Shown: positions 1 to 64,000 of the stretch, piece after piece
How positions within the stretch are numbered: position 1 is the stretch's first letter
Layout of the letters: each line of letters opens with the position of its first letter
DNA from: Candidatus Altimarinota bacterium
GTDB lineage: Bacteria; Patescibacteriota; Gracilibacteria; BD1-5; JAGOOR01
DNA: 64,000 bases
Assembly (NCBI GenBank): GCA_023268615.1
Contig: JALQUC010000011.1
Coordinates: 3,040 to 67,039 of the forward strand
Direction of reading: 5' to 3'
Notes under the pieces: generated by a model
Databases searched by the model: none
What the model was told of the DNA's origin: nothing
The model's input: only the letters and a program-made list of their open reading frames with translations
Made by a program: the position numbers and the translations under genes

Positions 1-822
1 TGCTACTCGTTTCCCACGGCTAGCACCATATGCCTGAGTGAGCTCATTGAGCTGAGCAAAGTGTATCTGGAGTTGTTGTATAATACGAACTGAATATCCA
101 GGGTATTTACTCTCGATATTTCGGAGAGCTTTGTTGAGATTGCTAGTTCGGCTTGTGAGGAGACCAAGGAGACCACCAGTGATGAGTTTTCCACCAATGT
201 CTTTTCTCCATGCGCTCACCATCTCATTATTGATATCCATGAAGACTCGCTCTTTTTCAGAGGCTTCAATGGCTCTACCACCTTGAGCATTTATCTCGCC
301 AGCTGAGTTTGCTCTTTTCTTGAAAAAAGTATTGTCACGACTTGTCTCTCGGACACTTCTATCTCCGCGTGCAAAGAGTCGACCAAATGGTTTACCTTTT
401 GTAGACTCATACTCTTGGCTGAGTCATTGGAGGTTATCGTGCGTGAGACCGTGTACCGCTTCCCATTCTGCTCGTTTCGAAGGATTATCTTGGAGGAATC
501 GTATAAGTGCTTCATTTTGATGTTGTTGTCCGGTATAGGTACCAGATATGTTATATGCAGCTTCTCTTCCCTGGACGGCTGCTTTTCTCTGAGCATAGCT
601 CACTGATCGCTCAAATGCTTCCACACTCTGGAGATAGGCAGGTATTTGTCATTTTCTCTTACTTGGCGTGACTGGAACAGGCTCGCCAGTACCGAGCGGA
701 ATAGGTGCTGTGAGTTTATCTCTTCTCTTGAAGAGACCTCCTCAATTAAAGAGTCGAGGACGATCTCCTGAATCATTATCACGAGAGGAATTTCTCGGGC
801 TATTGATGTTTGGTCTTGGCAT
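1..822 (-). CDS. hypothetical protein (C-terminus lies beyond the left edge)
   Basis: Minus frame opens at ATG 820-822 and runs off the window. It is continuous only if TGA at 742-744, 649-651 and 424-426 is sense. Composition is ordinary (..AQRKAAVQGREAAYNISGTYTGQQ..LITGGLLGLLTSRTSNLNKALRNIE..), unlike track ORFs 291..596 and 600..851 in the neighbouring frame. No family recognised. Confidence 0.5.
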
Positions 823-861
823 AAGACAATAGGGTTAGTACCACCTATCATCTCATATTTT

Positions 862-2046
862 TTATCTCATTGCAAAAGGCTGGTATATTGACAAATTCAT
901 TATTTCTCACACGAGATAAAAACTTCCATAAACTACTATAGTATTATTTGTATTTTTTAGGATTTCTATTACCCGTTTTTTCTCTTGTAATAGATGAATA
1001 GTGTCATCATACACGACTCAACTACTGTATGCTTCACAGGGGAGGGATCTATCACAAAAATCATCTACGAGTATTCTCCGCTCTGCTGGTATCATCTGAG
1101 CGAGTTCACTTGTATACTCTGCATCTATCTGGGTTGTACCATAGAGTGTGATTATTTTTTTGCTTTTTATTTTCTGAACCATGCTTCTGAGGATTTTGAT
1201 ATTTTCTCGATTATTGGCGGTGTCGACGAGTATGTGTGGAGCTATCCATTCAAATCTCCCAGGATTGTAGATATTTTGTAGTCCAGAAAGTATTTTATTT
1301 GTATCAAAACCGAGATTTTTCAGCGCCTCGAAGACAAGTCCAGCATTTTTCTGCTGATGATTTCCGGGCAGATTTGTTTTCTTTTTTTTGTTTTTTCCGA
1401 TTGTGTGGAGAGTTGCTTTTCTTTCTCGGCAGGTATTTTCTATGAGTTTATTTTTGAGAGGTGTGTAGAGATGAGTATTATTTTTTACTATTCCGAGCTT
1501 ATTTCTGAGTATGCTTGCGCGTGTTTTCCCGAGCACATGAGTGTGTTCGAGTGTTATGGAAGTAATGAAACAGGCGAGAGGTTTTGTAAAAATATTGGTT
1601 CCATCATAGGTTCACCCGAGACCTACTTCTACTACAGCATAGTCGACCTTCTCTGCTATAAAATAGAGTACCATGACCACTACCTGTATCTCAAAAAATG
1701 AGAGTAGAATATTGTGTTGTTCTGATAATTGTATAACTTGCTTATAATATTTCTCGAGTTCTTGGTCCTCTATAGGAGTTCCGTTTATCTGAAATCTCTC
1801 GTTTATTTTTATAAAATGTGGAGAAGTGAAGAGCCCTACCTTTTTTCAAAAACTCTTCCAGAGCACCTGAGAAAGCATCTGACAGACACTTCATTTTCCG
1901 TTACTGCCTGTCACATGAAATACTGATAGTTCATCTTGAGGGTTTCCGAGTATTTTCATTATTTTGATAACACTATCTCTACCCTTGCGCATTCCAGTCG
2001 GTGTGAGGGACATGACATGGTCTATAGAGGGAAATTGGGAGAGCAT
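862..2046 (-). CDS. folC: folylpolyglutamate synthase / dihydrofolate synthase (Mur ligase family)
   Basis: Track ORF 1018..1536 extended in frame across TGA codons gives 394 aa. Motifs: P-loop HVTGSNGK-G(TGA)-S, EVGLG-G(TGA)-TYD, GRFEW..ILVDTANN and C-terminal VVYGSFYLVGE. ATG at 2046, TAA at 862. Confidence 0.85.
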
Positions 2047-2052
2047 GAAATA

Positions 2053-2589
2053 CTAGACAATACTACCGTCACCGACGATGACTTTTGCATGACGAAGGGC
2101 CTTGCCGTTTCTCATATAGCCTGTTTCTATTTCTGCTTGTATAGTACTCTCTGCATGTGGCATCTGACTGATGACTTCATGGAGATCTGGATTTACTTCC
2201 TGCCCAATTATATCCATACGAGTGATGCCATAATCTGAGACAGTTTTTTGCATAGATCGTACAATTGATGTCAGTCATTCTGTCCAGGCATGTGACTTGA
2301 ATTCCTCTGGGGTGTGCTCGAGAGCCCTCTCGAGATTATCAAGAATAGTGAGGAATTTGATAATAGTTTTATTTTCCAACCATTCACCCATTTGTGATTG
2401 TTCTTCTCGAGTCCTGCGTACGAGATTGCTGTAGTCTGCTTGGGCTCGAGCGATCTGCTCGCGAAGAGTCTCTATTTCTCACTGGAGCTGAGTTATTTGC
2501 ATACTTGTATCATCCCCTCATTGGGTAGGGGCTGTTTCATCTACAGGAGTGTTTGTAGTATTTGAGGTATCGGAAGTATCCTGTGTCAT
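2053..2589 (-). CDS. grpE: nucleotide exchange factor GrpE
   Basis: 178 aa after reading 3 TGA as Gly. Coiled-coil N-terminus (LREQIARAQADYSNLVRRTREE) and C-terminal GrpE signature IGQEVNPDLHEVISQMP..GYMRNGKALRHAKVIV. Ends with TAG at 2053. Confidence 0.85.
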
Positions 2590-2626
2590 ACACGGTGAGA
2601 GGTAAGCAAATAATTTTTAGATATAC

Positions 2627-3061
2627 TTAGATGCTCTTTTTGATTTTTGTAACCAGAGCACTGAGTTTTCTTTTCGCAGTTTTTGCTGTTGGTGTTTTCC
2701 CGAGTTTTTCGATGAGTCATTTTTTCTCTGCGTAGATTGATTCGATATTTTGTCTGATTTCTCCTGTATCTACTCCATGTTTTTTGAGGACTTCTTGTAC
2801 TTCCATGAGTTCTCATTTTGCGAGTTCGAAGAATTTTTCGAGGTCTTTTTTCTTTGAGAGTACGAGTTTTTTATTTTCAGCTGTCCAGTACTCTTTTTTG
2901 AGCTCTGCAAATGCTTTCTTGTGACTTTCGATGAAATCTTTACCAGTATCAAGTGCTACATTTGATGATTTTTTAGTTCATTTTTGTGCAGGTTTTTTTG
3001 CATATTTTGCACCGACAACAAATCCTGCCAGGTAGCCCATGAATAAGAGAATTTTTTTCAT
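2627..3061 (-). CDS. YtxH-like small membrane-anchored protein
   Basis: 144 aa: MKKILLFMGYLAGFVVGAKYAKKP.. (N-terminal TM helix) followed by a K/E-rich helical region. Three in-frame TGA. ATG 3059-3061, TAA 2627-2629. Confidence 0.55.
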
Positions 3062-3120
3062 AGAAAAAGATGAGAAATAACACCTACAGTCTAATCTTTT
3101 TTTAGAGAAAGCAAGAGTAC

Positions 3121-4638
3121 TTATCGTGCTCTATTTTTTGCTACGAGATAGCGATATACTGCTTCAGAGATTTCACCTCTTGAGATAGGTTGATTTGGTT
3201 TAAATTCAGATCATTCAATACCGTCAATCAATTTGTATTTGAGAGCAAATTGAGCGTATTTATGTGACCAGTGACTCCAGCTCAAATCAGTCCATGATTT
3301 TGTGACGCCAACTGGTATATTTTCACCTGAAGCGAGTGCGAGTATAGCCAAAAATTCGACACGAGTGACAGGCCTATTTGGTTCAAAAACTTCTCGTTCT
3401 GTTGAAACTATTTTTCTCTTTACTGCTTCGGAAATAAGTGGATTGACCCAGTGTTCTGCTGGAACATCATGAAATATACCTGTGACTATTTCTCCGTGAG
3501 GAGCTATATCCAGCGATTTTAAGACGATTCAGAGAAGCTCAGACCTGGTCACACTTTTTTCACTACGAAATGTTCCATCTTCAAATCATTTGATGATATT
3601 GAGCTTTGCAAAATAGCTGACAGAGGTATAGAATTTGTGGCTATAGGGAACATCTGTGAAATTTCCTGGAGCTGTATTTGTATTGACTACCACTGGTGCT
3701 GGAGTTGGTGTTGGAGCAGTGACAGGTGGAGTCACGACAACAGGTGCTGGAGTTGGAACTGGTTTTTCTGGCGCAGAATTCATGGCTCATTCGACGCCTG
3801 TTGCATTTTGTATGAAATCTATAGGGTCGACACTGTATTTCTCTATGAGGTCCTGATTGAGACCTGCATCGACTCACTCAAAAAACGAATAGCCCGCTTC
3901 TGCTGCCTCAGTCAGGGTAAATGGCCAGTACGGATAAAACGGCGCATCTTCATTATCTACTTGGAGATGTAGGTGAGGAGTTGTTGTATATCCTGTGAGA
4001 CCTACTCGTCCTATAAGTGTTCACTTATCTATGACATCACCTGGCTTGACGAGAACCTGTGAGAGATGGAGGTAACTCGAATAATATTTCCCGACTTTTC
4101 CTCTGTATTTCACATTCTTGTGTTCGATCGTGATGTATTTATTATTTGGATCATCTTTTGTTCTCACCACTTTTCCATGGCCGATAGCAAAAATTGGTGT
4201 ACCAATAGGAGCACGAATATCTACACCATCATGAGATCATGTGTTCGGCAATCGTTCTTCATCCATATATCTACCACGGAAGACCGTGAGATAAGTAAAC
4301 ATACTATTGAAATCTGTTTTAATAGTTCTGATTGATGGTAGAGGTATGAGGTCACTCTGATTGACCGAACTGTAATCGAGCGTTGCGCGTTGATTGATAT
4401 AGTCTGCTTTTTTCCAATCTGGGACAAATGCAAGAGGCATCATCGCTCCATTAAATGGTTTCGCATTGTTTGCTTGGGAGATAGACATGAGCCAGAGATG
4501 TCCAGGTGTTTGCATCAAGAAATAAGTACTGAGGAGCAAGATATTGGCAATCCAAATCTTTTTATTTTGTTGTGCAAGACGAGTAAAGAGTTTCATAAGT
4601 GCAGTTATATACATACGATAGCATACTTTTTTTGTCAC
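3121..4638 (-). CDS. M23 (LytM) peptidoglycan endopeptidase with three C-terminal SLH domains
   Basis: Track ORFs 4237..4638 and 3586..3783 are in one frame, joined across TGA. M23 motifs SHDGVDI and TPHLHLQV. Three SLH-like repeats (FTDVP..GFEDGTFRSEKSVTRSE; FHDVP..EPNRPVTRVE; WTDLS..FKPNQPISRGE). Start is GTG 4638 or ATG 4614. Confidence 0.8.
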
Positions 4639-4731
4639 TGCAAATAATTGACAATATGTTTTTCTGTATAGTATTTTACTGTTCCTGGAGGACTTTCTGA
4701 CTATTTTTTTGAATACTATTTATCTACAATT

Positions 4732-5097
4732 GTGTCTACCAATCGTCATCATCTCCGAGCATATATAGTTTTTCTGATTATTAGCCTCTTGCTAGTTGGC
4801 ATTTTGGCATACTTGTATACTCCATTTACTATAGATGCTTCAAAACTCGTATCACAAGCAACTGTTTCTGCTGAGGTACCGGTTATGAGTGCCGAGATTG
4901 TTATCCGAGGCGAAACAGAGACAGATTCTTCTGTGAATAAGAGAATCCGACTCACAAATCTCCTCCTCCGCTATCAAAAAGAGTTAGCAGATCTCGAATC
5001 ATGAGATGTCTCTCTACCCTCAAAACAAGAACAACTCAAGTCTCTCCGTCAAAAAATAGAGAACCTCGAACTGATGATCACTGAGCTTTCTCAATAA
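4732..5097 (+). CDS. small membrane-anchored coiled-coil protein, unknown function
   Basis: GTG start, one TM helix (AYIVFLIISLLLVGILAYLY). Read through TGA 5002-5004 to TAA 5095-5097. Confidence 0.45.
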
Positions 5098-7329
5098 TTA
5101 TACTTTTGAGAGAGGGGCGATGCGTATGTTGAGACTCTTTATGCCGTTTCAAAACGCTATTTGAGCGACATCACCCGTCAGTGATACGATAGTTCCGACA
5201 CCAAATTTTTTGTGCTCTACACGATCACCAAGGGAAAAATTATTCATGTTGCGTATCTGGGCTCCGAGTCAGAGTTTTTTTTCTGTTTGTGGCATATTTG
5301 ACCAGTCACCCTCGAGATCTGATTCTCCAGATGTACCCAGAAAATCTGTCATAAAGAGTCTCTTTGGAACATGAATTTCTGTATATTCTCATGGTATTTC
5401 ACCGACGAATCTACTCGCAATATTGCTCGCATAAGTCCCAAAACTATATCGTTCATTTGCTCGGGTGATGACGAGTTTTTTCTTTGCTCGAGTCATCGCG
5501 ACATACCAGAGTCTTCGTTCTTCTTCGAGTTCATTTGGCTCAAAGAGTGTTCGAGAATGGGGGAATATTCATTCTTCTGCTCCTGCTATGATAACATGGT
5601 CAAATTCGAGTCATTTTGCACTATGTATGGTCATGAGGAGGACTTTTTCAGAGCCATCGTCATTGTTTTGCTCAGCTGTGATGAGGGCTATATCCTCGAG
5701 AAAATGCATGAGCGACTCAGCTGGAGGTAGATCATCATATCTGGATGCGAGATTTTTGAGTTCGTTTATATTTTCTACTTTTGCCTCTACTTCTGGGGGA
5801 GAGAAATTTTCTTCCAGATATTCCTGGTATTTAATGAGCTGTAGGACTTTATCTATGAGGAGTCTCGCAGGGATCTCGTGAGATGTTTTTTGTATTTCTC
5901 TCATCATCTGAGTAAATCCTGTAATCGCTCATCGTGCAGCTCACTTCATTTCTGGTATATGGTCAATATGCGTTGTGCCCTCTAGGTGTTCCAGTGTGCT
6001 CTGATTTCACTTACTTCTCGGGAGATCGAGTGACATATAATCAATTTCATTTTCTCCCACATATTTCATGATTCTCTCGACACTTGTTGGTCCTATTTTT
6101 CGTGGAGGAGTGTTCACAATTCTCTTCCATGCGACACTGTCCGTGGGTGTCATGATTACTTTGAGATAGGCTATGATATCCTTGATTTCTTTTCTGTCGT
6201 AGAATTTGAGTCCGCCAATTATTTCATAGGGTACGCCTCGTCGTATCAGAGCTTCTTCTATGACGCGTGATTGTCCATTGGTGCGGTAGAGTATTGCCCA
6301 GGATGCTGGATTTTTCTCAACAAAATTTCCTATTTTATCCGCTTCTTCTCTCTCGCTTGTACATTCGTGGATTTGAATTTTTTCTCCTTCTTCTGCCTCG
6401 GTCCACATTCTCTTATCGAGGGCTGATTTATTATTTTTTATGACGACATTTGCAGCGTTGATGATGGTGCTACTTGAGCGATAATTCTGCTCGAGTTTCA
6501 CGACCTCTGCTGCCGGGAAATCGTGTTTGAAATTGAGGATATTTGCTATATTTGCACCACGCCATGAATAGATGCCTTGCCAATCATCACCGACGACACA
6601 GAGGTTTTTTGATTTATTTGCGAGGAGCTGGATTATCTCATACTGTATAGAATTTGTATCCTGGTATTCATCCACACAGAAGTATTGAAATCTATCCTGG
6701 AAATATTCCAGCACCGATGAGATGTGTAATACATCACGAGTTTTGAGCAATATATCATCGAAATCGAGTGCATTATTGGCTCGCATTTTTTTCTCATAGT
6801 CGGGATATATCTCTGCTACTATTCCCTGAAAATGGCTCTCCGCAGTATGTGCATAGTTATCTGGAGAGAGTCCACTATTTTTTGCCAATGATATCTCATA
6901 CTGGACTTGCCGTACTGGTGCATCTTTGGGATCTATTCTCTTACCATCTATTATTTCCTTGATGACCGAACGCACATCGTCCTCATCGTAGATCGAGAAA
7001 TTTCTCGAGTAGCCGATTTTATCAATAAACAGTCTCAAAAACATGACACCCATTGAGTGAAATGTAGATACAAGAGGGAAGTCACGCGGTATTCCAAATG
7101 ACATTGGCATGTCCCGTCCGAGCTTCTTTGCAATTCTCTCGCGCATTTCACGAGCTGCTTTATTGGTAAAAGTCACACACAAAATAGAAGTCGGTGCAAT
7201 CCCTACTTCATGTATCATAGAATATACTCGTTCTGTGAGAGTATGAGTCTTTCCAGAACCAGCACCCGCCAGTATGAGCAGAGGACCATCTATGATAGAC
7301 ACGGCACGGAGTTGTTCACTATTGAGCAT
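5098..7329 (-). CDS. pcrA: ATP-dependent DNA helicase PcrA/UvrD
   Basis: 743 aa after codon-walking through 8 TGA codons. Motifs AGAGSGKTHTLTERV, VDEYQDTN, SAKGLEFDHVII, VAMTRAKKKL and a C-terminal GDRVEHKKFGVGTIV domain. TAA at 5098. Confidence 0.92.
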
Positions 7330-7433
7330 GTGAGGATTCTATCCAAAAAAAATCTTTGTCACGACGGTCGTGCTTGGAAAAATCTTTTTCTCACTATAAT
7401 CCATCTATATTATTATTCTCCTCTTTCAATTTT

Positions 7434-7979
7434 ATGCTCTCCGATCTCCAACCTCAGCTCACGCGAGCTCTCGAACATCTCAAATCTGAATACTCTAAGC
7501 TCCAGGCTGGTCGCGCAAAGCCTGAGCTCGTAGAGGATATCATTGTACCAGTCTACGGCTCATCTATGCCAGTCAAAAATGTCGCGAGTGTCACAGTTAT
7601 GGATCAGAGAACTCTCTCTATCATACCATTTGACAGGACGACGGGTGCTGATATCTGTCGATGAATTGCTGCTGCCAATATCGGACTCAATCCACAGGAC
7701 AGGGGAGATAGTATCCTCATAGCTATCCCTATGATGACAGAGGAAAATCGTCGTAATCTGCAGAAGATAGCTCGTGATATGGCAGAAGATGCCAAGGTCT
7801 CGGTTCGTAGTATTCGTGCCGAATTTCACAAAAATATCCAAAAAGCAAAAACAGATAAGACGGAATCAGAAGATATCATAAAGTCCTATGAAGAAGATCT
7901 CCAAGAAGCCATAGATGCTATCAATAAACTCATTGATGAAACTGCTCGAAATAAAGAAGAAGAAGTAATGAAAATCTAG
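7434..7979 (+). CDS. frr: ribosome recycling factor
   Basis: 181 aa with one TGA (7662-7664). Motifs LQAGRAKPELVEDIIVPVYGS..MPVKNVASV.. and IPMMTEENRRNLQKIARDMAEDAKVSVRSIR. Confidence 0.9.
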
Positions 7980-7983
7980 CTGT

Positions 7984-9492
7984 ATGACCTCTTCTGATAA
8001 TCATTATTTTTCTCGACTGCTTCGCAAAAATATCTGGATATATTTTTTCTCTTTTTTGATTGCTCCAACAGGATATATAGTCAAAATAGTTATTTCAAAT
8101 TCTGTTTCTGTTGAAGAATTGGGGACACTCTATGCAGTCATGAGTCTCATGACTATTCTTGGTTCATACAATGATTTTGGCATGACAGAGAGTCTCAATT
8201 ATTTTCTCCCAGGACACCTACATACCAAGGATAAGCAGAAAATCACCAACACTTTTTCTATTGCTCTCGTCACCAATCTCATGACGAGCACTATTCTGTC
8301 ACTCCTGCTCTTCTTCTGAGCAGGATGGCTCGCAGACAATTATTTCCGCATTCCTCTTGCAGGCACACTTCTCCAGATACTTATAGTCCAGTTCTTTGCA
8401 CAAAATATCTTTATGACCCTGAATACATTTTTTCAGGCTATACAGGATACCAAGCTCCAGAAATCTATAGATTTTGCCCGCATGTTCCTCCTCATGTGTC
8501 TCGTTTGTGGATTATGGTTCCTCGACCTGCACACTATTGAATATTATGCTTGGGCATGGTCGTCTGCTATTTTGGGAGGTCTAGCACTTTCTGCGAGCGT
8601 TTTGGCTTATAAATATCATTCTTATTTTACTTTTGAGGGTTGGTTTTTTTCACGAGAGAGCTATAAGCATATTCTCAAATACGCTATCTGGGTCATGCTC
8701 TCTGCCAATGTCGGTATGCTCCTCTCGCAGATAGATATGCAGATGGTGGTCTATATGCTCGGTGCTGAGGCTGCGGGTTACTATACCAACTACCTCTCAT
8801 TGATTCGTATACCATTTCTCTTCCTCCTCCCAGGTGTGTATTTCCTCTTTCCTGTTTTTTCTGATCTTCTCAAGCGAGGTGAGGAGAGAAAAGTTATTGC
8901 TATTCACGCCTTTACCTACGAGCTCTTCTCTATTTTGGGGCTCATGATGACGAGCTTTTTTATACTGTTTGGGACCACACTAACGACGACTCTCTTTGGT
9001 CCAGGTTATGAGACTTCAGGTACTATTCTCCTCTATTCAGCACCATTTCTCCTCTTTAATTTTCTTCTGCAGATTGATTTTCAGATTCTCGGTGCGAGTG
9101 GTCGCCCAAAGACAAAAATGTTTATTCTCCTCGCTGGAGTAGGGCTCAATCTCGTGACAAATTATGTTTTCTTGAAGCTCTGGGGTGTTGTTGGTTCAGC
9201 ATTTGCGAGTGGTATAGGTTGGGTATTTATCTGGTGTCTTTCTTTTCGTCAGACACGCAAATTTGCTGCCAGTTTCCGTTGGCCTGTATTTTGGGAAAAT
9301 ATCGTCTGAATTGGACTTCTTACTTGGGCGCTTTCTGGGCTTCATCTGGAGAATTATTTCTCGGGGCGTCTACAACTTCTCGGAGGCATCTTGATAGTCA
9401 TGGCTCTGTATGGTGTCGTCTTCCTCGCTCTCAATTGGTCTGAATTTCGTCGTTTTCAGCGTATTTTTCGCTCTAAGCATCTTCTATGATAG
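7984..9492 (+). CDS. MOP-superfamily flippase (MurJ/Wzx-like), possibly a lipid II flippase
   Basis: 502 aa polytopic membrane protein made of three track pieces joined at TGA 8317 and 9307. Ends CTA-TGA-TAG (9484-9492), overlapping the murI ATG. Sits directly upstream of murI-murD. Confidence 0.7.
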
Positions 9493-10274
9493 GTATTTTT
9501 GATTCTGGGTCAGGCGGTCTCACTTTTCTCGCTGCGATGAAGCATCGATATCCTGAGTGGTCATACCTCTACTATGCAGACTATGAGCATTGCCCGTTTG
9601 GTGAACGATCTCCCGAGGAGATTCAAGAACTCACCATTGCTGGTGTACAAAAACTCTTTGATGCTGGCTCTACTATTGTTATCCTAGCGTGTAATACTGC
9701 GTCCGCCTGGACACTTCGTAAACTTCAAACTGAGATATTTCCTGATAAGAAAATACTGGGCGTGACAATACCCTGAGCAGAGAAAGCTATAGAATTGGGA
9801 CTAAAAAACATAGCTGTATTTGCAACTCAACAGACAGTCAAATCGCGTGCCTATGCGCAGAGGGCGAGAATACTTGACGCTGAAATATCTGTCCAGGAGA
9901 TAGCATTTTCAGGTGATCTCGTACGCGATATAGAGTTGCTCTTACCTGTTCATAATTGCTGTAGTGAAGGTGACTTCTCCGAACTGATGAAACTCTACGA
10001 TTCTCGTGGGTGGAATTGTGATAGTCATGAGTGGCAGATGCTCACAGATACATATTTCTGAGATATGTCGAGCGTGCTTGCAAAAAACACACAAGGAATT
10101 ATCCTCGGTTGTACTCACTATTCGTATCTCAGGAGACCTCTCCAAAGGTTGTTTCCAGACGCAGTACTTATCGATCCCTCTGAGGAGTCAGCTGTCCGTC
10201 TCTATTCTTATCTTATTGGTCGAAACGAGCTTTTTTCTCAAATTCAGAAGACAGGACAAATAAAATTCCTATAA
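9486..10274 (+). CDS. murI: glutamate racemase
   Basis: 262 aa with 2 TGA. Motifs IGIFDSGSGGLT, ILACNTASA and GCTHYSYL. Confidence 0.9.
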
Positions 10275-10285
10275 TACATCCAATT

Positions 10286-11533
10286 ATGTCTCAAATACTT
10301 ATCTACGGTAAATGAAAAGTCGGTCAATCTCTGGCGCGATTTTGTACAAAAATGGAGATTGATTTTATCCTCTGTGATGACTCTGACGCACCTGAGTCCT
10401 TCGAGAGCCTTACGCACATTATACCATCTCCTGGAATCCCATCCTCTCATCGTATATACGAATCGGACAAGGTCATTTCTGAGCTCGATTTCCTCGCTCG
10501 CTACATCCCAAAATGATTCCAGATACATGCTATTACTGGTACTGATGGTAAATCCACTACATCCTGGGTATTATTCCATTTTCTCCAAGGAGGTCTCCCA
10601 GAGACACCAGCCTATCTCGGAGGAAATTTTGGCACTGCACTTGCTGATATACTCCTAGAAATACATAATAAATGAGAAAAAGAAGGACATATAGTACTCG
10701 AAGTATCGAGTTTTATGGCATATCATATACGCACTTTCTATGCGCATAATACTATTCTCACCAATCTGCATCCAGATCATCTCGATTGGCACAAGGATCT
10801 CTCAGAATATTATAATGCAAAGCTGAATCTCCTCGGACATACCAAAAATCTCCTACTCTATCCCGCCCTTGCCATTCCTCTCCTCCCAGAGCTTCCACAT
10901 TTTCCTATAGAATCTGTGGTCATGCCAGAGCAGTTTGTCCTGGATCATGGTCTCCTCACACTCACCCCAGAGGCTCTCATAGATATATCAGAGAGGCAGT
11001 TATTGGGTGAACATAATATCGTCAATATTTTTCTGGCTGCTTCTCTCGCTCTCAGGCTCGGCGTCTGAGCAAAGACACTCTCCACTATTCTCCCGTCTAT
11101 TCCTGCGCTACCACATCGTCTCCAGCAGATTTCTGACCGTGATGGTAAGATGTGGATTGATGATAGTAAATCGACAACAGCCCAGTCTCTCTATGCGGCT
11201 CTCCGAGCATTTGCTCCAAAAAAAGTCCATCTCATAGCAGGCTGAAAAGATAAAGGTGATACATTTGATGGACTCACTGAGGCTCTCCGAGAGCACTGTG
11301 TTCAGTGTGTTGCTATTGGTGAAACAAAATCGATTTTTCTCCAGGCGTGTCATGATGCATTTGTTCCAGCTACTTCTGTCGCGAGTATGGAAGAAGCGGT
11401 ACAGATCACCTCTGAGAGCACGGCAGAAGGCGATATAATTCTCCTTTCTCCTGGTTGTTCGAGTTTTGATATGTTTGAGAATTATGAAGACCGAGCAGCT
11501 CATTTTGCTCGTGCAATACATGCATCAGAATAA
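10286..11533 (+). CDS. murD: UDP-N-acetylmuramoylalanine--D-glutamate ligase
   Basis: 415 aa with 5 TGA. Motifs IYGKG(TGA)KVGQS, AITGTDGKSTT, NLHPDHLDWH, DDSKSTT and SPGCSSFDMFENYEDR. Confidence 0.9.
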
Positions 11534-11615
11534 AAAAAGCTCTCGGCAAGAGAAAAAAATTCGAAGAATGAGATACATTTGTATACTTCTCTGTATATAA
11601 CTATTTCTCCTCTTT

Positions 11616-12335
11616 ATGCCAACTTCTCATCGTCCTTCATCTTCGGATGCTCGCTATGTTTTTATTCTTTTTGCTCTCATATTTGTTGTTCTCTTTTTTG
11701 CTTTCTTGATCTACTTTGTCTACTGACAAAAACAATTTACCACTCGGCTCGTAGACTCAGAGGGTACTCAAAAAGACACTATAGATCTCGTCCGAACAGG
11801 ATGAGCTGAACAGAAAAATGCTCCAACTGAAGCTGAATTGGCACCTGTAAATACGACTACTCCACAACCGACTACTCCTGCTGCGACTGCTACATTTGAC
11901 CCTAATAGATATAATCCTCGTACAACAGAGACCCTCCAACTCCGCGGTAGACAATTACTCGATAAATACTTCGCTTCTATCCAGAGTTCTGATTTTCAGA
12001 CAGCATGTTCACTGCTCTCCAATACCCTCTGTAATGCTCGACGAGATATTTACTCATACTCTCAATTCCTCAGCAAGCTCAATGGAGGATACCAGATAAA
12101 GTCCATCACTCTCGCTCCAGAACAAAAACCGACAGAAGCTATCTATTGCGTCGAATACACTTATTCTCTCAAGGCTGACCTCAACCCACAACCTGTCACA
12201 GAATATTTCCAATATCGTATCAAGACTCGACCAGACGGTGCTGATGAGATATCTGCACGAGTCTGTGAAAAGATAGTCAAAGACGGCAGAGAGAGACCTT
12301 GTCCGATTATTACTCCAAAGAAATACTGCTTCTAA
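11616..12335 (+). CDS. hypothetical membrane-anchored, Cys-containing protein
   Basis: ATG 11616, N-terminal TM helix (YVFILFALIFVVLFFAFLIYFVY), 2 TGA, then track ORF 11838..12335 in the same frame. No family recognised. Confidence 0.55.
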
Positions 12336-12482
12336 TCTAACACAGAAAACCGTCGCACTACTTCGTCAATTCACTTTTTTATTCTCAGTCATTCACACTT
12401 GGTGAACTCCTTTCGTATAAAAAGCTCTTTCCTCGCATTGCTTGTTTTTGTGTGTTAGATGAATTTCCTTTTATAGCAAGAA

Positions 12483-13397
12483 TTACCCCTGCATGATCAT
12501 AAATCGGTAGATTACATAACTGAATATCAGGATGATGACACCGATGAGAGCGTAGCTGATGGTCTTTTTTGCTTTGTCATTTTTCTCTTCATCTCCTGCA
12601 CCCGTGAGTACGAGGAATCCTGCATACATGACCATGATGATGACGATGAGTGCGATAAATCCATTGAGAAAGACTATAACCTTTGCCACTGTTCAGAGGA
12701 CTCCAGAGGCATCGAGGACACGATTGGTACAATTTGTTGGCACTCCAAATATTCTATTCCCACTACAATTTCCTCATCCATAGGCTATACGCACGAGAGG
12801 CTCAGCAATCATCATAATCACAAAACCGAGAACAGATCCTATGAATATTTTTTTACCGTCCTCAAATCCTTCTTCATTTCAAACTGCCGTGACCATACGA
12901 TAGAATGCATAGATAGCACCCAGAAAAAATACTGTTGCTGCCACATAACGGAGGAAATTGAGAATAGGGTAGACGATATTTATGACAACATTGTACACTG
13001 TTTGAGTACTGATAGTCTGAGTATTGAATACCCGTGTTTCAAATTGACGGATTACCGTGTAGGCTATTGATATCAAAAATAATCCCGCGAGACTCCACAC
13101 GAGTGTCTGTACCCATGTTGAGAAATCTTCTTCATCATTTTTGGATACCAGTAATCGTATCACCGAGATAAATGCTATGAGTACTGCTATGACAAAAACG
13201 ACAATAGCGAGACTTTTGAATATAAGTATGAGAGTATTTCGTATGCCTGTTCCGTCTGTCCTCCCACCAGTGTACCTGTAGTATTTGTCTGATTCATATA
13301 TCTGTCGTAGACCAGGGAGGTCAGCACTTACCCAGATACATCCTGCTATACCGATGAAAAAGAGAACAACTCTCAGATATTGGAAAAATTTTTGCAT
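12483..13397 (-). CDS. membrane protein made of three tandem TrbC/VirB2-like (T4SS pilin-like) TM-hairpin modules
   Basis: 304 aa from ATG 13395-13397 to TAA 12483. Three repeats of TM - acidic/basic loop - TM (..LLVSKNDEEDFSTW.., ..MVTAVG(TGA)NEEGFEDGKK.., ..LTGAGDEEKNDKAKK..). It starts 1 nt after the stop of the upstream ATPase gene. Confidence 0.6.
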
Positions 13398-13398
13398 A

Positions 13399-16377
13399 CT
13401 ATGTTTTTGTTTGAGGAGTATCTGCTGCCGGTGTTTCTGCTGTGTCTTCTGGTACCGGCATTTCTGCAGCATCTTCTGGCACACTCTCTCCGGTGATACC
13501 GAGTCGTGCCTCGATTTCCATATCGACATATTGTTTCTTGCGGCCGTACATCTTTCGAGAATATTCCTTGATGATTTGAGCTGCACGATCATTGCGATAA
13601 TAGTTGTCCCAGATGGTCTTGATATCAAATGGTCTGGTAGAAGCATTATCGATATTGAGCTTACAATAAGTGGTATAGTTTGCGATACCGATGATGTCCT
13701 GCTGAGAGAGAGTAGGGGCGTATTCTTTTTCGAGATACTCTGCATCCTCAGCACCGACCTTAAATGACATAATGGTTCCCACATTTCCGAAGACGGCTTC
13801 TTTGATACTCGGCTTACCTGTACTCTTGTATTTCTCACCTGATCCTCCTATCTGAGCGATGAACTGGTGAGCCATGATGAGCGCGAGTCTGTATTTACGA
13901 GCTTCTGAGAGTATTTCTCAGAATGTATCTGTCGCAAAATTCTGAAACTCATCGACATAGAAGAAGAAATCTTTTCTGTCCTTTTCTGCGACATCAGCAC
14001 GACTCATGGCTGCGAGATTGACCTTTGAGACAAAGACGAGACCGAGAAGCTGAGCATTGAGGTCACCGATTTTACCCTTTGAGAGATTGACGAGGAGACA
14101 GCGCTGATTGTCCATGATCTCTCGGATATTAAATGCTGATTTTGGCTGACCGATGATATTACGAATCGTTGTATTGGTGATAAATGGTCCAAATTTCGCA
14201 GAAAAGTACGGGATCATCTCCTGTTTTTCTCGGTCACCAGTTTGTGCGTATTCATGATCCCAGAATGCTTTGACGACAGGATTTTTTATCTTACTCATCT
14301 TGTATTTGAGGAATGATTCATCGACGAATAATCGTGGCACATCTATGAGCGTCCCGCCGTCTTCTTCATCATCCATGAGTGTGAGAGCACCATTACGGAA
14401 ATAGTGCTGGATACGAGGTCCAAATATCTCATCACCAAATATCTTGATAAATATAGAAGTAGCATCGAGAGAGGCACGGTCTTTTTCGAGTGCACGCAGG
14501 TCTGGGTCAGTCGAGATGACCTCGAGCATATTGAGACCCATAGGCCGCTCGTAATCCGAAGGATCAAATATCACCATATCACGAGCGCGGTCTTTTGGGG
14601 TAAAAGCGAGGATATCCTCGATGAGGTCACCGTGTGGATCGATGACTCCGAGACCTTCACCATTCCAGAGATCTTGGCGGGCGAGATATCCGATGAGGAC
14701 GGATTTACCTCCTCATGATTTACCGATGATATAGTGATGACGGCCGCGATCTTTTTTCTCGAAATAGATAGGCTGTTTCTTGTTTCTGTATTCATTCCAC
14801 CCGAGCAGTACTGATTCCTTGTATACAGGGAATCCTCCGAGCATTCTCTCCTTTTCTTCTGATTTTGGGAGCTTGCCTTCATCAATTGGCTGACCTCGTT
14901 TGTCACCGTCTGTTTGGAGTGGTATTTCTACACCCTCAGCTGTGAGGAACCCGTCATTGGCTCCGCGTGCGATGTTGCCGTATTTGTCAGTCTTGAGACG
15001 AGTACCATCTTCTGTGACGATGTATTCGCCATCACGGACATAGTCGACCATCAGGAGCTTTTCTTTTGGAGTTTTGAGATTGGATGGAGGAGCTACCTTC
15101 TTGTACCCGAGCCAGTAGATGATAGGGGATTTGTTATAGTTTACATCAGGGAAGTGGTAGAGTGTGGTGAGTTCATCGACACTATAGGGGCTCATACGAG
15201 TGACAAATCCTGCGAGCTTGAATTGAAATGCCATCTTGTGTAGGAATCGTATCAATGGTCGAAACATACCCTCGAGAATCTGATTATTATCGAGATTGTT
15301 GCAGTATTCGTTCGTATAGACACTTGTGGACGCGAGCATACTGTCGATACCATTTTGAGCGGCTTCGTCTGAATCGCTGCCTACGAGCACGAGCATACTG
15401 GCTTCAAATGCATTTTGAGCCGCATTCTCACCCACCATCTTTTGTGCTTCTTGTTCTGCTTGATTAAATATCTTGTAAGAGTCACCACCAGATGCACCCA
15501 TAGGATTCTCATCTGGTTTGTTTTGGACGAAATTGGTGACTATCCATCCGAGAGGAGCGAGGAGTTTGCCCACGAGTCACCACGAGAGAAGCCATGAGCC
15601 ACCACGATTGTATTTGCCTTTACTGTATTCTGAGGCGACTTTTTTTGCCTTCTTATTATATCTATGGGAGAGTGGTTTTGCGACGACCTGGAATACCGCG
15701 ACATCAGTCTGTTTGAGCCCACCAAATACATTGGTAAAAGTCGTGAGCGGATCTTCTTCGAAATATTTGTAGGTCTTGATAGGGAAGTATCGGTCCTGAT
15801 CCTTGCGAAAGCTCGTCGTACGAACGACAGAATGCTGGTCCTGAAATGTGATATAGTCTTTCTTGTCTCGGATGACGACCTCTGCGTCGGGATAGATCGA
15901 GGTAATAGTCTGATTGATAGTCGGGAACAGATCACGATAGGTGACGATAAAGAAAAATACTTGCCCTTCTTTATAGATAATCTCGTAGGAGAACTTGATA
16001 TGATTGAATATCGCATTCAGAACAGTGTATTTGAGTGAAGTGCTCGGTACTTTCCAGATAGAATTATGCACGAGACTCATGATGCCGGCCTTTTCCTTGA
16101 AGTCTTTCTTCGTCTCATGTTCTTTATCCAGTTTTGAATCAGAACGAGGGACAGATACCTGGATATACACGAGGTATCGTGCGAGCCAGAGCTCGAGGAG
16201 GAGTCGTACTATCCAGCGAATGACGAAAAATGCGACAATCGCACCGATGATGAGGAGAAGTATCTCCATGCCAGACATACCAGAAGATGCAGTATTGACC
16301 ACTTCTTGAACCGGTGTCATATTTGGGAGTACTTCTGTTGGTTTTTGTATGAAAATGCTTTGTGCCATATCTTGCAT
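13399..16377 (-). CDS. type IV secretion coupling-protein-like ATPase (VirD4/TraG/TraD, HerA-FtsK superfamily)
   Basis: 992 aa from four track ORFs in one frame, joined at TGA 15577, 14713 and 13918. N-terminal TM segment, Walker A IIGKS-G(TGA)-GGKS, Walker B FFYVDEFQNF, and SEARKYRLALIMAHQFIAQI. Confidence 0.7.
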
Positions 16378-16569
16378 ATATAATACGCGAGAACACCCTT
16401 GTCTGCAAATACTTTTTGGCATAAAACTCACACAATCTTTACACAAAACTGAAAAAATCAGTATAATAGACCTGTTTAGTGTTAATCGTTGTTCGTAAAT
16501 CGTTGAGTTTCAAAAGTCTCAACAATAAACTATTAACCATTAACTATAAACAAATTTGTTCCTTTACAT

Positions 16570-17002
16570 GGGGGTGACCGGCTTCTATCGGCGCCTTGTG
16601 GAATCATCTTTGCTTTTCGCACGATGTCTGTATCGGGCGTTATCACCAAAACAGACAAAATCTAAGTGCTAAAACACTTTCTTTCGGAGGTCTCGCTCGC
16701 GTAAAAGCGGCATTCTCTCCAGCTGTCTACGCCTAGTGCGATTCAGTAGTCACTTTCCTTCGGGACGACAGAGCAATTGCTCGTGATAACCTCAAACACG
16801 GTGCAGAGGAGGCTCGTTTGTTGTAATAAATTCTCCTTTCGTTATTTTAGGGCTGATAGGCCGCTATCATATCGTATCTTGTCTATCACCGAAGTGTCTT
16901 TTTCGTTTGGCTTACCCGACACTTCGTATTAAGCCAAACTATAAAAGTAGACGGGATGGTACACTCGCTGAGACATGGGTTCGATTCCCATCACCTCCAC
17001 CA
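16570..17002 (+). ncRNA. ssrA: tmRNA (SsrA)
   Basis: 5' GGGGGTGACCGG pairs with 3' ..CACCTCC-A-CCA, giving the G3:U70 wobble. tRNA-like T-arm GGGTTCGATTCCC. Candidate tag ORF 16668-16736 (AKTLSFGGLARVKAAFSPAVYA, TAG stop). Confidence 0.9.
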
Positions 17003-17029
17003 TTTTAGATAATTTAGAGTTAATTTTAT

Positions 17030-18334
17030 ATGCGTATAACCAGAGCTTCATTTATTTCTGCCCCTTTTACTGTTTGCCCAAAATGTCATCAAGAAACTTT
17101 CGGACTTTTGGTAATTTGAAATAGTGATAATGCTTACACTAAAGAATGTACTAATTGCTGGCACAAAGAAAATTTCCCACTACCAAAAATCAAAAAACAT
17201 ATCGTATATTTGGATCAATTTGTTTTTGATGGAATGGTAAAATCTCTCGATAAAAATAATCCTAAAAATGAGAAAGTACTGAGAGAAAATCCCTACTGGC
17301 TTGAGCTATTTAAGAAACTAGATATTGCCCATAAAGCTCAGTTGATAGTTTGCCCTGATAGTTTTTTTCACCAGGAAGAGTCTTCATATTCTAACTATTT
17401 TCCATCCTTAAAAACAATATATGAGCACTTTTCAGACGGTATCACCTTCTATCAACATGAGGCCATATGTCAGCAACAAATTTTTGAACATTTTAAGAAC
17501 TATCTTGAAGGCAAGTCCGAGATAGAACCTTCAACAGAGCCAGAAGATATCGTCTCTTGAAATCAACTCCATCGATGGAACGCTCCACTCCGTATCTCAG
17601 TAGGTTATGATATGCCCGAAGATATTATAGCTCAAAGTAAGCAAGAAAAAGCCGCGGGTTACGATGATTTTATATCTATCTGTCAAAGATGGAAAAAAGA
17701 ACAGGGTCGGACTATAGATGAGTGGTACCGAGAAGAAGTTACAGGATATGCCAAGTCTGTATATCAGTGAATTTTGCAAAAGCAGAAGAGGCTGATTGAT
17801 ATTTGAAATGGTCTTGCTGAGCTGACACTGGATGATGCATTTCCAACATCTTGAGAGCAGCTAATCAGGGGTATGCTGTCAGTAGCTACAAATTACGGCA
17901 TGAATGATAGTCTAGAAATATATAATTGTATCAAGACCTATTTATTCTCAACACAGCTCGATTATATACCTGCTGTTCGGATTAAGGCGCTATTATTTGC
18001 AGGACTTGCAAATCTAGAAGCGCAAGGCAGAAAAAAACCTGTATCCGAGGGCGTTTTTACTGATGTAAATATGGTCTCTAGTCTTTTGCCCTATTGTGAT
18101 GCTATATTTGTAGATAAAGAAAATCAGAGTATTTTGGAACATGGCCATATTTCACATCGGTTAGGGGTAAAAACAAAAATATTCTCTTTGAGAAACAAGG
18201 AGGATTTTCTAACCTATTTGGATGAGCTGATTTCATCAATCACACCTGTACATAGAAAATTTTTAGAAAATTACTATGGTAACAAATGGGATACACCATA
18301 TCTGAGCATACTTAATTCAGATAAACGGAAATAA
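17030..18334 (+). CDS. hypothetical protein with N-terminal zinc ribbon
   Basis: 434 aa with 5 TGA, AT-rich. CPKCH-x24-CTNCWH ribbon, then HIVYLDQFVFDGM and C-terminal LLPYCDAIFVDKE segments. No family recognised. Confidence 0.65.
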
Positions 18335-18368
18335 CTGCCCTTTTCTTCAATTATTAAAATTCACTAGT

Positions 18369-18869
18369 ATGCCCCAGCTCGAATTCCCAAATCTCTCGCA
18401 CAAACAATCCTACCTCGATATGATTTCTGAGTGGAGGAGTTTTGAGGTGCCGACGAGTCCAGGGAAACTTTTTGCTGGTGAGACTTTTGAGGAGTTTCTC
18501 GCAACAGTCACAAAAGATGTAATAGCCAACCCTGATGGTGTGAATTCTCATCTTTTTTTCTTCGTAGAAGATGAGAGGATTCTCTGAGCGATTCAGATTC
18601 GACATTCGATAGATCACCCGAGACTTATCGAAGTAGGAGGACATATCGGGTATGGTGTTCGACCAAGTGAACGAGGGAAATGATATGCGACTGAGATGCT
18701 ACGCCAGGCCCTCCTCGAAGCCAAAAAATTGTGACTCGAAAAAGTCCTCATTACTTGCCTCGACGAGAATATTGCTTCTGCAAAAGTAATTGAAAACAAC
18801 GGAGGAGTGTTTGAGAGATATGCTTATCGTGATGAAGTGAAATATAGGAGGTACTGGATTTCGTGGTAG
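18369..18869 (+). CDS. GNAT family N-acetyltransferase (COG3981-like)
   Basis: 166 aa with 3 TGA. Motifs IRHSIDHPRLIEVGGHIGYGVRPSERGKG(TGA)YATEML and ITCLDENIASAKVIENNGG. Confidence 0.8.
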
Positions 18870-18918
18870 CCCGATATAAAATTGACATAATAATTTATAT
18901 ATTATTATATATTTTATT

Positions 18919-20112
18919 ATGATTCCAAAGATTACAGAAATTATACCAGAAGAGAAGTATATTGAGACTTCTCTTCATGGTCTTGTGAAGCGTCTATCTC
19001 AGCCCGATCATGAGCCGACAGAACAAGAGGTAGCCAATCTTGTCATCAAGTATTTCTGGAGTTATTGTGATCCGAGTCAGAGGCCTGCATCTCTTTCAGA
19101 GATAACCTCGTTGATGCATATCTATGAATACTACTTTGCTCATCTCAGATTTATGGTAATGGGCGCAAAGTTTGATTTTTCTCAACTCCCAGAATTTATA
19201 TTTCCTATTTTTGCTTTTGCAAAAGACCACGGATATCCTGTTAGCATGCTCGGAGATGTCAGTTCGACGACAGCCTTGGTCCGATCTCTCATTATGCATA
19301 ATCTCGATGATAACCGAGGACAGAAAAGTTTTCATGGGCTGGATATATGATCTGGAACATGAATACTTGCTCTAGCTCAGTATATTCTTGCAAAGAGGAA
19401 ATGATTCAGGGATGTTCATATTGATTGATTAGAACAAAATGTACCTGTTGCTCGTCATTCTCGAAATGTTCTTCGTCATATTATTCAGGGAAATGTTTTT
19501 GATGTGCATGGGGTTGATGCCACACGGAGCCACTCTTATAAGAAAATATCTCATAAACCAGATTTTGTAAGTGTAGAAATGCTCCCACAACCTGGTAGTC
19601 ATTTGGTTTTCGAGGCACGAGATGAGTCTGGTAAAACCAAGCATCATGATCCATTTTTACCAACAGTTCGGACACTTGTAGAGAAATATTCACGATGAGT
19701 CCAATTCCATATTTTTCCTTTTTCCCTCCGTGCTCACATAACTTCTGAGAGCGGAGAATCATGATTTTGTAATCTGCCCATGCTATGAGGGAGAAGTGTA
19801 TTTGAATTATGTTCTGTTGATTTTCATGAGGCTATGAAGCTGTTTCCTCATATATCTATTTATGGAGCACAATTGACTCCTTCATCTGATATGGTAAATC
19901 TGGATGATGTAGGTGCTCATATGCACAGAACTCCTGATAATCCAGATGGTTGGATCAAATTTTCCTCTCTTTGGATTCATCGCTGGAAAAAAATGATACA
20001 GCATAATCCTAGATATAATAATGACCTCTCTATGTATCATGTAGTTCCCAAAGAAGAAAGAGAAAGAACTATTATGCCCATACTCAATTGGTCAGATACT
20101 GTCACTCCCTAG
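18919..20112 (+). CDS. class I SAM-dependent methyltransferase with unassigned N- and C-terminal regions
   Basis: 397 aa; track ORFs 18919, 19504 and 19834 share one frame. Motif I reads GLDI-G-SGT-G-ILAL with both flagged Gly encoded by TGA. Confidence 0.7.
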
Positions 20113-21545
20113 AAGCTTCAAATGATCCTTTCCATCCTCTCACAGAATTCTTCTAAATCTGCGAGATGGATATGTTCACGAGTTGTGTGCATGTCATGGC
20201 AAGTGGCTCCGATGGAGATCCACTCAGTGTCTGGATATTTCTCTGCGAGGGTGCCGACTTCGACGGTTGCGTGTGTCGTCACAGCGGGGATTTTTTTACC
20301 ATTGACGGATTCTATAGCAGTCAGGATTTTTTCTACAAAAGGGGAGTCTGTATCGGCGAGATAGACAGGGGTTTCATGGCTAAGCTCAAAGTTGATTTCG
20401 TTAATCCCGTTTCACTCGTTAATCCCGTTAAATGAGGAGAGTATTTTTTGTTTCATTGGCTCTATACCTCACGGGATATTTGTACGGATGAAGTAGCACC
20501 ATTGGAGTGTACCATCTACGAGCTTCATCTTGCCGAGATTCCATGAGGAGAGAGCGATGTTATCATCTCACCAGATCTCTACGCCTGAGTCGAGCGAGAC
20601 AAATGTATGGAGGATATGCTTTTCATGAAAATCTCCATCATGCTCTGTTTCTTCGATGGTTATTTCGACTTTTGTATTGTCTGTTCGTGTTTGGATTTCG
20701 AGCGTTTTTTCTCGTGCCCATTTATGGAGCTCGTCTCGGTCTCCTCGGAAGAGGATTTTTGCGTGTGCACTTCGGGGGATAGCATTATCAGCATCACCTC
20801 CGAGGATCTCTCCTACACCCTCGATATCCTCTCGTTCTGTGAGGATTTTTGCCAGCTCGATGAGTGCATTGCCTCGATTTTCGACTATTTCTACCCCCGA
20901 GTGTCCTCATCGCATGCCTGCTATTTTTATTGAATAAGTTTCTCCATTATTCATTCGTCATTTGTCATTCGTCATTTGGAATGAGCCTTCCATAAGCAGT
21001 GTTCCTCCACAGCCTATGCCAATACTTGTACTGTCAGACCAGTCGAGATTTATGCCATAAGGGGCGGTGATAGGGAGTGTGATATAGTGTGCTCATACGA
21101 GTCAGACTTCTTCGCCCATCGTGAAGAGGAGCTCGAGATCTGGCCTCTCTGTCATCTCTGCTACTGCCATCATGAGGGCTACCCCGATACCATTATCCGC
21201 TCCGAGTGTCGTCCCATTTCCTTTCCAGATTCCATTTTCTTCAATAACCGTCACACCTTCAGTCTCCCAATCATGCGGTTCTCTGGACACGCAGACCATG
21301 TCCATGTGACTCTGTAAACATAATTTGGACAAGTTTTGAGTTTTGAGTTTTGAGTTTTGAGTCGTTGCTTGAATCAGTAAATTGCCGATAGCATCTTCCT
21401 TATACTCCCAATTATGGGATTTTGCCCATGATATGAGCCATTGTCTGACCTTTTCCTCTTGGTGGGATTTTCGGGGGATCCGAGACAATTCTTTGAAATA
21501 TGTTAGTGTCTTGTCGAATACGCTCATAGGCTTGATTTTATTCAT
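20109..21545 (-). CDS. pepD: aminoacyl-histidine dipeptidase (PepD, M20 family)
   Basis: 478 aa with 7 TGA. Motifs LQSHMDMV, GTTLGADNGIGVA, FTMGEEVG, GMRGGHSG, DADNAIPRS and GATCHDMHTTREHI. Contains three short tandem-repeat patches. Confidence 0.85.
20400..20429 (+). repeat. two copies of GTTAATCCCGTT at 18-nt spacing inside pepD
   Basis: Minus-strand AACGGGATTAAC x2 encodes NGINEGNGINE. Confidence 0.85.
20951..20978 (+). repeat. (TCATTCGTCATTTG)x2 tandem duplication inside pepD
   Basis: Two perfect 14-nt units. Encodes ..QMTNDKGRMN... Confidence 0.85.
21333..21360 (+). repeat. (GTTTTGA)x4 heptanucleotide repeat inside pepD
   Basis: Four perfect units. Encodes ..TQNSKLKTQNL.. on the minus strand. 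Confidence 0.9.
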
Positions 21546-21618
21546 ACTTTCTGAGTTGCAAGCATCAATACTTGCTCGAAGAGAAAATTCTGTATAATCT
21601 CAGGACAAAAATACTATT

Positions 21619-22536
21619 ATGATTCGACGCATTTTCCTCTTTATACTGACCAACATCGCGATTATCGTGATGGGAACTATCATTCTGGGGCTTCTCCAGA
21701 CTGTTTTTGGTATTGATATTATTGGGACACTGCATAGTTCGTGGCTGTCTCTGGCTATTTTTGCTCTTATTTATGGTTTCTTTGGGTCATTTATCTCTCT
21801 CTGGTCTTCGAGATGGATGGCAAAGAGATTCTATCATATAGAGCCTATCACACTCGAAAATCTCGCATCAGCGAGCCCAGGCGAGAAATTGGTCTACAAA
21901 ACAGTCGAACATATCGCTCAGAAAAATGGTATCTCTATGCCAGAAGTTGGCGTCTATGAATCACCTGAGGTCAATGCATTTGCAACTGGCGCTACTCGTA
22001 ATAGTTCTCTCGTAGCTGTATCGAGCTGACTCATTGCTCAGATGAATCCAGACGAAGTTGAGGGTGTCGTCGCACACGAAATGGCACATATCATGAATGG
22101 TGATATGGTGACTATGACCCTCCTTCAGGGCGTCATCAATGCATTTGTCATCTTCCTCTCTCGAGCTCTCGCTCAGGTCATCTCTATGGCTATCCGCCGA
22201 GATGATTCTTCTTCAAACTGATTCGTCTATTTCGGTATCACTATTCTCCTCGAGATCCTCCTCGGAATACTGGGCTCACTCGTCGTCATGGCGTACTCTC
22301 GTCGTCGTGAGTTTGCTGCTGATGAGGGAAGTGCGTCATTTGTTGGTAAGTCCAAGATGGTCAATGCTCTCCGTGCTCTTCAGAGAATTCATGAAGAGAA
22401 TACAGCTATACCTGGAAATCCAAAACTCGCTGCTCTCAAAATCGATGGAAAATCAAATGGTTTCCTCCACCTCTTCGCGAGTCATCCACCACTCGAAGCG
22501 CGTATCCAGAATCTCATTAATTCACCAATTCTCTAA
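21619..22536 (+). CDS. htpX: zinc metalloprotease HtpX (M48)
   Basis: 305 aa with 2 TGA, TM helices, HEMAH motif and [11 protein letters not shown]. Confidence 0.9.
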
Positions 22537-22544
22537 TTCTTCCC

Positions 22545-23405
22545 ATGGGCTTCATTCTTTTTTACAATTTATTGTGGTTAGAGCTCTTCCTCATCTTCGC
22601 TGGAGTGGCATATATATTCTTCCATACAGGTCATGGACTCTGGTCCAAGGTCGGTAGCTGGCGTGAATTTCAGATGTTTCGTGAAAAAGAGAGAACTCGT
22701 ATCCGACGCCGACACACTATCGAGCAGAAAAAAGTCGATTCTCAGACTCGTCGAGATGATGTCTCACTCAATGGTATCAAGAAAAAAATATCAGCAAAGG
22801 ACAAGCTCGCTCTCCAGGCGATATTTAAATCTGTCCAAGCAAAACTCGTCGTGCGTGAATACGAAGAAGCTCGTTCTGAGATCATCACTGGTCTCATGAT
22901 AGACCGTCACAATGAAGACCTCAATATCCTCCTCGCGCAGCTCTATGAGATGGAGCAGGACTATGAAAAAGCCGAAATCCTCTTCCGCGATATCATCCTC
23001 CACCACGATCCAAAAAAAGCAGATGCCTATATCTACCTCGGAAATAATCTCATCCATCAGGGCAAGGATACTCTCGCGTATGATATATTTAAAAAAGGTC
23101 TCGAAAAAGAACCTCGTAATGTCCAGCTCCTCGAGACTCTCTCTGAGCTCGCATATGAGCTTCATGAGTACGAAGAATCTCTCATTTATTCTCGACAACT
23201 CACAGAGACACAGCCAAAAAATATACGAGGATTTGAGATTCTGGGACTTTCTCATCTCCAGGTCGGTTCTGATCAAAAGGCGTACGATACATTCCTCACT
23301 CTTCGCAAGCTCGAGCCCTATAATGAAGTGGTCCATGTCTGGCTCCCAAAAGTAGAAGAAAAACTCGGTGTCCATCCTGACTCAAAGCGTCTCTCTAGTC
23401 GATAA
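22545..23405 (+). CDS. TPR-repeat membrane-anchored protein
   Basis: Uninterrupted 286-aa ORF with an N-terminal TM helix and TPR-like repeats (YEKAEILFRDII.., AYDIFKKGLEKEP..). Confidence 0.7.
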   Translation: MGFILFYNLLWLELFLIFAGVAYIFFHTGHGLWSKVGSWREFQMFREKERTRIRRRHTIEQKKVDSQTRRDDVSLNGIKKKISAKDKLALQAIFKSVQAKLVVREYEEARSEIITGLMIDRHNEDLNILLAQLYEMEQDYEKAEILFRDIILHHDPKKADAYIYLGNNLIHQGKDTLAYDIFKKGLEKEPRNVQLLETLSELAYELHEYEESLIYSRQLTETQPKNIRGFEILGLSHLQVGSDQKAYDTFLTLRKLEPYNEVVHVWLPKVEEKLGVHPDSKRLSSR

Positions 23406-23413
23406 TTTTTCCT

Positions 23414-24757
23414 ATGTCAGCAAAGATACCTCCCTCATCTCTGGAATCAGAACGCAGCCTCTTGGGGGCTCTTCTCATAGACAAAGAAGGGGTAATCCGA
23501 GTCGCAGATATTGTCGCTGCTGATGATTTCTATGATGAGAATCATGGGACTATTTATTCAGTCATTCTCGAGCTCTATCGCAAGAATCGTCCTATTGATA
23601 TCGTCACAGTTTCTGAGACTCTGACAAATCTCGGACAGCTCGATGCTGTCGGCTGAAATGTGTATCTCGCTGACCTCACTATCGCTGTGCCGACGAGTGC
23701 TCATGTATTTGAATACGCACAAATCGTCAAAGCAAAATCAGTCCTCCGAAAGCTCATCAATACTGGTAATCTCATTGCCTCGTTTGGTTTTGATGAAGCG
23801 ACTGAGATAAATACCCTTCTCGAAAAATCAGAGCAGTCACTCTTCAAAATCACACAAACATTTATCAAAAATAAGCTCACACATATCCGAGATATTCTCG
23901 ATATGCGGTATGAGGAATATGCCGGTATTCATGAGGATCCAAAACAAATAGAGCATTCTCGTATCATGACTGGTTTCCGCAATCTCGATAGCAAACTCCA
24001 ATGACTTCGTGGAGGTGATCTCGTCATCCTCGCGGCTCGTCCATCAATGGGTAAGACCGCGATGGCTCTCAATATCTCTCAAAGTGTTTCAAAAAAGAAA
24101 AATGTGGCTGTTTTTTCTCTCGAAATGAGTAAAGAACAACTCACTGATCGTATGGTCTGTGCTGCGATGGGTATTGATTCATGGAAACTCCAAAAAGGTG
24201 AGCTCACTGATGATGAATTTGCACGCATCGGTGATGCCCTCTCTGAGCTCTCGACTTCGCACATCTATATCGATGATTCTGCCAGCATGACACTCCTGGA
24301 AATCAAATCAAAATGTCGTCGTCTCAAAATAGAGTCAGGTCTCGATATGGTCATGATTGACTACCTCCAGCTCATTCAGGGAACCAATCCTATGAATCGT
24401 GTTCAGGAAATATCAGATATATCTCGCTGACTCAAATCTCTCGCTCGTGAACTCAATATCCCTATTATCGCCCTCTCTCAGCTCTCTCGAGCAGTTGAGA
24501 GTCGTGCCAGCAAGGAGCCAATTCTCTCTGACCTCCGTGAATCGGGTTCTATCGAGCAGGATGCAGATATCGTCCTCATGATCTACCGTGAAGAGTATTA
24601 CAATAATGCAGAAATGCAGGAAAGTGACATGAACAAAGGAAAAACAACCATATTTATCCGCAAGAATCGAAATGGTCCTGTCGGTAATGCTGAATTTATA
24701 TTTGACGGTAAATTCATGAAATTTCGCGAGATTGATGCGACGCGTGTGGGATTCTAG
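23414..24757 (+). CDS. dnaB: replicative DNA helicase DnaB
   Basis: 447 aa with 3 TGA. Motifs [40 protein letters not shown] and [16 protein letters not shown]. Confidence 0.92.
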
Positions 24758-25461
24758 ATGAGTCCGAGTTGTTTCGCTCCTGCGATGTATTGCTTTATAT
24801 TCACGCAGGCATTTTCTCATACTTGTTCGTGGTGTCTATGAGCCATATTCACGAGTTGGAGGACTTGCTCCATAGATTCGACTTGTATGGTCATCTCATA
24901 GTCTTGTTCAGTCATATATCCGTTTGCGAGGACTTCGTCTCTGAGAAATTTCTTGAGATGTTTATAGCCATTCCCCCAGAGGATAATCGGCGTACGACAG
25001 ACATGCCCTACCTGCATCAGCTGCCAAGTGTAGAAGAGCTCGAGAAGTGTCCCGATACCACCAGGCGTGATGATAAATACATGAGACAGGAGCATAAATG
25101 TATCGAGACGTGCTGAAAAAGTACTCTTTGTCTCAGTAAAATCGAGATACTTATTAGGTTTTTGTTCAAAGGGCAGCTCGATATTGATACCTATAGATTG
25201 ACCCTTGAGACATGATTTTTCTGCGAGGGCATGTCATTTTGACGCTGCCTCCATTGCTCCAGGTCCACCACCAGTGACGATATCATAATTACTCTTTGAG
25301 AGATTTTCCGCGAGCTTGACTATGTCCTCATAGACTGTGTCTCCTGGCTTGATCCTCGCGGAGCCAAATATAGCAGTTCTGAATCGATTGTCTGCAATGA
25401 TTTGGAGGAGCCTGTTTTTATCACCGAGATCTTCTGTGCAGAGTTTTTTCTTATTTTTCAT
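24754..25461 (-). CDS. LOG / TIGR00730-family Rossmann-fold nucleotide-binding protein
   Basis: 235 aa with 2 TGA. Motifs [24 protein letters not shown] and [14 protein letters not shown] at 24754 overlaps the dnaB stop. Confidence 0.75.
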
Positions 25462-25810
25462 TACCTATAATTTTAGTATCATTTTTGATATGTTCAAGCT
25501 CTTGATTGAGGAAGTAATTGAGAAATGTTCTGATAACTACTATACCACCTAAGAGTGTTAATTGTTCGAGAGTAGGCTTGAATATTGTTTCTATGATATC
25601 TGCTGCGACGAGAAACTCGAGACCGAGGAGGAGATAGACTCCGAGTCGGTATCGGATAGCATTGTGAGAGATGTGTTTTTTACCAGTTTCGAGCTCGACG
25701 CCGATAAAATCAAAAAATCCACGCAGTACACCAGTGAGGATAATTCCTATACCGATGAGCCCTACGAAAATAGCAAAAGTGTCGATAGCGTGAAGTATGT
25801 CTATATTCAT
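25451..25810 (-). CDS. DUF1622-like small membrane protein
   Basis: Uninterrupted 119-aa ORF with 3-4 TM helices (..LGLEFLVAADIIETI..). Confidence 0.6.
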   Translation of the reverse strand: MNIDILHAIDTFAIFVGLIGIGIILTGVLRGFFDFIGVELETGKKHISHNAIRYRLGVYLLLGLEFLVAADIIETIFKPTLEQLTLLGGIVVIRTFLNYFLNQELEHIKNDTKIIGNEK

Positions 25811-25824
25811 GCTATTAGTCTATC

Positions 25825-26565
25825 CTATTTTTTATCGTTTTTCAAATGAATCCAGTCTTCTGCTTTTTTGAGCTGATCGAGGGTGCCAATATCGAACCAT
25901 TCGCCTTTGAGTGGTGTTCCATATATGTCGTCTTTTTGGCAGAGATACGCGATAAAATCTCCCGCTCTGTCTGCTTTTCCTGATTCGATGACATCTTTCG
26001 CATGACTGAGGGAACTGTTTTTTAGTATATAGATGAGTGTCGCATGGAGTGTAGAAGTCGGATTTGCTGGTTTTTCTATGAAATTCATAACCTTATTATC
26101 TTCATCCATCTCGAGATTGTTAAATCCTTTGACGAGTTCGAGGTCTTTTTCTTCATGGAGGACAATGACATTGCCCTTTTTGTGAAAGAGATCTACTGCA
26201 TTTTGGAGAGAATCTTCAAAGAAATTATCTCCACCCAGTATGATGACATCTTCGTTGATATCATAGTTTTCAATGACATACTGTATATCACCGACTGATC
26301 CGAGTCGGTCTTCGTTGGTGAGCGTGCCATCATTGACGATGGTTATATTCGAGAAATTTTTCCCCTGCAACCACTCTTCAAAGACATGAGAGAATTTTGC
26401 ATTGGAGACGATAAAAATTTCTGATATCTCAGGGATTTTATTGAGTTTCTCCACGAGATATTCGATCATAGGTTTTCCGCCCACCATAATCATCGGTTTT
26501 GGAGCATTGATAGTGAGGGGGTAGAGGCGTGTACCATAACCACCTGCTAAAATAATAGCCTGCAT
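25825..26565 (-). CDS. sugar-phosphate nucleotidyltransferase (NTP_transferase family)
   Basis: MQAIILAGGYGTRLYPLT..KPM N-terminal signature. ATG 26565 chosen inside track ORF 25825..26625. Confidence 0.8.
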   Translation of the reverse strand: MQAIILAGGYGTRLYPLTINAPKPMIMVGGKPMIEYLVEKLNKIPEISEIFIVSNAKFSHVFEEWLQGKNFSNITIVNDGTLTNEDRLGSVGDIQYVIENYDINEDVIILGGDNFFEDSLQNAVDLFHKKGNVIVLHEEKDLELVKGFNNLEMDEDNKVMNFIEKPANPTSTLHATLIYILKNSSLSHAKDVIESGKADRAGDFIAYLCQKDDIYGTPLKGEWFDIGTLDQLKKAEDWIHLKNDKK

Positions 26566-26672
26566 AGTCAATATTATACGAGAAATTCCTGGTATTTTAA
26601 TCACTCTTCTGTTTTTGCAAATCAAAACTTTTTCATATACTTGCGCACGACATTACTTATCATTTTTTCTCT

Positions 26673-28658
26673 ATGGCTCAAAAAAATTCCGAACTCACTC
26701 AATCACAAAAAAAGAAACTCCAAGAAACATCTGCGGCTGGTACTCCAGGACAGTCTCATAAGAAAAAACCACAAAAAAAGAAATATTCAGCCCTTCTGAG
26801 CCTTTTTGTTGTGTGTTTGGTCTTTGGAGGAAGTATTTTTTACCTCTTTCAGGGTGTCAATCAGTCCAAGGATATCCCAATTTCTGAATTTGTTCAGTCA
26901 TACAAAACTGGTAAGTACAGCATCGTAGAAGTGAGAGATAGTACTATTATTGGTACTGTAGCTCGATCTGAGGGTACGAGTACGACTCCACAATTTGATT
27001 TCTCAGCAATAGCTAAAGAGGTTCCTGTGACAGAAACAGCGACACTCCCAGTCCAAGACTCGCTCAAGGATATAGGTATTGATATCAATGCTCCTCTGAA
27101 TGCTGTTAAAATCATCGATACTTCATCGATGCATTTCTGGGCAGATCTCGCTCCGACTATTATCGGAACACTTCTCTTCATCGGTATATTCATACTGCTT
27201 ATGGGGCGGATGATGGCAGGCTCTGGCGGTGGACCAATGGGTTTCGTCAAAAACAAGGCAAAGCGCTATGAACCAGCGAAGGGCAAAATCATGTTTACTG
27301 ATGTTGCTGGTTCTGCTGAGGAAAAACAAGACCTCCAAGAATTCGTCGACTTCCTCAAAAATCCTAATAAATACAAAAAACTCGGTGCAAAAATCCCACG
27401 AGGTGTCCTCATGGTCGGTCCTCCAGGAACGGGTAAGACACTCCTCGCTCGTGCAGTGGCAGGGGAGAGCAATGTCCCATTTTACTCTATCTCTGGTTCT
27501 GAATTTGTGGAGATGTTTGTGGGTGTTGGTGCTGCTCGAGTTCGTGATCTTTTTGCTGAAGCCAAGGCTCATGCACCAGCTATTATATTTATCGACGAGA
27601 TAGATGCTATTGGTAAGAAACGATCAACTGGTTTCGGTGGCTGACACGATGAACGAGAGCAGACTCTCAATCAGATTCTCACAGAAATGGATGGATTTGA
27701 TAATGATACCAATGTCATCATCATGGGTGCTACGAATCGTGCAGATGTCCTCGACAAGGCACTCCTTCGTCCAGGAAGATTTGACAGAAAAGTCACTATT
27801 CACCTCCCAAATCTCGAAGACCGTATCGCTATTCTCGAAGTTCATGCTCGCAACAAGCCTATGGCAAAAGATGTGAATTTCCGCAAAGTAGCGAGCTCAA
27901 CTATCTGATTTGCTGGTGCTGATCTCGAGAATCTCCTCAATGAAGCTGCTATTCTGGCTGGACGAGATAACTCTCAGGAAATCACTCAGCATATGCTCCA
28001 ACAGAGTATCGAGAAAATCGTCATGGGAAATACCAAGAAGTCTCATGTTATGACAGAATTTGAACAAAAGCTGACAGCCTACCATGAGGTCGGGCATGCT
28101 CTCGTAGGCAAGATGACCAAGCATTCTGATCCAGTCCACAAAATATCTATAATCTCTCGTGGATCTGCTGGTGGTGTCACCTGGTTTCTCCCAGAAAAGG
28201 ATCGTACTTATGTGACGAAGGCAAAAATGATTGATGAATTGGCTGTCTATTTTGGTGGTCGTGCTGCAGAGGAGATATTCTTTGGTCCGGAGTATATCAC
28301 GACAGGGGCATCATCTGACATAGAGAGAGCCACAGATATCGCTCGGAGCATGGTCACTCGTTATGGTTTTGACAGTGATATTGGTATGGAGAACATCGCA
28401 GGTCGTATGATTGCAGATAATCATCTTGGTGAGACGACTGATGGCTCTGAAGTCTCTGATGAAACAAAGCATCTCGTTGATAAAAAAGTCCGAAAGCTCC
28501 TCCTCGAAGCGTATGAAACAGCAAAAAAGATTATCCAATCAAACAAGGCTCTCCATGAGAAAATATCACAAATCCTCATGAAGAAACAGGAGATGCTCCA
28601 GGATGAATTTGATGCTTTCTTTGAGGGGATGGAAGTGCCTGAGAAGGTACTACTCTAA
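26673..28658 (+). CDS. ftsH: ATP-dependent zinc metalloprotease FtsH
   Basis: 661 aa. Motifs [24 protein letters not shown](TGA)[10 protein letters not shown], G(TGA)FAGADLENL and HEVGHA. Confidence 0.95.
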
Positions 28659-28749
28659 TCCTTTTTGTGAGAAGAGTAGAGGTTATAAAGTTGCCTTTTT
28701 ACTATTTTGTGTATTATCTCCCCGTTTTTAACTCTCTAAAACGCATTTT

Positions 28750-29307
28750 ATGGCTAGCATGGACGAACTCAAGGTCGGTAAAAAAATCATCGTAGATGGT
28801 CAACCGTATGAAGTAACAAAGTCTGAACACCTCAAGGTGGCGATGGGTAAGGGTATGGAAAAGTGTACTATAGTAAATCTCCTCAATGGTAAATCTATGC
28901 AGGCGACTTTTCATGCTGTAGATAAAGTCGAACCAGCTGATATCCAGATGCGAGATGCTGATTATCAGTATTTCGATGGTACTGCGTATCATTTTATGGA
29001 TACTACGAGCTATGATAGTTATTTCATCAGTGCAGATGTCATCGGTGAAAAAAAATACTTCCTCGTCGAAGGTGACAAAACAACAGTTATGTTCTGGGAC
29101 GGTAATCCTATCAATGTACAGATAGATCCATCTGTGACACTCGAGGTCGTCGATACTCCACCAGGAGAAAAAGGAAATAGCGCCTCAAACAATCTCAAAC
29201 CAGCAACACTCAATACTGGCCTCGAAATCAAAGTCCCCCTCTTTATTGGACAAGGTGAAAAAGTCCGTGTAGATAGCCGTACTTATGAATATCTCGGACG
29301 TGCTTAG
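28750..29307 (+). CDS. efp: elongation factor P
   Basis: Uninterrupted 185-aa ORF with LKVGKKIIVDGQPYEV.. and ..KPATLNTGLEIKVPLFI. Confidence 0.92.
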   Translation: MASMDELKVGKKIIVDGQPYEVTKSEHLKVAMGKGMEKCTIVNLLNGKSMQATFHAVDKVEPADIQMRDADYQYFDGTAYHFMDTTSYDSYFISADVIGEKKYFLVEGDKTTVMFWDGNPINVQIDPSVTLEVVDTPPGEKGNSASNNLKPATLNTGLEIKVPLFIGQGEKVRVDSRTYEYLGRA

Positions 29308-29330
29308 TTTTGATTATATTTTTGATTAAA

Positions 29331-29360
29331 AGCTCGACATTTGTCGGGCTTTTATTTTTT
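29331..29360 (+). terminator. rho-independent terminator candidate downstream of efp
   Basis: Stem AGCTCGAC / GTCGGGCT (one G-T pair) with loop ATTT, followed by TTTATTTTTT. Confidence 0.5.
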
Positions 29361-29762
29361 TACCAAAAATGTCACAGGTTTCAAAAAGAATGCGAAAAAT
29401 GAGATGATATTCATGTATATACTGAGAGTCAAAAATCCAGCTCCAGTTGCTATCCAGAGTGCTAGGTTGTGTTCGAATAATTGTTCTACAGGATCTCGTT
29501 CACCTGTTGGAGCAGGTGTAGAGACTTCTTCTTTGATATTTTCTTCTGCTACTTTGACACCAAATACTCGAGCTATTTCCTTGTAGGAATCAGCTATGGT
29601 ATTGATAGTTGCTTCTCATCGCTGGCTGATTGTTCTCTGTGTTGCTCGACTCTTGAGATATATTTCTTTGATATCTGTGACAAAGACCTGTGTTGGTCCA
29701 TAGACAGTAATGCCTACCCAGAGGGAGAGTACGAGACCAATGATAAAGACTACGAGTTTCAT
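29352..29762 (-). CDS. hypothetical two-TM membrane protein (downstream of the pilin-like gene)
   Basis: 136 aa: MKLVVFIIGLVLSLWVGITVYG.. N-terminal TM helix and a C-terminal TM helix. One TGA. ATG 29762, TAA 29352. Confidence 0.5.
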
Positions 29763-29769
29763 GAGAAGA

Positions 29770-30417
29770 TTAATTACAAATTACTTTCCAGCTTCCATCT
29801 GGATTCTTTTCTGTGTTTTCTTGTTCGTAGGTCAGACCTGTTCTGCGGTCTATGTGTATCTGGTGCGCTGTACTCGTGTGTTTGAGGAGGAGTACGACAC
29901 GGTAGGGTGCATCATCTGTTGGATTCTCTGTGATAAATTTGATAGTATCATTTCTAAATTCTATCTGTATTTTTTTGAGATCGAGAGGTGCGGCTACCTC
30001 AGTACACTCGTAGAGTTCAGCTTCGAGAGCTGCGAGTGACCATGATTTGGTTATTTTTGAGTCTGCATCATAGGCGTTTTCATCTGTTTCTGCGAGATTT
30101 ACTTCTGAGGTAAATCAGATACTATTTGGCGTTGTTCAGAAATCGAGTTCAATGAGTCGTTTTCTCACTATTTTCCCATCAAGTGTTTTGCCGAGAAGGG
30201 CATTTACTTTTTCTTCATCGACAGCTGCTACTATTTTGACAGCTATTTCTTCGACTTTATTTCTCTCACGAGTTCGAAAAAGTCCTCCTATATTACCGAG
30301 CTGTGTCAGTAAAACTATGATTACAATGACAATCATTATTTCCACAAGTGTGAATCAGCCTCGTCTGCTATTTTTTTCTTTCCCAAAAAGTGTTTTTGGT
30401 GTAGTATTTCAGTACAT
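29770..30417 (-). CDS. type IV pilin / pseudopilin-like protein with prepilin-type N-terminus
   Basis: 215 aa. Leader MYGNTTPKTLFGKEKNSRRG-G(TGA)|FTLVEIMIVIVIIVLL matches the class III signal (G-1, F+1, E+5). Confidence 0.75.
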
Positions 30418-30434
30418 TTATCAAAAATTATTTT

Positions 30435-31289
30435 ATGTACAGAGTATATATTCTCCTCTTTCTTGCAATAGCCTCGTCTGTCTTTGCAGTTGATTCTTTT
30501 CAGAGTATTCTCCAAGCAAAGAAAATAGGCGATACTGCGGTCACGGTTTCATGGACACCTATACCAGAAGCGACTCAGTACAAGATTTTTTATGATGAGA
30601 GCGCTCTCCTCGAACCTGAGGATCCTCGTCTACTCTTTGACACTGATTATATCTCTACAACTGAGGGCGAGCTCACAGAGATAACCCCTGCAACAGAATA
30701 CACAATCATCGTTCGTGGTTATAATGCCGAATCACAGGAAATAGGCGCTACACTTCCACTCCATGTGAAGACATATTCTCGTGCTCCAGATATGAATCTC
30801 GTTCGTGATCCTCTCGTGAGCAGCGATACAACTGTCGAGCTCTGATTTTCTCGTCCCATAGATACTACAAAGACCCAAATACAGCTCATCGATACTGCAA
30901 CAAAAAAGCCTCTTCCTGTGGAAAATATCAAAAATTCTCCTAATGATCTACGAATCGTATTAGTCACGCTCAAGACAAAGATGGAGCTCGATGGTCAGTA
31001 TGAGCTCACCCTCCAAAAAGTGACCTCTCTCGATGGGGCTGAGTTGCCAGCCGAAAATCGTATACCACTCAAGGTCGTCTATGGCGGATCACTCCCACCT
31101 CTTGATACCCTACCTCTCGATGTGGTACCTTCTCCTGGTCCTCTCGAAGAAGAGATAGCTGAACCAGTCCTGACGGAGCCAGTTCCTATTGATAGACTCC
31201 CACAAACAGGTCCCGCTTCGATATTTTTATTATTTCTCATTGCTCTTGGTCTCTTTTTTGCACAAAAAAAGCTCTCAAAGAGAGCTTAA
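30435..31289 (+). CDS. secreted FN3-like protein with C-terminal LPXTG sortase anchor
   Basis: Signal peptide MYRVYILLFLAIASSVFA, FN3-like segment (TAVTVSWTPIPEATQYKIFY), one TGA, and C-terminus LPQTG + hydrophobic helix + KKLSKRA. Confidence 0.75.
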
Positions 31290-31306
31290 TTTGCTAGAAT
31301 AATAGA

Positions 31307-31996
31307 CTAGATTTTTACTGGAACAGAAGGGCCCATAGCAGTACAAACATAGACAGCTTCTATAAAAGTCACTGTTGGCTTGAGTCCTGAAGGACGAGCT
31401 TCTTTAACATGTTGGATGAAATTCTCGAGATTTTCTGTGAGTTTCTTTGATCCAAATGAGAGTTTTCCAAAGACACCATGGATGCCACCTTGTTTGTCGT
31501 TTTTTACTTCAAATTTACCACCTTTGAGTTCTTTGAGGATACTGGTGAGATCGTCACCGACAGTTCCAGATTTTGGATTTGGCATGAGACCTTTTGGACC
31601 GAGAACTTTCGCGATTTTACCCATTTTTCTCATCATAGCTGGAGTAGCAATAGCGATGTCAAAATTGGTAGGGATAGAGCCAGATTCGATACCTGAGATG
31701 AGATCATCACCACCAGCTACGAGTGCACCACCTGAGATGAGAGATTTTTCATCACCTGCATCAGTAAAGGCAGCAATTTTGATGTCTTTACCTGTTCCAT
31801 GGGGGAGAGTCATACCCATACGAATCATCTGGTCAGCTCGAGTAGGGTTGATACCGAGTCTGAAATGAATCTCGACCGTTGGGTCGAATTTCACAAAATT
31901 AGTCTTTTCGAGAAGCGCGACAGCTTCTTCGACACTGTATGTCTTGCCTTCATCAATGAATTTGATGGCAGCGTTATATTTTTTGCCTCGTGGCAT
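31307..31996 (-). CDS. rplA: 50S ribosomal protein L1
   Basis: 229 aa from MPRGKKY.. with ..PHGTGKDIKIAAF.. and ..LGPKGLMPNPKSGTV. No TGA. Confidence 0.93.
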   Translation of the reverse strand: MPRGKKYNAAIKFIDEGKTYSVEEAVALLEKTNFVKFDPTVEIHFRLGINPTRADQMIRMGMTLPHGTGKDIKIAAFTDAGDEKSLISGGALVAGGDDLISGIESGSIPTNFDIAIATPAMMRKMGKIAKVLGPKGLMPNPKSGTVGDDLTSILKELKGGKFEVKNDKQGGIHGVFGKLSFGSKKLTENLENFIQHVKEARPSGLKPTVTFIEAVYVCTAMGPSVPVKI

Positions 31997-32109
31997 AAAA
32001 GAAAGATAAAGAAATATTGGTGCGAGCGTTGCGCAAATGCGAACTCCCAACGGGTGACATGATATAAAAATCTTGCGAAATGCAAGAAATTTGTACTATT
32101 GGATGTACT

Positions 32110-32415
32110 ATGATTACTATAAAACTCAGAGATGTCTCTGGTAATTGGCATACTTTTACCGGAGATTCCAAAATATCTATCACCGAACAGTGTGAAAAAC
32201 TCGGTATTGATTCGCCTTTTGCCTGTCGCGCAGGCGCATGTACTACCTGTGCTTGTCGTGTCAGATCTGGTGCAGAACATCTCGTGCAAAATAGATTTGG
32301 AGAAAAACTCATAGAGACTGACGATGACCAATTTCTGGCCTGTATCGGTGGTCTCCATGAGTGACACGCTGCCTCAACTGAAAACTACGAAGTAGTCCTA
32401 GATTACACGGAGTAG
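32110..32415 (+). CDS. plant-type [2Fe-2S] ferredoxin
   Basis: Motif FACRAGACTTCACRV..LACIG. One TGA (32362), TAG at 32413. Confidence 0.75.
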
Positions 32416-32416
32416 T

Positions 32417-32881
32417 CTATTTGAAGAAGAAGGGAGCTATGGTTTTGAGTATCCACGGGACGAGTGCGAGTGCTACGAGACCGATGAGTATATCCATGAT
32501 TTTGCTCTTGGCTTTGCTTTTTATTTCTTCTGTTGCAACACCGGAGATAGACATACCTATACCGAGTATGACCATGAGGAGGACGCCTATGACGAGACTG
32601 ATAAAGAAGATATATTTGTATATACTTGAGATAAATTCTATAAATCCATTTGATGCTGAAATATAGCATTTATATCGTGCCATCTGACTGTTGTTTCCAA
32701 AAAAACCACCAAAGCTTCACTTTTCTCCCGCAATCCCGCAGGGTTCACTTGTGTAGGTCACAATTTGGAGATTTTTCCCGAGAAGTCCTGGAGGGAGATC
32801 ATCCTGTTGGTAATTTCACCCCTGTGCCCAGGCACACGATGTCGCGAGGAGAGTGAGTATGAGTATGTATATTTTTTTCAT
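32417..32881 (-). CDS. secreted TrbC/VirB2-like (T4SS pilin-like) protein, single module
   Basis: 154 aa. Signal peptide MKKIYILILTLLATSCAWAQG, 2 TGA, then TM - GVATEEIKSKAKSK - TM hairpin. Confidence 0.6.
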
Positions 32882-32887
32882 AGTTTT

Positions 32888-33865
32888 TTAGAAGAGATTA
32901 AGTCATACGAGTTCTACGAGAAGCGTGTATGAGAGTATGAGGAGTATCGTGGCAAAGAAAGTGTAGAGAATTATTTTTTTACCCTTATCAGCCCGTTCTT
33001 CATCTCCTGCTGCAGTGATGTAGTAGTATGACCCTATGATAATCGTGACGATAGCAATAGGTCCTGCCATAAAGAGGAAGAAATTTGCTCCTGCTACGAG
33101 TACACTGATGATGCCTGTGGTATTGAGCGTTCTTCAGAAGAATATAGCACGATAGATAGATTCGATAAATCCGACTATCACGAGAGCAATAGTTCCATAG
33201 ACGAGTCTCATTTTTGCAGTTTTTGATATGCCTTCATCTTTTCCTCAGAGGAGCATCGTAAATCATCCCCAAGTAAACATGACAACGGCTGTTCCAATCA
33301 TCGCCATTTCGAAAAATTTTACTATAGCAATCACACTACCATTTCCCCAGAAATTCTGTGGACAGAAGAAATAGTTACATGTTTCGAGAGCTGATTGGCT
33401 GAATTCTCCGCCCGGATCTCGTGTCGATATTGATCATACTTTACGACTAAAACCACTCGTCAGATAGCCACTTCCAGTGAATATACGATAGAGGAGCTCA
33501 GCGACATTGATCAGAAATAGTCCTATAACTATGAGGAGTATCCGATACATTCCATCACTGCGCTTTTCTTCACTTCCCATGCTGCTGACCCAGAGGAAAC
33601 CAACATAGAGCATAGCGAGGAGTGCTACACCATTGAGGATTATCCGGACAGCTTGGATAATATCAAGAGCGACATTTCTCACAGCTCATACGAGATCTCC
33701 AGAACCAGGGCGGAAGAGCGAGTTATCTGCGAGATTACGAGTACTGCTCGTGGCATTACCTATTCCTGTGACGCCAGCTGCCCATGAGGTATTCATTATG
33801 AGTACGCAGACACAGAAGAGTATGTGTGGTGCAAATTGACGAATGTTTTTGATAAAATAATGCAT
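32888..33865 (-). CDS. membrane protein made of three tandem T4SS pilin-like TM-hairpin modules (paralog of 12483..13397)
   Basis: 325 aa, codon-walked with 6 TGA and no TAA/TAG. The three loops are ..WVSSMGSEEKRSDG.., ..LLG(TGA)GKDEGISKTAK.. and ..ITAAGDEERADKGKK.., each flanked by TM helices. Confidence 0.65.
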
Positions 33866-33868
33866 AGA

Positions 33869-35383
33869 TTAAATATCCTGATTAGTAAAAAATCCTGAAT
33901 AATCTTCTCGGCGAATGATGCCTTTTTGTTCGAGTTCTTGAGCGTGAACATACATAGGGATCATGCCTTCTGACCGACCCATCTGGATGGCATTATTGAT
34001 CTGTGATAGGTCGCCTGAACGGATGAGATTTTTGATACCACTATTCACGAGCATGAGCTCGTAGATCGCTATTCGTTTATTTGTTCCATCTCTGCGAGGT
34101 ACCAATCTCTGCGATAGGACTCCCAGGAGACTATCTGCGAGTCTCGTGTATATCTGTCTCTGTTGTTCTGGACTGAAGAATTGAGCAATACGACTAATAG
34201 TCTGCACACTACCAGATGTATGGAGTGTAGAGAAGACGAGATGTCCTGTCTCTGCGAGATTAAGAGCTGCTTCGACTGTATCTGGATCACGCATCTCACC
34301 GATCATGACGACATTTGGGTCTTCTCGCATAGAGGCCCGAATAGCGGAGACAAACGAACTTGTATCCCTTCAGACTTCTCGCTGTGAAAATATAGATTTT
34401 TTGTCTTTGAAGAGGAATTCTATAGGGTCTTCGATGGTAATGATATTTTCACCACGAGTCTTATTGATTTCCTCGAGCATGGCAACGAGCGTCGTTGATT
34501 TACCTGACCCTGTCGGTCCTGTGACGAGTACGAGACCTTGTTTTGCATTAATAAAACGATCTATAGCTTGAGGTAAATCGAGTTCCTGCATCGTTTTGGC
34601 ATTTTGCTCAATTCTTCGGAAAGTGAAATTGAGATTTTCGAGTGCCCAGGCTCCGTTAACACGAAATGAAATACCATCCGTTTCTGTCACATAACCAAAG
34701 TCTACATCGTGTGATTTTTCGAGTTTTTCGAGTATGTCTGGGTGTTTTTGAAGTATCTTATTCTTGACCTGGTCCATGTGTTCTCGTGAGAGAGATGGTT
34801 CATGTTCCATTTTGATGAGGACTCATTCGATTCTCACTGTGATTGGTTTTCATCCTGCGAGATGTACATCTGATGCCTTTGCAGCTACTGCGTACCGCAA
34901 TATGCTCTCTATATTGAGTTGTTTTTTCTCTTCGTCATCAAAAAATTTCCACGATTTTGGATCAGTCGTATCTCAACTTGTGACATGAGATATATCTTGT
35001 TGCTGTTGTTTTTCTCGTACAAAATTAATTACCTGAGGAAATCTCTCTCGAGCATAGGCCTTAGCTTCATCAATACTCTGGACAATATGTACTGCTTGCC
35101 GGATTCCTGTTATTTCGAGGACATCTCCTATCTTTCCTGGAATAACAATCGTCGTGCCTCCATTATTTTGGAGGTATTTTGTTATCTCGAGTATACCGGT
35201 GATAAAATCAGTTTTGATTCCCTCAACACGACTCAAATCAAACACAGCTACTTGAGGTGCTTCTTTGGCGTATTTTAGTACGCTTCAGAATATCGCGGGT
35301 GATGATTTCTCGTCGAGAGTACCAACACAAGTGAGTATGAGGAGACCATCTTCGTGAGAGAGACTGTTTTGAGTTATTTCCAT
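33869..35383 (-). CDS. pilT: PilT-family type IV pilus retraction ATPase fused to an N-terminal STAS domain
   Basis: 504 aa, codon-walked. The first ~115 residues are STAS-like (..VAVFDLSRVEGIKTDFITGILEI..VLEITGIRQAVHIVQSIDEA). PilT core has GPTGSGKSTT, ITIEDPIEF, REDPNVVMIGEMRD and GHLVFSTLHT. Confidence 0.8.
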
Positions 35384-35467
35384 AACCAAATAATACCCTA
35401 TTTCTTCTCTATTTTCCAACTTCTTCGACTACGAGAGGAGCAAGAAGGATATTGACTTATTATTTAT

Positions 35468-38128
35468 TTATTTTATTCGTATTACTTTTATTCCTTCTTC
35501 TGGCCCATCTGATGGTCATTTCTGCCTAAAAAGAGGGTGTCCACTTGATGATGAAGGTGCGCCAATTTGCTGTAAATCATCGAGATTAATCTCTACTTGC
35601 TGTACTTGAGTATTTGCTTTTGCTGAGAGTATACCTCGTACAACACGATAATTCACCTCATCCATCATCTGTATGAAGAGCTCGTAGGCTCGCTCTTGGT
35701 AGACGAGGAGGGGTTGTTTTTGATTATACCCCTCAAATGCTACATCTTCACGGAGATTTGCCATTTTCTCAATATGTTCCATCCAGAGCTGATCGATAGC
35801 AGCGAGGTATATTTCTCTCTGAAATTGGTCAAAATTCCTCTCTCCGAAGAGTTTTTGGACTTCTGTGAGTTTGTCTCTCCAGAGGGTATAGATTTCATCT
35901 TTTACGTCTTCAAACTCATTACCCTGCATTGTGACAGGGGTTTTGAGTATATCGCTCATACTCGCAGAGAGTTTATCTATATCGACTTTTCCTTCCTCAT
36001 CTTGGTGCTTCATGACCATGCGTTCAGCTTCATCGCGGAATATTTTTTCAATTTGGAGATCAATATCTGATCCGGTGTCATCATTTTTTGCGAAATCTTC
36101 GAGCATTTTTTGCCGTCTGCCATAGACGATGAGACGATGCTGATTCATGACATCATCGTATTCGAGGACATGTTTTCGCATGTCAAAATGTCGTCCTTCT
36201 ACTTGTTTCTGAATTGCGGTAATTCTCTTTGTTAGTGTGCGGCTCTGTATGAGTGGTTCGTTTTCTGGGAGACTCGCGAAAAATGGTGAATTGAACATCG
36301 AGAAGAGTTTGTCTCCACCAAATATACGCATGATATCATCACTTGGTGAGACCAAGAACTGACTCATACCAGGATCACCCTGACGACCAGCACGACCACG
36401 GAGCTGATTGTCGATACGACGAGTTTCGTGTTTTTCTGTACCGAGTATTGCGAGGCCGCCCAGTTCTGCGACTCATTCACCGAGCTTGATATCTGTTCCT
36501 CGTCCTGCCATATTGGTGGCTATGGTGATAGCACCTCGCTGACCTGCTTTACCCACTATCTCAGCCTCTCGTGCATCCTGTTTTGCATTGAGGACTTCGT
36601 GTTTGATGCCTTTTTTTGTGAGCATATCAGAGAGGAGCTCGGACTTTGCGACCGAGACGGTACCGACGAGGATAGGCTGTCCAGTTGCGTGGATTTTTTC
36701 GATAACACCGACGATGTAATCAAATTTCCCTTTTTCATTTTTGAAGAGAAGATCAGCACGGTCATCACGAATGAGGGGTTTGTTCGTCGGTATCTGTACG
36801 ACACTGAGACCGTAGATTTTCTGGAATTCTTCTTCCTCTGTTTTTGCTGTACCAGTCATCCCTGAGAGCTTCTCATAGAGACGAAAAAAGTTCTGATAGG
36901 TGATATTTGCTAGTGTCTTGCTCTCTCGTTGTATTGTGACATTTTCCTTTGCTTCAAGTGCCTGATGGAGACCATTGCTAAATCTCCTTCACTCCATGAC
37001 ACGACCAGTATGTTCGTCGATAATCATGATATCCTGTCCTCGTACGAGGTAGTCGATGTCGCGTATGTAGCATGCCTTTGCACGGAGAGCATTCTCTATG
37101 TGATGGAGGTCATTGTAGTGATCTGAGACAAATATGTTTTCTATTCCCAGGGACTTTTCTATCCTCTCGATACCTTCTTCTGTGAGGGCAACTGTTTTTG
37201 TTTTTTCATCGACGGTGTAATGCTCTGGATGTGAGAGCTTGTTTGCCATTTGGGCAAACTTGAGATATTTCGAAGTCGGTTCATCATCAGGTGAAGATAT
37301 AATGAGTGGTGTACGAGCCTCATCGACGAGAATCGAATCCACCTCATCGACGATAGCAAATGCACGACGAGACATGACCTGATCAGTGATACTCGGAGCC
37401 ATATTATCACGCAGATAATCAAATCCGAGCTCAGTATTTGTCACATAGACGATGTCACAGTTGTAGTTTTTTCTCTTCTCATCACGAGATTGATTATTGA
37501 GTACAACACCAGTCGTGAGACCGAGAGCGCTATATATAATACTCATTTCTCCAGCATCACGACGAGAGAGATATTCATTAACTGTCACAACATGGACAGG
37601 ATCACCAGACAGGGCATTGAGATACGCTGCGAGAGTCGCTACGAGTGTTTTACCTTCACCTGTACGCATCTCAGGTATATTTCCGTCATTGAGTGTGAGT
37701 GCACCGATGAGCTGTACATCAAATGGTATCATATTCCATACCTTCTGCGATCCATCAGAGAGAGTGAATTCTTGACCAAAAATCAGCTCACTTGCCCTTC
37801 TGTGGAGTGCGAGAGCTTCAAAACGGATATTCTGCACCATAGCCTCGCGAGACTGTATGTATGTTTTTTTATTTTTCTCATGTGCTTCGGCTTTTTCTAT
37901 GAGACCGAGAGAGACATCGTTATTGATTTTGTCTTTTTCTGTGATAAATGCGAGTCGAATTGGCTCAAATCGTGAACTAAATTCTCTTGTTTTTGATTTT
38001 ACCGCATCGAGATTATCAATAGTTTTTTGATATTCTTCTTCAATTTTTTTGATTTTTAAGAGGTCTTTCTGGTATCCATGGAGCATGACGACTGTGGGAT
38101 CGCCGAAGAGACGGTTCAGGATGTTCAT
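35468..38128 (-). CDS. secA: preprotein translocase ATPase SecA
   Basis: 886 aa, junctions codon-walked. Motifs [38 protein letters not shown] and [17 protein letters not shown]. The last TGA (35516) is read through to TAA 35468. Confidence 0.93.
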
Positions 38129-38144
38129 ACACTTTTTCTACAAA

Positions 38145-38172
38145 TTAAAAATGAATAATTAAAAATGAATAA
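38145..38172 (+). repeat. (ATTAAAAATGAATA)x2 tandem repeat in the secA upstream intergenic region
   Basis: Two perfect 14-nt units. The minus strand contains TTCATTTTT, as in the 54004 repeat. Confidence 0.8.
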
Positions 38173-38248
38173 TGATGGATTTTCATTTAATTTTGTGCAA
38201 TTATAGGTATTTTTTGACTTTTTCAGTTCTAAGTGTTTGACAAATATT

Positions 38249-39631
38249 TTAACTCCATTTATCTATATATTTTTCGACATCAAATTTTTTCTTCATTCCG
38301 CCGAAGGTCATAGAGCGTACGAGACCGTAGTGTGTTTTCTTTGGCGGAAAGGGTCTATCGTGTTTCCCAAAACACCAGGCAATACCAGTGTAGCCGTTTG
38401 GACTACATCCATCAATTGCGTAGGTATCATTGAGATAGACACCGATTCAGTAGGCTTTTTTCCAGTCTCGGAACCACCGCAAAAGTTGTTTGCCCCAATA
38501 CATACGGACATAGCCGTGGATTTTTCCTGTTCTGACGAGCTCATGTTGTGCAGCGTTCCAGAGTGGATCTTCTGTTCTGCCGTGCTTCAGATCATCGAGT
38601 GAATATTCGTTTTGTGTCAGAAGGGAAGTCTGCTTTTCTCGGTCTTCGTCGAGAGTTTTTATGACCCAATCGGGGAGACAGTTCCATTGATCCGGATGCT
38701 TCTCATAGTACCACATGTTGATGGCGAGTTCTCGTCGGACGAGACATTCTTCGAGAAAGCCAATGAGAGAAGTTTCAAGTTTTGAGTTTCAAGTTTTGAG
38801 TTGACTGCACTCGTGATATATCTGGAGTGGTGATATGCAACCAAAGTGGAGATAGGGGGAGAGCAGGGAAGTATTTTCTTCGTTTGGATTTTTCCTGGCT
38901 GTGTCATAGTAGGGGAGTTTCTCTTTTTTAAAAGTATTCCAGTGCTTCTCAGCATGCGACTCTCCTCCGATAAATTTATTTGCATTTCCACAGCTTATAT
39001 CAGTGAGCTCAGAGAGATACTTTTTATACCAGGATGATTTTGCTACTTTTCATAGATCGTCGTGAGTTTGTGTACATTCGACTTTTTCAGGAGATATGTT
39101 TCTTTCTGGTGTCAGCATTGTGACAGTATTCCAGTATTTTTTTCTGAGCGTATAGGCACCGTATTCGACATGGTCGCTGGCTATCCACGGAGGCAGGAGG
39201 CTCGCATCATCGACGAGAACTATGGGGAGAGAGAGTGTGTCTCCAAAATGTGTCAAAATATCTCGAAAATATCGGACATAGGTCGCACTCGCGACTATCA
39301 TCCCAATATCATTTTTTTTGACTATTTTCTCGATAATTTCTCGAGTTTTTCCATAGATGACTGATAGTGTGAGGCCTGCGTCATGGTATGATGTTCTGAG
39401 TTCATCGATTGATTCGATGAGGAAAATAAGCTGACGAATATTCTCGTGCTGATATTCGTTATCTATGGTGATAAGGGGGATGAGTTTTTGTTTTTTCTGA
39501 AGGGCGTATTCACTCGCATAGGCGAGACCACAGTTCCACTCTGTACGAAGTGCTCATTCGGTCCAATAGAGGATATTTCAGCTCTTGTACTGCGCATCAT
39601 TCAGATGTTGTATTCTGCGAGAATCAAACAT
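38249..39631 (-). CDS. phr: class II CPD photolyase
   Basis: 460 aa with 5 TGA. Motifs LVRRELAINMWYY, DPLWNAAQHELVRTGKIHGYVRMYWGK, NDTYAIDGCSPNGYTGIAWCFGKHDR and MTFGGMKKKFD. Confidence 0.85.
38771..38803 (+). repeat. (AGTTTCAAGTTTTG)x2 repeat inside the photolyase gene
   Basis: Two 14-nt units plus a partial unit, carrying the GTTTTGA / GTTTCAA motif. Encodes ..SQLKTGNSKLETS... Confidence 0.85.
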
Positions 39632-39633
39632 GA

Positions 39634-40857
39634 CTAGAGTATATAGAGAAGTTCTCCGAGCGCTAGAGCCGGAGCCTGTCTATATGTTACTGCTCATGTT
39701 TGGAGTTTCTCGAGCATCGTTTTTTGATACTGGCACTCGAGCTCGATACATGCTTTTGCTTGAGCTCCGTAGGTTGACTCACCAGAGAGCATGAGATGAT
39801 GTGGGCGTGTCGTCATCGATGTTTGCATATCGTAGATTTCTTCTGGTGTTACTTTGCCTTCTTCTGTGAGCATGCTCTCGAGAAAGCCTGTTGCACAGAT
39901 GGATTCGACACCATGACGACGGCAAGAGTCAAAGAAATATACCTGCACATCATGCATATTTGGTACGGCACGAGGATCCATCTCGACGCGGAGATCGCCT
40001 CGCCCAAACATCGCGAGCGTGAGATAGTTTAAATCAAGGATTTTATCGATATTGTAGACGGCATACGGAGTTTCAAATTTTCCACCAAGTTCTCATTTGT
40101 AAGCATATTCATCGCGCATGATTCTGACAAAGTGCTTGATATCCTCGGGAGTACTAAAATACGACACCATGATATTATCAACGAATTCAAAACCGAGAAT
40201 ATCACGGGCAAATTCGATACTTTTTCGGTCGTGGTCAGTGATACAATCAATACCAAGAGGGCGATTACGGACGCAGATACCCTTACGACCACCGAGCTTA
40301 AATGTCGATTCTCCTGAGAGGATCTCTGTGCATTCTATCACTGCTCTGTCTCCTGATTTTTGTCTGACAGTAGCAGACATCTTGCCATCATCAAATATCA
40401 CGACATCACCAATCTGCATCACCTCGACGATTTGAGGGAAGCAGACACGGAGCTTACCCGGCTCACAGAATCGCTCTTCTGAAGTGGCTGGCGCATAGGT
40501 GACTTCGAGCATTTCTCAGAGCTCTACTGTGATATCACCCTGTGGTCCCATCTCGTGAATTCGCGGTTTTGGTCACTGGAGATCTATCAAAATAGCGACA
40601 TATTTATGGATAGTTCTCAGATATTGCGCGAGTGCACCCAGGTCTGATTCTTTGCCAATATGAGAACAGTTGACGCGGTATATACCTATCATATCGAGTG
40701 TTTCTGGTGTTTCGCAGAGGACTTTTGCGAGTGCTGGTCCATGAGTCGCGACGATATAGTTCTGGGGTATCGTTTTTTTCTCTTCACGAGAGGTGAGAGA
40801 TATATGTTTGAATGCTTCTAGAGCTTGACTGTAGAGGAGTGTCTTTTCGTTTTGCAT
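39634..40857 (-). CDS. pyk: pyruvate kinase, short form (barrel domains only)
   Basis: 407 aa. Motifs IVATHGPA, RVNCSHIG, LIDLQ-G(TGA)-PKPRI and AMFGRGDLRVEM. No C-terminal regulatory domain before TAG 39634. Confidence 0.75.
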
Positions 40858-40952
40858 AGAGGGATTGTAGACAGAAAAATATCAATGCAAATTTTATTGC
40901 TAAAAGGAATAGAGGAGTATACTGGTAGTCCTACTTTTTAAGCCTTTTCATT

Positions 40953-41288
40953 ATGAATTTTCTAATATCACTTCTGCTCTCTGCAGTGGCTGTATTTGCA
41001 GCTGGTTACATCGTCCCTGGTGTGCAGATTGACGGATTTGTCACCGCTCTCATCGTGGCTATCGTCCTCGGTCTCGTGAATGCGACTATCGGATTCTTCT
41101 TGAAGATGCTCACAGCACCTCTCAACTGGCTCACTCTCGGTCTCGTCTCACTCGTGATCAATGTCCTGATGGTACTCCTGGTTGATAATTTTATCACAGG
41201 ATTTAGTACCAATGGTTTCTGGGCTGCAGCAATATTTGCTCTTGTCCTATCTATCATACAGTCGTTTCTCTGAGTCATGAAAGACTAA
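40953..41288 (+). CDS. phage holin family 4 / DUF360-like membrane protein
   Basis: 111 aa, four hydrophobic helices. One TGA (41271), TAA 41286. Confidence 0.55.
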
Positions 41289-41305
41289 TTGAATTATTCA
41301 TAAAA

Positions 41306-41337
41306 AACCTCCCAGATCTGGGAGGTTTCTTCTTATT
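41306..41337. terminator. rho-independent terminator candidate (possibly bidirectional)
   Basis: Perfect 9-bp stem AACCTCCCA / TGGGAGGTT with loop GATC. T-rich tail on the + strand, A-run on the other side. Confidence 0.6.
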
Positions 41338-41345
41338 CCCTATAT

Positions 41346-41570
41346 TTATCTAGTACTATTGGCCTTATTAAGACCTGGAAATTTCCATACACTATCTGCA
41401 CTAGAGCTTCCATCAGCCGGTCTTACAGCTGGAACATTGAACATTGTTAGAATATCATCAACTACCCCAGGGATTATAACTACTGGAGTGTGAGCAAGAT
41501 TACCTTGAGCAGAGCGAGGATATTCATGGCCAAAATCTCGACCACCTAAAGATAAATTCGGATGAGACAT
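41346..41570 (-). CDS. hypothetical small protein
   Basis: Uninterrupted 74-aa ORF ending in TAA. No family recognised. Confidence 0.35.
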   Translation of the reverse strand: MSHPNLSLGGRDFGHEYPRSAQGNLAHTPVVIIPGVVDDILTMFNVPAVRPADGSSSADSVWKFPGLNKANSTR

Positions 41571-41641
41571 ATAAGTGTATTGTTAAAATATATATTACAT
41601 ACATATTTTATAATGTACAAAAATTAGTCAACAGAAAATGA

Positions 41642-41902
41642 TTATTTCCTATCTTTCCAATTCCACCATTTGAGGAGTTCTGGGTCGCGTTTCTCGGGAG
41701 GAGTATCGGCGAAATAGACCGCACAACGGAAAGTGTAGAGCAGGCAAGGATCTTGCACGCTTCATCGCAGTTTATTCACCATTTCATAGATGACCTCGGG
41801 ATTCTGTCCTCGTAAATCCTCTACCTCTATAAAACCCATCTCTACTAAATCACGGGCGATGACTTTTCAGATTCAGGGGATTTGGAGGAGAGGGGATTTC
41901 AT
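41642..41902 (-). CDS. helix-hairpin-helix protein (Cdd1 / pathogenicity-locus family-like)
   Basis: 86 aa with 3 TGA: ..LQIPG-I-GKVIARDLVEMGF..DPCLLYTFRCAVYFA..LLKWWNWK. Confidence 0.55.
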
Positions 41903-41903
41903 T

Positions 41904-43169
41904 TTATAGACCATTTATAGCTAGATACAAATCACTTGCCATTCTTCTAAGAGGATTTCGTTCTTTTTCATAATTTTTGTAATTATCACGATTTTCTTGA
42001 GACCAATTTCTAATCGTTACCCACCCATTTTCTGTTTTAATTCTTACATATTTTTCTTGCTCAAGTCTTCATCTAATTTTTTGGAGGGTTTGAGCTCGTA
42101 TAGTTCATAAGTTGTACTCTCTGCATATATCTGATATTCCTTTGAGATAAAAGAGCAATTTTTCTGGTGTTAAATCCATTGTTCAAATATTATGCTTTAT
42201 AGGATTCCTCAATTGCTTCTTTTGAGACTTATCAAATAAATGCTCTATGTGACTAATAGACCAAGAGAGTATCATGTTGATATCATTCAGTAAGTAGTAT
42301 GCATTTTCTATATTTTTTGCTCCTTTTATTCCATATTTTTCGGTGTATGTTTGTAGTTTCTTAAAGTTATTATGACCTACAAAACAATATACCATCAGAA
42401 ATGATTTCCATCGTAGTTCTGATCAGAGAGCGTGACGCAAATTATCAATTTTTCTTTTGTAATTTTCTCGTTCCAACCGTATTTTTTTATCAATCACTCC
42501 TCGTGTTTTATCTCAGAAAAATTCTTTTGTTTTTACTCTTCTTTTTTCAACAATTGTTTTGAGTATTTCTTGAGTTTGAGATACAGAAATAGAGGAATTA
42601 CCAATGACTATTTTTTGTTCACTCTGACTTGCAACTCCACCAATAATACTCCTCAAATCGCCAACCAATTTTGGTAAGAGTACATTTGCAATAAGAATCA
42701 AAGATTGTTTGAGAATATCATCTTTTTGCCCATTCAAAAGGGCTTCTCTTGTTTTTTTATGTTTTATTTCCTGGCTTTCATAGTGTTCTAGTAGGTTTCT
42801 GAGTTCACTCAAATATTTAAAATGCTTTTTAAATTCTTCCCAACTGTTATAACAACAGAAAAAATGCCGTTTTAATCAGAGAAATAAAAACGCAAAGTCT
42901 TTTATAACATATTGATATTGACTTGTGAGAGGATCGAGCTCTTTATTTTTAAATCGAATTGTAAAAGGAATATGCCCTGTTTCATGTGAAAAGTTTTTAT
43001 CTTGTTCTTCTAGTAAACTGTAGAGTTTTTTACCTTGTTTGTTGTTTTTGATTCCTTCACGAAAACATTCATCAATTGCAGCACTTGTAAGATCTATGAA
43101 ATAGCGTAACTGATGACGAAAGTCTCGGTTTTCAAATAAGTTATGGAGAAATATATACCCTTTTTTCAT
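41904..43169 (-). CDS. hypothetical 421-aa protein with two RNxxxH (HEPN-type) motifs and a wHTH-like tail
   Basis: Track ORFs 42876..43169, 42513..42812 and 42183..42395 plus the 41904..42179 segment share one frame, separated only by TGA. Motifs LSELRNLLEH (aa 124-129) and QLRNPIKH (aa 321-326). About 27% GC by hand count of one 60-nt line. Confidence 0.55.
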
Positions 43170-43206
43170 AAGAGTATTGTATTTCTTTTGTGATTAATAA
43201 AAGAGA

Positions 43207-43306
43207 TTGAGGAACCCCTCAAAAATGGGTTACCTCAAACCCCCGAATATGAGGAGACAAGGAAACAGCTGCTTGAGGAACCCCTCAAAAATGGGTTACC
43301 TCAAAC
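43207..43306 (-). repeat. CRISPR-like mini-array: two identical 34-nt direct repeats around a unique 32-nt spacer
   Basis: TTGAGGAACCCCTCAAAAATGGGTTACCTCAAAC occurs at 43207-43240 and 43273-43306. The spacer is CCCCGAATATGAGGAGACAAGGAAACAGCTGC. The minus-strand repeat reads GTTTGAGGTAACCCATTTTTGAGGGGTTCCTCAA. Confidence 0.45.
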
Positions 43307-43310
43307 AGAT

Positions 43311-43346
43311 ATTTGAGATATACCCATTTTCAAGAGGATTCAAGAC
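43311..43346 (+). repeat. inverted, degenerate copy of the 34-nt repeat (anti-repeat-like)
   Basis: ATTTGAGATATACCCATTTTCAAGAGGATTCAAGAC aligns to the reverse complement of the repeat. About 25 of the first 26 positions can pair, counting G-U pairs and one bulge. It lies 4 nt from repeat 2. Confidence 0.45.
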
Positions 43347-43405
43347 TTGTGGACTTACGGTAAACTGCCGATCTTGATTCCGTTATGTGTTTTCCTTCCT
43401 ATTTT

Positions 43406-45553
43406 CTAAATCTTCTGCAATCCGATTCGTCCTTTGTCATTATCGACTTGGATGACTTTTACATGGACTTTGTCTCCAGTGTTCACGACATCTTCGACGC
43501 GTTCAACTCGTTTATCAGAGAGTTTGCTAATATGGATCATACCAGATTTGCCACCACCGATTTCGACGATAGCTCCGACACCTTCGAGGATTTTCACGAC
43601 TTCACCATCGAATTCTTGACCGACTTCGATATCACGGACGATATTTTCGATAGCTTTTTTCGCACCTTCACCAGCTTCTTTGCTTGGACCAGTGATGACG
43701 ACTGTTCCATCGTCTTCAATGCTGATTTCTACGCCGAAGTATTTCTGCATGTCCTGAATAGTTTCACCACCTTTACCGATGACCATACCGATTTTCTCAG
43801 GATTGATCTTCATAGAGATGAGTGCAGGAGCATGAGGAGAGACTTCCGGACGAGGCTTCTCGATAGATTTGAGCATACCCTGGAGGATAAATTCTCGAGC
43901 ACCTTTTGCTTGTTCAAATACTTCTTTGACGATATTGAGGCTGAGTCCATCGATTTTTACATCGACCTGGAGAGCAGTGATACCTTTACGAGTACCAGCG
44001 ACCTTGAAATCCATATCTCCGAGGAAATCTTCTTGAGCCTGGATATCAGAGAGGACGACATATTTTCCTGTCTCATCATCGTATATCATACCCATAGCGA
44101 CACCAGAAACAGGAGCTGAGATAGGGACACCAGCATCCATGAGAGCGAGTGTCGATCCACAGACTGAACCCATAGAGCTCGAGCCATTACAGGTGTGGAC
44201 TTCTGAGACGACACGGACAGTGTAGCCGAATTCTTCTACCTTTGGGAGGACAGGAACGAGCGCTTTTTCAGCGAGATTTCCGTGACCGACTTCACGACGA
44301 CCGACTCCACGCATAGCTCGGACTTCACCGACTGAGTAAGGAGGGAAGTTGTAGTGATGCATGTAACGACGCTCGTATTCTGGATACATACCCTCGACGA
44401 GTTCATTATCGAGAGGTCCACCGAGAGTGGCAATAGAGAGTACTGATGTGACACCTCGACGGAAATGACCTGAACCATGTGTGAGAGGGAGGAGACCCAC
44501 TTCTGTCATGATAGGGCGTACTTCGTCACCTTTGCGGCCATCTAGACGACGACCAGTAGCGAGGACATTTTTACGCATGATTTTTTTCACATATTTGTAG
44601 ACCAGTTCTCCGATTTCGTTGCCGTTCAATTCTTCGGTATCTTCTGTGTAACCGAGTGCTGTTTTTGTTTCCTCTATGAGATGCTCGAGAGCATGGTGAA
44701 AGTCGATTTTACCGATATTATAGAGCGCTTCGATTTTTTCTGGAGAGAGTGTGGCAAAGACCTTTTCTTCGAGACCTGCAATGCCAGCACGGGTATCGAG
44801 ATCCATCTTTGTGATAGGGTATTTCGCATTCACTGTTGCGACGAAGTCTTTCTGCGCTGCAGAGAGATCAGCGAGGACCTTCTGAGCGTATTCAAATCCA
44901 CGCATCACCATCTCTTCACTTGCTTCTTTTCCACCCATTTCGACCATCGTGATAATCGATGAAGTACCAGCGACGACGAGCTCATAGAGAGCGTTATTTA
45001 TTTCTTCAAAGGTTGGATCAAATATCATACCACCGTCTTCCATGACCGCGAGACGGACACCAGAGACGGAGTCCTCAAACTGATGAACACCAGCAAGCTG
45101 GAGAGCGATGCTCGCACCTGTGATACCCCAGACACCGAAATCTTGTTTACCAGTCGCAGAGTAGATAGTTGGGATTATTTGGACTTCGTTTGTAGTGCCT
45201 TTTGGGAACATCGGACGGATAGGTCGATCGATGAGACGAGAGTTGAGAATAGCAGAAGTCGTCGGACGAGCTTCACGCTTGTTAAAACGTCCACCACCGA
45301 TATGACCTGTCGCGTAAAAACGCTCTTGGTAATCAACGGAAAGAGGGAAGAAGTCTGCTCCTGGTTTGCCTTTTTTGCTCACACCAACGGTCGTGAGGAG
45401 GACGTGACCAAGAGAATCCTTGATAGTGACAGCACCATCGATGAGGAGGGCAAATGAACCAGTCTCAAAGGTGTAGGTCTTACCAGCGATAGTATAAGAC
45501 TTTGAAATCGGAGTAATCTCTCCGACGTTATTGTCGCGAATACCTGAAATCAT
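43406..45553 (-). CDS. pnp: polyribonucleotide nucleotidyltransferase (PNPase)
   Basis: Uninterrupted 715-aa ORF with two RNase PH domains, then KH and S1 (..GKGGETIQDM.. / ..GAIVEIGGGKSGMIHISK..). Confidence 0.95.
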   Translation of the reverse strand: MISGIRDNNVGEITPISKSYTIAGKTYTFETGSFALLIDGAVTIKDSLGHVLLTTVGVSKKGKPGADFFPLSVDYQERFYATGHIGGGRFNKREARPTTSAILNSRLIDRPIRPMFPKGTTNEVQIIPTIYSATGKQDFGVWGITGASIALQLAGVHQFEDSVSGVRLAVMEDGGMIFDPTFEEINNALYELVVAGTSSIITMVEMGGKEASEEMVMRGFEYAQKVLADLSAAQKDFVATVNAKYPITKMDLDTRAGIAGLEEKVFATLSPEKIEALYNIGKIDFHHALEHLIEETKTALGYTEDTEELNGNEIGELVYKYVKKIMRKNVLATGRRLDGRKGDEVRPIMTEVGLLPLTHGSGHFRRGVTSVLSIATLGGPLDNELVEGMYPEYERRYMHHYNFPPYSVGEVRAMRGVGRREVGHGNLAEKALVPVLPKVEEFGYTVRVVSEVHTCNGSSSMGSVCGSTLALMDAGVPISAPVSGVAMGMIYDDETGKYVVLSDIQAQEDFLGDMDFKVAGTRKGITALQVDVKIDGLSLNIVKEVFEQAKGAREFILQGMLKSIEKPRPEVSPHAPALISMKINPEKIGMVIGKGGETIQDMQKYFGVEISIEDDGTVVITGPSKEAGEGAKKAIENIVRDIEVGQEFDGEVVKILEGVGAIVEIGGGKSGMIHISKLSDKRVERVEDVVNTGDKVHVKVIQVDNDKGRIGLQKI

Positions 45554-45777
45554 AAGAAAAAATGAAGAAAATAAGCGCTTCCGTGGAAGAGCCTAGACTT
45601 ACGCCATAACTGAATACTTCAGTCATCGAGCAAATCCAGAGAGTCTTCTCGCGAGAAACAGAATAATTATAGGGATTTTTTTGAAAAAAGCGAACATAAT
45701 TTTATAAAAATTGACAATCTGTGATAAATATTAAAATTACTTATGTAAACCTTAAAATAATTTCCTGTTATAAATTT

Positions 45778-46152
45778 ATGTCTATACCAGAAACTTCATT
45801 ACCAACGGAAGCTGAGCTCAGAGAAGGGTATGTTATTTTTCATAAAATTGATTCTGACGAACTTAGTTTACAACTAAAACAGGGTGCAAAATTTGTAAAA
45901 TTTACAATTGCAAGAGTGCGATGAGCTATTGCCGTCATTGTCATGCCTAATTGGATTGGAGCTGTTGCTGCTATAAAGAATGTTCCTGATTGCACTGCAA
46001 TTGGAGGAGGAGAGATTCATGAAAAAGAGAAAAAAGATGTAAATTCTCTGCATTCACTGGAAGAAGTGTATGGGACAAGACCAATTCCGTCTGATTTAAT
46101 GGCTATAATCCGAAAGCGTATTTTAGCTTATTTACCAGAAGAAACTAAGTAA
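45778..46152 (+). CDS. hypothetical protein
   Basis: 124 aa from ATG 45778 with one TGA (45922). TTGACA at 45711 upstream. No family recognised. Confidence 0.4.
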
Positions 46153-46156
46153 TTCT

Positions 46157-46467
46157 GAATCCGAGACAGGAGCGAGTTTCACACCAAGCAAGCGAGAAAA
46201 GAGTAGAATGAAGCGACCTGTCTGCCGGTAGGCAGGGTCGAACTTGCGACCGCAAGAATATTTCGAATTAGAGTTTTGGAGCCGATGACAGGAGCGAACT
46301 TTTCGCCTGCGAATAGCAGGATAGAGAAAAGTGAAGCGAGTATTGAACTTGCGACACGAGGTCGCTTGTGATTTGTTTGGCCTGCCATTCGAAGCGGATA
46401 CAAAAGAACATTTGCCCATCCTTCGCTCCAAAGAGCTACGGAGGGCATTCTCCGCTTATGCGAAGAA
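46157..46467. repeat. degenerate tandem copies of tRNA-Thr-derived sequence
   Basis: GGAGCCGATGACA(G/A)GA occurs at 46278 and 46470, GACAGGAGCGA at 46166 and 46288, and GAACTTGCGAC at 46239, 46346 and 46496. None of the copies can form an acceptor stem. Confidence 0.6.
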
Positions 46468-46543
46468 TGGAGCCGATGACAAGATTCGAACTTGCGACCT
46501 GAAGTTTACGATACTCCTGCTCTACCAGCTGAGCTACATCGGC
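46468..46543 (-). tRNA. tRNA-Thr (anticodon CGU)
   Basis: GCCGATG-TA-GCTC..GAGC-A-GGAGT-ATCGTAA-ACTTC-AGGTC-GCAAG-TTCGAAT-CTTGT-CATCGGC-T-CCA folds as a cloverleaf. CCA is encoded. Confidence 0.9.
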
Positions 46544-46582
46544 ATGGGGGCGAGTTTAATCTGTTTCATGGGTTTGACAAGT

Positions 46583-47110
46583 TTAATCCGAGGAGATTTT
46601 CTCCAGTAATTTTTTCTCTACTTCTATAAATATATCTTCGAGCTGGTCCTTTTCTTCTTTGGTAAATTTTGACAGTACCCAGTCTGCTGCCTCCATATGG
46701 GGATGACGACCGATACCTATCTTGATGCGCTTGATGTCTTTTGTTCCCAGGGATTCAATTATAGAGCTGATGCCATTATGACCGCCGCCGCTTCCTGTCT
46801 CACGAAATCGTACTTTCCCAAATTCCATATCGAGATCGTCTGATATGATGATGATATCTCATGGTTCTATTTTGAAAAAAGAGGCACACGCCTGGACGCT
46901 TTTGCCGGAGAGGTTCATGTAGGTTTCTGGCTTGAGGAGGATACATTTACTTCATTCTAGAATGCACGAAGTGTAGAGTCACTGATATCATTTTTTCCAT
47001 TCTGGTGCGTCCATCTGAGAAGCGAGGTCATCCACAAAAAGAAACCCGACATTGTGCCGAGTTTCTCTGTATTCTTTTCATGGATTTCAGAGACCAACAA
47101 TAAGATACAT
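46583..47110 (-). CDS. pth: peptidyl-tRNA hydrolase
   Basis: 175 aa with 6 TGA. Motifs MYLIVGLG(TGA)NPG(TGA)KEY..TRHNVGF and [12 protein letters not shown]. Confidence 0.88.
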
Positions 47111-47244
47111 ATTTTTTAGATACAAAAGACAAAGTACAGAGTACAAAATAGATGATTTTTTGATAATGGGCTAGGAAAGAAATCGATTAGTGGGTCCGCC
47201 ATTTTGTATTTTTAGTTTTGTATTTTGCACTACACTGAAAGCGT

Positions 47245-47757
47245 TTAGAGGTCCCCAGTCCAGTTTCCTACACCATTTGGACTATTACCACCCTGGCTAC
47301 GACTCCCACCAAAAGTAGGGATGCCAGATGATGAGCCACTTGATGAGAAGCCTGTTTGTCCACTTGCGACAGCAAAACATGATTGGTCAGTATTTCCAAA
47401 TACACGATCTGAGACACATTTCATCGTCTGAAATATATTTCCTGGACTGAACTTCTCACCAATTGACTCAAATCCTACTGCTCGAGAGAGGGCAGGTGTG
47501 ACCAGAATAATAACAATCATCACGATGAGACCGATGAGTGAATATCGAATCATATTGATTGCGGGATGGACTTTGTGTTCATCACCTCCAGAGATGACTA
47601 ACAAAAATCCTCACCAAAGCACGAAAACAATTGTGAGGATAATAGCGATGAGGAGGAGGATGGCGATTCCGACGGTCATGAGCTCTTCCAGAGTATAAAT
47701 CTGAGAAGCTGAGTCTGCAAAGGTGGATGTCTGAGCGTAGACTATTGAGGTGAACAT
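47245..47757 (-). CDS. T4SS pilin-like protein, single module with Gly/Ser-rich tail
   Basis: 170 aa with one TGA. TM - LVISGGDEHKVHPA - TM hairpin, then a ..SSSGSSSGIPTFGGSRSQGGNSPNG tail. Its ATG 47757 overlaps the end of the KH gene. Confidence 0.6.
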
Positions 47758-47990
47758 GGTTCGACGAGGTTTAAGAAGAGCTTTTTATCACTTTTGATGC
47801 CGATAATACGGACGAGAGACTGGAGAGCACGAATAGTTTTTCATCCACGACCAATAACACGCTTCATGTCATCACTGTGGACAGTGAGTTGATAGCGTGT
47901 AGCGTCTGGATCTTCTTTGATCTCCAGGGATACTGCGTCAGGGTTTTCGACAATGTTTGTGATACAAAAGCGTATAAATTTTTCTGCCAT
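47742..47990 (-). CDS. KH-domain RNA-binding protein (YlqC/UPF0109-like)
   Basis: 82 aa: ..VHSDDMKRVIGRG-G(TGA)-KTIRALQSLV. Lies immediately downstream of rpsP, as in the conserved operon. Confidence 0.8.
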
Positions 47991-48046
47991 AAAAAGGGGA
48001 GAGATGATACCGCTGAGCCCACGAACAAATATGCTACAACTCTCTA

Positions 48047-48283
48047 CTAGACAGTGAGAGAGTTAGCTTTGAGGAGTTTTTCAACAGAAGGTGATAATTG
48101 GGCACCTTGTCCGACACGAGTGCGGACCTTGTCCATGTTGATTTCATACTTTTTTGTATGAGCATCATACCAACCGAGGATATCTATTTCGCCAGATTTG
48201 ACTGGACGAGTATGCTCTGTGACGACGATGCGATAGTGAGGGAGATGTTTACGACCTGCACGAGAAAAACGAATCTTTAACAT
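48047..48283 (-). CDS. rpsP: 30S ribosomal protein S16
   Basis: Uninterrupted 78-aa ORF: MLKIRFSRAGRKHLPHYRIVV... Confidence 0.93.
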   Translation of the reverse strand: MLKIRFSRAGRKHLPHYRIVVTEHTRPVKSGEIDILGWYDAHTKKYEINMDKVRTRVGQGAQLSPSVEKLLKANSLTV

Positions 48284-48419
48284 AAAAAAGAGAGATAATT
48301 ACCCAGGTATTCTAGACAAATGTGTATAAATGCAAGTCTTTTTGATGATATTTTTCATTATTTCTGGCTATAACAACAAAAAAGTGGATTTATTGTCTGT
48401 TTTTACTATTATCTGTCAT

Positions 48420-49262
48420 ATGTTTGACTCTCTCAAAAAAAATGCAGATATCTATGTTTCACTTGAGGAAACAGACCAGCCTATGACCTGGTGTGATGAT
48501 TGTGGAAACTACGGTATCCAAAAAGCACTCTTCCAAGCACTCACACTCGAATGACGACAGCCATCTGAGACGATCGTCGCCTATGATGTCGGATGTTCTG
48601 GAAATGAATCGGATAAGGTCGGACTCACTACTATCCATGGTCTCCATGGACGCGTCCTACCCCTCGCAACTGGTATCAAAATTGCTCATCCTGAAATGAC
48701 GGTCATAGCTCATGCGGGTGATGGGGCGACTCTCAGTGAAGGTATCAATCATCTTATCCACACCGTTCGACATGACAGAAATATCCTCTTCATACACCAT
48801 GTTAACGCGACATTTGGCCTCACGACTGGGCAAGCGAGTTCCGTCACACTTCCTGGTACGAAAATGAATGCCGCACCAAAAGGTGTCGATACGCCACCTG
48901 TTGATTCTCTCCGAATCCTCTCTGGATGTAATCCGTCATTTGTCGCACGGACCCTCTCGTATGATATGGACCATATGACAGCTGTGTTCCAAGAATGACT
49001 CCGTCACCCAGGTTTTGCCTATATCGAAGTCCTCCAACTCTGTCCAACCTATAATCGTGTACAAAATCGTGAATGGTATGAGCGAAACATCGTCCATGTC
49101 GGTCAAGGATATATGCCAAACCATGAGAGCTTCCTCGGTTGTCTCAAGCTCGCAAAGATGCCAGTAGGTGTTCTCTTGAATGAACCGAGACAGGAGATAC
49201 AGACAAGGAAAAATCTCATACAAGAAGTGAGGAAGTATGATATTACCCATTTACTGGAGTAA
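48420..49262 (+). CDS. korB: 2-oxoacid:ferredoxin oxidoreductase beta (TPP-binding) subunit
   Basis: 280 aa with 2 TGA. Motifs TWCDDCGNYGI, DVGCSGN, HGRVLPLATG, GDGATLSEGINHLIH and GLTTGQAS. Confidence 0.8.
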
Positions 49263-49264
49263 AT

Positions 49265-49369
49265 AATGAAAAATTCAAAAAACAAAGAGCAAAATGGCGG
49301 ATTTTTTTATAACGGGATTAACTTGATTAACGGGATTAACTTGATTAACGGAATTAACGAATTAAACTA
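49265..49369 (+). CDS. possible 34-aa repeat peptide (MKNSKNKEQNGGFFY-(NGINLI)2-NGINELN)
   Basis: ATG lies 6 nt after GGAG. The ORF is built almost entirely from the 18-nt tandem repeat. Coding status is uncertain. Confidence 0.25.
49310..49363 (+). repeat. three 18-nt tandem units (AACGGGATTAACTTGATT) between korB and the dCMP deaminase gene
   Basis: Two perfect units and one degenerate unit. Shares the 12-mer AACGGGATTAAC with the pepD patch. Confidence 0.9.
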
Positions 49370-49394
49370 ATAAAACAAATTAAACTTTTTCAAT

Positions 49395-49934
49395 ATGGCA
49401 GAAAGAATAACCTGGGATCAATACTTCATGGGACTCGCGCTCCTCTCCGCAAAACGCAGTAAAGATACGAGGAGTAAAAATGGAGCATGTATCATCGATT
49501 CACATAATCGTATTGTCGGAATTGGGTATAACTGATTTCCAAGAGGTTGCCCTGATGATGAATTCCCACATGCACGAGGTCGTGATGAGCAGGGAAATCT
49601 CATACGACTCTATGATTCAAAGCATGCCTATGTCGTCCATGCAGAGGCGAATGCTATTCTCAATTCTATGGGGAGAAATATGGAAGGAGCAACACTTTAC
49701 TGTACAATGCCTACTTGCAATGAATGTGCGAAGCTCATAATCCAGGTCTGAATCAAACGAGTGGTTTATTTTGCCAGTCCTACCTATGAAAATCGTGATG
49801 AATTTCTCGCCGCTAAGCGTATGTATGCTTCTGCTGGTGTCCTCTGTGAAGCCTATACTGGCCCAGTAGATACTCTCGAACTTCATTACACTGATTCCCA
49901 CGGTAGAAGTGAGAAAAAAGAAGATTGTTGTTAA
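49395..49934 (+). CDS. dCMP deaminase (ComEB/CDA family)
   Basis: 179 aa with 2 TGA. Motifs VHAEANAI and MPTCNECAKLI. Confidence 0.85.
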
Positions 49935-49936
49935 TT

Positions 49937-51817
49937 TTATTTCTTCTTCAAGATATCAATAAATGTCTCACTTGGGATAGATACTTTTCCAAATTCTTTC
50001 ATTTTCTTTTTACCTTTCTTTTGTTTATCAAGGAGTTTGTTTTTTCGAGTGACATCACCTCCATAGAGATATCCTGTCACATCTTTCCTGTATGCATTAA
50101 TGGTCTCACGGGCGATGACTTTTGCACCAATAGCCGCCTGGATGGGTATAGAGAAGAGTTGTTTCGGGATAGCTTCCTTCAGCTTGCCACAGAGCTCGAT
50201 GCCGACATGAAATGATTTACTTCTATGAGTAATCGTTGAGAATGCTGAGATTCGCTCGTTATTCACTAGGATATCTATCTTTACGAGGTCGTCTCGCTTG
50301 TAGTTCAATTGTTCGTAGCTCATACTCGCATAGCCTGATGAGCGAGATTTTAGCTCATCATAGAAATCGGTGATGATCTCTGCCATCGGTATCTCGTAGG
50401 TCAGGATTGAGCGAGTTTCGTCGATGTATGCCTGATTTTTGTAGATACCACGATGTTCCTGGGCGAGCTTCATCATCTCTCAGACCATATCAGAACGGGT
50501 GATGATCTCGAGTTTCACTATTGGTTCCTCTATCCACTCATAGGTTCCTGGCTCTGGGAGATTTTCAGGATTCTTGATCCAGAGGCGGGTATAGGTTTTT
50601 TCACCTATTTTCTCTACTTGGAGAGGAGTATTTTTGAATTCATGGCTGTGATCTCCAGGCATCATAACTTGATAGGTGACTTGGGGGCTCGTGAGGATGA
50701 CATCAAGGTCAAATTCTCGATCAAGTCGCTCCTTGACTATCTCCATATGCAGAAGTCCGAGAAATCCACAACGAAATCCATGTCCGAGAGCGGGGGAGAC
50801 TTCGTGTTCATTTGTCAGGCTACTGTCACTCATCTTGAGTTTCTCGATATCTGTTTTGAGCTGATTGTAGTCTTCTGTATCGACAGGGTAGACACCAGCA
50901 AATACATAGGGAACGACTTTTTGGAATCCTGGAATAGGGTGCTTGTATTCAGGTGCACCAGCAAAAATAGTATCACCGACGCGAGCTTCTTGCAGTGTCT
51001 TAATCCCTGTGACTATGTAGCCTATTTCTCCTGTCTTGAGAGAAGGAAGTGGATGATATTCTGGTTTGAAACAACCTACCTCGAGGACATCGACAACGGT
51101 GTCTGTACTCATGAGTGTGATTTTATCACCTCGTTTTATTTCCCCAGAAAACAGCTTGATGTAGATGACGACACCACGATATGAATCGTATTGAGAATCA
51201 AATATGAGACCGAGCTTGACGGAATCTGGGATTTTTCAGGCTGCATTGTTGGTGATTATTTCTCCTCCGGCTCCGACTGATCGTGGCTCAGGAATTCGCT
51301 CGACGATGGCATCGAGGACTTTGTCGACATTGGTCCCTACTTTTGCTGAGACGGGTATGATATCTGCTTCATCACAGCCTATGAGTGAGACGATTTCTCT
51401 CGTGACTCGAGGAATGTCTGCACTTGGGAGGTCAATCTTGTTCAAAACGGGAATAATCACGAGATTATGCTCGATGGCCATGTAGAGATTTGAGAGCGTC
51501 TGTGCTTCGATACCCTGAGTCGCATCGACCACGAGGACGACTCACTCGACTGATGCGAGACTTCGAGAGACTTCATACTGGAAATCCACATGACCTGGCG
51601 TATCGATGAGATTGATTTCATTTCCTTTCCAGGACATCCGCACTGGTGTGAGCTTTATTGTAATTCCTCGCTCTTGCTCTATCTCCATAGTGTCGAGCAT
51701 TTGGCTGTTTTTCATTTCGCGCTTTTCCTTGGTTCCGGTGAATTCGAGCATCCTATCTGCAAGGGTTGATTTGCCGTGATCGATATGCGCAATGATTCAG
51801 AAGTTTCGGATAGACAT
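49937..51817 (-). CDS. lepA: translation elongation factor 4 (LepA)
   Basis: 626 aa, junctions codon-walked (5 TGA). Motifs [28 protein letters not shown] and [14 protein letters not shown], plus a C-terminal LepA domain. Confidence 0.93.
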
Positions 51818-51903
51818 GCCTGTATCTTAATAAAAAGGATGAAAATGCAATTATTGTCGTTGCAAAGTTTGATTTCTATGCGATTTTATGATACCATTTG
51901 TCT

Positions 51904-52278
51904 ATGAAAAAAATCATCATCCTTCTCTGGGCACTTTCGGGGCTGGCTTTTGCTCTCACAGATACTGATGCAGATGGTGTGGCAGATGACCAGGATATCT
52001 GTCCGAGAGTCTATGCCCGCTCAACCACAGGCTGTCCTACACTAGCACCTCCTGTTACTTCTCTGACTCCCAATAATTGTCTCGCTGCCCAGCTCAAAAA
52101 TGGTAAAACAATTGTCACTATTCGTCCTGTCTGTGATGCTACTACCAAGGTGTGTCCAAGAGTAGCCAATATCCTCGGTGTCCAGTCGTGTGATCCTATT
52201 TTTCCTGTTATTTTTGATCAAAAAACTGGTCTCGTCCTCGTCAGAGGAAGTATTTATATCGTAGATTACACCAAGTAA
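51904..52278 (+). CDS. small secreted Cys-rich protein with a thrombospondin type-3-like Ca-binding motif
   Basis: Signal peptide MKKIIILLWALSGLAFA, then DTDADGVADDQDICP. Confidence 0.55.
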   Translation: MKKIIILLWALSGLAFALTDTDADGVADDQDICPRVYARSTTGCPTLAPPVTSLTPNNCLAAQLKNGKTIVTIRPVCDATTKVCPRVANILGVQSCDPIFPVIFDQKTGLVLVRGSIYIVDYTK

Positions 52279-52281
52279 ACC

Positions 52282-53427
52282 ATGCGACGCCTTCTCGTTC
52301 TTCTTTCCGTCTTTCTCTTCTCTTTTCCACTTGTTTTCTCACAGGATGCGAGTAGTCAATTATCTGCTTCTCTGTCACTCTTCCCGAGTCATGAACAAGC
52401 GAGCGAAGAAAGTCCTGCAGATTCTCTCAAGCGGTTAAAGAAGAAACAACTCGAGATACTCTCCACTCTCAGTATTGAAAAACAAAGACTTCTCAACGAG
52501 ACTGATGAAATATCTGAACAGAAAAGAGAGGACTTTATCAAACAAAAAAATGAGGAACTTGCCGCCATTAATCTCGATATAGAGCGCCTCCAGGAACTCC
52601 GTTCTCACGAGATAACTAATACCATTCAACAAATCTCATGGTATCTCCTGATTTTTCTCTTTATCTATCTCCTTCGTGTTATTTCGAGGAGTTTCCTGTC
52701 GCGTTTTGCGGGCTGATTTTCCAAGTCGCACCGAGAAGTCCTCTTTATTATTCATAAGTGGTTCTTTTATATCCTCTTTTTCGCTGCACTTTTGATGATA
52801 TTTTCTGCTGAATTTATCTCGTTCCTGCCATTTATTGCTATCCTCACGACGGCTGTTGGTTTTTCCCTCCGAGAAGTCGTATCGTCTTTTATTGGATGGT
52901 TTGTCATAGAAGCGGATTCAGGATATCAGCCAGGTGACCTCATCGAGCTCGATACTATGACGGGTCGAGTAAAATCTATCACACCACTTCTCACCACAAT
53001 CGAGGAATATGGTGTACAGTGATTTACTGGTAAAATCATCTCTTTTCCGAATAAAACTATTTTTGAAAAAAGTATCAAGAACTGGTCACATGGTTCTGAT
53101 TTTCTGATGATTTCGAGTGATTTTCTTCTCACCTATGAGAGCGACATAGAAGCGGCCAAAGAGATACTCATGGAGGTAGTCGGATACAATGCTCTCCCTC
53201 AGTACTATAGTTCGAGAAAAGAAATCAACCTCTTCAAATCTATCTACAACTTCACGGATGCTGATCTCAAACCACAAATTCATGTACTCACTGATCATCG
53301 AGGTATCATCCTCCGTGTTCGAAACCTTGTCCATATGAAGGATAGATTTGTCGAGCAATCTCGTATAGCTGAGACATTTATCTCACGAGTTCAGAAGTCA
53401 AAAAATATCACCATGGGCAAGATATAG
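52282..53427 (+). CDS. mechanosensitive channel, MscS family
   Basis: 381 aa with 2 TGA. Signal peptide plus coiled coil, TM helices, and MscS beta-domain motif YQPGDLIELDTMTGRVKSITPLLTTIEE. Confidence 0.75.
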
Positions 53428-54375
53428 TTATCTCTTCCAACGAGCGTATACTCCTGTTGTAATACTTCTCTCGCTCGCGGTTTCCTGTATGCCGAGCTCG
53501 CCATGTTCTATCGTGCCTGCGGGGAGTATGTCGGCGAGGATATTTGCCAGCGTTGTTGAAAAAATACTTGAAGCATAAGTATTCACGAGGAAGAATAGGG
53601 GATCTGGAGAGATGATTCTCTTGATACTCTCGAGGAGGAGAGGAAAAGAAGTATCGAATTCCCATTTTTCACCATTGGCTCCATGACCAAATACCGGAGG
53701 ATCCATGATAAATCCATCATAAGTATTTCATCTGCGCGCTTCTCGTTCGACGAATTTCACCACATCCTCGAGTATCCATCTGATAGAATCATCGGGCAAG
53801 CCTGAGAGTTCCATGTTTTTCTGAGCCCATCCAATGGTTGGTTTTGATCCGTCGACATGTGTCACTCTCGCCCCCTCCTTTGCACAGGCTATTGAGGCTA
53901 TACCAGTATAGGCAAAGAGATTCAAGACCTTAATCTCTCTAGAAGTTTTGAGTTTTGAGTTTTGAGTTTCTAGTTGAGGAATCTTTAATAATCCGCTATT
54001 ATTCATTTTTCATTTTTCATTTTTCATTGAAGTGCGTAGAACTTGTCTAGTCCAATCCCAATGAAGAGCCTGCTCGGGAAATACTCCTACATGGCGATAA
54101 GGTGACCATCGGCACTGCCAAGAAAGATCGCCATAGGACATCACCCAATCTCGGACATCGTCCGGTGTCTTCATCCATTTTCCTTGCCCACCACCACTTT
54201 TATCAAAAAATGCATCCCAATTCCAGTCTTTTTGATTTCTGGTCCAGAGCGCCTGAGATTCTGGTCGTGCTATTTTAAAACTTCAATAACGCTCAAATTT
54301 CATACCATCTCCAGAATCGAGGAGTTCGTAGTCTGGATAGGATTTGAGGAGGAGATGATTTGATACAATGGTCAT
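53428..54375 (-). CDS. class I SAM-dependent methyltransferase (RlmI/PF10672-like)
   Basis: 315 aa. Motifs HVGVFPEQALHWDW, VLNLFAYTGIASIACAKEGA..VTHVDGS and FIMDPPVFG. A low-complexity insert is encoded by two heptamer repeats. Confidence 0.75.
53945..53972 (+). repeat. (GTTTTGA)x3 plus one degenerate unit inside the methyltransferase gene
   Basis: Encodes ..QLETQNSKLKT.. on the minus strand. Confidence 0.9.
54004..54028 (+). repeat. (CATTTTT)x3.5 heptanucleotide repeat inside the same methyltransferase gene
   Basis: Encodes ..MKNEKGKMNN... Lies 31 nt from the GTTTTGA repeat. Confidence 0.9.
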
Positions 54376-54411
54376 ATACAAGAAAGAAGAAATAAAAAGA
54401 AAAGAATAAAA

Positions 54412-56097
54412 TTATTCACCATCATCTTCGCGGACGATTCCACTCTGTAGGTCTACCATACCTGCGTATTTTTTTCAGAGCTTGAGCAGCTGTGTATGTG
54501 TTCATCGTTCTACTATTTTCCCTTTTTCAATGACGATGATATCGTCAGCTGATTTGACTGTCTGGAGTCGATGAGCTATGACCACGACTGTTCTGCCTAC
54601 GAAGAGATGCTCAAATGCTCTCGCCACCTTCTCCTCACTGTAGCTATCGAGGGCTGCTGTTGGTTCATCGAGGAGGATAATCTCAGGATCTTTGAGAAAT
54701 ATTTTTGCTATAGCGAGGCGTTGTTTCTGACCTCAGCTGAGCCTCACGCCGCGTTCACCTATTTCCGTTTTTATACCGTCTTCTAGCTCGTAGATAAATT
54801 GACACTCAGAGAGTTCTATCGCTTTTTTGAGCTGCTCTTTTGAGACCTTTCCTCGAGCTCCATAGAGCAGATTTTCTTCTATCGTTCCATCAAATACTGA
54901 CGGTTCCTGTGTCAGATATCCGATATGAGGGTAGTAGCTATCCAGGCGTATTTCTGTTATGTCTTGACCGTCTATCATGAGTTTTCATCCTGTTGGTCGC
55001 ATATATCCTGCGAGGAGTTTCATGATGGTTGTCTTGCCTCCTCATGATCGACCGACGAGCGCAGTTTTTTTACCTCCGGATATTTTTACTGAAAAATTTT
55101 CTAACACTGATGCCTGACTGTGGTATGAGAACTCGACATCCCGGAGCTCGTAGTCTCATTTTCTAAATTCAAATCTTCTCCCAGTATCATATCACTCTAT
55201 TGCCGGAGTATTATCGATAAAATCCCAGAGCTTCTCTATGTGTACAAATGATTTTGTAAAATTTTCATAGTACTCAATACTATCACGAAGAGTTATCTCA
55301 AACATACCGAGTACAGTCAGAATCCCAATCATATCACTGAGGAGATATGTCTCACCAAAAACACGCATCCCCAGATAGTAATAACATCCCACGATAATTC
55401 CTGAGAGAAGAAACTTCGGGGTTTGAAAAAGAAAGGATCCCCAGAAATTTTGCTTTCGTGCAAGCTCCCAAGAATAATCTGATATGGCATCAATCTTTTT
55501 TATTTCTTTGTCTATTGAGCTATTTTGTAAAATTTCAAACTTTGACATGATGATTTTTGCCAATGCCCCAGTCGTTCTTACATTATTCTCTTTCCTTTGT
55601 TTTCTATAAAAAGTAGTGTGTTTATTGAAATAAATAATTGCTATAAAGATACATATGATTGTGCTCATTCCACCGACGAGTCATTGCCAGGGGAGGTCTC
55701 TCGCTAGGAATAATCAGAAGATAAGCGTAGTAATGACTCTTGCACCATGAGCCATAGTTCCCAGCAATGAGAGTGTGAGCTCGTCGACACCTTTTTGAAA
55801 AATACTAATAATTCTTCAGGTGCCCAATGCTTCTATTTTTTCCTGATCCAGCCGTATGAATTTTTTTAGGTATTTCCTATAGATGTAGGGGTCCCATGTA
55901 TACTGCTGTTCTACCCAATAATAATTACGAAATATGAAACCTGCTACCTGGAAAGTTACCATAATTATGCTCGCTCAAATCAGAGTGTTTGTGAATCATT
56001 GGATATCTCCATTTTCTAAATCCTGCACAATCCTCCTCAAGAAATACGCTAGAAAAAGAGTGAAACAAGTCGTATTGAGGGTCGTAAAAATACGCAT
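54412..56097 (-). CDS. ABC exporter, fused permease and ATPase (MsbA-like)
   Basis: Codon-walked. Walker A VGRS-G(TGA)-GGKTT, signature LS-G(TGA)-GQKQR, Walker B ILLDEPT. The start is uncertain: ATG 56097 is the first Met after in-frame TAA 56170. Confidence 0.8.
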
Positions 56098-56168
56098 GAA
56101 GCTCACAAAGGGAAATGCTCCACACGGTTCAAAGAATCGTTTTGTTTTTTGCCAAAAATTCATGGAGT

Positions 56169-56636
56169 TTATTGTATTGTATTTCTTTCAAAGACAACCA
56201 TATCAACTCGTTTATCCCATGGTTCTTCGGGTATAGTGCCCACTATCTGACACTTGAAGGCCAGACCGATAGTCGCTATATATTCCGATTTTTCTAATAA
56301 TCTGTCATAAAAACCACTTCATCGTCCGAGTCTCGCTCCGTCTACTGTAAAGGCTCTTCCTGGAACAAGAATGATGCATTTTTCTGGTATTTGTATCTCT
56401 TCAGTTGTTTGTGGTATCAGAAATACTTTTTTCTGGTGATCCTCACACCATGTGTGAATATTACTCGTATCTATCTCGTCCGGAAATGCTGTGTAGCTCA
56501 CGAGTGTTTCAAAGTCGTATTGCTCTAAGAGAGCGATTGCCTCATTGCAGACAGCAATGTTTTCTGTTTGTCTTGACTGGAGAGATTGAGACTCTATCTG
56601 TTTTTGGACATGATTTCGGAGAGTCTTTTTGTCCAT
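56169..56636 (-). CDS. 5-formyltetrahydrofolate cyclo-ligase
   Basis: 155 aa. Motifs ..ILVPGRAFTVDGARLGR-G(TGA)-SGFYDRLL.. and ..IPEEPWDKRVDMVV. Confidence 0.75.
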
Positions 56637-56639
56637 ATT

Positions 56640-57686
56640 TTATCGGAGGTATTTTGCTTTATTTGCTTCATGCTCAGCTTCTGTTGTGGCTGTGCGGATG
56701 ACTCCTCCAGAATCATGGAGATAATACCAGGCTGGTGTTTCTGCTGTGGCATTGAGTGTCGCCATAAATGCATCTCTGGATACGCTTGCGATTGGTGTTG
56801 GCGGGAGTCCTATCTTTGTTCGAGTATCATAGATATTATTTTTTGCATCACGGACACTCTTTGCGAGACTGTAGTGATTGTTGACATATTTTTGGCACTC
56901 ATTTCCTGGTATGAGTTCGGCATAGCATACTGTGATATCTGCTCCTATGTGCCATCCTTGTCGGAGTCTTTTTTTGAGAATATCTGCTACTATTGGGAGC
57001 TGTGTCGAGCTTTTCTCTTCTTCACCGACGATAGAGGCGAGTATGAGTACATCATAAAATGCATCAACTGGTTTGCCACTGGCGATAAATGGATCGTAGA
57101 TTCGTATCACGAAATTATCAAGCATTTTTGAGACCATTGTTGTCACATCAGTTCAACCAGCTATCCTGTATGTATCTGGCATGAGAAAACCCTCGAGAGA
57201 AGTTTTGCCTGCGAGAAATGGATATTTTGGCGTGAGAGCTGCGAGGATATTTTTTTCCTCGGCAAGTAGATCTCCATCTATATTATTTTTTTGAAATGCT
57301 TCAGCGATTTCACTCTTGTGCCATCCTGGTAGGAGCGTGATTTCTTGTTCTGTAGGAGTAGGATTCTCGAGCATGACAAAGACTTCTTCGAGCGTGTTGG
57401 TGCCCTCAGGTACAGAAAATATTCCAGATTTCAAAACTATATCAGGAGCAAAAAACATTTTCCAGAGCTTGAATCTGGTATGGCTCACATCTACCTCGAG
57501 GAGTGTGTCGAGATTTGCTAGGGCTGCACCTTTTGGTATCACGAGTGTCTTTTCCAAATTTACTGGCGTACCTCCTGTCCATGATATCCAGAAAAATCCG
57601 AATACGAGAAGGAGAATTCCAGCAAGAGCTGCCTTTACTTGAGTGGATAGTTTTTTCTGATGTATTTGAGTTCGTTGGTAGTTCAT
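56640..57686 (-). CDS. mltG: endolytic murein transglycosylase MltG (YceG-like)
   Basis: 348 aa with one TGA. N-terminal TM helix, and motifs SLEGFLMPDTY, ASIVGEE and GLPPTPIASV. Confidence 0.85.
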
Positions 57687-58186
57687 ACAAATTGAATGAC
57701 ATTACTAGCAGGCTGTTTTCCAGCAGTTCCTGGAAGTATCTTTAAAACATCAATATTGTCACAAAAAACACTGTTGACTTCATCTATAGTGTGGCATTCT
57801 TCTTCTCCTGCTTTATTTGCTGAAGTGAGGAAGAGAGGTGACCGTATATAGCTCATAGTTTCTGCTGAGAGGCAGGTTTCCGCGACTCTGAATCATACAG
57901 TCCTGTATTGCATTTCATCGAGGAGTGGATATTCATCACGGAAATCATCTTTTACTTCGCAGACTATGGTAAAAGGGAATTTATAGGTTTTGAGGAAATT
58001 TATCTGAGAAGGTGTGAGTGTAGTCTCATAGAGGAGATCATCCCATGTTGGTACGAGTATTGCGAGAGGTTTTTTGGTGTCTCTTCATTTGAGAGTATAG
58101 ATGAGATTGTATCCCTCACGGTCGTCGAGACGACATCCTATACCAATACATGTGTCAGTGGGAACCACGAATATTTTTGCAGTCAT
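57635..58186 (-). CDS. tsaC: L-threonylcarbamoyladenylate synthase TsaC/YrdC
   Basis: Motifs VVPTDTCIGIGC and FLTSANKAGEE. Under code 25 it reads through the TGA at 57683-57685 (inside ATGA with the mltG start) to TAA 57635. Confidence 0.75.
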
Positions 58187-58226
58187 AGACCTATGAGCTT
58201 ATGCAAACTGAGCTATTTTGCAAGTT

Positions 58227-58670
58227 TTACTCAACAAAGTGATACATGCCTATTCATGCAGCAACGGCGACATTGAGCGACTCTTTCTTGCCGAGCATAG
58301 GTAGGTGACAGATATGATCTGCCATTTTTTGTGCTGTTGCACTCACTCATTCGAGCTCATTTCCCATTATGAGGGCAAGAGAGAGATTTTTCTCAAGTTC
58401 AAAGAGGGAATCACTTTTCTCATTTTTTTCCATGACAACGATAGTGCATCAGAGATTTTTATAGGCTTCGATGGCGTCCTCTATTTTTTCATAGTATTCC
58501 CATGGTACCCAATTTTCTGCACCGAGAGCGGTTTTGCTTATCTCCTTTCTGGGGGGAGTGGGAGTATAGCCGACACAGACGACACGGTCAAATCATGCAC
58601 CATCGGCTGTGCGGATTATGGCACCGACATTATTGAGTGAACGGACATTTTCGAGGATTATGGCTTTCAT
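58227..58670 (-). CDS. TrmH/SpoU-family RNA 2'-O-methyltransferase
   Basis: 147 aa with 4 TGA. Motifs NVGAIIRTADGAG(TGA)F, LIMGNELEG and SLNVAVAAG. Confidence 0.8.
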
Positions 58671-58719
58671 TCGACAAATAGTGATTTTTACTACAATGAC
58701 AGCAGTATAATCATCTCTT

Positions 58720-59013
58720 ATGAAAATCTATATCAAACCTTCTTGTCCTTACTGTATCAGGCTTCTCTCACTCCTCGACGATGCAGCACATACATACGAA
58801 ACTATTGATGTCCTCAGTCATCCTGATCAAAATGAAGAGATGATAAAAAAATCAGGGCAGAGGGGTGTCCCAGAGGTAGAGATCGCCAATGTCATAATAC
58901 CAGACTATGTCACCGAGGAGACGCTGGTAGCTGATATAGAGACTATTCTCACAGCAGGTTCTGTGAATGAAGAAGTCATGAAAAAACTGACGAGTACTGT
59001 TATTTATATCTAA
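58720..59013 (+). CDS. glutaredoxin-like protein
   Basis: 97 aa with a CPYC active site and ..GQRGVPEV. Confidence 0.75.
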   Translation: MKIYIKPSCPYCIRLLSLLDDAAHTYETIDVLSHPDQNEEMIKKSGQRGVPEVEIANVIIPDYVTEETLVADIETILTAGSVNEEVMKKLTSTVIYI

Positions 59014-59021
59014 ACTTGCGA

Positions 59022-59678
59022 ATGAAGGAAATTATTCTCATTGATGAAACATCTGACCTCGAGCTTCATTTTGATCAAGGTGGGGAAGTAGTCGTCTATG
59101 ATCAGACTCATACAGATGAGCTCTTTCGCAAAGTGATTATTTGCAATAATACGCAGCTCCGATGGTATGGTGCTATTTCGGGTCAAAATACATACAATCT
59201 CCAATTTATTACTCAATCAGGTGAGAGCATTGTGAGGATACTTCTTCTCGCGACAGCAGATGAAAAACTTACAACTACAATACATTCTACACTACAATCC
59301 TCACAGACGGTGAGCAATATTCATATCCTCTCACTCGTTGGAGAATCAGGCATTATCGAGCTCAATGGAACAGTTCAGATAGATGCACATATTGCGAAAG
59401 TAAAAGGTCATATCTTGGAAGAAAATATTTTCCTCGGCTCAAAGGGGAGTATCCGAGGCATTCCTTCTCTTTTCGTTCATTCGGATGATGTCGAGGCAGG
59501 GCATGCGGCCCGTATTGAGCGCGTATCAGATGAGAAACTCTATTATCTCCGTTCTCGCGGTATTCCAAAAGATGATGCAACAGTGATGATGATAGAAAGT
59601 GCTGTTGCAGGATTATTGGAAGGGCTGGATGAGAAGTATCAGGAAGAGATTGTAGCAAAAATTACGAAGATTTTTTAG
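59022..59678 (+). CDS. short SufB/SufD-family Fe-S assembly protein
   Basis: Motif ..DVEAGHAARIERVSDEKLYYLRSRGIPKDDA... About 218 aa, shorter than typical SufD. Confidence 0.6.
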   Translation: MKEIILIDETSDLELHFDQGGEVVVYDQTHTDELFRKVIICNNTQLRWYGAISGQNTYNLQFITQSGESIVRILLLATADEKLTTTIHSTLQSSQTVSNIHILSLVGESGIIELNGTVQIDAHIAKVKGHILEENIFLGSKGSIRGIPSLFVHSDDVEAGHAARIERVSDEKLYYLRSRGIPKDDATVMMIESAVAGLLEGLDEKYQEEIVAKITKIF

Positions 59679-60642
59679 CTTCCCAGTACGCTCTTATTGC
59701 TATCATAGCCGCATTATCACCACAGTATCTCATAGATTTTGGAGTGTAATAGGGGATATTATTTTCCTCTGAATATTTCTCCATGATTTTTCTTAGAGCA
59801 GAATTAGCGCTGACTCCACCGACGAGACCGATACTTTTTGCTCCTGTTTTTTTCTGAGCTTCTATGAGGCGTTTTGAGAGTATGTTTGTTATTATCCCTT
59901 GATACCCATACGAGATTTCTATGAGGTCGGTTTCTGTGATTTTGTCGTGGTCTTTTATTCTCAGTTCTATTTCCCTGAGGGCTGCAGACTTGAGTCCAGA
60001 AAATGAGAAATTGAGATTTCATTCTGGGAGCACGAGAGGGAAAGAGGGGATATTTTTATGAATTGCAGGATCATATTTTTGAGCGAGTTCGTCGATGTAG
60101 CGACCTGCTGGGAAGGGGAGTCAGAGGCTTCGTCCGACCTTGTCCATACTCTCACCGGCACTATCATCGACCGTACTTCCTACTTTTTCTATTTCATACA
60201 GTGATTTCCAGAAAAACAGATCATTGTGTCAGCCAGAAGCAGAAAGGACAATCATGGGAAAATGTAATTCTTCGAGTTTTCGTTCGAGGAGAATTGAGAA
60301 GATGTGTCCTTCGATATGGTTGACCCATATGAGAGTTTTTTTGTGAGCTATGGCGAGAGTTTTTGCAACTGTTTTTCCAATCAGGAGTGATGGCACAAGT
60401 CCTGGCTCACTCGTCGCAGCAAATACATCTACAGTGTTGAGTTCAATTCCGCCATCAGCAAGTACTCTAGTAATCAAGGCAAAAATATGGTCAGCATGAA
60501 GTCTCGCAGCGACCTCTGGGACGACTCCGAGTGTTTGAATATGCTCCAACTGTGTATGAGTATGCATCGAGATGAGTACATCATCTCGGAGAAGTGCTAC
60601 AGAGGTGTCATCACACGAGGATTCAAAAGCAAGGAGGTACAT
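59662..60642 (-). CDS. tsaD: tRNA N6-adenosine threonylcarbamoyltransferase TsaD
   Basis: 326 aa, codon-walked (3 TGA). Motifs AFESSCDDTSVA, NHIEGH, DDSAGESMDKVGR and GGVSANSALR. Confidence 0.88.
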
Positions 60643-60735
60643 ATGAGCTTAATATTTCTGATAAGTTTAATAGGTTTAATTTGTTTGGAAAGATTTTTGT
60701 AAAATAAAACTCCATTACTGGAGTTAGGTTATTCA

Positions 60736-60812
60736 TGGTGGGTGATATAAGACTCGAACTTATGACCCCCTGCTTGTAAGGCAGGTGCTCTAACCAACTG
60801 AGCTAATCACCC
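60736..60812 (-). tRNA. tRNA-Val (anticodon UAC)
   Basis: GGGTGAT-TA-GCTC..GAGC-A-CCTGC-CTTACAA-GCAGG-GGGTC-ATAAG-TTCGAGT-CTTAT-ATCACCC-A-CCA. Confidence 0.9.
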
Positions 60813-60868
60813 GAACGCACGCTACTATATCCAAAAGAGATAAATTGCAAAATTATTTTTTCTTCTAG

Positions 60869-60896
60869 TTGTCAATTTGTCTATTTCTCTTACAAT
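60869..60896 (+). promoter_or_regulatory. sigma70-like promoter candidate for rlmN
   Basis: TTGTCA, then 16 nt, then TACAAT. Lies 11 nt upstream of ATG 60907. Confidence 0.4.
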
Positions 60897-60906
60897 CCAC
60901 GAAAAT

Positions 60907-62001
60907 ATGCAATCTATCTACGACAACATAGCACTGGGGAAATTTCTCGAAGAACAAGGAGAGAAGTCTTTTCGTGTGAATCAGATCTATCAGGCACTCT
61001 ACAAAGACCTCGTTGAAGATCTCTCTGAATGCACAACGATATCGGCAAAACTCCGGGATGCACTCAAAGAAGAATTTACACAGCATATACTCACCGTGAG
61101 TCATGTGACGACTTCTGCCAACGGTCAGACCACGAAATTCCTCCTCGACACTCATGATGATAAGCATATCGAGTGTGTCATTATGCGTCATCTCTCTGGT
61201 CGCAATACGCTCTGTATATCATGTCAGGCGGGCTGCCCTATGGCATGTACATTTTGTGCGACAGGAAAACTCTGACTTCTCCGTAATCTCACAGTAGGAG
61301 AGATAGTTGAACAAGTGATGATCGCAATTCATCATCTCAAAAAAGAAGGCCTTCAACTCAGAAATATAGTCTTCATGGGTATGGGTGAGCCATTTCTCAA
61401 TTATCCTGAGGTTCATAAGGCTCTCGAGATATTCTGTGGTCCCAAATTTCTCAATTTCTCTGAGAGGCGCGTCACCATCTCTACTTGTGGCATCGTACCG
61501 GGTATCAAAAAGCTCATGGTCGACCACCCCCAAGTGAGTCTCGCTATATCACTTCATGCACCCAATGATGAAGCTCGCAAGAGTATTATGCCTGTTGATA
61601 ATACCTATCCACTCGATGTCCTCATGAAGACTCTGGACGAATATGTAGAGAAAACAAATAAGAGAATCTTCTATGAATATATCATGATACAATGAGTGAC
61701 AGATAAGCTCTCATATGCCTACGAACTGGCTGATCTCATGCAGGATCGTCTTGGTCATGTGAATTTTATCCCGTATAATGCAGGAGAGGGCATCATGGGA
61801 AATAATATGCAGCCTACACCTTCGCTGATAATCAAGAAGTTTCAAAAAGTTCTCGAAGAACGCTGAGTGCCTTCTACAGTCAGATATACAATGGGTGATG
61901 ATATAGACGCTGCGTGTGGGCAATTGGCTCTCAAAGTCGACGGGAAAAAAATAGCTGAAGTAGAAGGGAAAAGTATTACTGCTAATTTGTCCGGTAAATA
62001 A
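60907..62001 (+). CDS. rlmN: 23S rRNA/tRNA adenine-C2 methyltransferase RlmN (radical SAM)
   Basis: 364 aa with 3 TGA. Motifs CQAGCPMACTFCATGKLG, FMGMGEPFLN and DDIDAACGQL. Confidence 0.9.
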
Positions 62002-62025
62002 TTTAAAATTGACAGTTGAATAAAT

Positions 62026-62034
62026 TGATATAAT
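62026..62034 (+). promoter_or_regulatory. extended -10 promoter candidate (TGATATAAT)
   Basis: TGnTATAAT match 15 nt upstream of ATG 62049, with TTGACA at 62009. Confidence 0.35.
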
Positions 62035-62048
62035 CATATATTTAATAC

Positions 62049-62822
62049 ATGACTTTGCTTGTTCAAGACATGTGATATTCCTATGAGCCTCTTCAGACGA
62101 GATTGGCTGCTAAGAGGCTTTATTACTGAAGGAATGCTCAATTTCAGGCCCCAAAGCATTCTTCTCATATAGTTGGTCGATTTCATGAACGCCTCATGGG
62201 TGTTATTACAGCTGGTGAAGATATCTGATGAGTTTCTCGAGATGACTGAGATATTCGTCTCAAAAATGGGAAAATATTGGAAGTGAAGGCATGACATTAT
62301 AGATACCCATTTGGTAGGAAGAATTGGGTTTTCTGACCAACACAACTCGAAGCTCTCGAAAAAAAAGATGATATAGATGATTACTATCTAGCACTTTTTT
62401 GTTATTGAATAGAAAATGGAATGTCTCCAGAGCCAGCTACTATCGAATACGGTAAGTATGTTGTTCAGCATTATACAAGTAATTTTCTTATATTTATGAA
62501 GTACGCTGACTGTCTTTTGCTTCATGAACAAGGTAAAATCACTACTGCTCACTCTGGTTGATATTCACGCAAGATTCTTCTTTTCCGTCATGTATTAGAG
62601 CTTGCACAAGTTCGAGCGCTCTGATCTGATTCTCAACTTTTTTCAAATATAGATATACCAAAGGAAACATCTATGGTTCCTCTTATCGGCAAAGACGCTC
62701 GTCTTAGAACAAGAAATGTGCTTTTAGGTATTGATGTAAATCCATTCGAAATTTCTGACACATTTTCTCCGGAAATGTGGCTATCTAGATTTAAAGCACC
62801 ATATATTGGCCCTACTTTGTAG
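62049..62822 (+). CDS. hypothetical protein, unusually TGA-rich
   Basis: 257 codons walked one by one with no TAA/TAG and ten TGA codons. Contains a D..(10)..EVK segment (DGDIRLKNGKILEVKAG). No family recognised. Confidence 0.5.
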
Positions 62823-62901
62823 ACTTTTATATACGAATTGTTCCAGGATAAGAGTCTATGTTTTTTCATTTATTAAATAAAAAAATCGCTATAATCATAA
62901 T

Positions 62902-63441
62902 ATGAATCACGAACTTCCTATCATCGATGAAGTAGAGAGGCTCAAGGCTCAGAAACGCTATTCTGAGGCTCGTGTCATGATAGAGTGAGCTATCGCTCGA
63001 TATCCTTATCGCTATGAGCTCTATGAGGAACTCGCTGATGTGTACATCTATGAAGGTGATTATTCTCGTGCCGAGAAAGCTCTGAATTATTCAGAAAAAC
63101 TCGAATCTGGATCTTCTACAGGTCTCTATCTCCGCTGATATATGGCCCTGATTCGCAATGATTTTGAACAAGCAATTAAAAACCTCGAAGAATCTAATCA
63201 AAAAAGTCCTAATAATCCTGAAGTGCTGCGCAATCTCGGGTGGGCCTATACTATGATGGGAGATGTAAAAAAATGAGTCATCCTCCTCGAGCGTGCTCTT
63301 ACTATAGCTCCTGATGACATGCTCATCATGGAGGATCTCTGAGTCGCTCTTCTCACTCAAGGAAAAATCAAAGAAGCCCGTGAATATCTGAGTCGTGTTG
63401 GGAAAGAGAGTCATATGAGTGATATGTGATTTCCTGTATAG
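62902..63441 (+). CDS. TPR-repeat protein
   Basis: 179 aa with 5 TGA. TPR-like repeats (YSEARVMIEGAIARYP.., FEQAIKNLEESNQKSP.., LERALTIAPDD..). TATAAT at 62890. Confidence 0.65.
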
Positions 63442-63447
63442 CTCTCT

Positions 63448-64000
63448 ATGTTTCGTACCAATTTCCTCCAAGACGATCAGTCTTATCTCGTTGCTGACTA
63501 TGACCATTTTTCCCTGACTGTGTGAGTGTTAAAATTTGAAAAAAGAGTTCCTCATTTACAGTATTGTGTGAGGAGTTTCTTCCCGCCAGAAAAACGAGAA
63601 TTCCATCCCAGAATTTTTGAGCAACATTTCTCACAGTGCTGTGATCAGCTGCGTGAAAAATTGTGAGAAATACCAGAAGAAGTCTGTATATTTCTCGATA
63701 ATGGTGAATCACTGACGACTTCCACCGGTTATACTTTTACTCGTGAGAATAGTCATGAGCCTGTTCACCTCGAAGAGCTAGATTCATACGCTAATAAGCT
63801 CCTCCTCCAGTCTGATAATCAGGCCAAAAGGCTCTGGGAAGAAGAGTATTGATATCATGGAACTGATAGAAAACTCGTATCAATATTTCTCTCTCACCTC
63901 GCTCTCGACAAAAAACACTATACATTTCCTCTTGGGAAGAATGCTTCACATATTACTATGCGTTGTCTTTTTTTCTACGGTAGTCAGATGCTCCTCGATG
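63448..64000 (+). CDS. hypothetical protein, possibly FtsA/actin-like (N-terminal part; continues beyond the window)
   Basis: ATG 63448, 3 TGA, open to the right edge. Only weak resemblance to an FtsA SHS2 region (..FPLGKNASHITMRCLFFYG..). Confidence 0.35.

What the first reader, a model, noticed from the sequence alone, without database searches (positions are those of the whole stretch)
12483..13397. Poly-pilin: one protein made of three tandem T4SS pilin-like TM hairpins, coupled to a VirD4-like ATPase
The 304-aa product contains three consecutive modules of TM helix, short charged loop (KNDEEDF / GNEEGFEDGKK / GAGDEEKNDKAKK) and TM helix. This is the topology of TrbC/VirB2-type pilins, which are normally single ~100-aa modules. 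Its ATG lies 1 nt after the stop of the 992-aa coupling-protein-like ATPase, implying co-translation. A covalent pilin triplet could be a precursor cleaved into subunits. It could also be a fixed trimeric membrane platform.
Basis: inference. Interest (0 to 1): 0.65.

Follow-up and report, generated by a model that had tools for sequence, protein, structure and literature searches.

The report
Three-in-one secretion-pilin protein of Gracilibacteria
An ultrasmall bacterium that reads the stop codon TGA as glycine encodes a membrane protein made of three fused copies of the small hairpin unit that normally builds conjugation-type pili; the gene sits directly behind a secretion motor gene, and this fused form is common in related bacteria but was not described in the papers I could search.

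Summary
The gene lies on the minus strand (13397..12483). It is open only if TGA is read as glycine (genetic code 25, Gracilibacteria).

The 304-aa product has a probable signal peptide and three helix-loop-helix hairpins.
- The whole protein matches Pfam PF18895 (T4SS_pilin) at 50.2 bits against a cutoff of 26.6. The match comes in three stretches.
- The three modules are homologous to each other (hhalign probability 93-97%).
- All three are conserved in every orthologue.
- The ATG lies 1 nt after the stop of a 992-aa ATPase of the type IV secretion (T4SS) VirD4/VirB4 superfamily. This order holds in all 20 related loci that include upstream DNA.

The window also holds a second, collinear triple pilin. 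It follows a STAS-PilT ATPase by 3 nt. Two single-module pilins are also present.

Fused pilins with 2 to at least 9 modules occur across the Candidate Phyla Radiation (CPR, also called Patescibacteria). The papers I could search describe arrays of separate VirB2-like pilin genes, which are essential in Southlakia. I found no mention of fusion within one gene.

Most likely this is an uncleaved, pseudo-trimeric VirB2-like subunit of the Patescibacteria T4SS, handled by the adjacent ATPase. A cleaved precursor or a static membrane platform remain open. I class it as a new variant of a known kind, of moderate to high interest.

The parts
12483..13397 (-). Poly-pilin A gene: 304 aa under code 25, with signal peptide plus three T4SS_pilin hairpin modules
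   Evidence: sequence; PF18895 at 50.2 bits; NF045849 at 39.9 bits; family alignment
13323..13397 (-). Codons 1-25: probable Sec signal peptide (basic n-region, hydrophobic core, V-S-A before D26)
   Evidence: Cleavage is inferred from the (-3,-1) rule and was not tested.
13029..13250 (-). Module 1 (aa 50-123), loop KNDEEDF
   Evidence: 19.6 bits on PF18895; hhalign; helices 50-84/89-123
12780..13007 (-). Module 2 (aa 131-206), loop G(TGA)NEEGFEDGKK
   Evidence: (23.1 bits)
12711..12779 (-). Linker 2-3 (aa 207-229). It holds two invariant cysteines (C211, C223) and is as conserved as the helices. It is probably an extracellular disulfide-bonded hairpin.
   Evidence: conservation 0.72; short strands
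12489..12710 (-). Module 3 (aa 230-303), loop GAGDEEKNDKAKK
   Evidence: (32.0 bits, above the cutoff on its own)
13399..16377 (-). ATPase of the T4SS VirD4/VirB4 superfamily, 992 aa. It has an N-terminal TM anchor, a ~450-aa DUF8128 region and a Walker A motif GKSGGGKS. Its stop lies 1 nt before the pilin ATG.
   Evidence: T4SS-DNA_transf, TrwB_AAD_bind, TraG-D_C; Foldseek matches to TrwK/VirB4
11616..12335 (+). Convergent 239-aa membrane-anchored protein with no family match. It sits next to the pilin in all Gracilibacteria loci examined. Whether it belongs to the system is not known.
33869..35383 (-). STAS-PilT ATPase, 504 aa. It heads a second operon with pilin-like genes.
   Evidence: PilT 2ewv, E 4e-81; TIGR01420 at 365.7 bits, above the cutoff
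32888..33865 (-). Poly-pilin B: 325 aa, three T4SS_pilin modules, starting 3 nt after the PilT stop. It is collinear with poly-pilin A.
   Evidence: 50.6 bits, 3 stretches; hhalign 99.1%, E 1e-18
32417..32881 (-). Single-module pilin-like protein, 154 aa, starting 6 nt after the poly-pilin B stop
   Evidence: 23.9 bits, below the cutoff; same gene order in L008
47245..47757 (-). Single-module T4SS_pilin protein, 170 aa as listed. The true start may lie upstream.
   Evidence: (27.5 bits)

Best explanation
The gene encodes a Sec-inserted membrane protein of a Gracilibacteria-class CPR bacterium. It consists of a cleavable signal peptide followed by three anciently triplicated, now diverged, VirB2/T4SS_pilin-type helical hairpins. 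Each hairpin loop would face the cytoplasm, and the termini and linkers would face outward.

The gene is co-transcribed with, and probably translationally coupled to, the membrane-anchored ATPase of the VirD4/VirB4 superfamily encoded just upstream.

I think the chain most likely stays in one piece. It would act as a pseudo-heterotrimeric subunit of the Patescibacteria T4SS pilus or conduit. That gives a fixed 1:1:1 supply of three non-equivalent pilin modules, which other CPR lineages supply from arrays of separate pilin genes. The adjacent ATPase would energise extraction from the membrane or assembly.

Shown:
- family assignment
- internal homology of the three modules
- conservation of all three modules
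- synteny with the ATPase
- a paralogous operon in the same window

Inferred:
- membrane topology
- signal-peptide cleavage
- absence of internal cleavage
- filament formation
- the role of the ATPase
For: Family and architecture:
- PF18895 scores above its cutoff in three stretches, and each module matches alone.
- NCBIfam matches a pilin-like conjugal transfer family in three stretches.
- Module-to-module hhalign probabilities are 93-97%.
- There is no DNA-level repeat, so the triplication is old.

Conservation:
- All three modules, and the full ~304-aa length, are kept in 32 homologues.
- Linker 2-3 has two invariant cysteines and is as conserved as the helices (0.72 against 0.67-0.78). This argues for a structured connector rather than a disposable spacer.
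- The positions that look like small-x-small cleavage motifs at the ends of modules 1 and 2 align with the same helix motif near the C-terminus of module 3. I therefore read them as a family helix feature, not a cleavage site.
- Paralogue B is collinear over all three modules, so the fused form predates an old duplication and has been kept twice.

Link to the ATPase:
- The ATPase comes immediately before the pilin in 20 of 20 loci with upstream DNA.
- The gap between its stop and the pilin ATG is 1-15 nt.

Background from papers:
- VirB2-like pilins are found in Patescibacteria, with arrays of 2-11 divergent pilin genes (PMC12102498).
- The pilin genes are essential in Southlakia (PMC10633639).
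Against: The AlphaFold2 model is weak (pLDDT 60.8, pTM 0.40). Foldseek found nothing for it.

No VirB4, VirB6 or VirB3 gene lies in the window. Membership of a complete T4SS is therefore not shown.

A gene placed 1 nt behind a 1000-aa ATPase gene suggests roughly equal amounts of the two proteins. That is unlike a major pilin, which is normally made in large excess.

Other CPR poly-pilins carry 4 to at least 9 nearly identical modules. That pattern fits a dosage or precursor logic at least as well.

The RNA data were uninformative.
Confidence: 0.5

Rival explanations
1. Polyprotein precursor. The chain is inserted by Sec. The second helix of each hairpin acts as an internal signal sequence for the next module. 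Signal peptidase, or another protease, cuts at the outer face. This releases three separate ~9-11 kDa pilins in equal amounts.
For: The topology allows it. Each module boundary lies on the outer face after an in-to-out helix.

Single-module PF18895 pilins each carry their own signal peptide, for example the 154-aa protein in this window.

In some other CPR poly-pilins with near-identical repeats, the module boundaries do carry A-x-A-like motifs. P0153 has 'ATAGG' and 'ASAGT', and P0156 has 'ALAHP'. Many identical copies in one chain would fit a dosage device.

Linker 1-2 is no more conserved than the N-terminal region (0.56).
Against: No conserved small-x-small motif follows the hydrophobic core at either boundary of this family. 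After module 1 the sequence is RQFETRV. After module 2 it is R-I-A-Y-G-G, with Arg at the start.

Linker 2-3 is highly conserved and has an invariant cysteine pair.

The modules are diverged and each is conserved within its own orthologous column set, so this is not a simple dosage device here.

No protease gene lies in the operon.
Confidence: 0.2
2. Static membrane platform. The six-helix protein never leaves the membrane. It serves as the docking or channel partner of a hexameric ATPase, much as PilC does for PilB/PilT, or VirB3/VirB6 for VirB4.
For: Two different hexameric-motor families in one window, T4CP-like and PilT, are each followed within 1-3 nt by a triple-hairpin gene. The PilT arrangement recurs in L008.

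Tight coupling suggests near-equal amounts of the two proteins.

VirB6 homologues are reported as absent from Gracilibacteria (PMC12102498), which leaves that role unfilled.
Against: The sequence family is the pilin family, not VirB6, VirB3 or PilC.

The number of modules ranges from 1 to at least 9 across CPR. That is hard to reconcile with one fixed platform geometry.

In L009 and L006 the same ATPase is followed by several pilin genes of different module number.

In L004 and L005, multi-module pilins occur with no ATPase within 10 kb.
Confidence: 0.2
3. Unrelated polytopic membrane protein, such as a transporter. On this reading, its resemblance to PF18895 comes only from hydrophobic composition.
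For: Weak sub-threshold matches to MatE, DUF350 and GtrII. Hydrophobic profiles are prone to spurious matches.
Against: All the alternative families fall below their cutoffs, while PF18895 is well above its own.

The alignments are anchored on the charged loop motif G-(D/N)-E-E...K-x-K-K in every module.

An independent NCBIfam pilin-like model also matches in three stretches.

The link to T4SS-type ATPases is conserved.
Confidence: 0.03

Closest known systems
VirB2/TrbC/TraA conjugative (T4SS) pilins: Pfam PF04956 and PF18895
   Same: Each module is a hairpin of two hydrophobic helices with a short charged loop, preceded by a signal peptide. The sequence matches PF18895 above its cutoff. The gene is associated with a T4SS-type ATPase.
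   Different: Known pilins are single modules of about 70-120 aa. This protein has three in one chain, 304 aa. The loops are acidic then basic (DEE...KAKK). I did not compare them with the loops of solved pilins. No VirB4, VirB5 or VirB6 gene lies nearby. Pilus formation is untested.
VirB2-like pilin gene arrays of Patescibacteria (Southlakia epibionticum SEML1_0006-0019; TM7x; PMC12102498, PMC10633639, PMC12857230)
   Same: The phylum and the Pfam family are the same. Both involve several divergent pilin modules per system, a chromosomal housekeeping context and no relaxase nearby.
   Different: In those systems the modules are separate genes, 2-11 per array. Here they are fused in one reading frame. 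In those systems most pilin genes lie near virB4. Here the neighbour is a T4CP-like ATPase or a PilT ATPase.
Mbov_0395 family pilin-like conjugal transfer protein of Mycoplasma ICEs (NCBIfam NF045849)
   Same: It is a VirB2-like hairpin protein in a bacterium with a single membrane. Its profile matches all three modules (39.9 bits).
   Different: The score is 0.1 bit below the equivalog cutoff of 40. The Mycoplasma profile is a single module of 80 positions.
Type IV coupling proteins VirD4/TrwB/TraG, and VirB4/TrwK (for the upstream ATPase)
   Same: The ATPase has a Walker A motif and an N-terminal membrane anchor. Family members match T4SS-DNA_transf, TrwB_AAD_bind and TraG-D_C. NCBI's PGAP annotation pipeline names homologues as 'type IV secretory system conjugative DNA transfer family protein'.
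   Different: An extra ~450-aa DUF8128 region precedes the ATPase domain. That architecture resembles VirB3-VirB4. The only significant Foldseek matches are TrwK/VirB4 chains, but the model is poor. No relaxase gene is in the window.
Archaeal Ced/Ted DNA-import pili built of VirB2-like pilins
   Same: VirB2-like hairpin pilins working with a VirB4/HerA-type ATPase in cells with one membrane, and not used for classical conjugation.
   Different: As far as I recall, those pilins are single modules. The only support here is a weak NCBIfam CedD match restricted to the P-loop region.

Membership tests
T4SS_pilin / VirB2-like pilins (PF18895, clan with PF04956) | Profile match above the curated cutoff | tested here: met
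   Whole protein 50.2 bits against 26.6. Modules alone score 19.6, 23.1 and 32.0 bits, so only module 3 passes by itself.
T4SS_pilin / VirB2-like pilins (PF18895, clan with PF04956) | Signal peptide followed by two hydrophobic helices joined by a short charged loop | tested here: met
   Hydropathy and AlphaFold2 secondary structure show this arrangement three times over. The orientation is inferred.
T4SS_pilin / VirB2-like pilins (PF18895, clan with PF04956) | Small single-module protein (about 70-120 aa when mature) | tested here: not met
   304 aa with three modules, conserved as such in orthologues.
T4SS_pilin / VirB2-like pilins (PF18895, clan with PF04956) | Encoded with T4SS machinery (VirB4 and other Mpf genes) | tested here: inconclusive
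   A VirD4/VirB4-superfamily ATPase is adjacent in 20 of 20 loci. No VirB4, VirB3, VirB6 or VirB8 family match was found in the ORFs scanned in the window. The rest of the genome was not available.
T4SS_pilin / VirB2-like pilins (PF18895, clan with PF04956) | Polymerises into an extracellular, lipid-containing pilus | not testable with these tools
   Needs microscopy or biochemistry.
Type IV coupling protein (VirD4/TrwB/TraG), for the upstream ATPase | Profile match of the ATPase domain to T4CP families | tested here: met
   For the window protein, TrwB_AAD_bind scores 22.0 against 20.5, and TraG-D_C scores 20.6 against 22. Across 24 homologues, T4SS-DNA_transf matches in 17 (best E 3e-14), TrwB_AAD_bind in 17 and TraG-D_C in 24.
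Type IV coupling protein (VirD4/TrwB/TraG), for the upstream ATPase | Short N-terminal membrane domain directly followed by the ATPase domain, with association to a relaxase or substrate | tested here: not met
   About 450 aa of DUF8128 lie between the anchor and Walker A. There is no relaxase in the window. Foldseek matches are to VirB4 only (from a poor model).
PilT/PilU retraction ATPase, for the gene upstream of poly-pilin B | Profile match above the curated cutoff | tested here: met
   TIGR01420 scores 365.7 bits against 319.1. PDB PilT 2ewv matches at E 4e-81. The protein carries an extra N-terminal STAS domain.

The most novel reading that the evidence does not exclude
Chains of VirB2-type hairpins, with 2 to at least 9 per polypeptide, are a general CPR invention. 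On this reading they build a surface filament or membrane conduit from covalently linked pilin strings. Dedicated motors drive it: a DUF8128 T4CP-like ATPase and a STAS-PilT. It would work independently of the canonical VirB4 machinery. That would make it a previously unrecognised T4SS-derived apparatus, possibly the host-contact or uptake device of these epibionts.
Probability: 0.15. Interest if true: 0.8.

Novelty: new variant of a known kind. Interest (0 to 1): 0.55.

Why it matters
The T4SS of Patescibacteria, including its VirB2-like pilins, is essential for epibiotic growth in the one species tested (PMC10633639). Its function is described as completely unknown (PMC11665869).

Fused pilins bear on how such a pilus or conduit is built.
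- If the chain stays intact, the three modules must occupy neighbouring positions in the assembly. That would constrain its symmetry and stoichiometry.
- If the chain is cut, it would be a pilin polyprotein. I found no report of one for T4SS pilins.

The repeated pairing of a fused pilin with a motor ATPase also nominates specific partners for experiments: a T4CP-like ATPase with a VirB4-like N-terminal region, and a STAS-PilT.

There is a practical consequence as well. Many database entries for this family are cut short at TGA or carry Trp where Gly belongs. Surveys based on them will undercount or distort the family.

Tried and rejected
- **Table-11 ORF listing and plus-strand translation.** No gene appears, which led to the minus strand and code 25.
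- **Code 4 (TGA=Trp).** Rejected. No orthologue has Trp at the columns that hold TGA.
- **Foldseek of the pilin model against the PDB.** No match with E below 0.6. The model is weak and the fold is a generic helical one.
- **PDB sequence and profile searches with the ATPase.** Only the P-loop region of TrwB matched (E 1e-3 to 5e-3), so they were uninformative.
- **AlphaFold2 of the ATPase.** pLDDT 53.8. The ATPase domain was not modelled, so the VirB4 fold matches are only a lead.
- **RNA runs.** One contig spans the ATPase-pilin junction, but it comes from a run of doubtful RNA status. The genuine metatranscriptome covers only the ATPase of a related strain. No conclusion on co-transcription or relative expression is possible.
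- **Promoter and terminator scan.** No more sites than in shuffled sequence.
- **DNA repeat search inside the gene.** None found.
- **Pfam on other window ORFs.** Apart from the pilin-like genes and the PilT ATPase, they match housekeeping or unrelated families or nothing; no other T4SS component turned up.
- **Literature searches.** Searches for PF18895, DUF8128 and fused or tandem VirB2 found no description of pilin fusions within one gene.
- **Transporter reading.** Rejected; see the fourth rival explanation.

Full report
**1. What is at the coordinates**

Under the standard bacterial code there is no long ORF at 12483-13397 on either strand. The minus strand reads as a continuous protein except for three in-frame TGA codons, at codons 173, 208 and 235.

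TGA is a glycine codon here.
- I aligned the gene with 13 orthologues from related loci. At the 22 columns that hold a TGA somewhere, the other sequences carry Gly in 161 of 265 cells and Trp in none. Background Gly is 8%.
- TGA codons in the window's SecA, DnaB and LepA fall at classic conserved glycines (the motifs are from my own knowledge).

Homologues are labelled Candidatus Gracilibacteria, the lineage known to use code 25. The source samples are estuary, sludge and wastewater metagenomes.

**2. Architecture**

Hydropathy gives seven hydrophobic segments. The model is weak overall (pLDDT 60.8, pTM 0.40). Its secondary structure is nevertheless clear:
- helix 2-24
- three helix pairs at 50-84/89-123, 131-170/175-206 and 230-265/270-303
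- a short strand pair in the 207-229 linker

The N-terminus looks like a Sec signal peptide: a basic n-region, a hydrophobic core, and V-S-A before D26. The -1 and -3 positions are small or neutral across the family. Cleavage is inferred.

The likely topology puts the three short charged loops in the cytoplasm, and the termini and linkers outside. This rests on the signal peptide, the even number of helices per module and the invariant cysteine pair in linker 2-3. That is the VirB2 orientation. It means hairpins can be strung together without changing topology.

**3. Family**

- The whole protein scores 50.2 bits on PF18895 (T4SS_pilin) against a cutoff of 26.6, in three stretches.
- The modules alone score 19.6, 23.1 and 32.0 bits. 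PF18895 is the top match for modules 2 and 3 and the second match, just behind DUF350, for module 1.
- NCBIfam NF045849, a pilin-like conjugal transfer protein of Mycoplasma ICEs, matches in three stretches at 39.9 bits against a cutoff of 40.
- No transporter family reaches its cutoff.

The three modules are homologous to one another. hhalign of the module sub-alignments gives 96%, 93% and 97% probability (E 1.6e-9, 4e-7 and 9e-11). The alignments are anchored on the loop motif G-(D/N)-E-E...K-x-K-K. Identity between modules is only 18-24%, and there is no repeat at the DNA level. The triplication is therefore old.

**4. Conservation and relatives**

A database search found 60 homologues. The full-length ones are 304-334 aa and range down to 32% identity. 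Shorter entries are probably truncations at TGA, and several carry W where G belongs.

In the 32-sequence alignment all three modules are conserved. C211 and C223 in linker 2-3 are invariant. That linker is as conserved (0.72) as the helices (0.67-0.78), while linker 1-2 is less so (0.56).

A profile search of 1.84 billion cluster representatives gave:
- 29,817 matches at E ≤ 1e-3
- 1,640 at E ≤ 1e-10
- 106 at E ≤ 1e-30

I applied my own single-module HMM to the best 148 of these. Module counts were 1 (2 proteins), 2 (20), 3 (95), 4 (11), 5 (6), 6 (7), 7 (5), 8 (1) and 9 (1). This sample is biased towards multi-module proteins, because the query was a three-module profile.

Examples include:
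- P0153, 583 aa, with near-identical repeats
- P0107, 820 aa
- P0217, 1147 aa

The members that carry names are 'uncharacterized' proteins of Peregrinibacteria and Andersenbacteria. Fused pilins are thus a widespread CPR architecture, not a peculiarity of this genome.

**5. Genomic context**

The upstream gene (16377..13399) encodes a 992-aa ATPase. It has one strong N-terminal hydrophobic segment followed by a very basic stretch, so the bulk of the protein is probably cytoplasmic. Next comes a ~450-aa region that the precomputed Pfam annotation of homologues calls DUF8128. After that comes a Walker A motif, GKSGGGKS.

By sequence, the ATPase domain is of the coupling-protein type:
- For the window protein, TrwB_AAD_bind scores 22.0 bits against a cutoff of 20.5.
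- Across 24 homologues, T4SS-DNA_transf matches in 17 (best E 3e-14), TrwB_AAD_bind in 17 and TraG-D_C in 24.
- The PGAP name is 'type IV secretory system conjugative DNA transfer family protein'.

The AlphaFold2 model is poor (pLDDT 53.8). Even so, its only significant Foldseek matches are 14 chains of TrwK/VirB4 from plasmid R388, with E from 8e-5 to 3e-3. The overall layout (anchor, large N-terminal domain, ATPase) also resembles VirB3-VirB4. I leave this unresolved and call it an ATPase of the VirD4/VirB4 superfamily.

The ATPase is 59-65% identical across most of the Gracilibacteria homologues listed.

The gene order, ATPase then pilin on the same strand, holds in all 20 related loci where upstream DNA is available. 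The gap from stop to ATG is 1 nt in the window and 1-15 nt in 13 orthologues, with no obvious Shine-Dalgarno motif.

A convergent 239-aa membrane protein with no family match is also conserved next to the pilin. The surroundings are housekeeping genes: Mur ligase, MurJ-like flippase, RRF, UvrD and DnaB. This is a chromosomal locus, not a mobile element.

More distant lineages keep the link in looser form.
- L006: ATPase, then pilins of 334 aa and 304 aa.
- L009: ATPase, then pilin-like genes of 192, 294 and 140 aa on the same strand, with two more (123 and 115 aa) on the opposite strand.
- L026 (Peregrinibacteria): a seven-module pilin 4 kb from a DUF8128 ATPase.

L004 and L005 have multi-module pilins with no ATPase within 10 kb.

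**6. A second copy of the theme in the same window**

I scanned all code-25 ORFs of the window with the module HMMs. This found:
- a second triple pilin (33865..32888, 325 aa; PF18895 at 50.6 bits in three stretches)
- a 154-aa single-module pilin directly after it (32881..32417)
- a 170-aa single-module pilin at 47757..47245

The second triple pilin starts 3 nt after the stop of a PilT-family ATPase with an N-terminal STAS domain. That ATPase scores 365.7 bits on TIGR01420, above its cutoff, and matches PDB PilT 2ewv at E 4e-81.

The same order recurs in another Gracilibacteria genome, L008: T2SSE ATPase, 326-aa pilin, 149-aa pilin.

Families A and B align collinearly over all three modules (hhalign 99.1%, E 1e-18). 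The three-module form therefore predates their duplication and has been maintained in both.

**7. What is already known**

Quiñonero-Coronel et al. 2025 (PMC12102498) used PF18895 to find VirB2-like pilins in 1,948 Patescibacteria assemblies. Their findings include:
- 441 arrays of 2-11 pilin genes, with only 25% mean identity within an array
- 5,713 VirD4-like T4CP homologues, mostly far from virB4
- T4SS genes that are dispersed in Gracilibacteria, with VirB6 not detected there

Wang et al. 2023 (PMC10633639) showed that the T4SS cluster and its pilin genes are essential in Southlakia. A 2025 review (PMC12857230) calls these the only monoderm T4SSs with pilins.

None of the passages I read in these papers mentions several pilin modules fused in one polypeptide or a T4CP-pilin operon. 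Searches for such terms found nothing relevant. The literature tool does not cover everything, so 'undescribed' is provisional.

**8. Mechanism**

Shown:
- membership of the VirB2-like superfamily
- internal triplication
- purifying selection on all modules and on linker 2-3
- a conserved operon with a motor ATPase
- a paralogous operon in the same window

Inferred as most likely (confidence about 0.5): the chain loses its signal peptide but is not cut internally. It serves as a pseudo-heterotrimeric pilin subunit of the T4SS pilus or conduit, supplying in fixed 1:1:1 ratio what other CPR supply from separate, divergent and individually essential pilin genes. The adjacent ATPase would extract or assemble it, as VirB4 is thought to do for VirB2 (from my own knowledge: Kerr and Christie 2010).

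Arguments for no internal cleavage:
- Linker 2-3 is conserved and carries an invariant cysteine pair.
- No conserved small-x-small motif follows the hydrophobic cores.
- The A/S-Y motif near the module ends recurs near the C-terminus of the last module, so I read it as a helix feature.

Rivals:
- A cleaved polyprotein (0.2). The topology permits it, and A-x-A-like boundaries in some near-identical-repeat poly-pilins hint at it.
- A static platform for hexameric ATPases (0.2). The double pairing with two motor families, the tight coupling and the missing VirB6 favour it. The variable module number and the pilin arrays disfavour it.
- A chance resemblance (0.03).

**9. Verdict**

The feature is a real, conserved and widespread fused form of a known protein kind. 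I found it uncharacterised in the literature I could search. Its function is still open.

Noticed in passing
whole window (e.g. 49937-51817, 35468-38128, 23414-24757): The whole window uses genetic code 25 (TGA=Gly). Standard table-11 ORF calling fragments nearly every gene.
   Followed up: yes
window 32417-35383 (minus strand): A second operon: STAS-domain PilT ATPase, then a 325-aa triple T4SS_pilin protein after a 3-nt gap, then a 154-aa single pilin after a 6-nt gap. The same order occurs in locus L008.
   Followed up: yes
window 47245-47757 (minus strand): A further single-module T4SS_pilin protein (27.5 bits) with a Ser/Gly-rich C-terminal tail. Its listed start looks like the end of a signal peptide, so the true start may lie upstream.
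   Followed up: partly
window 13399-16377 (minus strand): The ATPase matches VirD4/TraG families by sequence. However, a low-confidence AlphaFold2 model hits only TrwK/VirB4 chains in Foldseek. The ~450-aa DUF8128 region may be a VirB4-type N-terminal domain. This is unresolved.
   Followed up: partly
window 11616-12335 (plus strand): A 239-aa membrane-anchored, Cys-containing protein with no Pfam match. It is convergent to the pilin gene and conserved in that position in all Gracilibacteria loci examined.
   Followed up: partly
window 29770-31289: A prepilin-type (GFTLVE N-methylation motif) type IV pilin-like gene at 30417..29770. Next to it is an fn3-domain protein (30435..31289) ending in LPQTG, a hydrophobic segment and a basic tail, which is a sortase-type anchor signal.
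   Followed up: no
loci L004, L005, L006, L009, L026; proteins P0107, P0153, P0188, P0217, P0240: Other CPR lineages (Peregrinibacteria, Andersenbacteria and others) encode T4SS_pilin proteins with 2 to at least 9 hairpin modules. Some have near-identical repeats. They are often in arrays, and twice a PKD-domain protein follows them.
   Followed up: partly
proteins P0001, P0002, P0033, P0056, P0009 (database homologues): Public protein entries for this family are often mistranslated. Some have Trp in place of Gly (code 4). Some are cut at TGA (code 11; 169-217 aa fragments). In P0009 an ATPase C-terminus is run together with the pilin.
   Followed up: partly
window 41904-43169 (minus strand): A 421-aa ORF with no Pfam match. 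It lies partly in the lowest-GC stretch of the window (GC 0.357 at 42001-44000, against about 0.42 elsewhere). It may be foreign DNA.
   Followed up: no

What the first reader, a model, noticed from the sequence alone, without database searches (positions are those of the whole stretch)
41904..43169. Compact 421-aa protein with two HEPN-type RNxxxH motifs next to the mini-array
Reading through 5 TGA codons fuses four track fragments into one 421-aa, K/E/L-rich (probably all-helical) protein. It carries LSELR-N-LLE-H (aa 124-129) and QLR-N-PIK-H (aa 321-326). Rx4-6H, often as RNxxxH, is the catalytic signature of HEPN RNases such as Cas13, Csm6/Csx1, the Abi_2 family and many toxins. Two motifs in one chain would allow an intramolecular HEPN dimer as in Cas13, at less than half the size of the smallest known Cas13. 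The last ~90 aa (ISDICREYNLGTIRAQTLQKIRGRLEQEKYVRIKTENGWVTI) look like a winged helix. It could instead be an abortive-infection or toxin-type HEPN protein unrelated to the array.
Basis: inference. Interest (0 to 1): 0.8.

Follow-up and report, generated by a model that had tools for sequence, protein, structure and literature searches.

The report
Known miniature Cas13an RNA-guided RNase locus

Summary
The ORF is real: 41904-43169, minus strand, 421 aa. It has six in-frame TGA codons, not five. TGA reads as Gly here (code 25). RNLLEH sits at aa 124-129 and RNPIKH at aa 321-326.

The protein is 93% identical to Cas13an9 (MBP7823504.1, Candidatus Gracilibacteria) from Yoon et al., Science 2024. 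The 36-nt repeat is identical to the Cas13an9 repeat used in that paper. A profile comparison against ten other published Cas13an gives 98.2% probability (E 5.8e-14) over 381 columns, with both HEPN motifs aligned.

Four strain-level loci share the order pnp, leader, array, cas13an, Cdd1-like gene. Their spacers differ. One contig has a cas13an gene 100% identical in nucleotides but carries one extra leader-proximal spacer.

The window's spacer matches three TGA-recoded phage contigs 30/30. Read from the gene's strand, the crRNA would pair with the phage coding strand.

The Cas13-like reading is supported and the unrelated-toxin alternative is rejected. The "smallest known Cas13" claim is outdated. 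The C-terminal winged helix and the HEPN fold could not be tested, because both AlphaFold2 models reached pLDDT of only about 36.

Novelty: already known. Interest is low.

The parts
41904..43169 (-). cas13an gene: 421 aa, six TGA=Gly codons, TAA stop. Strain variant of Cas13an9.
   Evidence: 93% identity to MBP7823504.1. hhalign probability 98.2%, E 5.8e-14, against ten other published Cas13an.
42783..42800 (-). HEPN1 catalytic motif R124-N-L-L-E-H129.
   Evidence: Read directly from the sequence. Aligned to the R127/H132 motif of Cas13an2, whose alanine mutants lose activity (PMC12165695, Fig. 3 legend).
42192..42209 (-). HEPN2 catalytic motif R321-N-P-I-K-H326.
   Evidence: Read directly from the sequence. 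R321, N322 and H326 are invariant in the alignment of ten Cas13an.
43271..43306 (-). CRISPR repeat 1 (leader-proximal): GTTTGAGGTAACCCATTTTTGAGGGGTTCCTCAAGC.
   Evidence: Identical to the Cas13an9 repeat oligo in Data S2 of PMC12165695. Folds as a hairpin at -17.2 kcal/mol, z = -3.9.
43241..43270 (-). Single 30-nt spacer: AGCTGTTTCCTTGTCTCCTCATATTCGGGG.
   Evidence: 30/30 matches in three IMG/VR contigs. Its complement lies on the coding strand of TGA-recoded phage ORFs. No second copy in the window.
43205..43240 (-). CRISPR repeat 2 (gene-proximal). Variant ending ...CAATC, which loses the two outermost base pairs.
   Evidence: Folds at -14.4 kcal/mol.
43170..43204 (-). 35-nt trailer between the last repeat and the ATG (TCTTTTATTAATCACAAAAGAAATACAATACTCTT). 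Identical in all four strain loci.
   Evidence: Retained in the Cas13an9 gBlock of PMC12165695.
43307..43405 (-). Leader between the pnp stop and repeat 1. The proximal ~62 nt are nearly invariant among the four strains.
   Evidence: No consensus sigma-70 promoter was found here.

Best explanation
This is a type VI CRISPR-Cas13an locus, and a strain variant of the published Cas13an9 system of Candidatus Gracilibacteria. The minus strand is transcribed through the leader, the two-repeat array and the cas13an gene. The gene lies 35 nt downstream of the array and directly follows pnp. The 421-aa protein binds the 36-nt repeat hairpin. By analogy with Cas13an2, it trims the 30-nt spacer 23-24 nt upstream of the repeat using its single composite HEPN active site, formed by R124/H129 and R321/H326. 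This gives a crRNA with the spacer 5' and the repeat 3'. When that crRNA pairs with a complementary phage transcript, the same active site cleaves the target in cis and other RNAs in trans, which blocks the infection. Shown here: the ORF, the motifs, homology to Cas13an, repeat identity, conserved synteny, spacer turnover between strains, and phage matches in the sense orientation. Taken from published work on other orthologues: the crRNA architecture, HEPN-dependent processing, cis and trans RNase activity, and phage defence. Inferred: that this orthologue is active, and that it is expressed as one transcript with the array.
For: Identity to a named member: 93% identity over 421 aa to Cas13an9, MBP7823504.1. 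The repeat is identical to the Cas13an9 repeat oligo, and the Cas13an9 gBlock has the same repeat, 35-nt trailer and ATG layout.
Homology independent of Cas13an9: hhalign of {window protein, Cas13an9} against ten other published Cas13an gives probability 98.2%, E 5.8e-14, 381 aligned columns. RNLLEH aligns to the HEPN1 motif and RNPIKH to the HEPN2 motif. R124, R321, N322 and H326 are invariant in the family alignment.
Repeat structure: eight Cas13an repeats share one 13-pair hairpin, and 9 of those pairs show compensatory changes. The window's repeat fits it.
Array linkage: four loci share pnp, leader, array, cas13an, Cdd1-like gene, with the same repeat but different spacers. L004 has a cas13an gene with 0 nucleotide differences from the window and one extra leader-proximal spacer.
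Phage targeting: the window spacer matches three IMG/VR contigs 30/30. Those contigs gain about threefold ORF coverage under code 25. The crRNA read from the gene's strand is complementary to the coding strand, inside a conserved ORF end encoding ...LSLPEYEETRKQL.... Spacer 1 of L005 matches 29/29 in L011, again on the sense strand, 2 kb upstream of a large terminase gene (E 2e-49).
Selection: window versus L005 shows 39 synonymous and 31 non-synonymous codon differences. Both R..H dyads are kept in all strains.
Against: No structural confirmation was obtained. Both AlphaFold2 runs gave mean pLDDT of about 36, so no fold search was worth running.
The text available to me does not say whether Cas13an9 itself was active in the E. 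coli GFP assay. The main text gives the smallest Cas13an as 429 aa, although Table S3 lists Cas13an9 at 421 aa.
The window's array has only one spacer. The repeat 3' of that spacer carries a G-to-T change that weakens the stem from -17.2 to -14.4 kcal/mol.
The sense-strand test rests on two spacers, so chance would give this result 25% of the time.
No promoter was identified.
No curated model recognises the protein: Pfam, PADLOC, NCBIfam and PDB sequences all gave nothing.
Confidence: 0.92

Rival explanations
1. The locus is a decaying, non-functional relic. The effector or the array no longer works, and what remains is a remnant of a once longer array.
For: All four strain loci have very short arrays of one or two spacers. 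The gene-proximal repeat is mutated in the window and L004. In L009 two of three repeats are degenerate, one with a deletion in the loop. No cas1 or cas2 was seen among the window ORFs checked. The activity of Cas13an9 is not stated in the text I could read.
Against: The ORF is intact in every strain, and both catalytic dyads are kept. Synonymous codon changes outnumber non-synonymous ones, 39 to 31. Spacer content differs between strains even where the effector gene is identical in nucleotides. Two of the six distinct spacers (five searched) have perfect matches in phage contigs, which argues for recent use. The leader and trailer are conserved.
Confidence: 0.06
2. It is a stand-alone abortive-infection or toxin HEPN RNase of the AbiD/F type that merely sits next to a repeat.
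For: Yoon et al. place the Cas13an HEPN domains in a clade with AbiD/F, so the ancestry is shared. The array is minimal.
Against: There is no Pfam Abi_2 or other HEPN family hit at E up to 1. No Rfam family reached its gathering score, and that search covers RF03085, the ncRNA predicted to accompany AbiD/F. The gene is always found with the same repeat. The repeat belongs to the Cas13an hairpin class. The spacers are phage-derived and vary between strains.
Confidence: 0.02

Closest known systems
Cas13an9 (MBP7823504.1, contig JAGNIE010000069, Candidatus Gracilibacteria bacterium; Yoon et al., Science 2024, Table S3)
   Same: Both are 421 aa and 93% identical. The 36-nt repeat, the 35-nt trailer and the layout (array upstream of the gene, flanked by pnp and a Cdd1-like gene) are identical. 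Both use TGA=Gly recoding.
   Different: There are 31 amino-acid differences. They include aa 355, which is a TGA codon here, TGG (Trp) in Cas13an9 and CGA (Arg) in L009. Spacer content differs: one spacer here, two different ones there. The gene-proximal repeat carries one substitution here.
Cas13an2 and Cas13an8, the characterised Cas13an (490 and 474 aa)
   Same: Same family by profile comparison. Two Rx4H motifs at equivalent positions. A 36-nt hairpin repeat and 30-nt spacers. No other cas genes in the locus. Spacers match tailed dsDNA phages.
   Different: Only 17-24% identity to other Cas13an; 24% to Cas13an2, 20% to Cas13an8. This protein is 50-70 aa shorter. The array is upstream of the gene rather than 'usually immediately downstream' (Fig. 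S2 legend). The host uses genetic code 25. The repeat ends ...CAAGC rather than ...TGAC.
Cas13b family, including Cas13bt / Cas13X / Cas13Y (type VI-B, about 775-1200 aa)
   Same: 36-nt repeat, 30-nt spacer and a crRNA with the spacer 5' of the repeat, as stated for Cas13an and Cas13b in PMC12165695. A T-rich loop followed by GAGGGG in the repeat resembles Cas13b repeats; that resemblance is from my own memory and was not tested.
   Different: About half the size or less, with no REC lobe. No detectable sequence similarity by Pfam, NCBIfam or PDB sequence searches. No csx27, csx28 or WYL accessory gene next to it.
AbiD/AbiF (Abi_2) HEPN abortive-infection RNases
   Same: Defence-associated HEPN RNases with the same rearranged helix order, proposed as the ancestors of the Cas13an HEPN domains.
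   Different: Those proteins have a single HEPN domain and work as homodimers, with no CRISPR array. Here two HEPN motifs sit in one chain next to an array. There is no Abi_2 Pfam hit and no RF03085 RNA.

Membership tests
Cas13an (type VI CRISPR effector; Yoon et al. 2024) | One polypeptide of about 420-580 aa carrying two HEPN Rx4H motifs. | tested here: met
   421 aa, with RNLLEH at 124-129 and RNPIKH at 321-326 and no other Rx4H.
Cas13an (type VI CRISPR effector; Yoon et al. 2024) | Full-length sequence homology to published Cas13an members. | tested here: met
   93% identity to Cas13an9. hhalign against ten other Cas13an: probability 98.2%, E 5.8e-14, 381 columns.
Cas13an (type VI CRISPR effector; Yoon et al. 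2024) | Adjacent CRISPR array with 36-nt hairpin repeats of the conserved Cas13an type and spacers of about 30 nt. | tested here: met
   Two 36-nt repeats and a 30-nt spacer. The repeat is identical to that of Cas13an9. It shares the family's 13-pair hairpin, in which 9 pairs covary.
Cas13an (type VI CRISPR effector; Yoon et al. 2024) | No other cas genes (cas1, cas2, cas4) in the locus. | tested here: met
   The flanking genes are pnp, a Cdd1-like gene, a holin-family membrane protein, pyruvate kinase, photolyase and SecA. No Cas family was found among the other large window ORFs scanned or recognised. ORFs below 250 aa away from the locus were not all scanned.
Cas13an (type VI CRISPR effector; Yoon et al. 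2024) | Spacers derived from phages, and a crRNA complementary to phage transcripts. | tested here: met
   The window spacer matches three IMG/VR contigs 30/30 on the sense strand. The L005 spacer matches 29/29 on the sense strand. That is only two spacers; the other three spacers searched had no exact match.
Cas13an (type VI CRISPR effector; Yoon et al. 2024) | Intramolecular HEPN dimer with rearranged helix order and no REC lobe. | tested here: inconclusive
   AlphaFold2 on a single sequence and on a 7-row alignment gave mean pLDDT 35.7 and 36.3. No usable homologues were available for a deeper alignment.
Cas13an (type VI CRISPR effector; Yoon et al. 2024) | HEPN-dependent pre-crRNA processing and crRNA-guided cis and trans RNA cleavage. 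| not testable with these tools
   This needs biochemistry. It has been shown for Cas13an2 and Cas13an8 only.
Cas13b / Cas13bt (type VI-B) | Effector of about 775-1200 aa with terminal HEPN domains and a crRNA-binding REC/Lid region, detectable as Cas13b by sequence. | tested here: not met
   The protein is 421 aa. It has no hit in Pfam, NCBIfam or PDB sequences at permissive thresholds.
AbiD/AbiF (Pfam Abi_2) | Single Abi_2 HEPN domain, no CRISPR array, often with the RF03085 ncRNA. | tested here: not met
   No Abi_2 hit at E up to 1. No RF03085 in the window. Two HEPN motifs and an array are present.

The most novel reading that the evidence does not exclude
Two readings beyond the published description are not excluded.
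(a) Spacers turn over at this array in a small-genome Gracilibacteria lineage with no adaptation genes in view. Two contigs with nucleotide-identical cas13an genes differ by one leader-proximal spacer. This lineage is not among the four Cas13an genomes for which the paper lists cas1/cas2 in trans. Acquisition could therefore be independent of Cas1-Cas2 or borrowed from elsewhere.
(b) The array sits 35 nt upstream of the start codon, and the last repeat hairpin is followed by a conserved U-rich trailer. The last crRNA and the effector mRNA may therefore be one transcript. The repeat could then act as an attenuator or as a binding site for Cas13an that regulates its own expression.
Probability: 0.15. 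Interest if true: 0.65.

Novelty: already known. Interest (0 to 1): 0.22.

Why it matters
The finding adds little that is new. Cas13an was described in 2024 as the smallest and probably ancestral Cas13, and this exact lineage (Cas13an9) is in that paper's tables and constructs.

The window does add some natural-history detail:
- a second strain of the smallest listed Cas13 effector (421 aa);
- direct evidence of spacer gain or loss between otherwise identical loci;
- perfect spacer matches to phages that also use TGA recoding, in the orientation expected for RNA targeting.

It also shows that current curated libraries (Pfam, PADLOC 2.0, NCBIfam 20.0) and exhaustive phmmer do not recognise this protein. 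Such loci will keep being annotated as hypothetical proteins.

Tried and rejected
Searches that found nothing useful:
- Pfam, PADLOC and NCBIfam on the protein gave only noise such as MetJ.
- PDB sequences, with the single protein and with a Cas13an profile, gave nothing, so no solved Cas13an is detectable by sequence.
- The 5.8-billion-protein word search found only the protein itself, first with the single sequence. With the Cas13an alignment it also found Cas13an12.
- Exhaustive phmmer against 1.84 billion representatives found only a 99-aa fragment of the same lineage.
- GTDB genome contigs, JGI metagenome contigs and IMG/VR had no relative of the protein and no copy of the repeat.
- Rfam had no CRISPR-DR or other family on the array.

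Structure: AlphaFold2 was run twice and both models had mean pLDDT of about 36. I did not run a fold search because matches to such models are meaningless.

A two-sequence MAFFT alignment with Cas13an12 misaligned the HEPN2 motif and was dropped.

Spacers: the extra L004 spacer, L005 spacer 2 and L009 spacer 1 had no exact IMG/VR match.

Code 4 (TGA=Trp) was considered because Cas13an9 has TGG where the window has TGA at aa 355. I rejected it for two reasons: conserved Gly aligns at the TGA sites of SecA and LepA, and L009 has CGA at that position, so the site is simply variable.

No sigma-70-type promoter was found in the leader.

Full report
**Observation.** The minus strand of 41904-43169 holds an ORF from ATG (43169) to TAA (41904-41906). 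With TGA read through, it encodes 421 aa. There are six in-frame TGA codons (aa 98, 219, 249, 329, 355, 367), not five.

The window as a whole is TGA-recoded. ORFs of at least 100 aa cover 1.1 window-equivalents under code 11 and 2.8 when TGA is sense. Which amino acid TGA encodes was tested on housekeeping genes. Both TGA sites in the SecA segment align with Gly in solved SecA structures (...llpGRRys......klgpGVaelggl...). One of two sites in LepA aligns with the conserved Gly of ...acEGall...; the other falls on a variable Cys/Ser position.

RNLLEH (aa 124-129; nt 42783-42800) and RNPIKH (aa 321-326; nt 42192-42209) are the only Rx4H motifs. Two RNxxxH motifs arise in 0.2% of shuffles of this protein, whereas two bare Rx4H motifs arise in 21%.

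The mini-array is real. Its two 36-nt repeats (43271-43306 and 43205-43240) differ at one base and flank a 30-nt spacer (43241-43270). None of 100 shuffles of the window gave a match. The array is on the gene's strand, 35 nt upstream of the ATG.

**Identity.** Curated libraries do not recognise the protein. Pfam, PADLOC, NCBIfam and PDB sequences gave only noise. Exhaustive phmmer against 1.84 billion representative proteins found one 99-aa fragment of the same lineage.

The literature settles the question. Yoon et al. (Science 2024; PMC12165695) describe Cas13an. These are dual-HEPN effectors, given as 429-577 aa in the text, that sit next to CRISPR arrays with no other cas genes. Their crRNA has the spacer 5' of a 36-nt repeat. 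A single HEPN site both processes the pre-crRNA and cleaves target RNA, and the systems defend against phages.

Table S3 of that paper lists Cas13an9: JAGNIE010000069, MBP7823504.1, 421 aa. The protein collection names it 'hypothetical protein [Candidatus Gracilibacteria bacterium]'. The window protein is 93% identical to it over the full length. The Cas13an9 repeat oligo in Data S2, GTTTGAGGTAACCCATTTTTGAGGGGTTCCTCAAGC, is identical to the window's repeat 1. The Cas13an9 gBlock has the same repeat, 35-nt trailer and ATG layout, with TGA recoded to GGA.

I also tested family membership without relying on Cas13an9's label. I compared a profile of {window protein, Cas13an9} with an alignment of ten other published Cas13an. 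hhalign gave probability 98.2%, E 5.8e-14, over 381 columns (aa 8-406). Both RNxxxH motifs aligned to the family's HEPN1 and HEPN2 motifs. In a ten-sequence alignment R124, R321, N322 and H326 are invariant. Some members have K or G instead of the HEPN1 His; this protein has His, like Cas13an2, whose R127A/H132A and R363A/H368A mutants are inactive. Eight Cas13an repeats share one 13-pair hairpin, with compensatory changes in 9 pairs, and the window's repeat fits it. On its own the repeat folds at -17.2 kcal/mol, z = -3.9.

**Linkage of protein and array.** Exact-protein look-ups recovered three further strain-level loci:
- L004, from ENA assembly ERZ27267552;
- L005, which is JAGNIE010000069, the published Cas13an9 contig;
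- L009 and L010, from a 297-kb contig of ERZ15185638 and a Logan contig.

All have the order pnp, leader, array, cas13an, Cdd1-like gene. All carry the same repeat in the same orientation. The proximal ~62 nt of the leader are nearly invariant and the 35-nt trailer is identical, but the spacers differ.

The cas13an gene of L004 has no nucleotide differences from the window's. Yet its array has one additional spacer at the leader-proximal end, three repeats against two. This is a clean case of recent spacer gain or loss. L005 has two other spacers (29 and 31 nt). L009 has two others, plus two degenerate repeats.

Between the window and L005 there are 39 synonymous and 31 non-synonymous codon differences. 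Both R..H dyads are kept in every strain; in L009 HEPN1 reads RTILEH.

**Targets.** The window's spacer has 30/30 matches in three IMG/VR contigs of 29-37 kb. These contigs gain about threefold ORF coverage when TGA is sense, as expected for phages of a code-25 host.

In all three contigs the complement of the spacer, read from the cas13an strand, lies on the strand of the neighbouring genes. In L001 and L002 it falls within the conserved 3' end of a 155-156-aa ORF, encoding ...LSLPEYEETRKQL.... A crRNA transcribed with the gene would therefore pair with the phage mRNA.

Spacer 1 of L005 matches L011 29/29, as the paper's Table S5 also reports. It too is on the sense strand. It spans a gene junction 2 kb upstream of a large terminase gene that scores E 2e-49 when translated with code 25. 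Two out of two is the expected direction, but statistically weak. Three other spacers had no exact match. The spacer has no second copy in the window, so there is no self-target within these 64 kb.

**Context.** No cas1 or cas2 is visible. The neighbours are PNPase, a Cdd1-like HhH protein, a holin-family membrane protein, pyruvate kinase, photolyase and SecA. The other large ORFs I scanned or recognised are housekeeping genes, secretion-related genes or unknowns, with no Cas family among them. The four genomes for which the paper reports cas1/cas2 in trans correspond to Cas13an1, 7, 8 and 10, not this lineage (Fig. S6 legend).

**Mechanism.** I take the published Cas13an mechanism as the working explanation. 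The pre-crRNA is transcribed from the minus strand. No sigma-70 consensus promoter was found in the leader, so read-through from pnp is possible; that is inference. The protein binds the repeat hairpin. The composite HEPN site trims the spacer and, on pairing with phage RNA, cleaves RNA in cis and in trans.

Shown here are the sequence-level features. The enzymology is borrowed from Cas13an2 and Cas13an8. Whether Cas13an9 itself was active in the GFP assay cannot be read from the held text. The construct exists in Data S2, but the main text aa the smallest Cas13an even though Table S3 lists 421 aa.

**What could not be settled.** Both AlphaFold2 runs are unusable: mean pLDDT 35.7 for the single sequence and 36.3 for a 7-row alignment. 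Only close relatives and Cas13an12 were available as permitted alignment rows.

The low-confidence model shows strand, helix, helix and a beta-hairpin over aa 329-387, with pLDDT about 50-55. Cas13an HEPN domains are reported to have helix order 2-3-4-1. The helices just after RNPIKH therefore probably complete HEPN2 rather than form a separate DNA-binding domain. That is inference.

**Verdict.** The system is already known: Cas13an, and specifically the Cas13an9 lineage. Interest is low. The residual points worth noting are the spacer difference between identical effector genes, the array-upstream layout with a conserved U-rich trailer, and the absence of visible adaptation genes.

Noticed in passing
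window 43207-43222 plus tail to about 43197 (minus strand): The gene-proximal repeat hairpin is followed by the conserved trailer TCTCTTTTATT, and the scan flags this as intrinsic-terminator-like. Only the last repeat has this U-rich tail, and the trailer is identical in all four strain loci. It could define the crRNA 3' end or attenuate read-through into cas13an.
   Followed up: partly
window 43322-43337 (leader) versus 43215-43230 and 43281-43296 (repeats): The conserved leader contains a 16-nt stretch that is 81% complementary to the repeat core (CCTCTTGAAAATGGGT against ACCCATTTTTGAGGGG). Many such pairs occur by chance in this region, so its significance is unclear (pairs I15 and I16).
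   Followed up: no
L004 9835-9863 and L005 2279-2307: The leader-proximal spacers of two different strains share 12 of their first 13 nt (TCATAATAGTATA against TCATAGTAGTATA) and then diverge with indels. They look like independent acquisitions from the same locus of diverged phages, sharing one boundary.
   Followed up: partly
window aa 355 of the ORF (nt 42105-42107); L005; L009: The same codon is TGA (Gly) in the window, TGG (Trp) in Cas13an9 and CGA (Arg) in L009. It is a hypervariable site that at first looked like evidence for TGA=Trp.
   Followed up: yes
PMC12165695, main text versus Table S3: The paper's text gives the Cas13an size range as 429-577 aa and the smallest as 429 aa, but its Table S3 lists Cas13an9 at 421 aa. 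The held text does not say whether Cas13an9 was active.
   Followed up: partly
window 16570-17002 (+): A tmRNA gene with tag peptide AKTLSFGGLARVKAAFSPAVYA was found by both ARAGORN and Rfam.
   Followed up: no
window 13399-16422 (-): A 1007-aa ORF has weak matches to type IV secretion coupling protein families (TrwB/TraG-D, HerA-like ATPase). A T4SS-pilin-like gene and a T2SSE ATPase lie elsewhere in the syntenic region.
   Followed up: no
window 17030-18334 (+) and 18919-20112 (+): Two ORFs of 434 and 397 aa have no Pfam hit, and the first has no PADLOC hit either. The first begins with CxxC...CxxC, which looks like a zinc ribbon.
   Followed up: no
window 40953-41288 (+): A 111-aa membrane protein of the Phage_holin_4_2 family (E 4e-30) lies about 600 nt beyond the 3' end of cas13an, past the Cdd1-like gene.
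   Followed up: no
L001, L002, L003, L011 (IMG/VR contigs): The phages matched by the spacers also use TGA as a sense codon. ORF coverage rises about threefold under code 25, and a terminase gene with 7 TGA codons scores E 2e-49 when TGA is read as Gly.
   Followed up: partly

What the first reader, a model, noticed from the sequence alone, without database searches (positions are those of the whole stretch)
43207..43346. CRISPR-like mini-array (34-nt repeat, 32-nt spacer, 34-nt repeat) with an adjacent inverted anti-repeat-like copy
Two identical 34-nt direct repeats (43207-43240 and 43273-43306) flank a unique 32-nt segment. That segment resembles neither flank, so the geometry is repeat-spacer rather than tandem duplication. 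On the minus strand the repeat starts GTTTGAGG and contains a TTGAGG/CCTCAA hairpin. Four nt beyond repeat 2 lies a degenerate inverted copy (43311-43346). It could pair with about 25 nt of the repeat, as a tracrRNA anti-repeat pairs with a crRNA repeat. If co-transcribed it would form a natural hairpin-plus-guide RNA. The element sits between the pnp stop and the start of a dual-RNxxxH protein gene, all in the same orientation. No recognisable cas gene is nearby, so if functional it would be an orphan or undescribed RNA-guided or regulatory module.
Basis: seen in the sequence. Interest (0 to 1): 0.85.

Follow-up and report, generated by a model that had tools for sequence, protein, structure and literature searches.

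The report
Minimal CRISPR-Cas13an locus with leader hairpin
The two repeats are a real one-spacer CRISPR array of an already published miniature RNA-cutting enzyme (Cas13an), read in a genome where TGA codes for glycine, and the "anti-repeat" is most likely a known kind of leader hairpin that silences the surplus first repeat.

Summary
Two identical 34-nt repeats (36 nt with one mismatch), a 30-nt spacer and a degenerate inverted copy 4 nt away lie between pnp and the next gene, all on the minus strand.

The interpretation "orphan, no cas gene, tracrRNA-like" is not supported. The genome uses TGA as glycine (code 25, Candidatus Gracilibacteria). Read that way, the downstream gene is one 421-aa protein with two RNxxxH motifs. 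It is 92.6% identical to Cas13an9 of Yoon et al. 2024, and its 36-nt repeat is the published Cas13an9 repeat.

Three related lineages keep the repeats and flanks but carry different spacers. The window's spacer matches three phage contigs 30/30, antisense to a phage gene.

The inverted copy forms a 26-bp hairpin with the first repeat (-36.5 kcal/mol) and fully displaces that repeat's own hairpin. It is invariant despite dS of about 0.2 and stronger on the transcribed strand. This fits the leader-repeat hairpin that blocks extraneous crRNA in type VI systems (Migur et al. 2026). That paper found no obvious example in Cas13an systems, and I found none in three other Cas13an loci, so this lineage is a modest new instance.

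No experiment supports the function here.

The parts
43406..45553 (-). pnp (polynucleotide phosphorylase, 715 aa), the conserved upstream neighbour; not part of the cassette
   Evidence: ORF. Pfam RNase_PH/PNPase/KH/S1 on the orthologue in L004/L005. Homology to relatives that lack the cassette ends at the pnp stop.
43307..43405 (-). CRISPR leader (99 nt). The pnp-proximal half varies; the last 52 nt before R1 are invariant in three lineages
   Evidence: Alignment of the window, L004, L005/6 and L007. Neutral divergence dS is 0.19-0.26 in the adjacent gene. No sigma-70-like promoter or canonical terminator was found.
43311..43344 (-).
   Evidence: Alignment score 27 against a shuffle maximum of 21. 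31 pairs with R1, 5 of them G.U. -36.5 kcal/mol on the minus strand against -24.6 on the plus strand. In Boltzmann sampling R1's own hairpin is open in 100% of structures, against a mean of 5-11% with shuffled leaders.
43271..43306 (-). Repeat R1 (36 nt, GTTTGAGGTAACCCATTTTTGAGGGGTTCCTCAAGC), leader-proximal. This is the 'extra' repeat that would give an extraneous crRNA
   Evidence: Identical to the published Cas13an9 repeat. Its own hairpin is -17.2 kcal/mol.
43241..43270 (-). Spacer (30 nt, AGCTGTTTCCTTGTCTCCTCATATTCGGGG as transcribed)
   Evidence: Exact 30/30 matches in three IMG/VR viral contigs. It is antisense to a phage ORF, in frame PEYEETRKQL. The spacer differs in L004 and L005/6.
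43205..43240 (-). Repeat R2 (36 nt, position 35 G->T), the repeat that would form the single crRNA with the spacer. Followed by TCTCTTTTAT it looks terminator-like
43170..43204 (-). 35-nt segment between the array and the cas13an start codon, invariant in all lineages
   Evidence: Four Logan contigs break 63 nt upstream of the ATG, i.e. inside the last repeat.
41904..43169 (-). cas13an (421 aa in code 25, six in-frame TGA = Gly codons); close orthologue of Cas13an9
   Evidence: All six in-frame stops before the first TAA are TGA. 390/421 identical to MBP7823504.1. hhalign against nine other Cas13an-family sequences gives probability 97.6%, E 3e-12. dN/dS is 0.14-0.21.
42783..42800 (-). HEPN1 catalytic motif R124-N-L-L-E-H129
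   Evidence: Translation. It aligns with the invariant R/H of the family.
42192..42209 (-). HEPN2 catalytic motif R321-N-P-I-K-H326
   Evidence: Translation. R321, N322 and H326 are invariant in the 25-sequence family alignment.
41642..41914 (-). Cdd1/HhH-like gene (90 aa), the conserved downstream neighbour that marks the other edge of the cassette
   Evidence: Pfam PF11731, E 4.8e-26. Homology to L017 resumes at 41907.

Best explanation
This is a complete, minimal type VI 'ancestral' CRISPR-Cas13an cassette of about 1.5 kb. It is inserted between pnp and a Cdd1-like gene in a Candidatus Gracilibacteria genome that reads TGA as glycine.

All parts lie on the minus strand: a 99-nt leader, repeat R1, one 30-nt phage-derived spacer, repeat R2, 35 nt, then cas13an (421 aa, two RNxxxH HEPN motifs).

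Inferred from the published family: the array is transcribed in the direction of cas13an. Cas13an binds the hairpin of R2 and trims the spacer 23-24 nt upstream of it with its HEPN site. The resulting spacer-then-repeat crRNA guides cleavage of the complementary phage mRNA, plus collateral RNA.

Because crRNAs are spacer-5'/repeat-3', R1 has no spacer of its own. It would only yield an 'extraneous' crRNA made from leader sequence. The inverted degenerate repeat copy in the leader pairs with the first 26 nt of R1 across a 4-nt loop and abolishes R1's own hairpin.

Most likely this keeps Cas13an from loading on R1, as shown experimentally for Cas13b leader-repeat hairpins.

Shown here: the anatomy, the genetic code, the homology, the spacer variability, the phage matches and their polarity, and the hairpin's thermodynamics, conservation and strand bias. 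Inferred: transcription, processing, RNA cleavage and the blocking role.
For: - **Genetic code.** TGA aligns with invariant Gly in LepA (positions 92, 446) and PcrA (positions 573, 587) of solved homologues. Most window genes carry in-frame TGA.
- **Effector.** It is 92.6% identical to Cas13an9. The profile match to nine other Cas13an-family sequences has probability 97.6% with both HEPN motifs aligned. dN/dS is 0.14-0.21.
- **Repeat.** It is identical to the published Cas13an9 repeat. The 66-nt period matches the Cas13an2, Cas13an3 and SpCas13an arrays and the 36+30 stated in the paper.
- **CRISPR behaviour.** The window and L007 have 1 spacer, L004 has 2 others, and L005/6 has 2 others, between conserved repeats and flanks. 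Degenerate repeats lie on the cas13an side, so the leader is on the pnp side.
- **Targets.** The window spacer hits three viral contigs 30/30. The first L004 spacer hits one contig 29/29. In both cases the phage coding strand carries the complement of the cas13an-sense spacer. The phages also look TGA-recoded.
- **Hairpin.** Energy is -36.5 kcal/mol, z = -7.5. P(R1's own hairpin fully open) is 1.0, against a mean of 0.05-0.11 for shuffled leaders, with 0-2 of 100 reaching it. There are no changes in 52 nt across lineages with dS 0.19-0.26. It is 12 kcal/mol stronger on the transcribed strand, and all 5 imperfect pairs are G.U there.
- **Not a pnp element.** The hairpin is absent downstream of pnp in the close relative L017, which carries an Mrr-type nuclease gene in the same slot.
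- **Mechanism precedent.** Migur et al. 2026 (PMC13187072) and Yoon et al. 2024 (PMC12165695).
Against: - No transcript, processing or activity data exist for this locus. I could not learn from the text whether Cas13an9 itself was active in the published E. coli assay, because the results are only in figure images.
- The three lineages show no variation in the hairpin, so there is no covariation support.
- Migur et al. state that ancestral type VI systems have no obvious leader-repeat hairpin. Cas13an2, Cas13an3 and SpCas13an indeed lack one. The element is therefore lineage-specific and could be a recent accident.
- In equilibrium sampling of the whole 236-nt intergenic RNA, the freed 3' half of R1 pairs with the 5' half of R2. 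R2's own hairpin then forms in only 7% of structures. A simple 'R1 blocked, R2 free' picture needs co-transcriptional folding or protein binding.
- Foldseek of the AF2 model (pLDDT 76.6) found no PDB match.
- No promoter was identified.
Confidence: 0.85

Rival explanations
1. The array and cas13an are real, but the inverted copy is a functionless relic: a decayed repeat left by an inversion or snap-back duplication when the array came to lie upstream of cas13an in this lineage.
For: It is found only in the Gracilibacteria lineage, the only one I saw with the array upstream of the gene. It is absent from three other Cas13an loci. It shows no covariation. Published work says ancestral type VI systems lack such hairpins.
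Against: There are zero substitutions in 52 nt among three lineages whose synonymous divergence is 0.19-0.26 per site, while the pnp-proximal half of the same leader has substitutions and indels. All five imperfect pairs are G.U on the transcribed strand and would be A.C on the other, a 12 kcal/mol asymmetry. A decaying DNA relic should show no strand preference.
Confidence: 0.2
2. The hairpin serves transcription or RNA turnover, not ecrRNA control. It could be a 3' stabiliser or terminator of the pnp mRNA, or part of an attenuator. In the attenuator version the chain is: leader pairs with R1, R1's 3' half pairs with R2's 5' half, and R2's 3' mini-hairpin plus U-tract then sets read-through into cas13an.
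For: It lies 60 nt after the pnp stop on the same strand. The full-length fold shows the domino pairing, and the 3' half of R2 followed by TCTCTTTTAT scores as terminator-like.
Against: The leader-R1 stem is not followed by a U-run. The close relative L017 has pnp followed by only about 25 nt and no such element, so it belongs to the cassette and not to pnp. The element is a copy of the CRISPR repeat, which a pnp terminator has no reason to be.
Confidence: 0.12
3. One reading: a tracrRNA-like anti-repeat that pairs with the repeat to make a natural hairpin-plus-guide RNA for an undescribed, cas-less RNA-guided module.
For: About 26 bp of anti-repeat:repeat pairing is real, and a duplex that long would be an RNase III substrate (general knowledge).
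Against: A cas gene is adjacent and belongs to a family shown to work with a single crRNA and no tracrRNA. In that family the spacer lies 5' of its repeat, so the spacer pairs functionally with R2, not with the hairpin-forming R1. Other Cas13an loci have no anti-repeat. The published Cas13an9 construct omitted the leader.
Confidence: 0.03
4. Not CRISPR at all: a chance duplication or a REP-like dispersed intergenic repeat.
For: There are only two repeat copies. The repeat is palindromic, as REP elements are.
Against: There are no other copies in the window and none in GTDB genomes or JGI metagenomes. Spacers differ between strains at the same locus. Phage protospacers match exactly. The sequence is identical to a published CRISPR repeat.
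Confidence: 0.01

Closest known systems
CRISPR-Cas13an, 'ancestral type VI' (Yoon et al., Science 2024, PMC12165695); specifically orthologue Cas13an9 (MBP7823504.1, contig JAGNIE010000069, Candidatus Gracilibacteria)
   Same: The protein has the same 421-aa length and is 92.6% identical. The 36-nt repeat is identical, with a 30-nt spacer. Synteny is the same: pnp, array, cas13an, Cdd1-like gene. There are no other cas genes in cis. Spacers match dsDNA phages.
   Different: It is a different strain or species (dS about 0.19). It has one spacer instead of two, and the spacer is different. The last repeat has G35T. Residue 355 is Gly (TGA) instead of Trp (TGG). Unlike most Cas13an loci, this lineage has the array upstream of the gene.
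Leader-repeat hairpin that blocks extraneous crRNA in type VI-B/Bt/E/F/H/I systems (Migur et al., EMBO J 2026, PMC13187072), and the analogous type II-A leader stem-loop, cited there as Liao et al. 2022
   Same: The crRNA has the spacer-repeat configuration. Leader sequence directly upstream pairs with the first repeat and out-competes the repeat's own hairpin. The geometry is 36-nt repeat and 30-nt spacer.
   Different: That study reported no obvious leader-repeat hairpin in ancestral type VI systems. Here the leader arm is an almost full-length inverted copy of the repeat (26 bp + 5 bp, 4-nt loop), longer than needed. The array has a single spacer. Function is untested here.
Cas13b (type VI-B) crRNA and repeat
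   Same: The repeat is 36 nt and forms one long hairpin, and the crRNA has the spacer 5' of the repeat (stated). From memory, the PspCas13b repeat shares the motif TTTTGAGGGG; this is a lead, not a test.
   Different: Cas13b is about 1100 aa with a separate processing site. Cas13an is about 420-580 aa and uses the HEPN site for processing as well.
tracrRNA anti-repeat of type II / V-B / V-E systems
   Same: A sequence complementary to the CRISPR repeat is encoded next to the array.
   Different: Here it lies in cis, 4 nt from the repeat and on the same transcript. No Cas9 or Cas12 is present. The effector family needs no tracrRNA.

Membership tests
CRISPR array | Direct repeats of 23-55 nt separated by unique spacers of similar length | tested here: met
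   Two 36-nt repeats (one mismatch) and one 30-nt spacer. This is the minimum possible number of repeats.
CRISPR array | Spacers differ between related strains while repeats and flanks are conserved | tested here: met
   Five different spacers in three lineages at the same locus.
CRISPR array | Spacers match mobile genetic elements | tested here: met
   30/30 in three IMG/VR contigs and 29/29 for an L004 spacer. Three other spacers had no exact hit.
CRISPR array | Not a dispersed repeat | tested here: met
   Two copies in the window. None in genome contigs or metagenome contigs.
Cas13an (ancestral type VI effector) | Sequence homology to published Cas13an proteins | tested here: met
   390/421 identical to Cas13an9. 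hhalign probability 97.6%, E 3e-12, over 381 columns against nine other family members.
Cas13an (ancestral type VI effector) | Two Rx4H (R-N/H-xxx-H) HEPN motifs in one small polypeptide (about 420-580 aa) | tested here: met
   RNLLEH at residues 124-129 and RNPIKH at 321-326, in 421 aa. R, N and H are invariant in the 25-sequence alignment.
Cas13an (ancestral type VI effector) | Adjacent co-oriented array of 36-nt hairpin repeats and about 30-nt spacers; no other cas genes in cis | tested here: met
   The neighbours are pnp and a Cdd1-like gene. No Cas1/Cas2/Cas9 domains among ten large unassigned ORFs of the window; this check was not exhaustive.
Cas13an (ancestral type VI effector) | Intramolecular HEPN dimer with rearranged helix order | tested here: inconclusive
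Cas13an (ancestral type VI effector) | crRNA-guided RNA cleavage and HEPN-dependent pre-crRNA processing | not testable with these tools
   Shown for Cas13an2 and Cas13an8 in the paper. Not shown for this protein.
Type VI leader-repeat hairpin (ecrRNA block) | System whose crRNA is spacer-5'/repeat-3', so that the first repeat is the extra one | tested here: inconclusive
   Stated for Cas13an. Here it is supported only indirectly. The repeat orientation matches other Cas13an arrays. Protospacer polarity fixes the transcribed strand. Degenerate repeats lie at the cas13an end.
Type VI leader-repeat hairpin (ecrRNA block) | Leader within 180 nt pairs with the first repeat and opens all pairs of the repeat's own hairpin, more than shuffled leaders do | tested here: met
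   P = 1.000 with 60-, 100- and 180-nt leaders. Shuffled leaders give a mean of 0.05-0.11, and 0-2 of 100 reach the observed value.
Type VI leader-repeat hairpin (ecrRNA block) | Conserved among related systems | tested here: inconclusive
   Invariant in three lineages with dS about 0.2, but with no covariation. Absent from the Cas13an2, Cas13an3 and SpCas13an loci.
Type VI leader-repeat hairpin (ecrRNA block) | Prevents Cas13 binding and processing of the first repeat | not testable with these tools
   Shown for PgiCas13b only.
tracrRNA / anti-repeat guide system | Separately expressed RNA with an anti-repeat, required by a Cas9 or Cas12 effector | tested here: not met
   The effector is a Cas13an, which works with crRNA alone. 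The anti-repeat is in cis, 4 nt from R1, with no promoter or terminator of its own detected. Other Cas13an loci have none.
Intrinsic terminator of pnp | GC-rich stem followed by a U-tract, conserved downstream of pnp in relatives | tested here: not met
   No U-run follows the leader-R1 stem, and the scan does not call it. L017, L015 and L016 lack the element after pnp.

The most novel reading that the evidence does not exclude
The near full-length cis anti-repeat may be more than a passive block. Together with the register-shifted pairing between R1 and R2 and the terminator-like last repeat, it could act as an RNA switch. That switch would couple read-through from pnp to crRNA and cas13an output. 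Alternatively it could yield a fixed leader-derived guide, complementary to the repeat, that lets Cas13an autoregulate its own pre-crRNA and mRNA. Either would be a regulatory use of the extraneous crRNA in the smallest known Cas13, in a TGA-recoded CPR bacterium with no adaptation genes nearby.
Probability: 0.07. Interest if true: 0.6.

Novelty: new member of a known kind. Interest (0 to 1): 0.3.

Why it matters
The finding is mostly explained by existing work. It is a strain variant of the published Cas13an9 system, so it does not open a new class.

Its value is in three points:
- It shows how a real cas gene disappears under the wrong genetic code. Table 11 cuts it into fragments, the longest of 120 codons. 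That is a practical warning for CRISPR annotation in Gracilibacteria and Absconditabacteria.
- It gives natural evidence that the smallest Cas13an lineage is in use. Spacers turn over between strains, exact phage protospacers have the polarity expected for RNA targeting, and the gene is under purifying selection.
- It supplies a clear leader-repeat hairpin in the one type VI subtype where the 2026 survey saw none. Other Cas13an loci use a hairpin inside the leader instead. This suggests the two solutions to the extraneous-crRNA problem can swap within one subtype.

It also offers a compact construct (leader + R1 + spacer + R2 + a 1.27-kb gene) for testing that idea.

Tried and rejected
- Pfam, PADLOC and a PDB sequence search of the 421-aa protein gave nothing meaningful. 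The family is not in those libraries.
- Rfam gave no CRISPR-DR or other credible hit in the intergenic region, only sub-threshold noise.
- The genome-contig scans for the repeat, for the window protein and for Cas13an2 all came back empty.
- The metagenome-contig scans with the protein and with a 23-nt repeat core were both empty. No more-divergent orthologous loci could therefore be obtained for a covariation test.
- Single-sequence AlphaFold failed (pLDDT 36). The MSA-based model was acceptable, but Foldseek against PDB found nothing.
- Logan contigs carrying the gene all break inside the last repeat and add no spacer information.
- Exact searches for three other spacers in IMG/VR found nothing.
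- I looked for the Cas13an9 leader in the supplementary datasets of Migur et al. The held copy appears to be cut before the ancestral-subtype rows, since even the Cas13an2 repeat is absent. I therefore cannot say whether they analysed this locus.
- My first Boltzmann-sampling script was faulty and returned all zeros (uniq_ML was not set). One search should be disregarded in favour.
- Considered and rejected: code 4 (TGA = Trp), as used by the database copy P0001. Conserved Gly positions in LepA and PcrA settle it as code 25.

Full report
**1. The observation**

TTGAGGAACCCCTCAAAAATGGGTTACCTCAAAC occurs at 43207-43240 and 43273-43306, 66 nt apart. It occurs nowhere else in the window with up to 3 mismatches, and no shuffle gave any match. 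All flanking genes are on the minus strand: pnp at 45553..43406 and an ORF starting at ATG 43169.

On that strand the repeat reads GTTTGAGGTAACCCATTTTTGAGGGGTTCCTCAA. Extending by two bases gives 36-nt units: R1 at 43306..43271 ends in GC and R2 at 43240..43205 ends in TC. The spacer is 30 nt (43270..43241).

The inverted degenerate copy at 43311-43346 is significant. Its alignment to the reverse complement of the repeat scores 27, against a maximum of 21 in 200 shuffles.

**2. The genetic code and the neighbouring gene**

Under table 11 the region below 43169 is a string of short ORFs. In the frame of the ATG, however, the first six stops are all TGA, and the first TAA is at 41906. Most ORFs of the window carry in-frame TGA.

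TGA aligns with invariant glycines in solved homologues:
- LepA positions 92 and 446 (...VEG..., ...YVG...)
- PcrA positions 573 and 587 (KGLEF, EEGIFPH)

It never aligns with Trp. The code is therefore 25, which agrees with the NCBI label 'Candidatus Gracilibacteria bacterium' on the closest relative.

Read this way, 43169..41904 encodes one 421-aa protein with RNLLEH (residues 124-129) and RNPIKH (residues 321-326). Pfam, PADLOC and a PDB sequence search do not know it.

**3. Identity**

Yoon et al. 2024 (PMC12165695) describe Cas13an, an 'ancestral' type VI effector. Its reported features are:
- a size of about 420-580 aa
- adjacent arrays of 36-nt repeats and 30-nt spacers
- no other cas genes in cis
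- a crRNA with the spacer 5' of the repeat
- HEPN-dependent processing 23-24 nt upstream of the repeat

Their Table S3 lists Cas13an9 (MBP7823504.1, JAGNIE010000069, 421 aa). Their oligo list gives its repeat as GTTTGAGGTAACCCATTTTTGAGGGGTTCCTCAAGC, which is identical to R1.

The window protein is 390/421 (92.6%) identical to Cas13an9 in code 25. It matches a profile of nine other Cas13an-family sequences with hhalign probability 97.6% and E 3e-12. Both HEPN motifs are aligned. The catalytic R, N and H are invariant in a 25-member alignment.

An AF2 model built with that alignment is confident (pLDDT 76.6, pTM 0.79). Foldseek finds no PDB neighbour, as the paper itself reports for this family, so the fold test is inconclusive.

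**4. Behaviour as a CRISPR locus**

Contigs carrying cluster members give three lineages with the same synteny: pnp, array, cas13an, Cdd1-like gene. One search shows the arrays:
- The window and L007 are identical, with one spacer.
- L004 (the Cas13an9 contig) has three repeats and two other spacers.
- L005/L006 have three repeats and two further spacers. Their second repeat has 3 mismatches and their third, cas13an-proximal repeat has a deletion.

Degenerate repeats at the cas13an end place the leader on the pnp side. cas13an is under purifying selection, with dN/dS 0.14-0.21 and dS 0.19-0.26.

The window spacer has exact 30/30 matches in three IMG/VR contigs. In L001 the protospacer lies in frame (PEYEETRKQL) at the end of a 156-codon ORF. 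That ORF is on the same strand as Erf, NinG, methyltransferase and tail genes. A variable base just upstream falls on a third codon position in the three phages.

The first L004 spacer hits another phage contig 29/29, again with the complement on the strand that carries the terminase-like and portal-sized ORFs. In both cases an RNA transcribed in the cas13an direction is antisense to phage mRNA, as RNA targeting requires. The phage contigs also gain long ORFs when TGA is read as sense.

The repeat is not dispersed. It was absent from 185,579 species-representative genomes and from JGI metagenome contigs.

**5. The cassette and its site**

Relatives with about 90% identical pnp lose homology to the window exactly at the pnp stop (L015, L016, L017).

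In L017, homology resumes at the Cdd1-like gene (window 41907). The interval instead holds a 406-aa Mrr_cat restriction-endonuclease-domain protein (PF04471, E 5.5e-25) and a small opposite-strand ORF.

The leader, array and cas13an therefore form a cassette of about 1.5 kb in a variable, defence-type slot. The inverted copy belongs to the cassette, not to pnp.

**6. The 'anti-repeat'**

As minus-strand RNA, the leader arm (43344..43311) pairs with R1 in 31 pairs: 26 contiguous apart from one bulge, plus 5 outer pairs, around a 4-nt loop. The energy is -36.5 kcal/mol and z = -7.5. The repeat's own hairpin is -17.2 kcal/mol.

The same DNA transcribed the other way folds 12 kcal/mol worse, because all five imperfect pairs are G.U on the minus strand.

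The last 52 nt of the leader, the repeats and the 35 nt before the ATG show no change among the three lineages. The pnp-proximal leader half does vary. With a tree length of roughly 0.35 synonymous substitutions per site, about 18 changes would be expected in 52 neutral sites.

Migur et al. 2026 (PMC13187072) showed the following for type VI systems with spacer-repeat crRNAs:
- The leader pairs with the first repeat.
- This prevents Cas13b binding and processing.
- It thereby suppresses an 'extraneous' crRNA that would compete for the nuclease.

I used their criterion: the Boltzmann probability that all pairs of the repeat's own hairpin are open. The window scores 1.000 with 60-, 100- or 180-nt leaders. 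Shuffled leaders give a mean of 0.05-0.11, and 0-2 of 100 reach the observed value.

The same authors say ancestral type VI systems have no obvious leader-repeat hairpin and instead have hairpins within the guide part of the ecrRNA. My analysis of Cas13an2 (L012), Cas13an3 (L013) and a Sphingopyxis Cas13an (L014) reproduces that. The probability is about 0, there is no inverted copy, and a leader-internal hairpin abuts R1.

The Gracilibacteria lineage, which also has the array upstream of the gene, is therefore an exception within its subtype. I could not check whether they analysed it.

**7. Caveats**

- Nothing here is experimental for this locus.
- There is no covariation.
- No promoter or canonical terminator was identified in the leader.
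- In equilibrium sampling of the whole intergenic RNA, the 3' half of R1, freed by the leader, pairs with the 5' half of R2. R2's own hairpin then forms in only 7% of structures, against 55% when the transcript starts at R1. The simple blocking model therefore needs kinetics or protein binding. A regulatory role remains possible, since the 3' part of R2 plus TCTCTTTTAT is terminator-like.
- The text does not say whether Cas13an9 was active in the published assay.

**8. Verdict**

The CRISPR reading is right. The 'orphan, undescribed, tracrRNA-like' reading is not.

The locus is a close variant of a published system, and the hairpin is an instance of a published mechanism in a subtype where it had not been noted. 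The novelty class is a new member of a known kind, and the interest is low to moderate.

Noticed in passing
whole window; e.g. 41904-43169, 5098-7329, 49937-51817: The genome reads TGA as glycine (code 25). Table-11 ORF calling fragments most genes, including the cas gene, into pieces that look like non-coding DNA. The large protein database holds the window's Cas13an translated with Trp at those positions (P0001), and holds 70-97-aa fragments of it as separate 'proteins'.
   Followed up: yes
window 41908-43405 versus L017 221-1860 (CAYXTY010000102.1): The interval between pnp and the Cdd1-like gene is a variable defence slot. A close relative carries an Mrr_cat restriction-endonuclease-domain protein (406 aa) plus a 120-aa opposite-strand ORF where the window has the Cas13an cassette. 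Two other relatives (L015, L016) have unrelated DNA after pnp.
   Followed up: partly
window 43241-43244; L004 arrays: Three of the five spacers in this clade end in GGGG (or GGGGTTT) next to the 5' end of the following repeat, so their protospacers begin with CCCC on the phage sense strand. This may be a footprint of the unknown, trans-acting spacer acquisition machinery, or a targeting preference. The two spacers of the decaying L005 array lack it.
   Followed up: no
L001 5740-6181 and L095 181-614: The window's spacer and a spacer of the Cas13an9 strain hit related phages at equivalent places, each about 190 nt upstream of a homologous small ORF (MYTPTEQELIEMGF...). The two host lineages seem to have acquired spacers independently from the same phage region.
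   Followed up: partly
window 42105-42107 (codon 355 of cas13an): This codon is TGA (Gly) in the window, TGG (Trp) in Cas13an9 and CGA (Arg) in L005. The other five TGA codons are conserved in all three lineages. In L005 the HEPN1 motif is RTILEH (N->T) and two of its three repeats are degenerate, which may indicate a decaying copy.
   Followed up: partly
window 43170-43222: The 3' half of the last repeat followed by TCTCTTTTATTAAT scores as an intrinsic-terminator-like site just upstream of cas13an. A TACAAT box sits 8 nt before the ATG, and there is no visible Shine-Dalgarno sequence. This suggests a separate, possibly leaderless, cas13an transcript.
   Followed up: no
L012 4545-4586, L013 4486-4526, L014 4448-4488: In three other Cas13an loci, the roughly 40 nt directly upstream of the first repeat fold into their own hairpin that abuts the repeat. 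This matches the published remark that ancestral type VI systems have hairpins in the guide part of the extraneous crRNA.
   Followed up: partly
window 13399-16446 (minus strand) and 16570-17002: A 1015-aa ORF with a P-loop (GKSGGGKS) has no Pfam hit at E<1e-6 and lies next to the tmRNA gene. A T4SS-pilin-domain protein is encoded at 32888-33865. These may be conjugation- or secretion-related genes; they do not look like cas genes.
   Followed up: no
window 21332-21362, 38770-38802, 53944-53975: Short tandem heptamer runs (AGTTTTG / AGTTTCA) recur at three separate places in the window.
   Followed up: no
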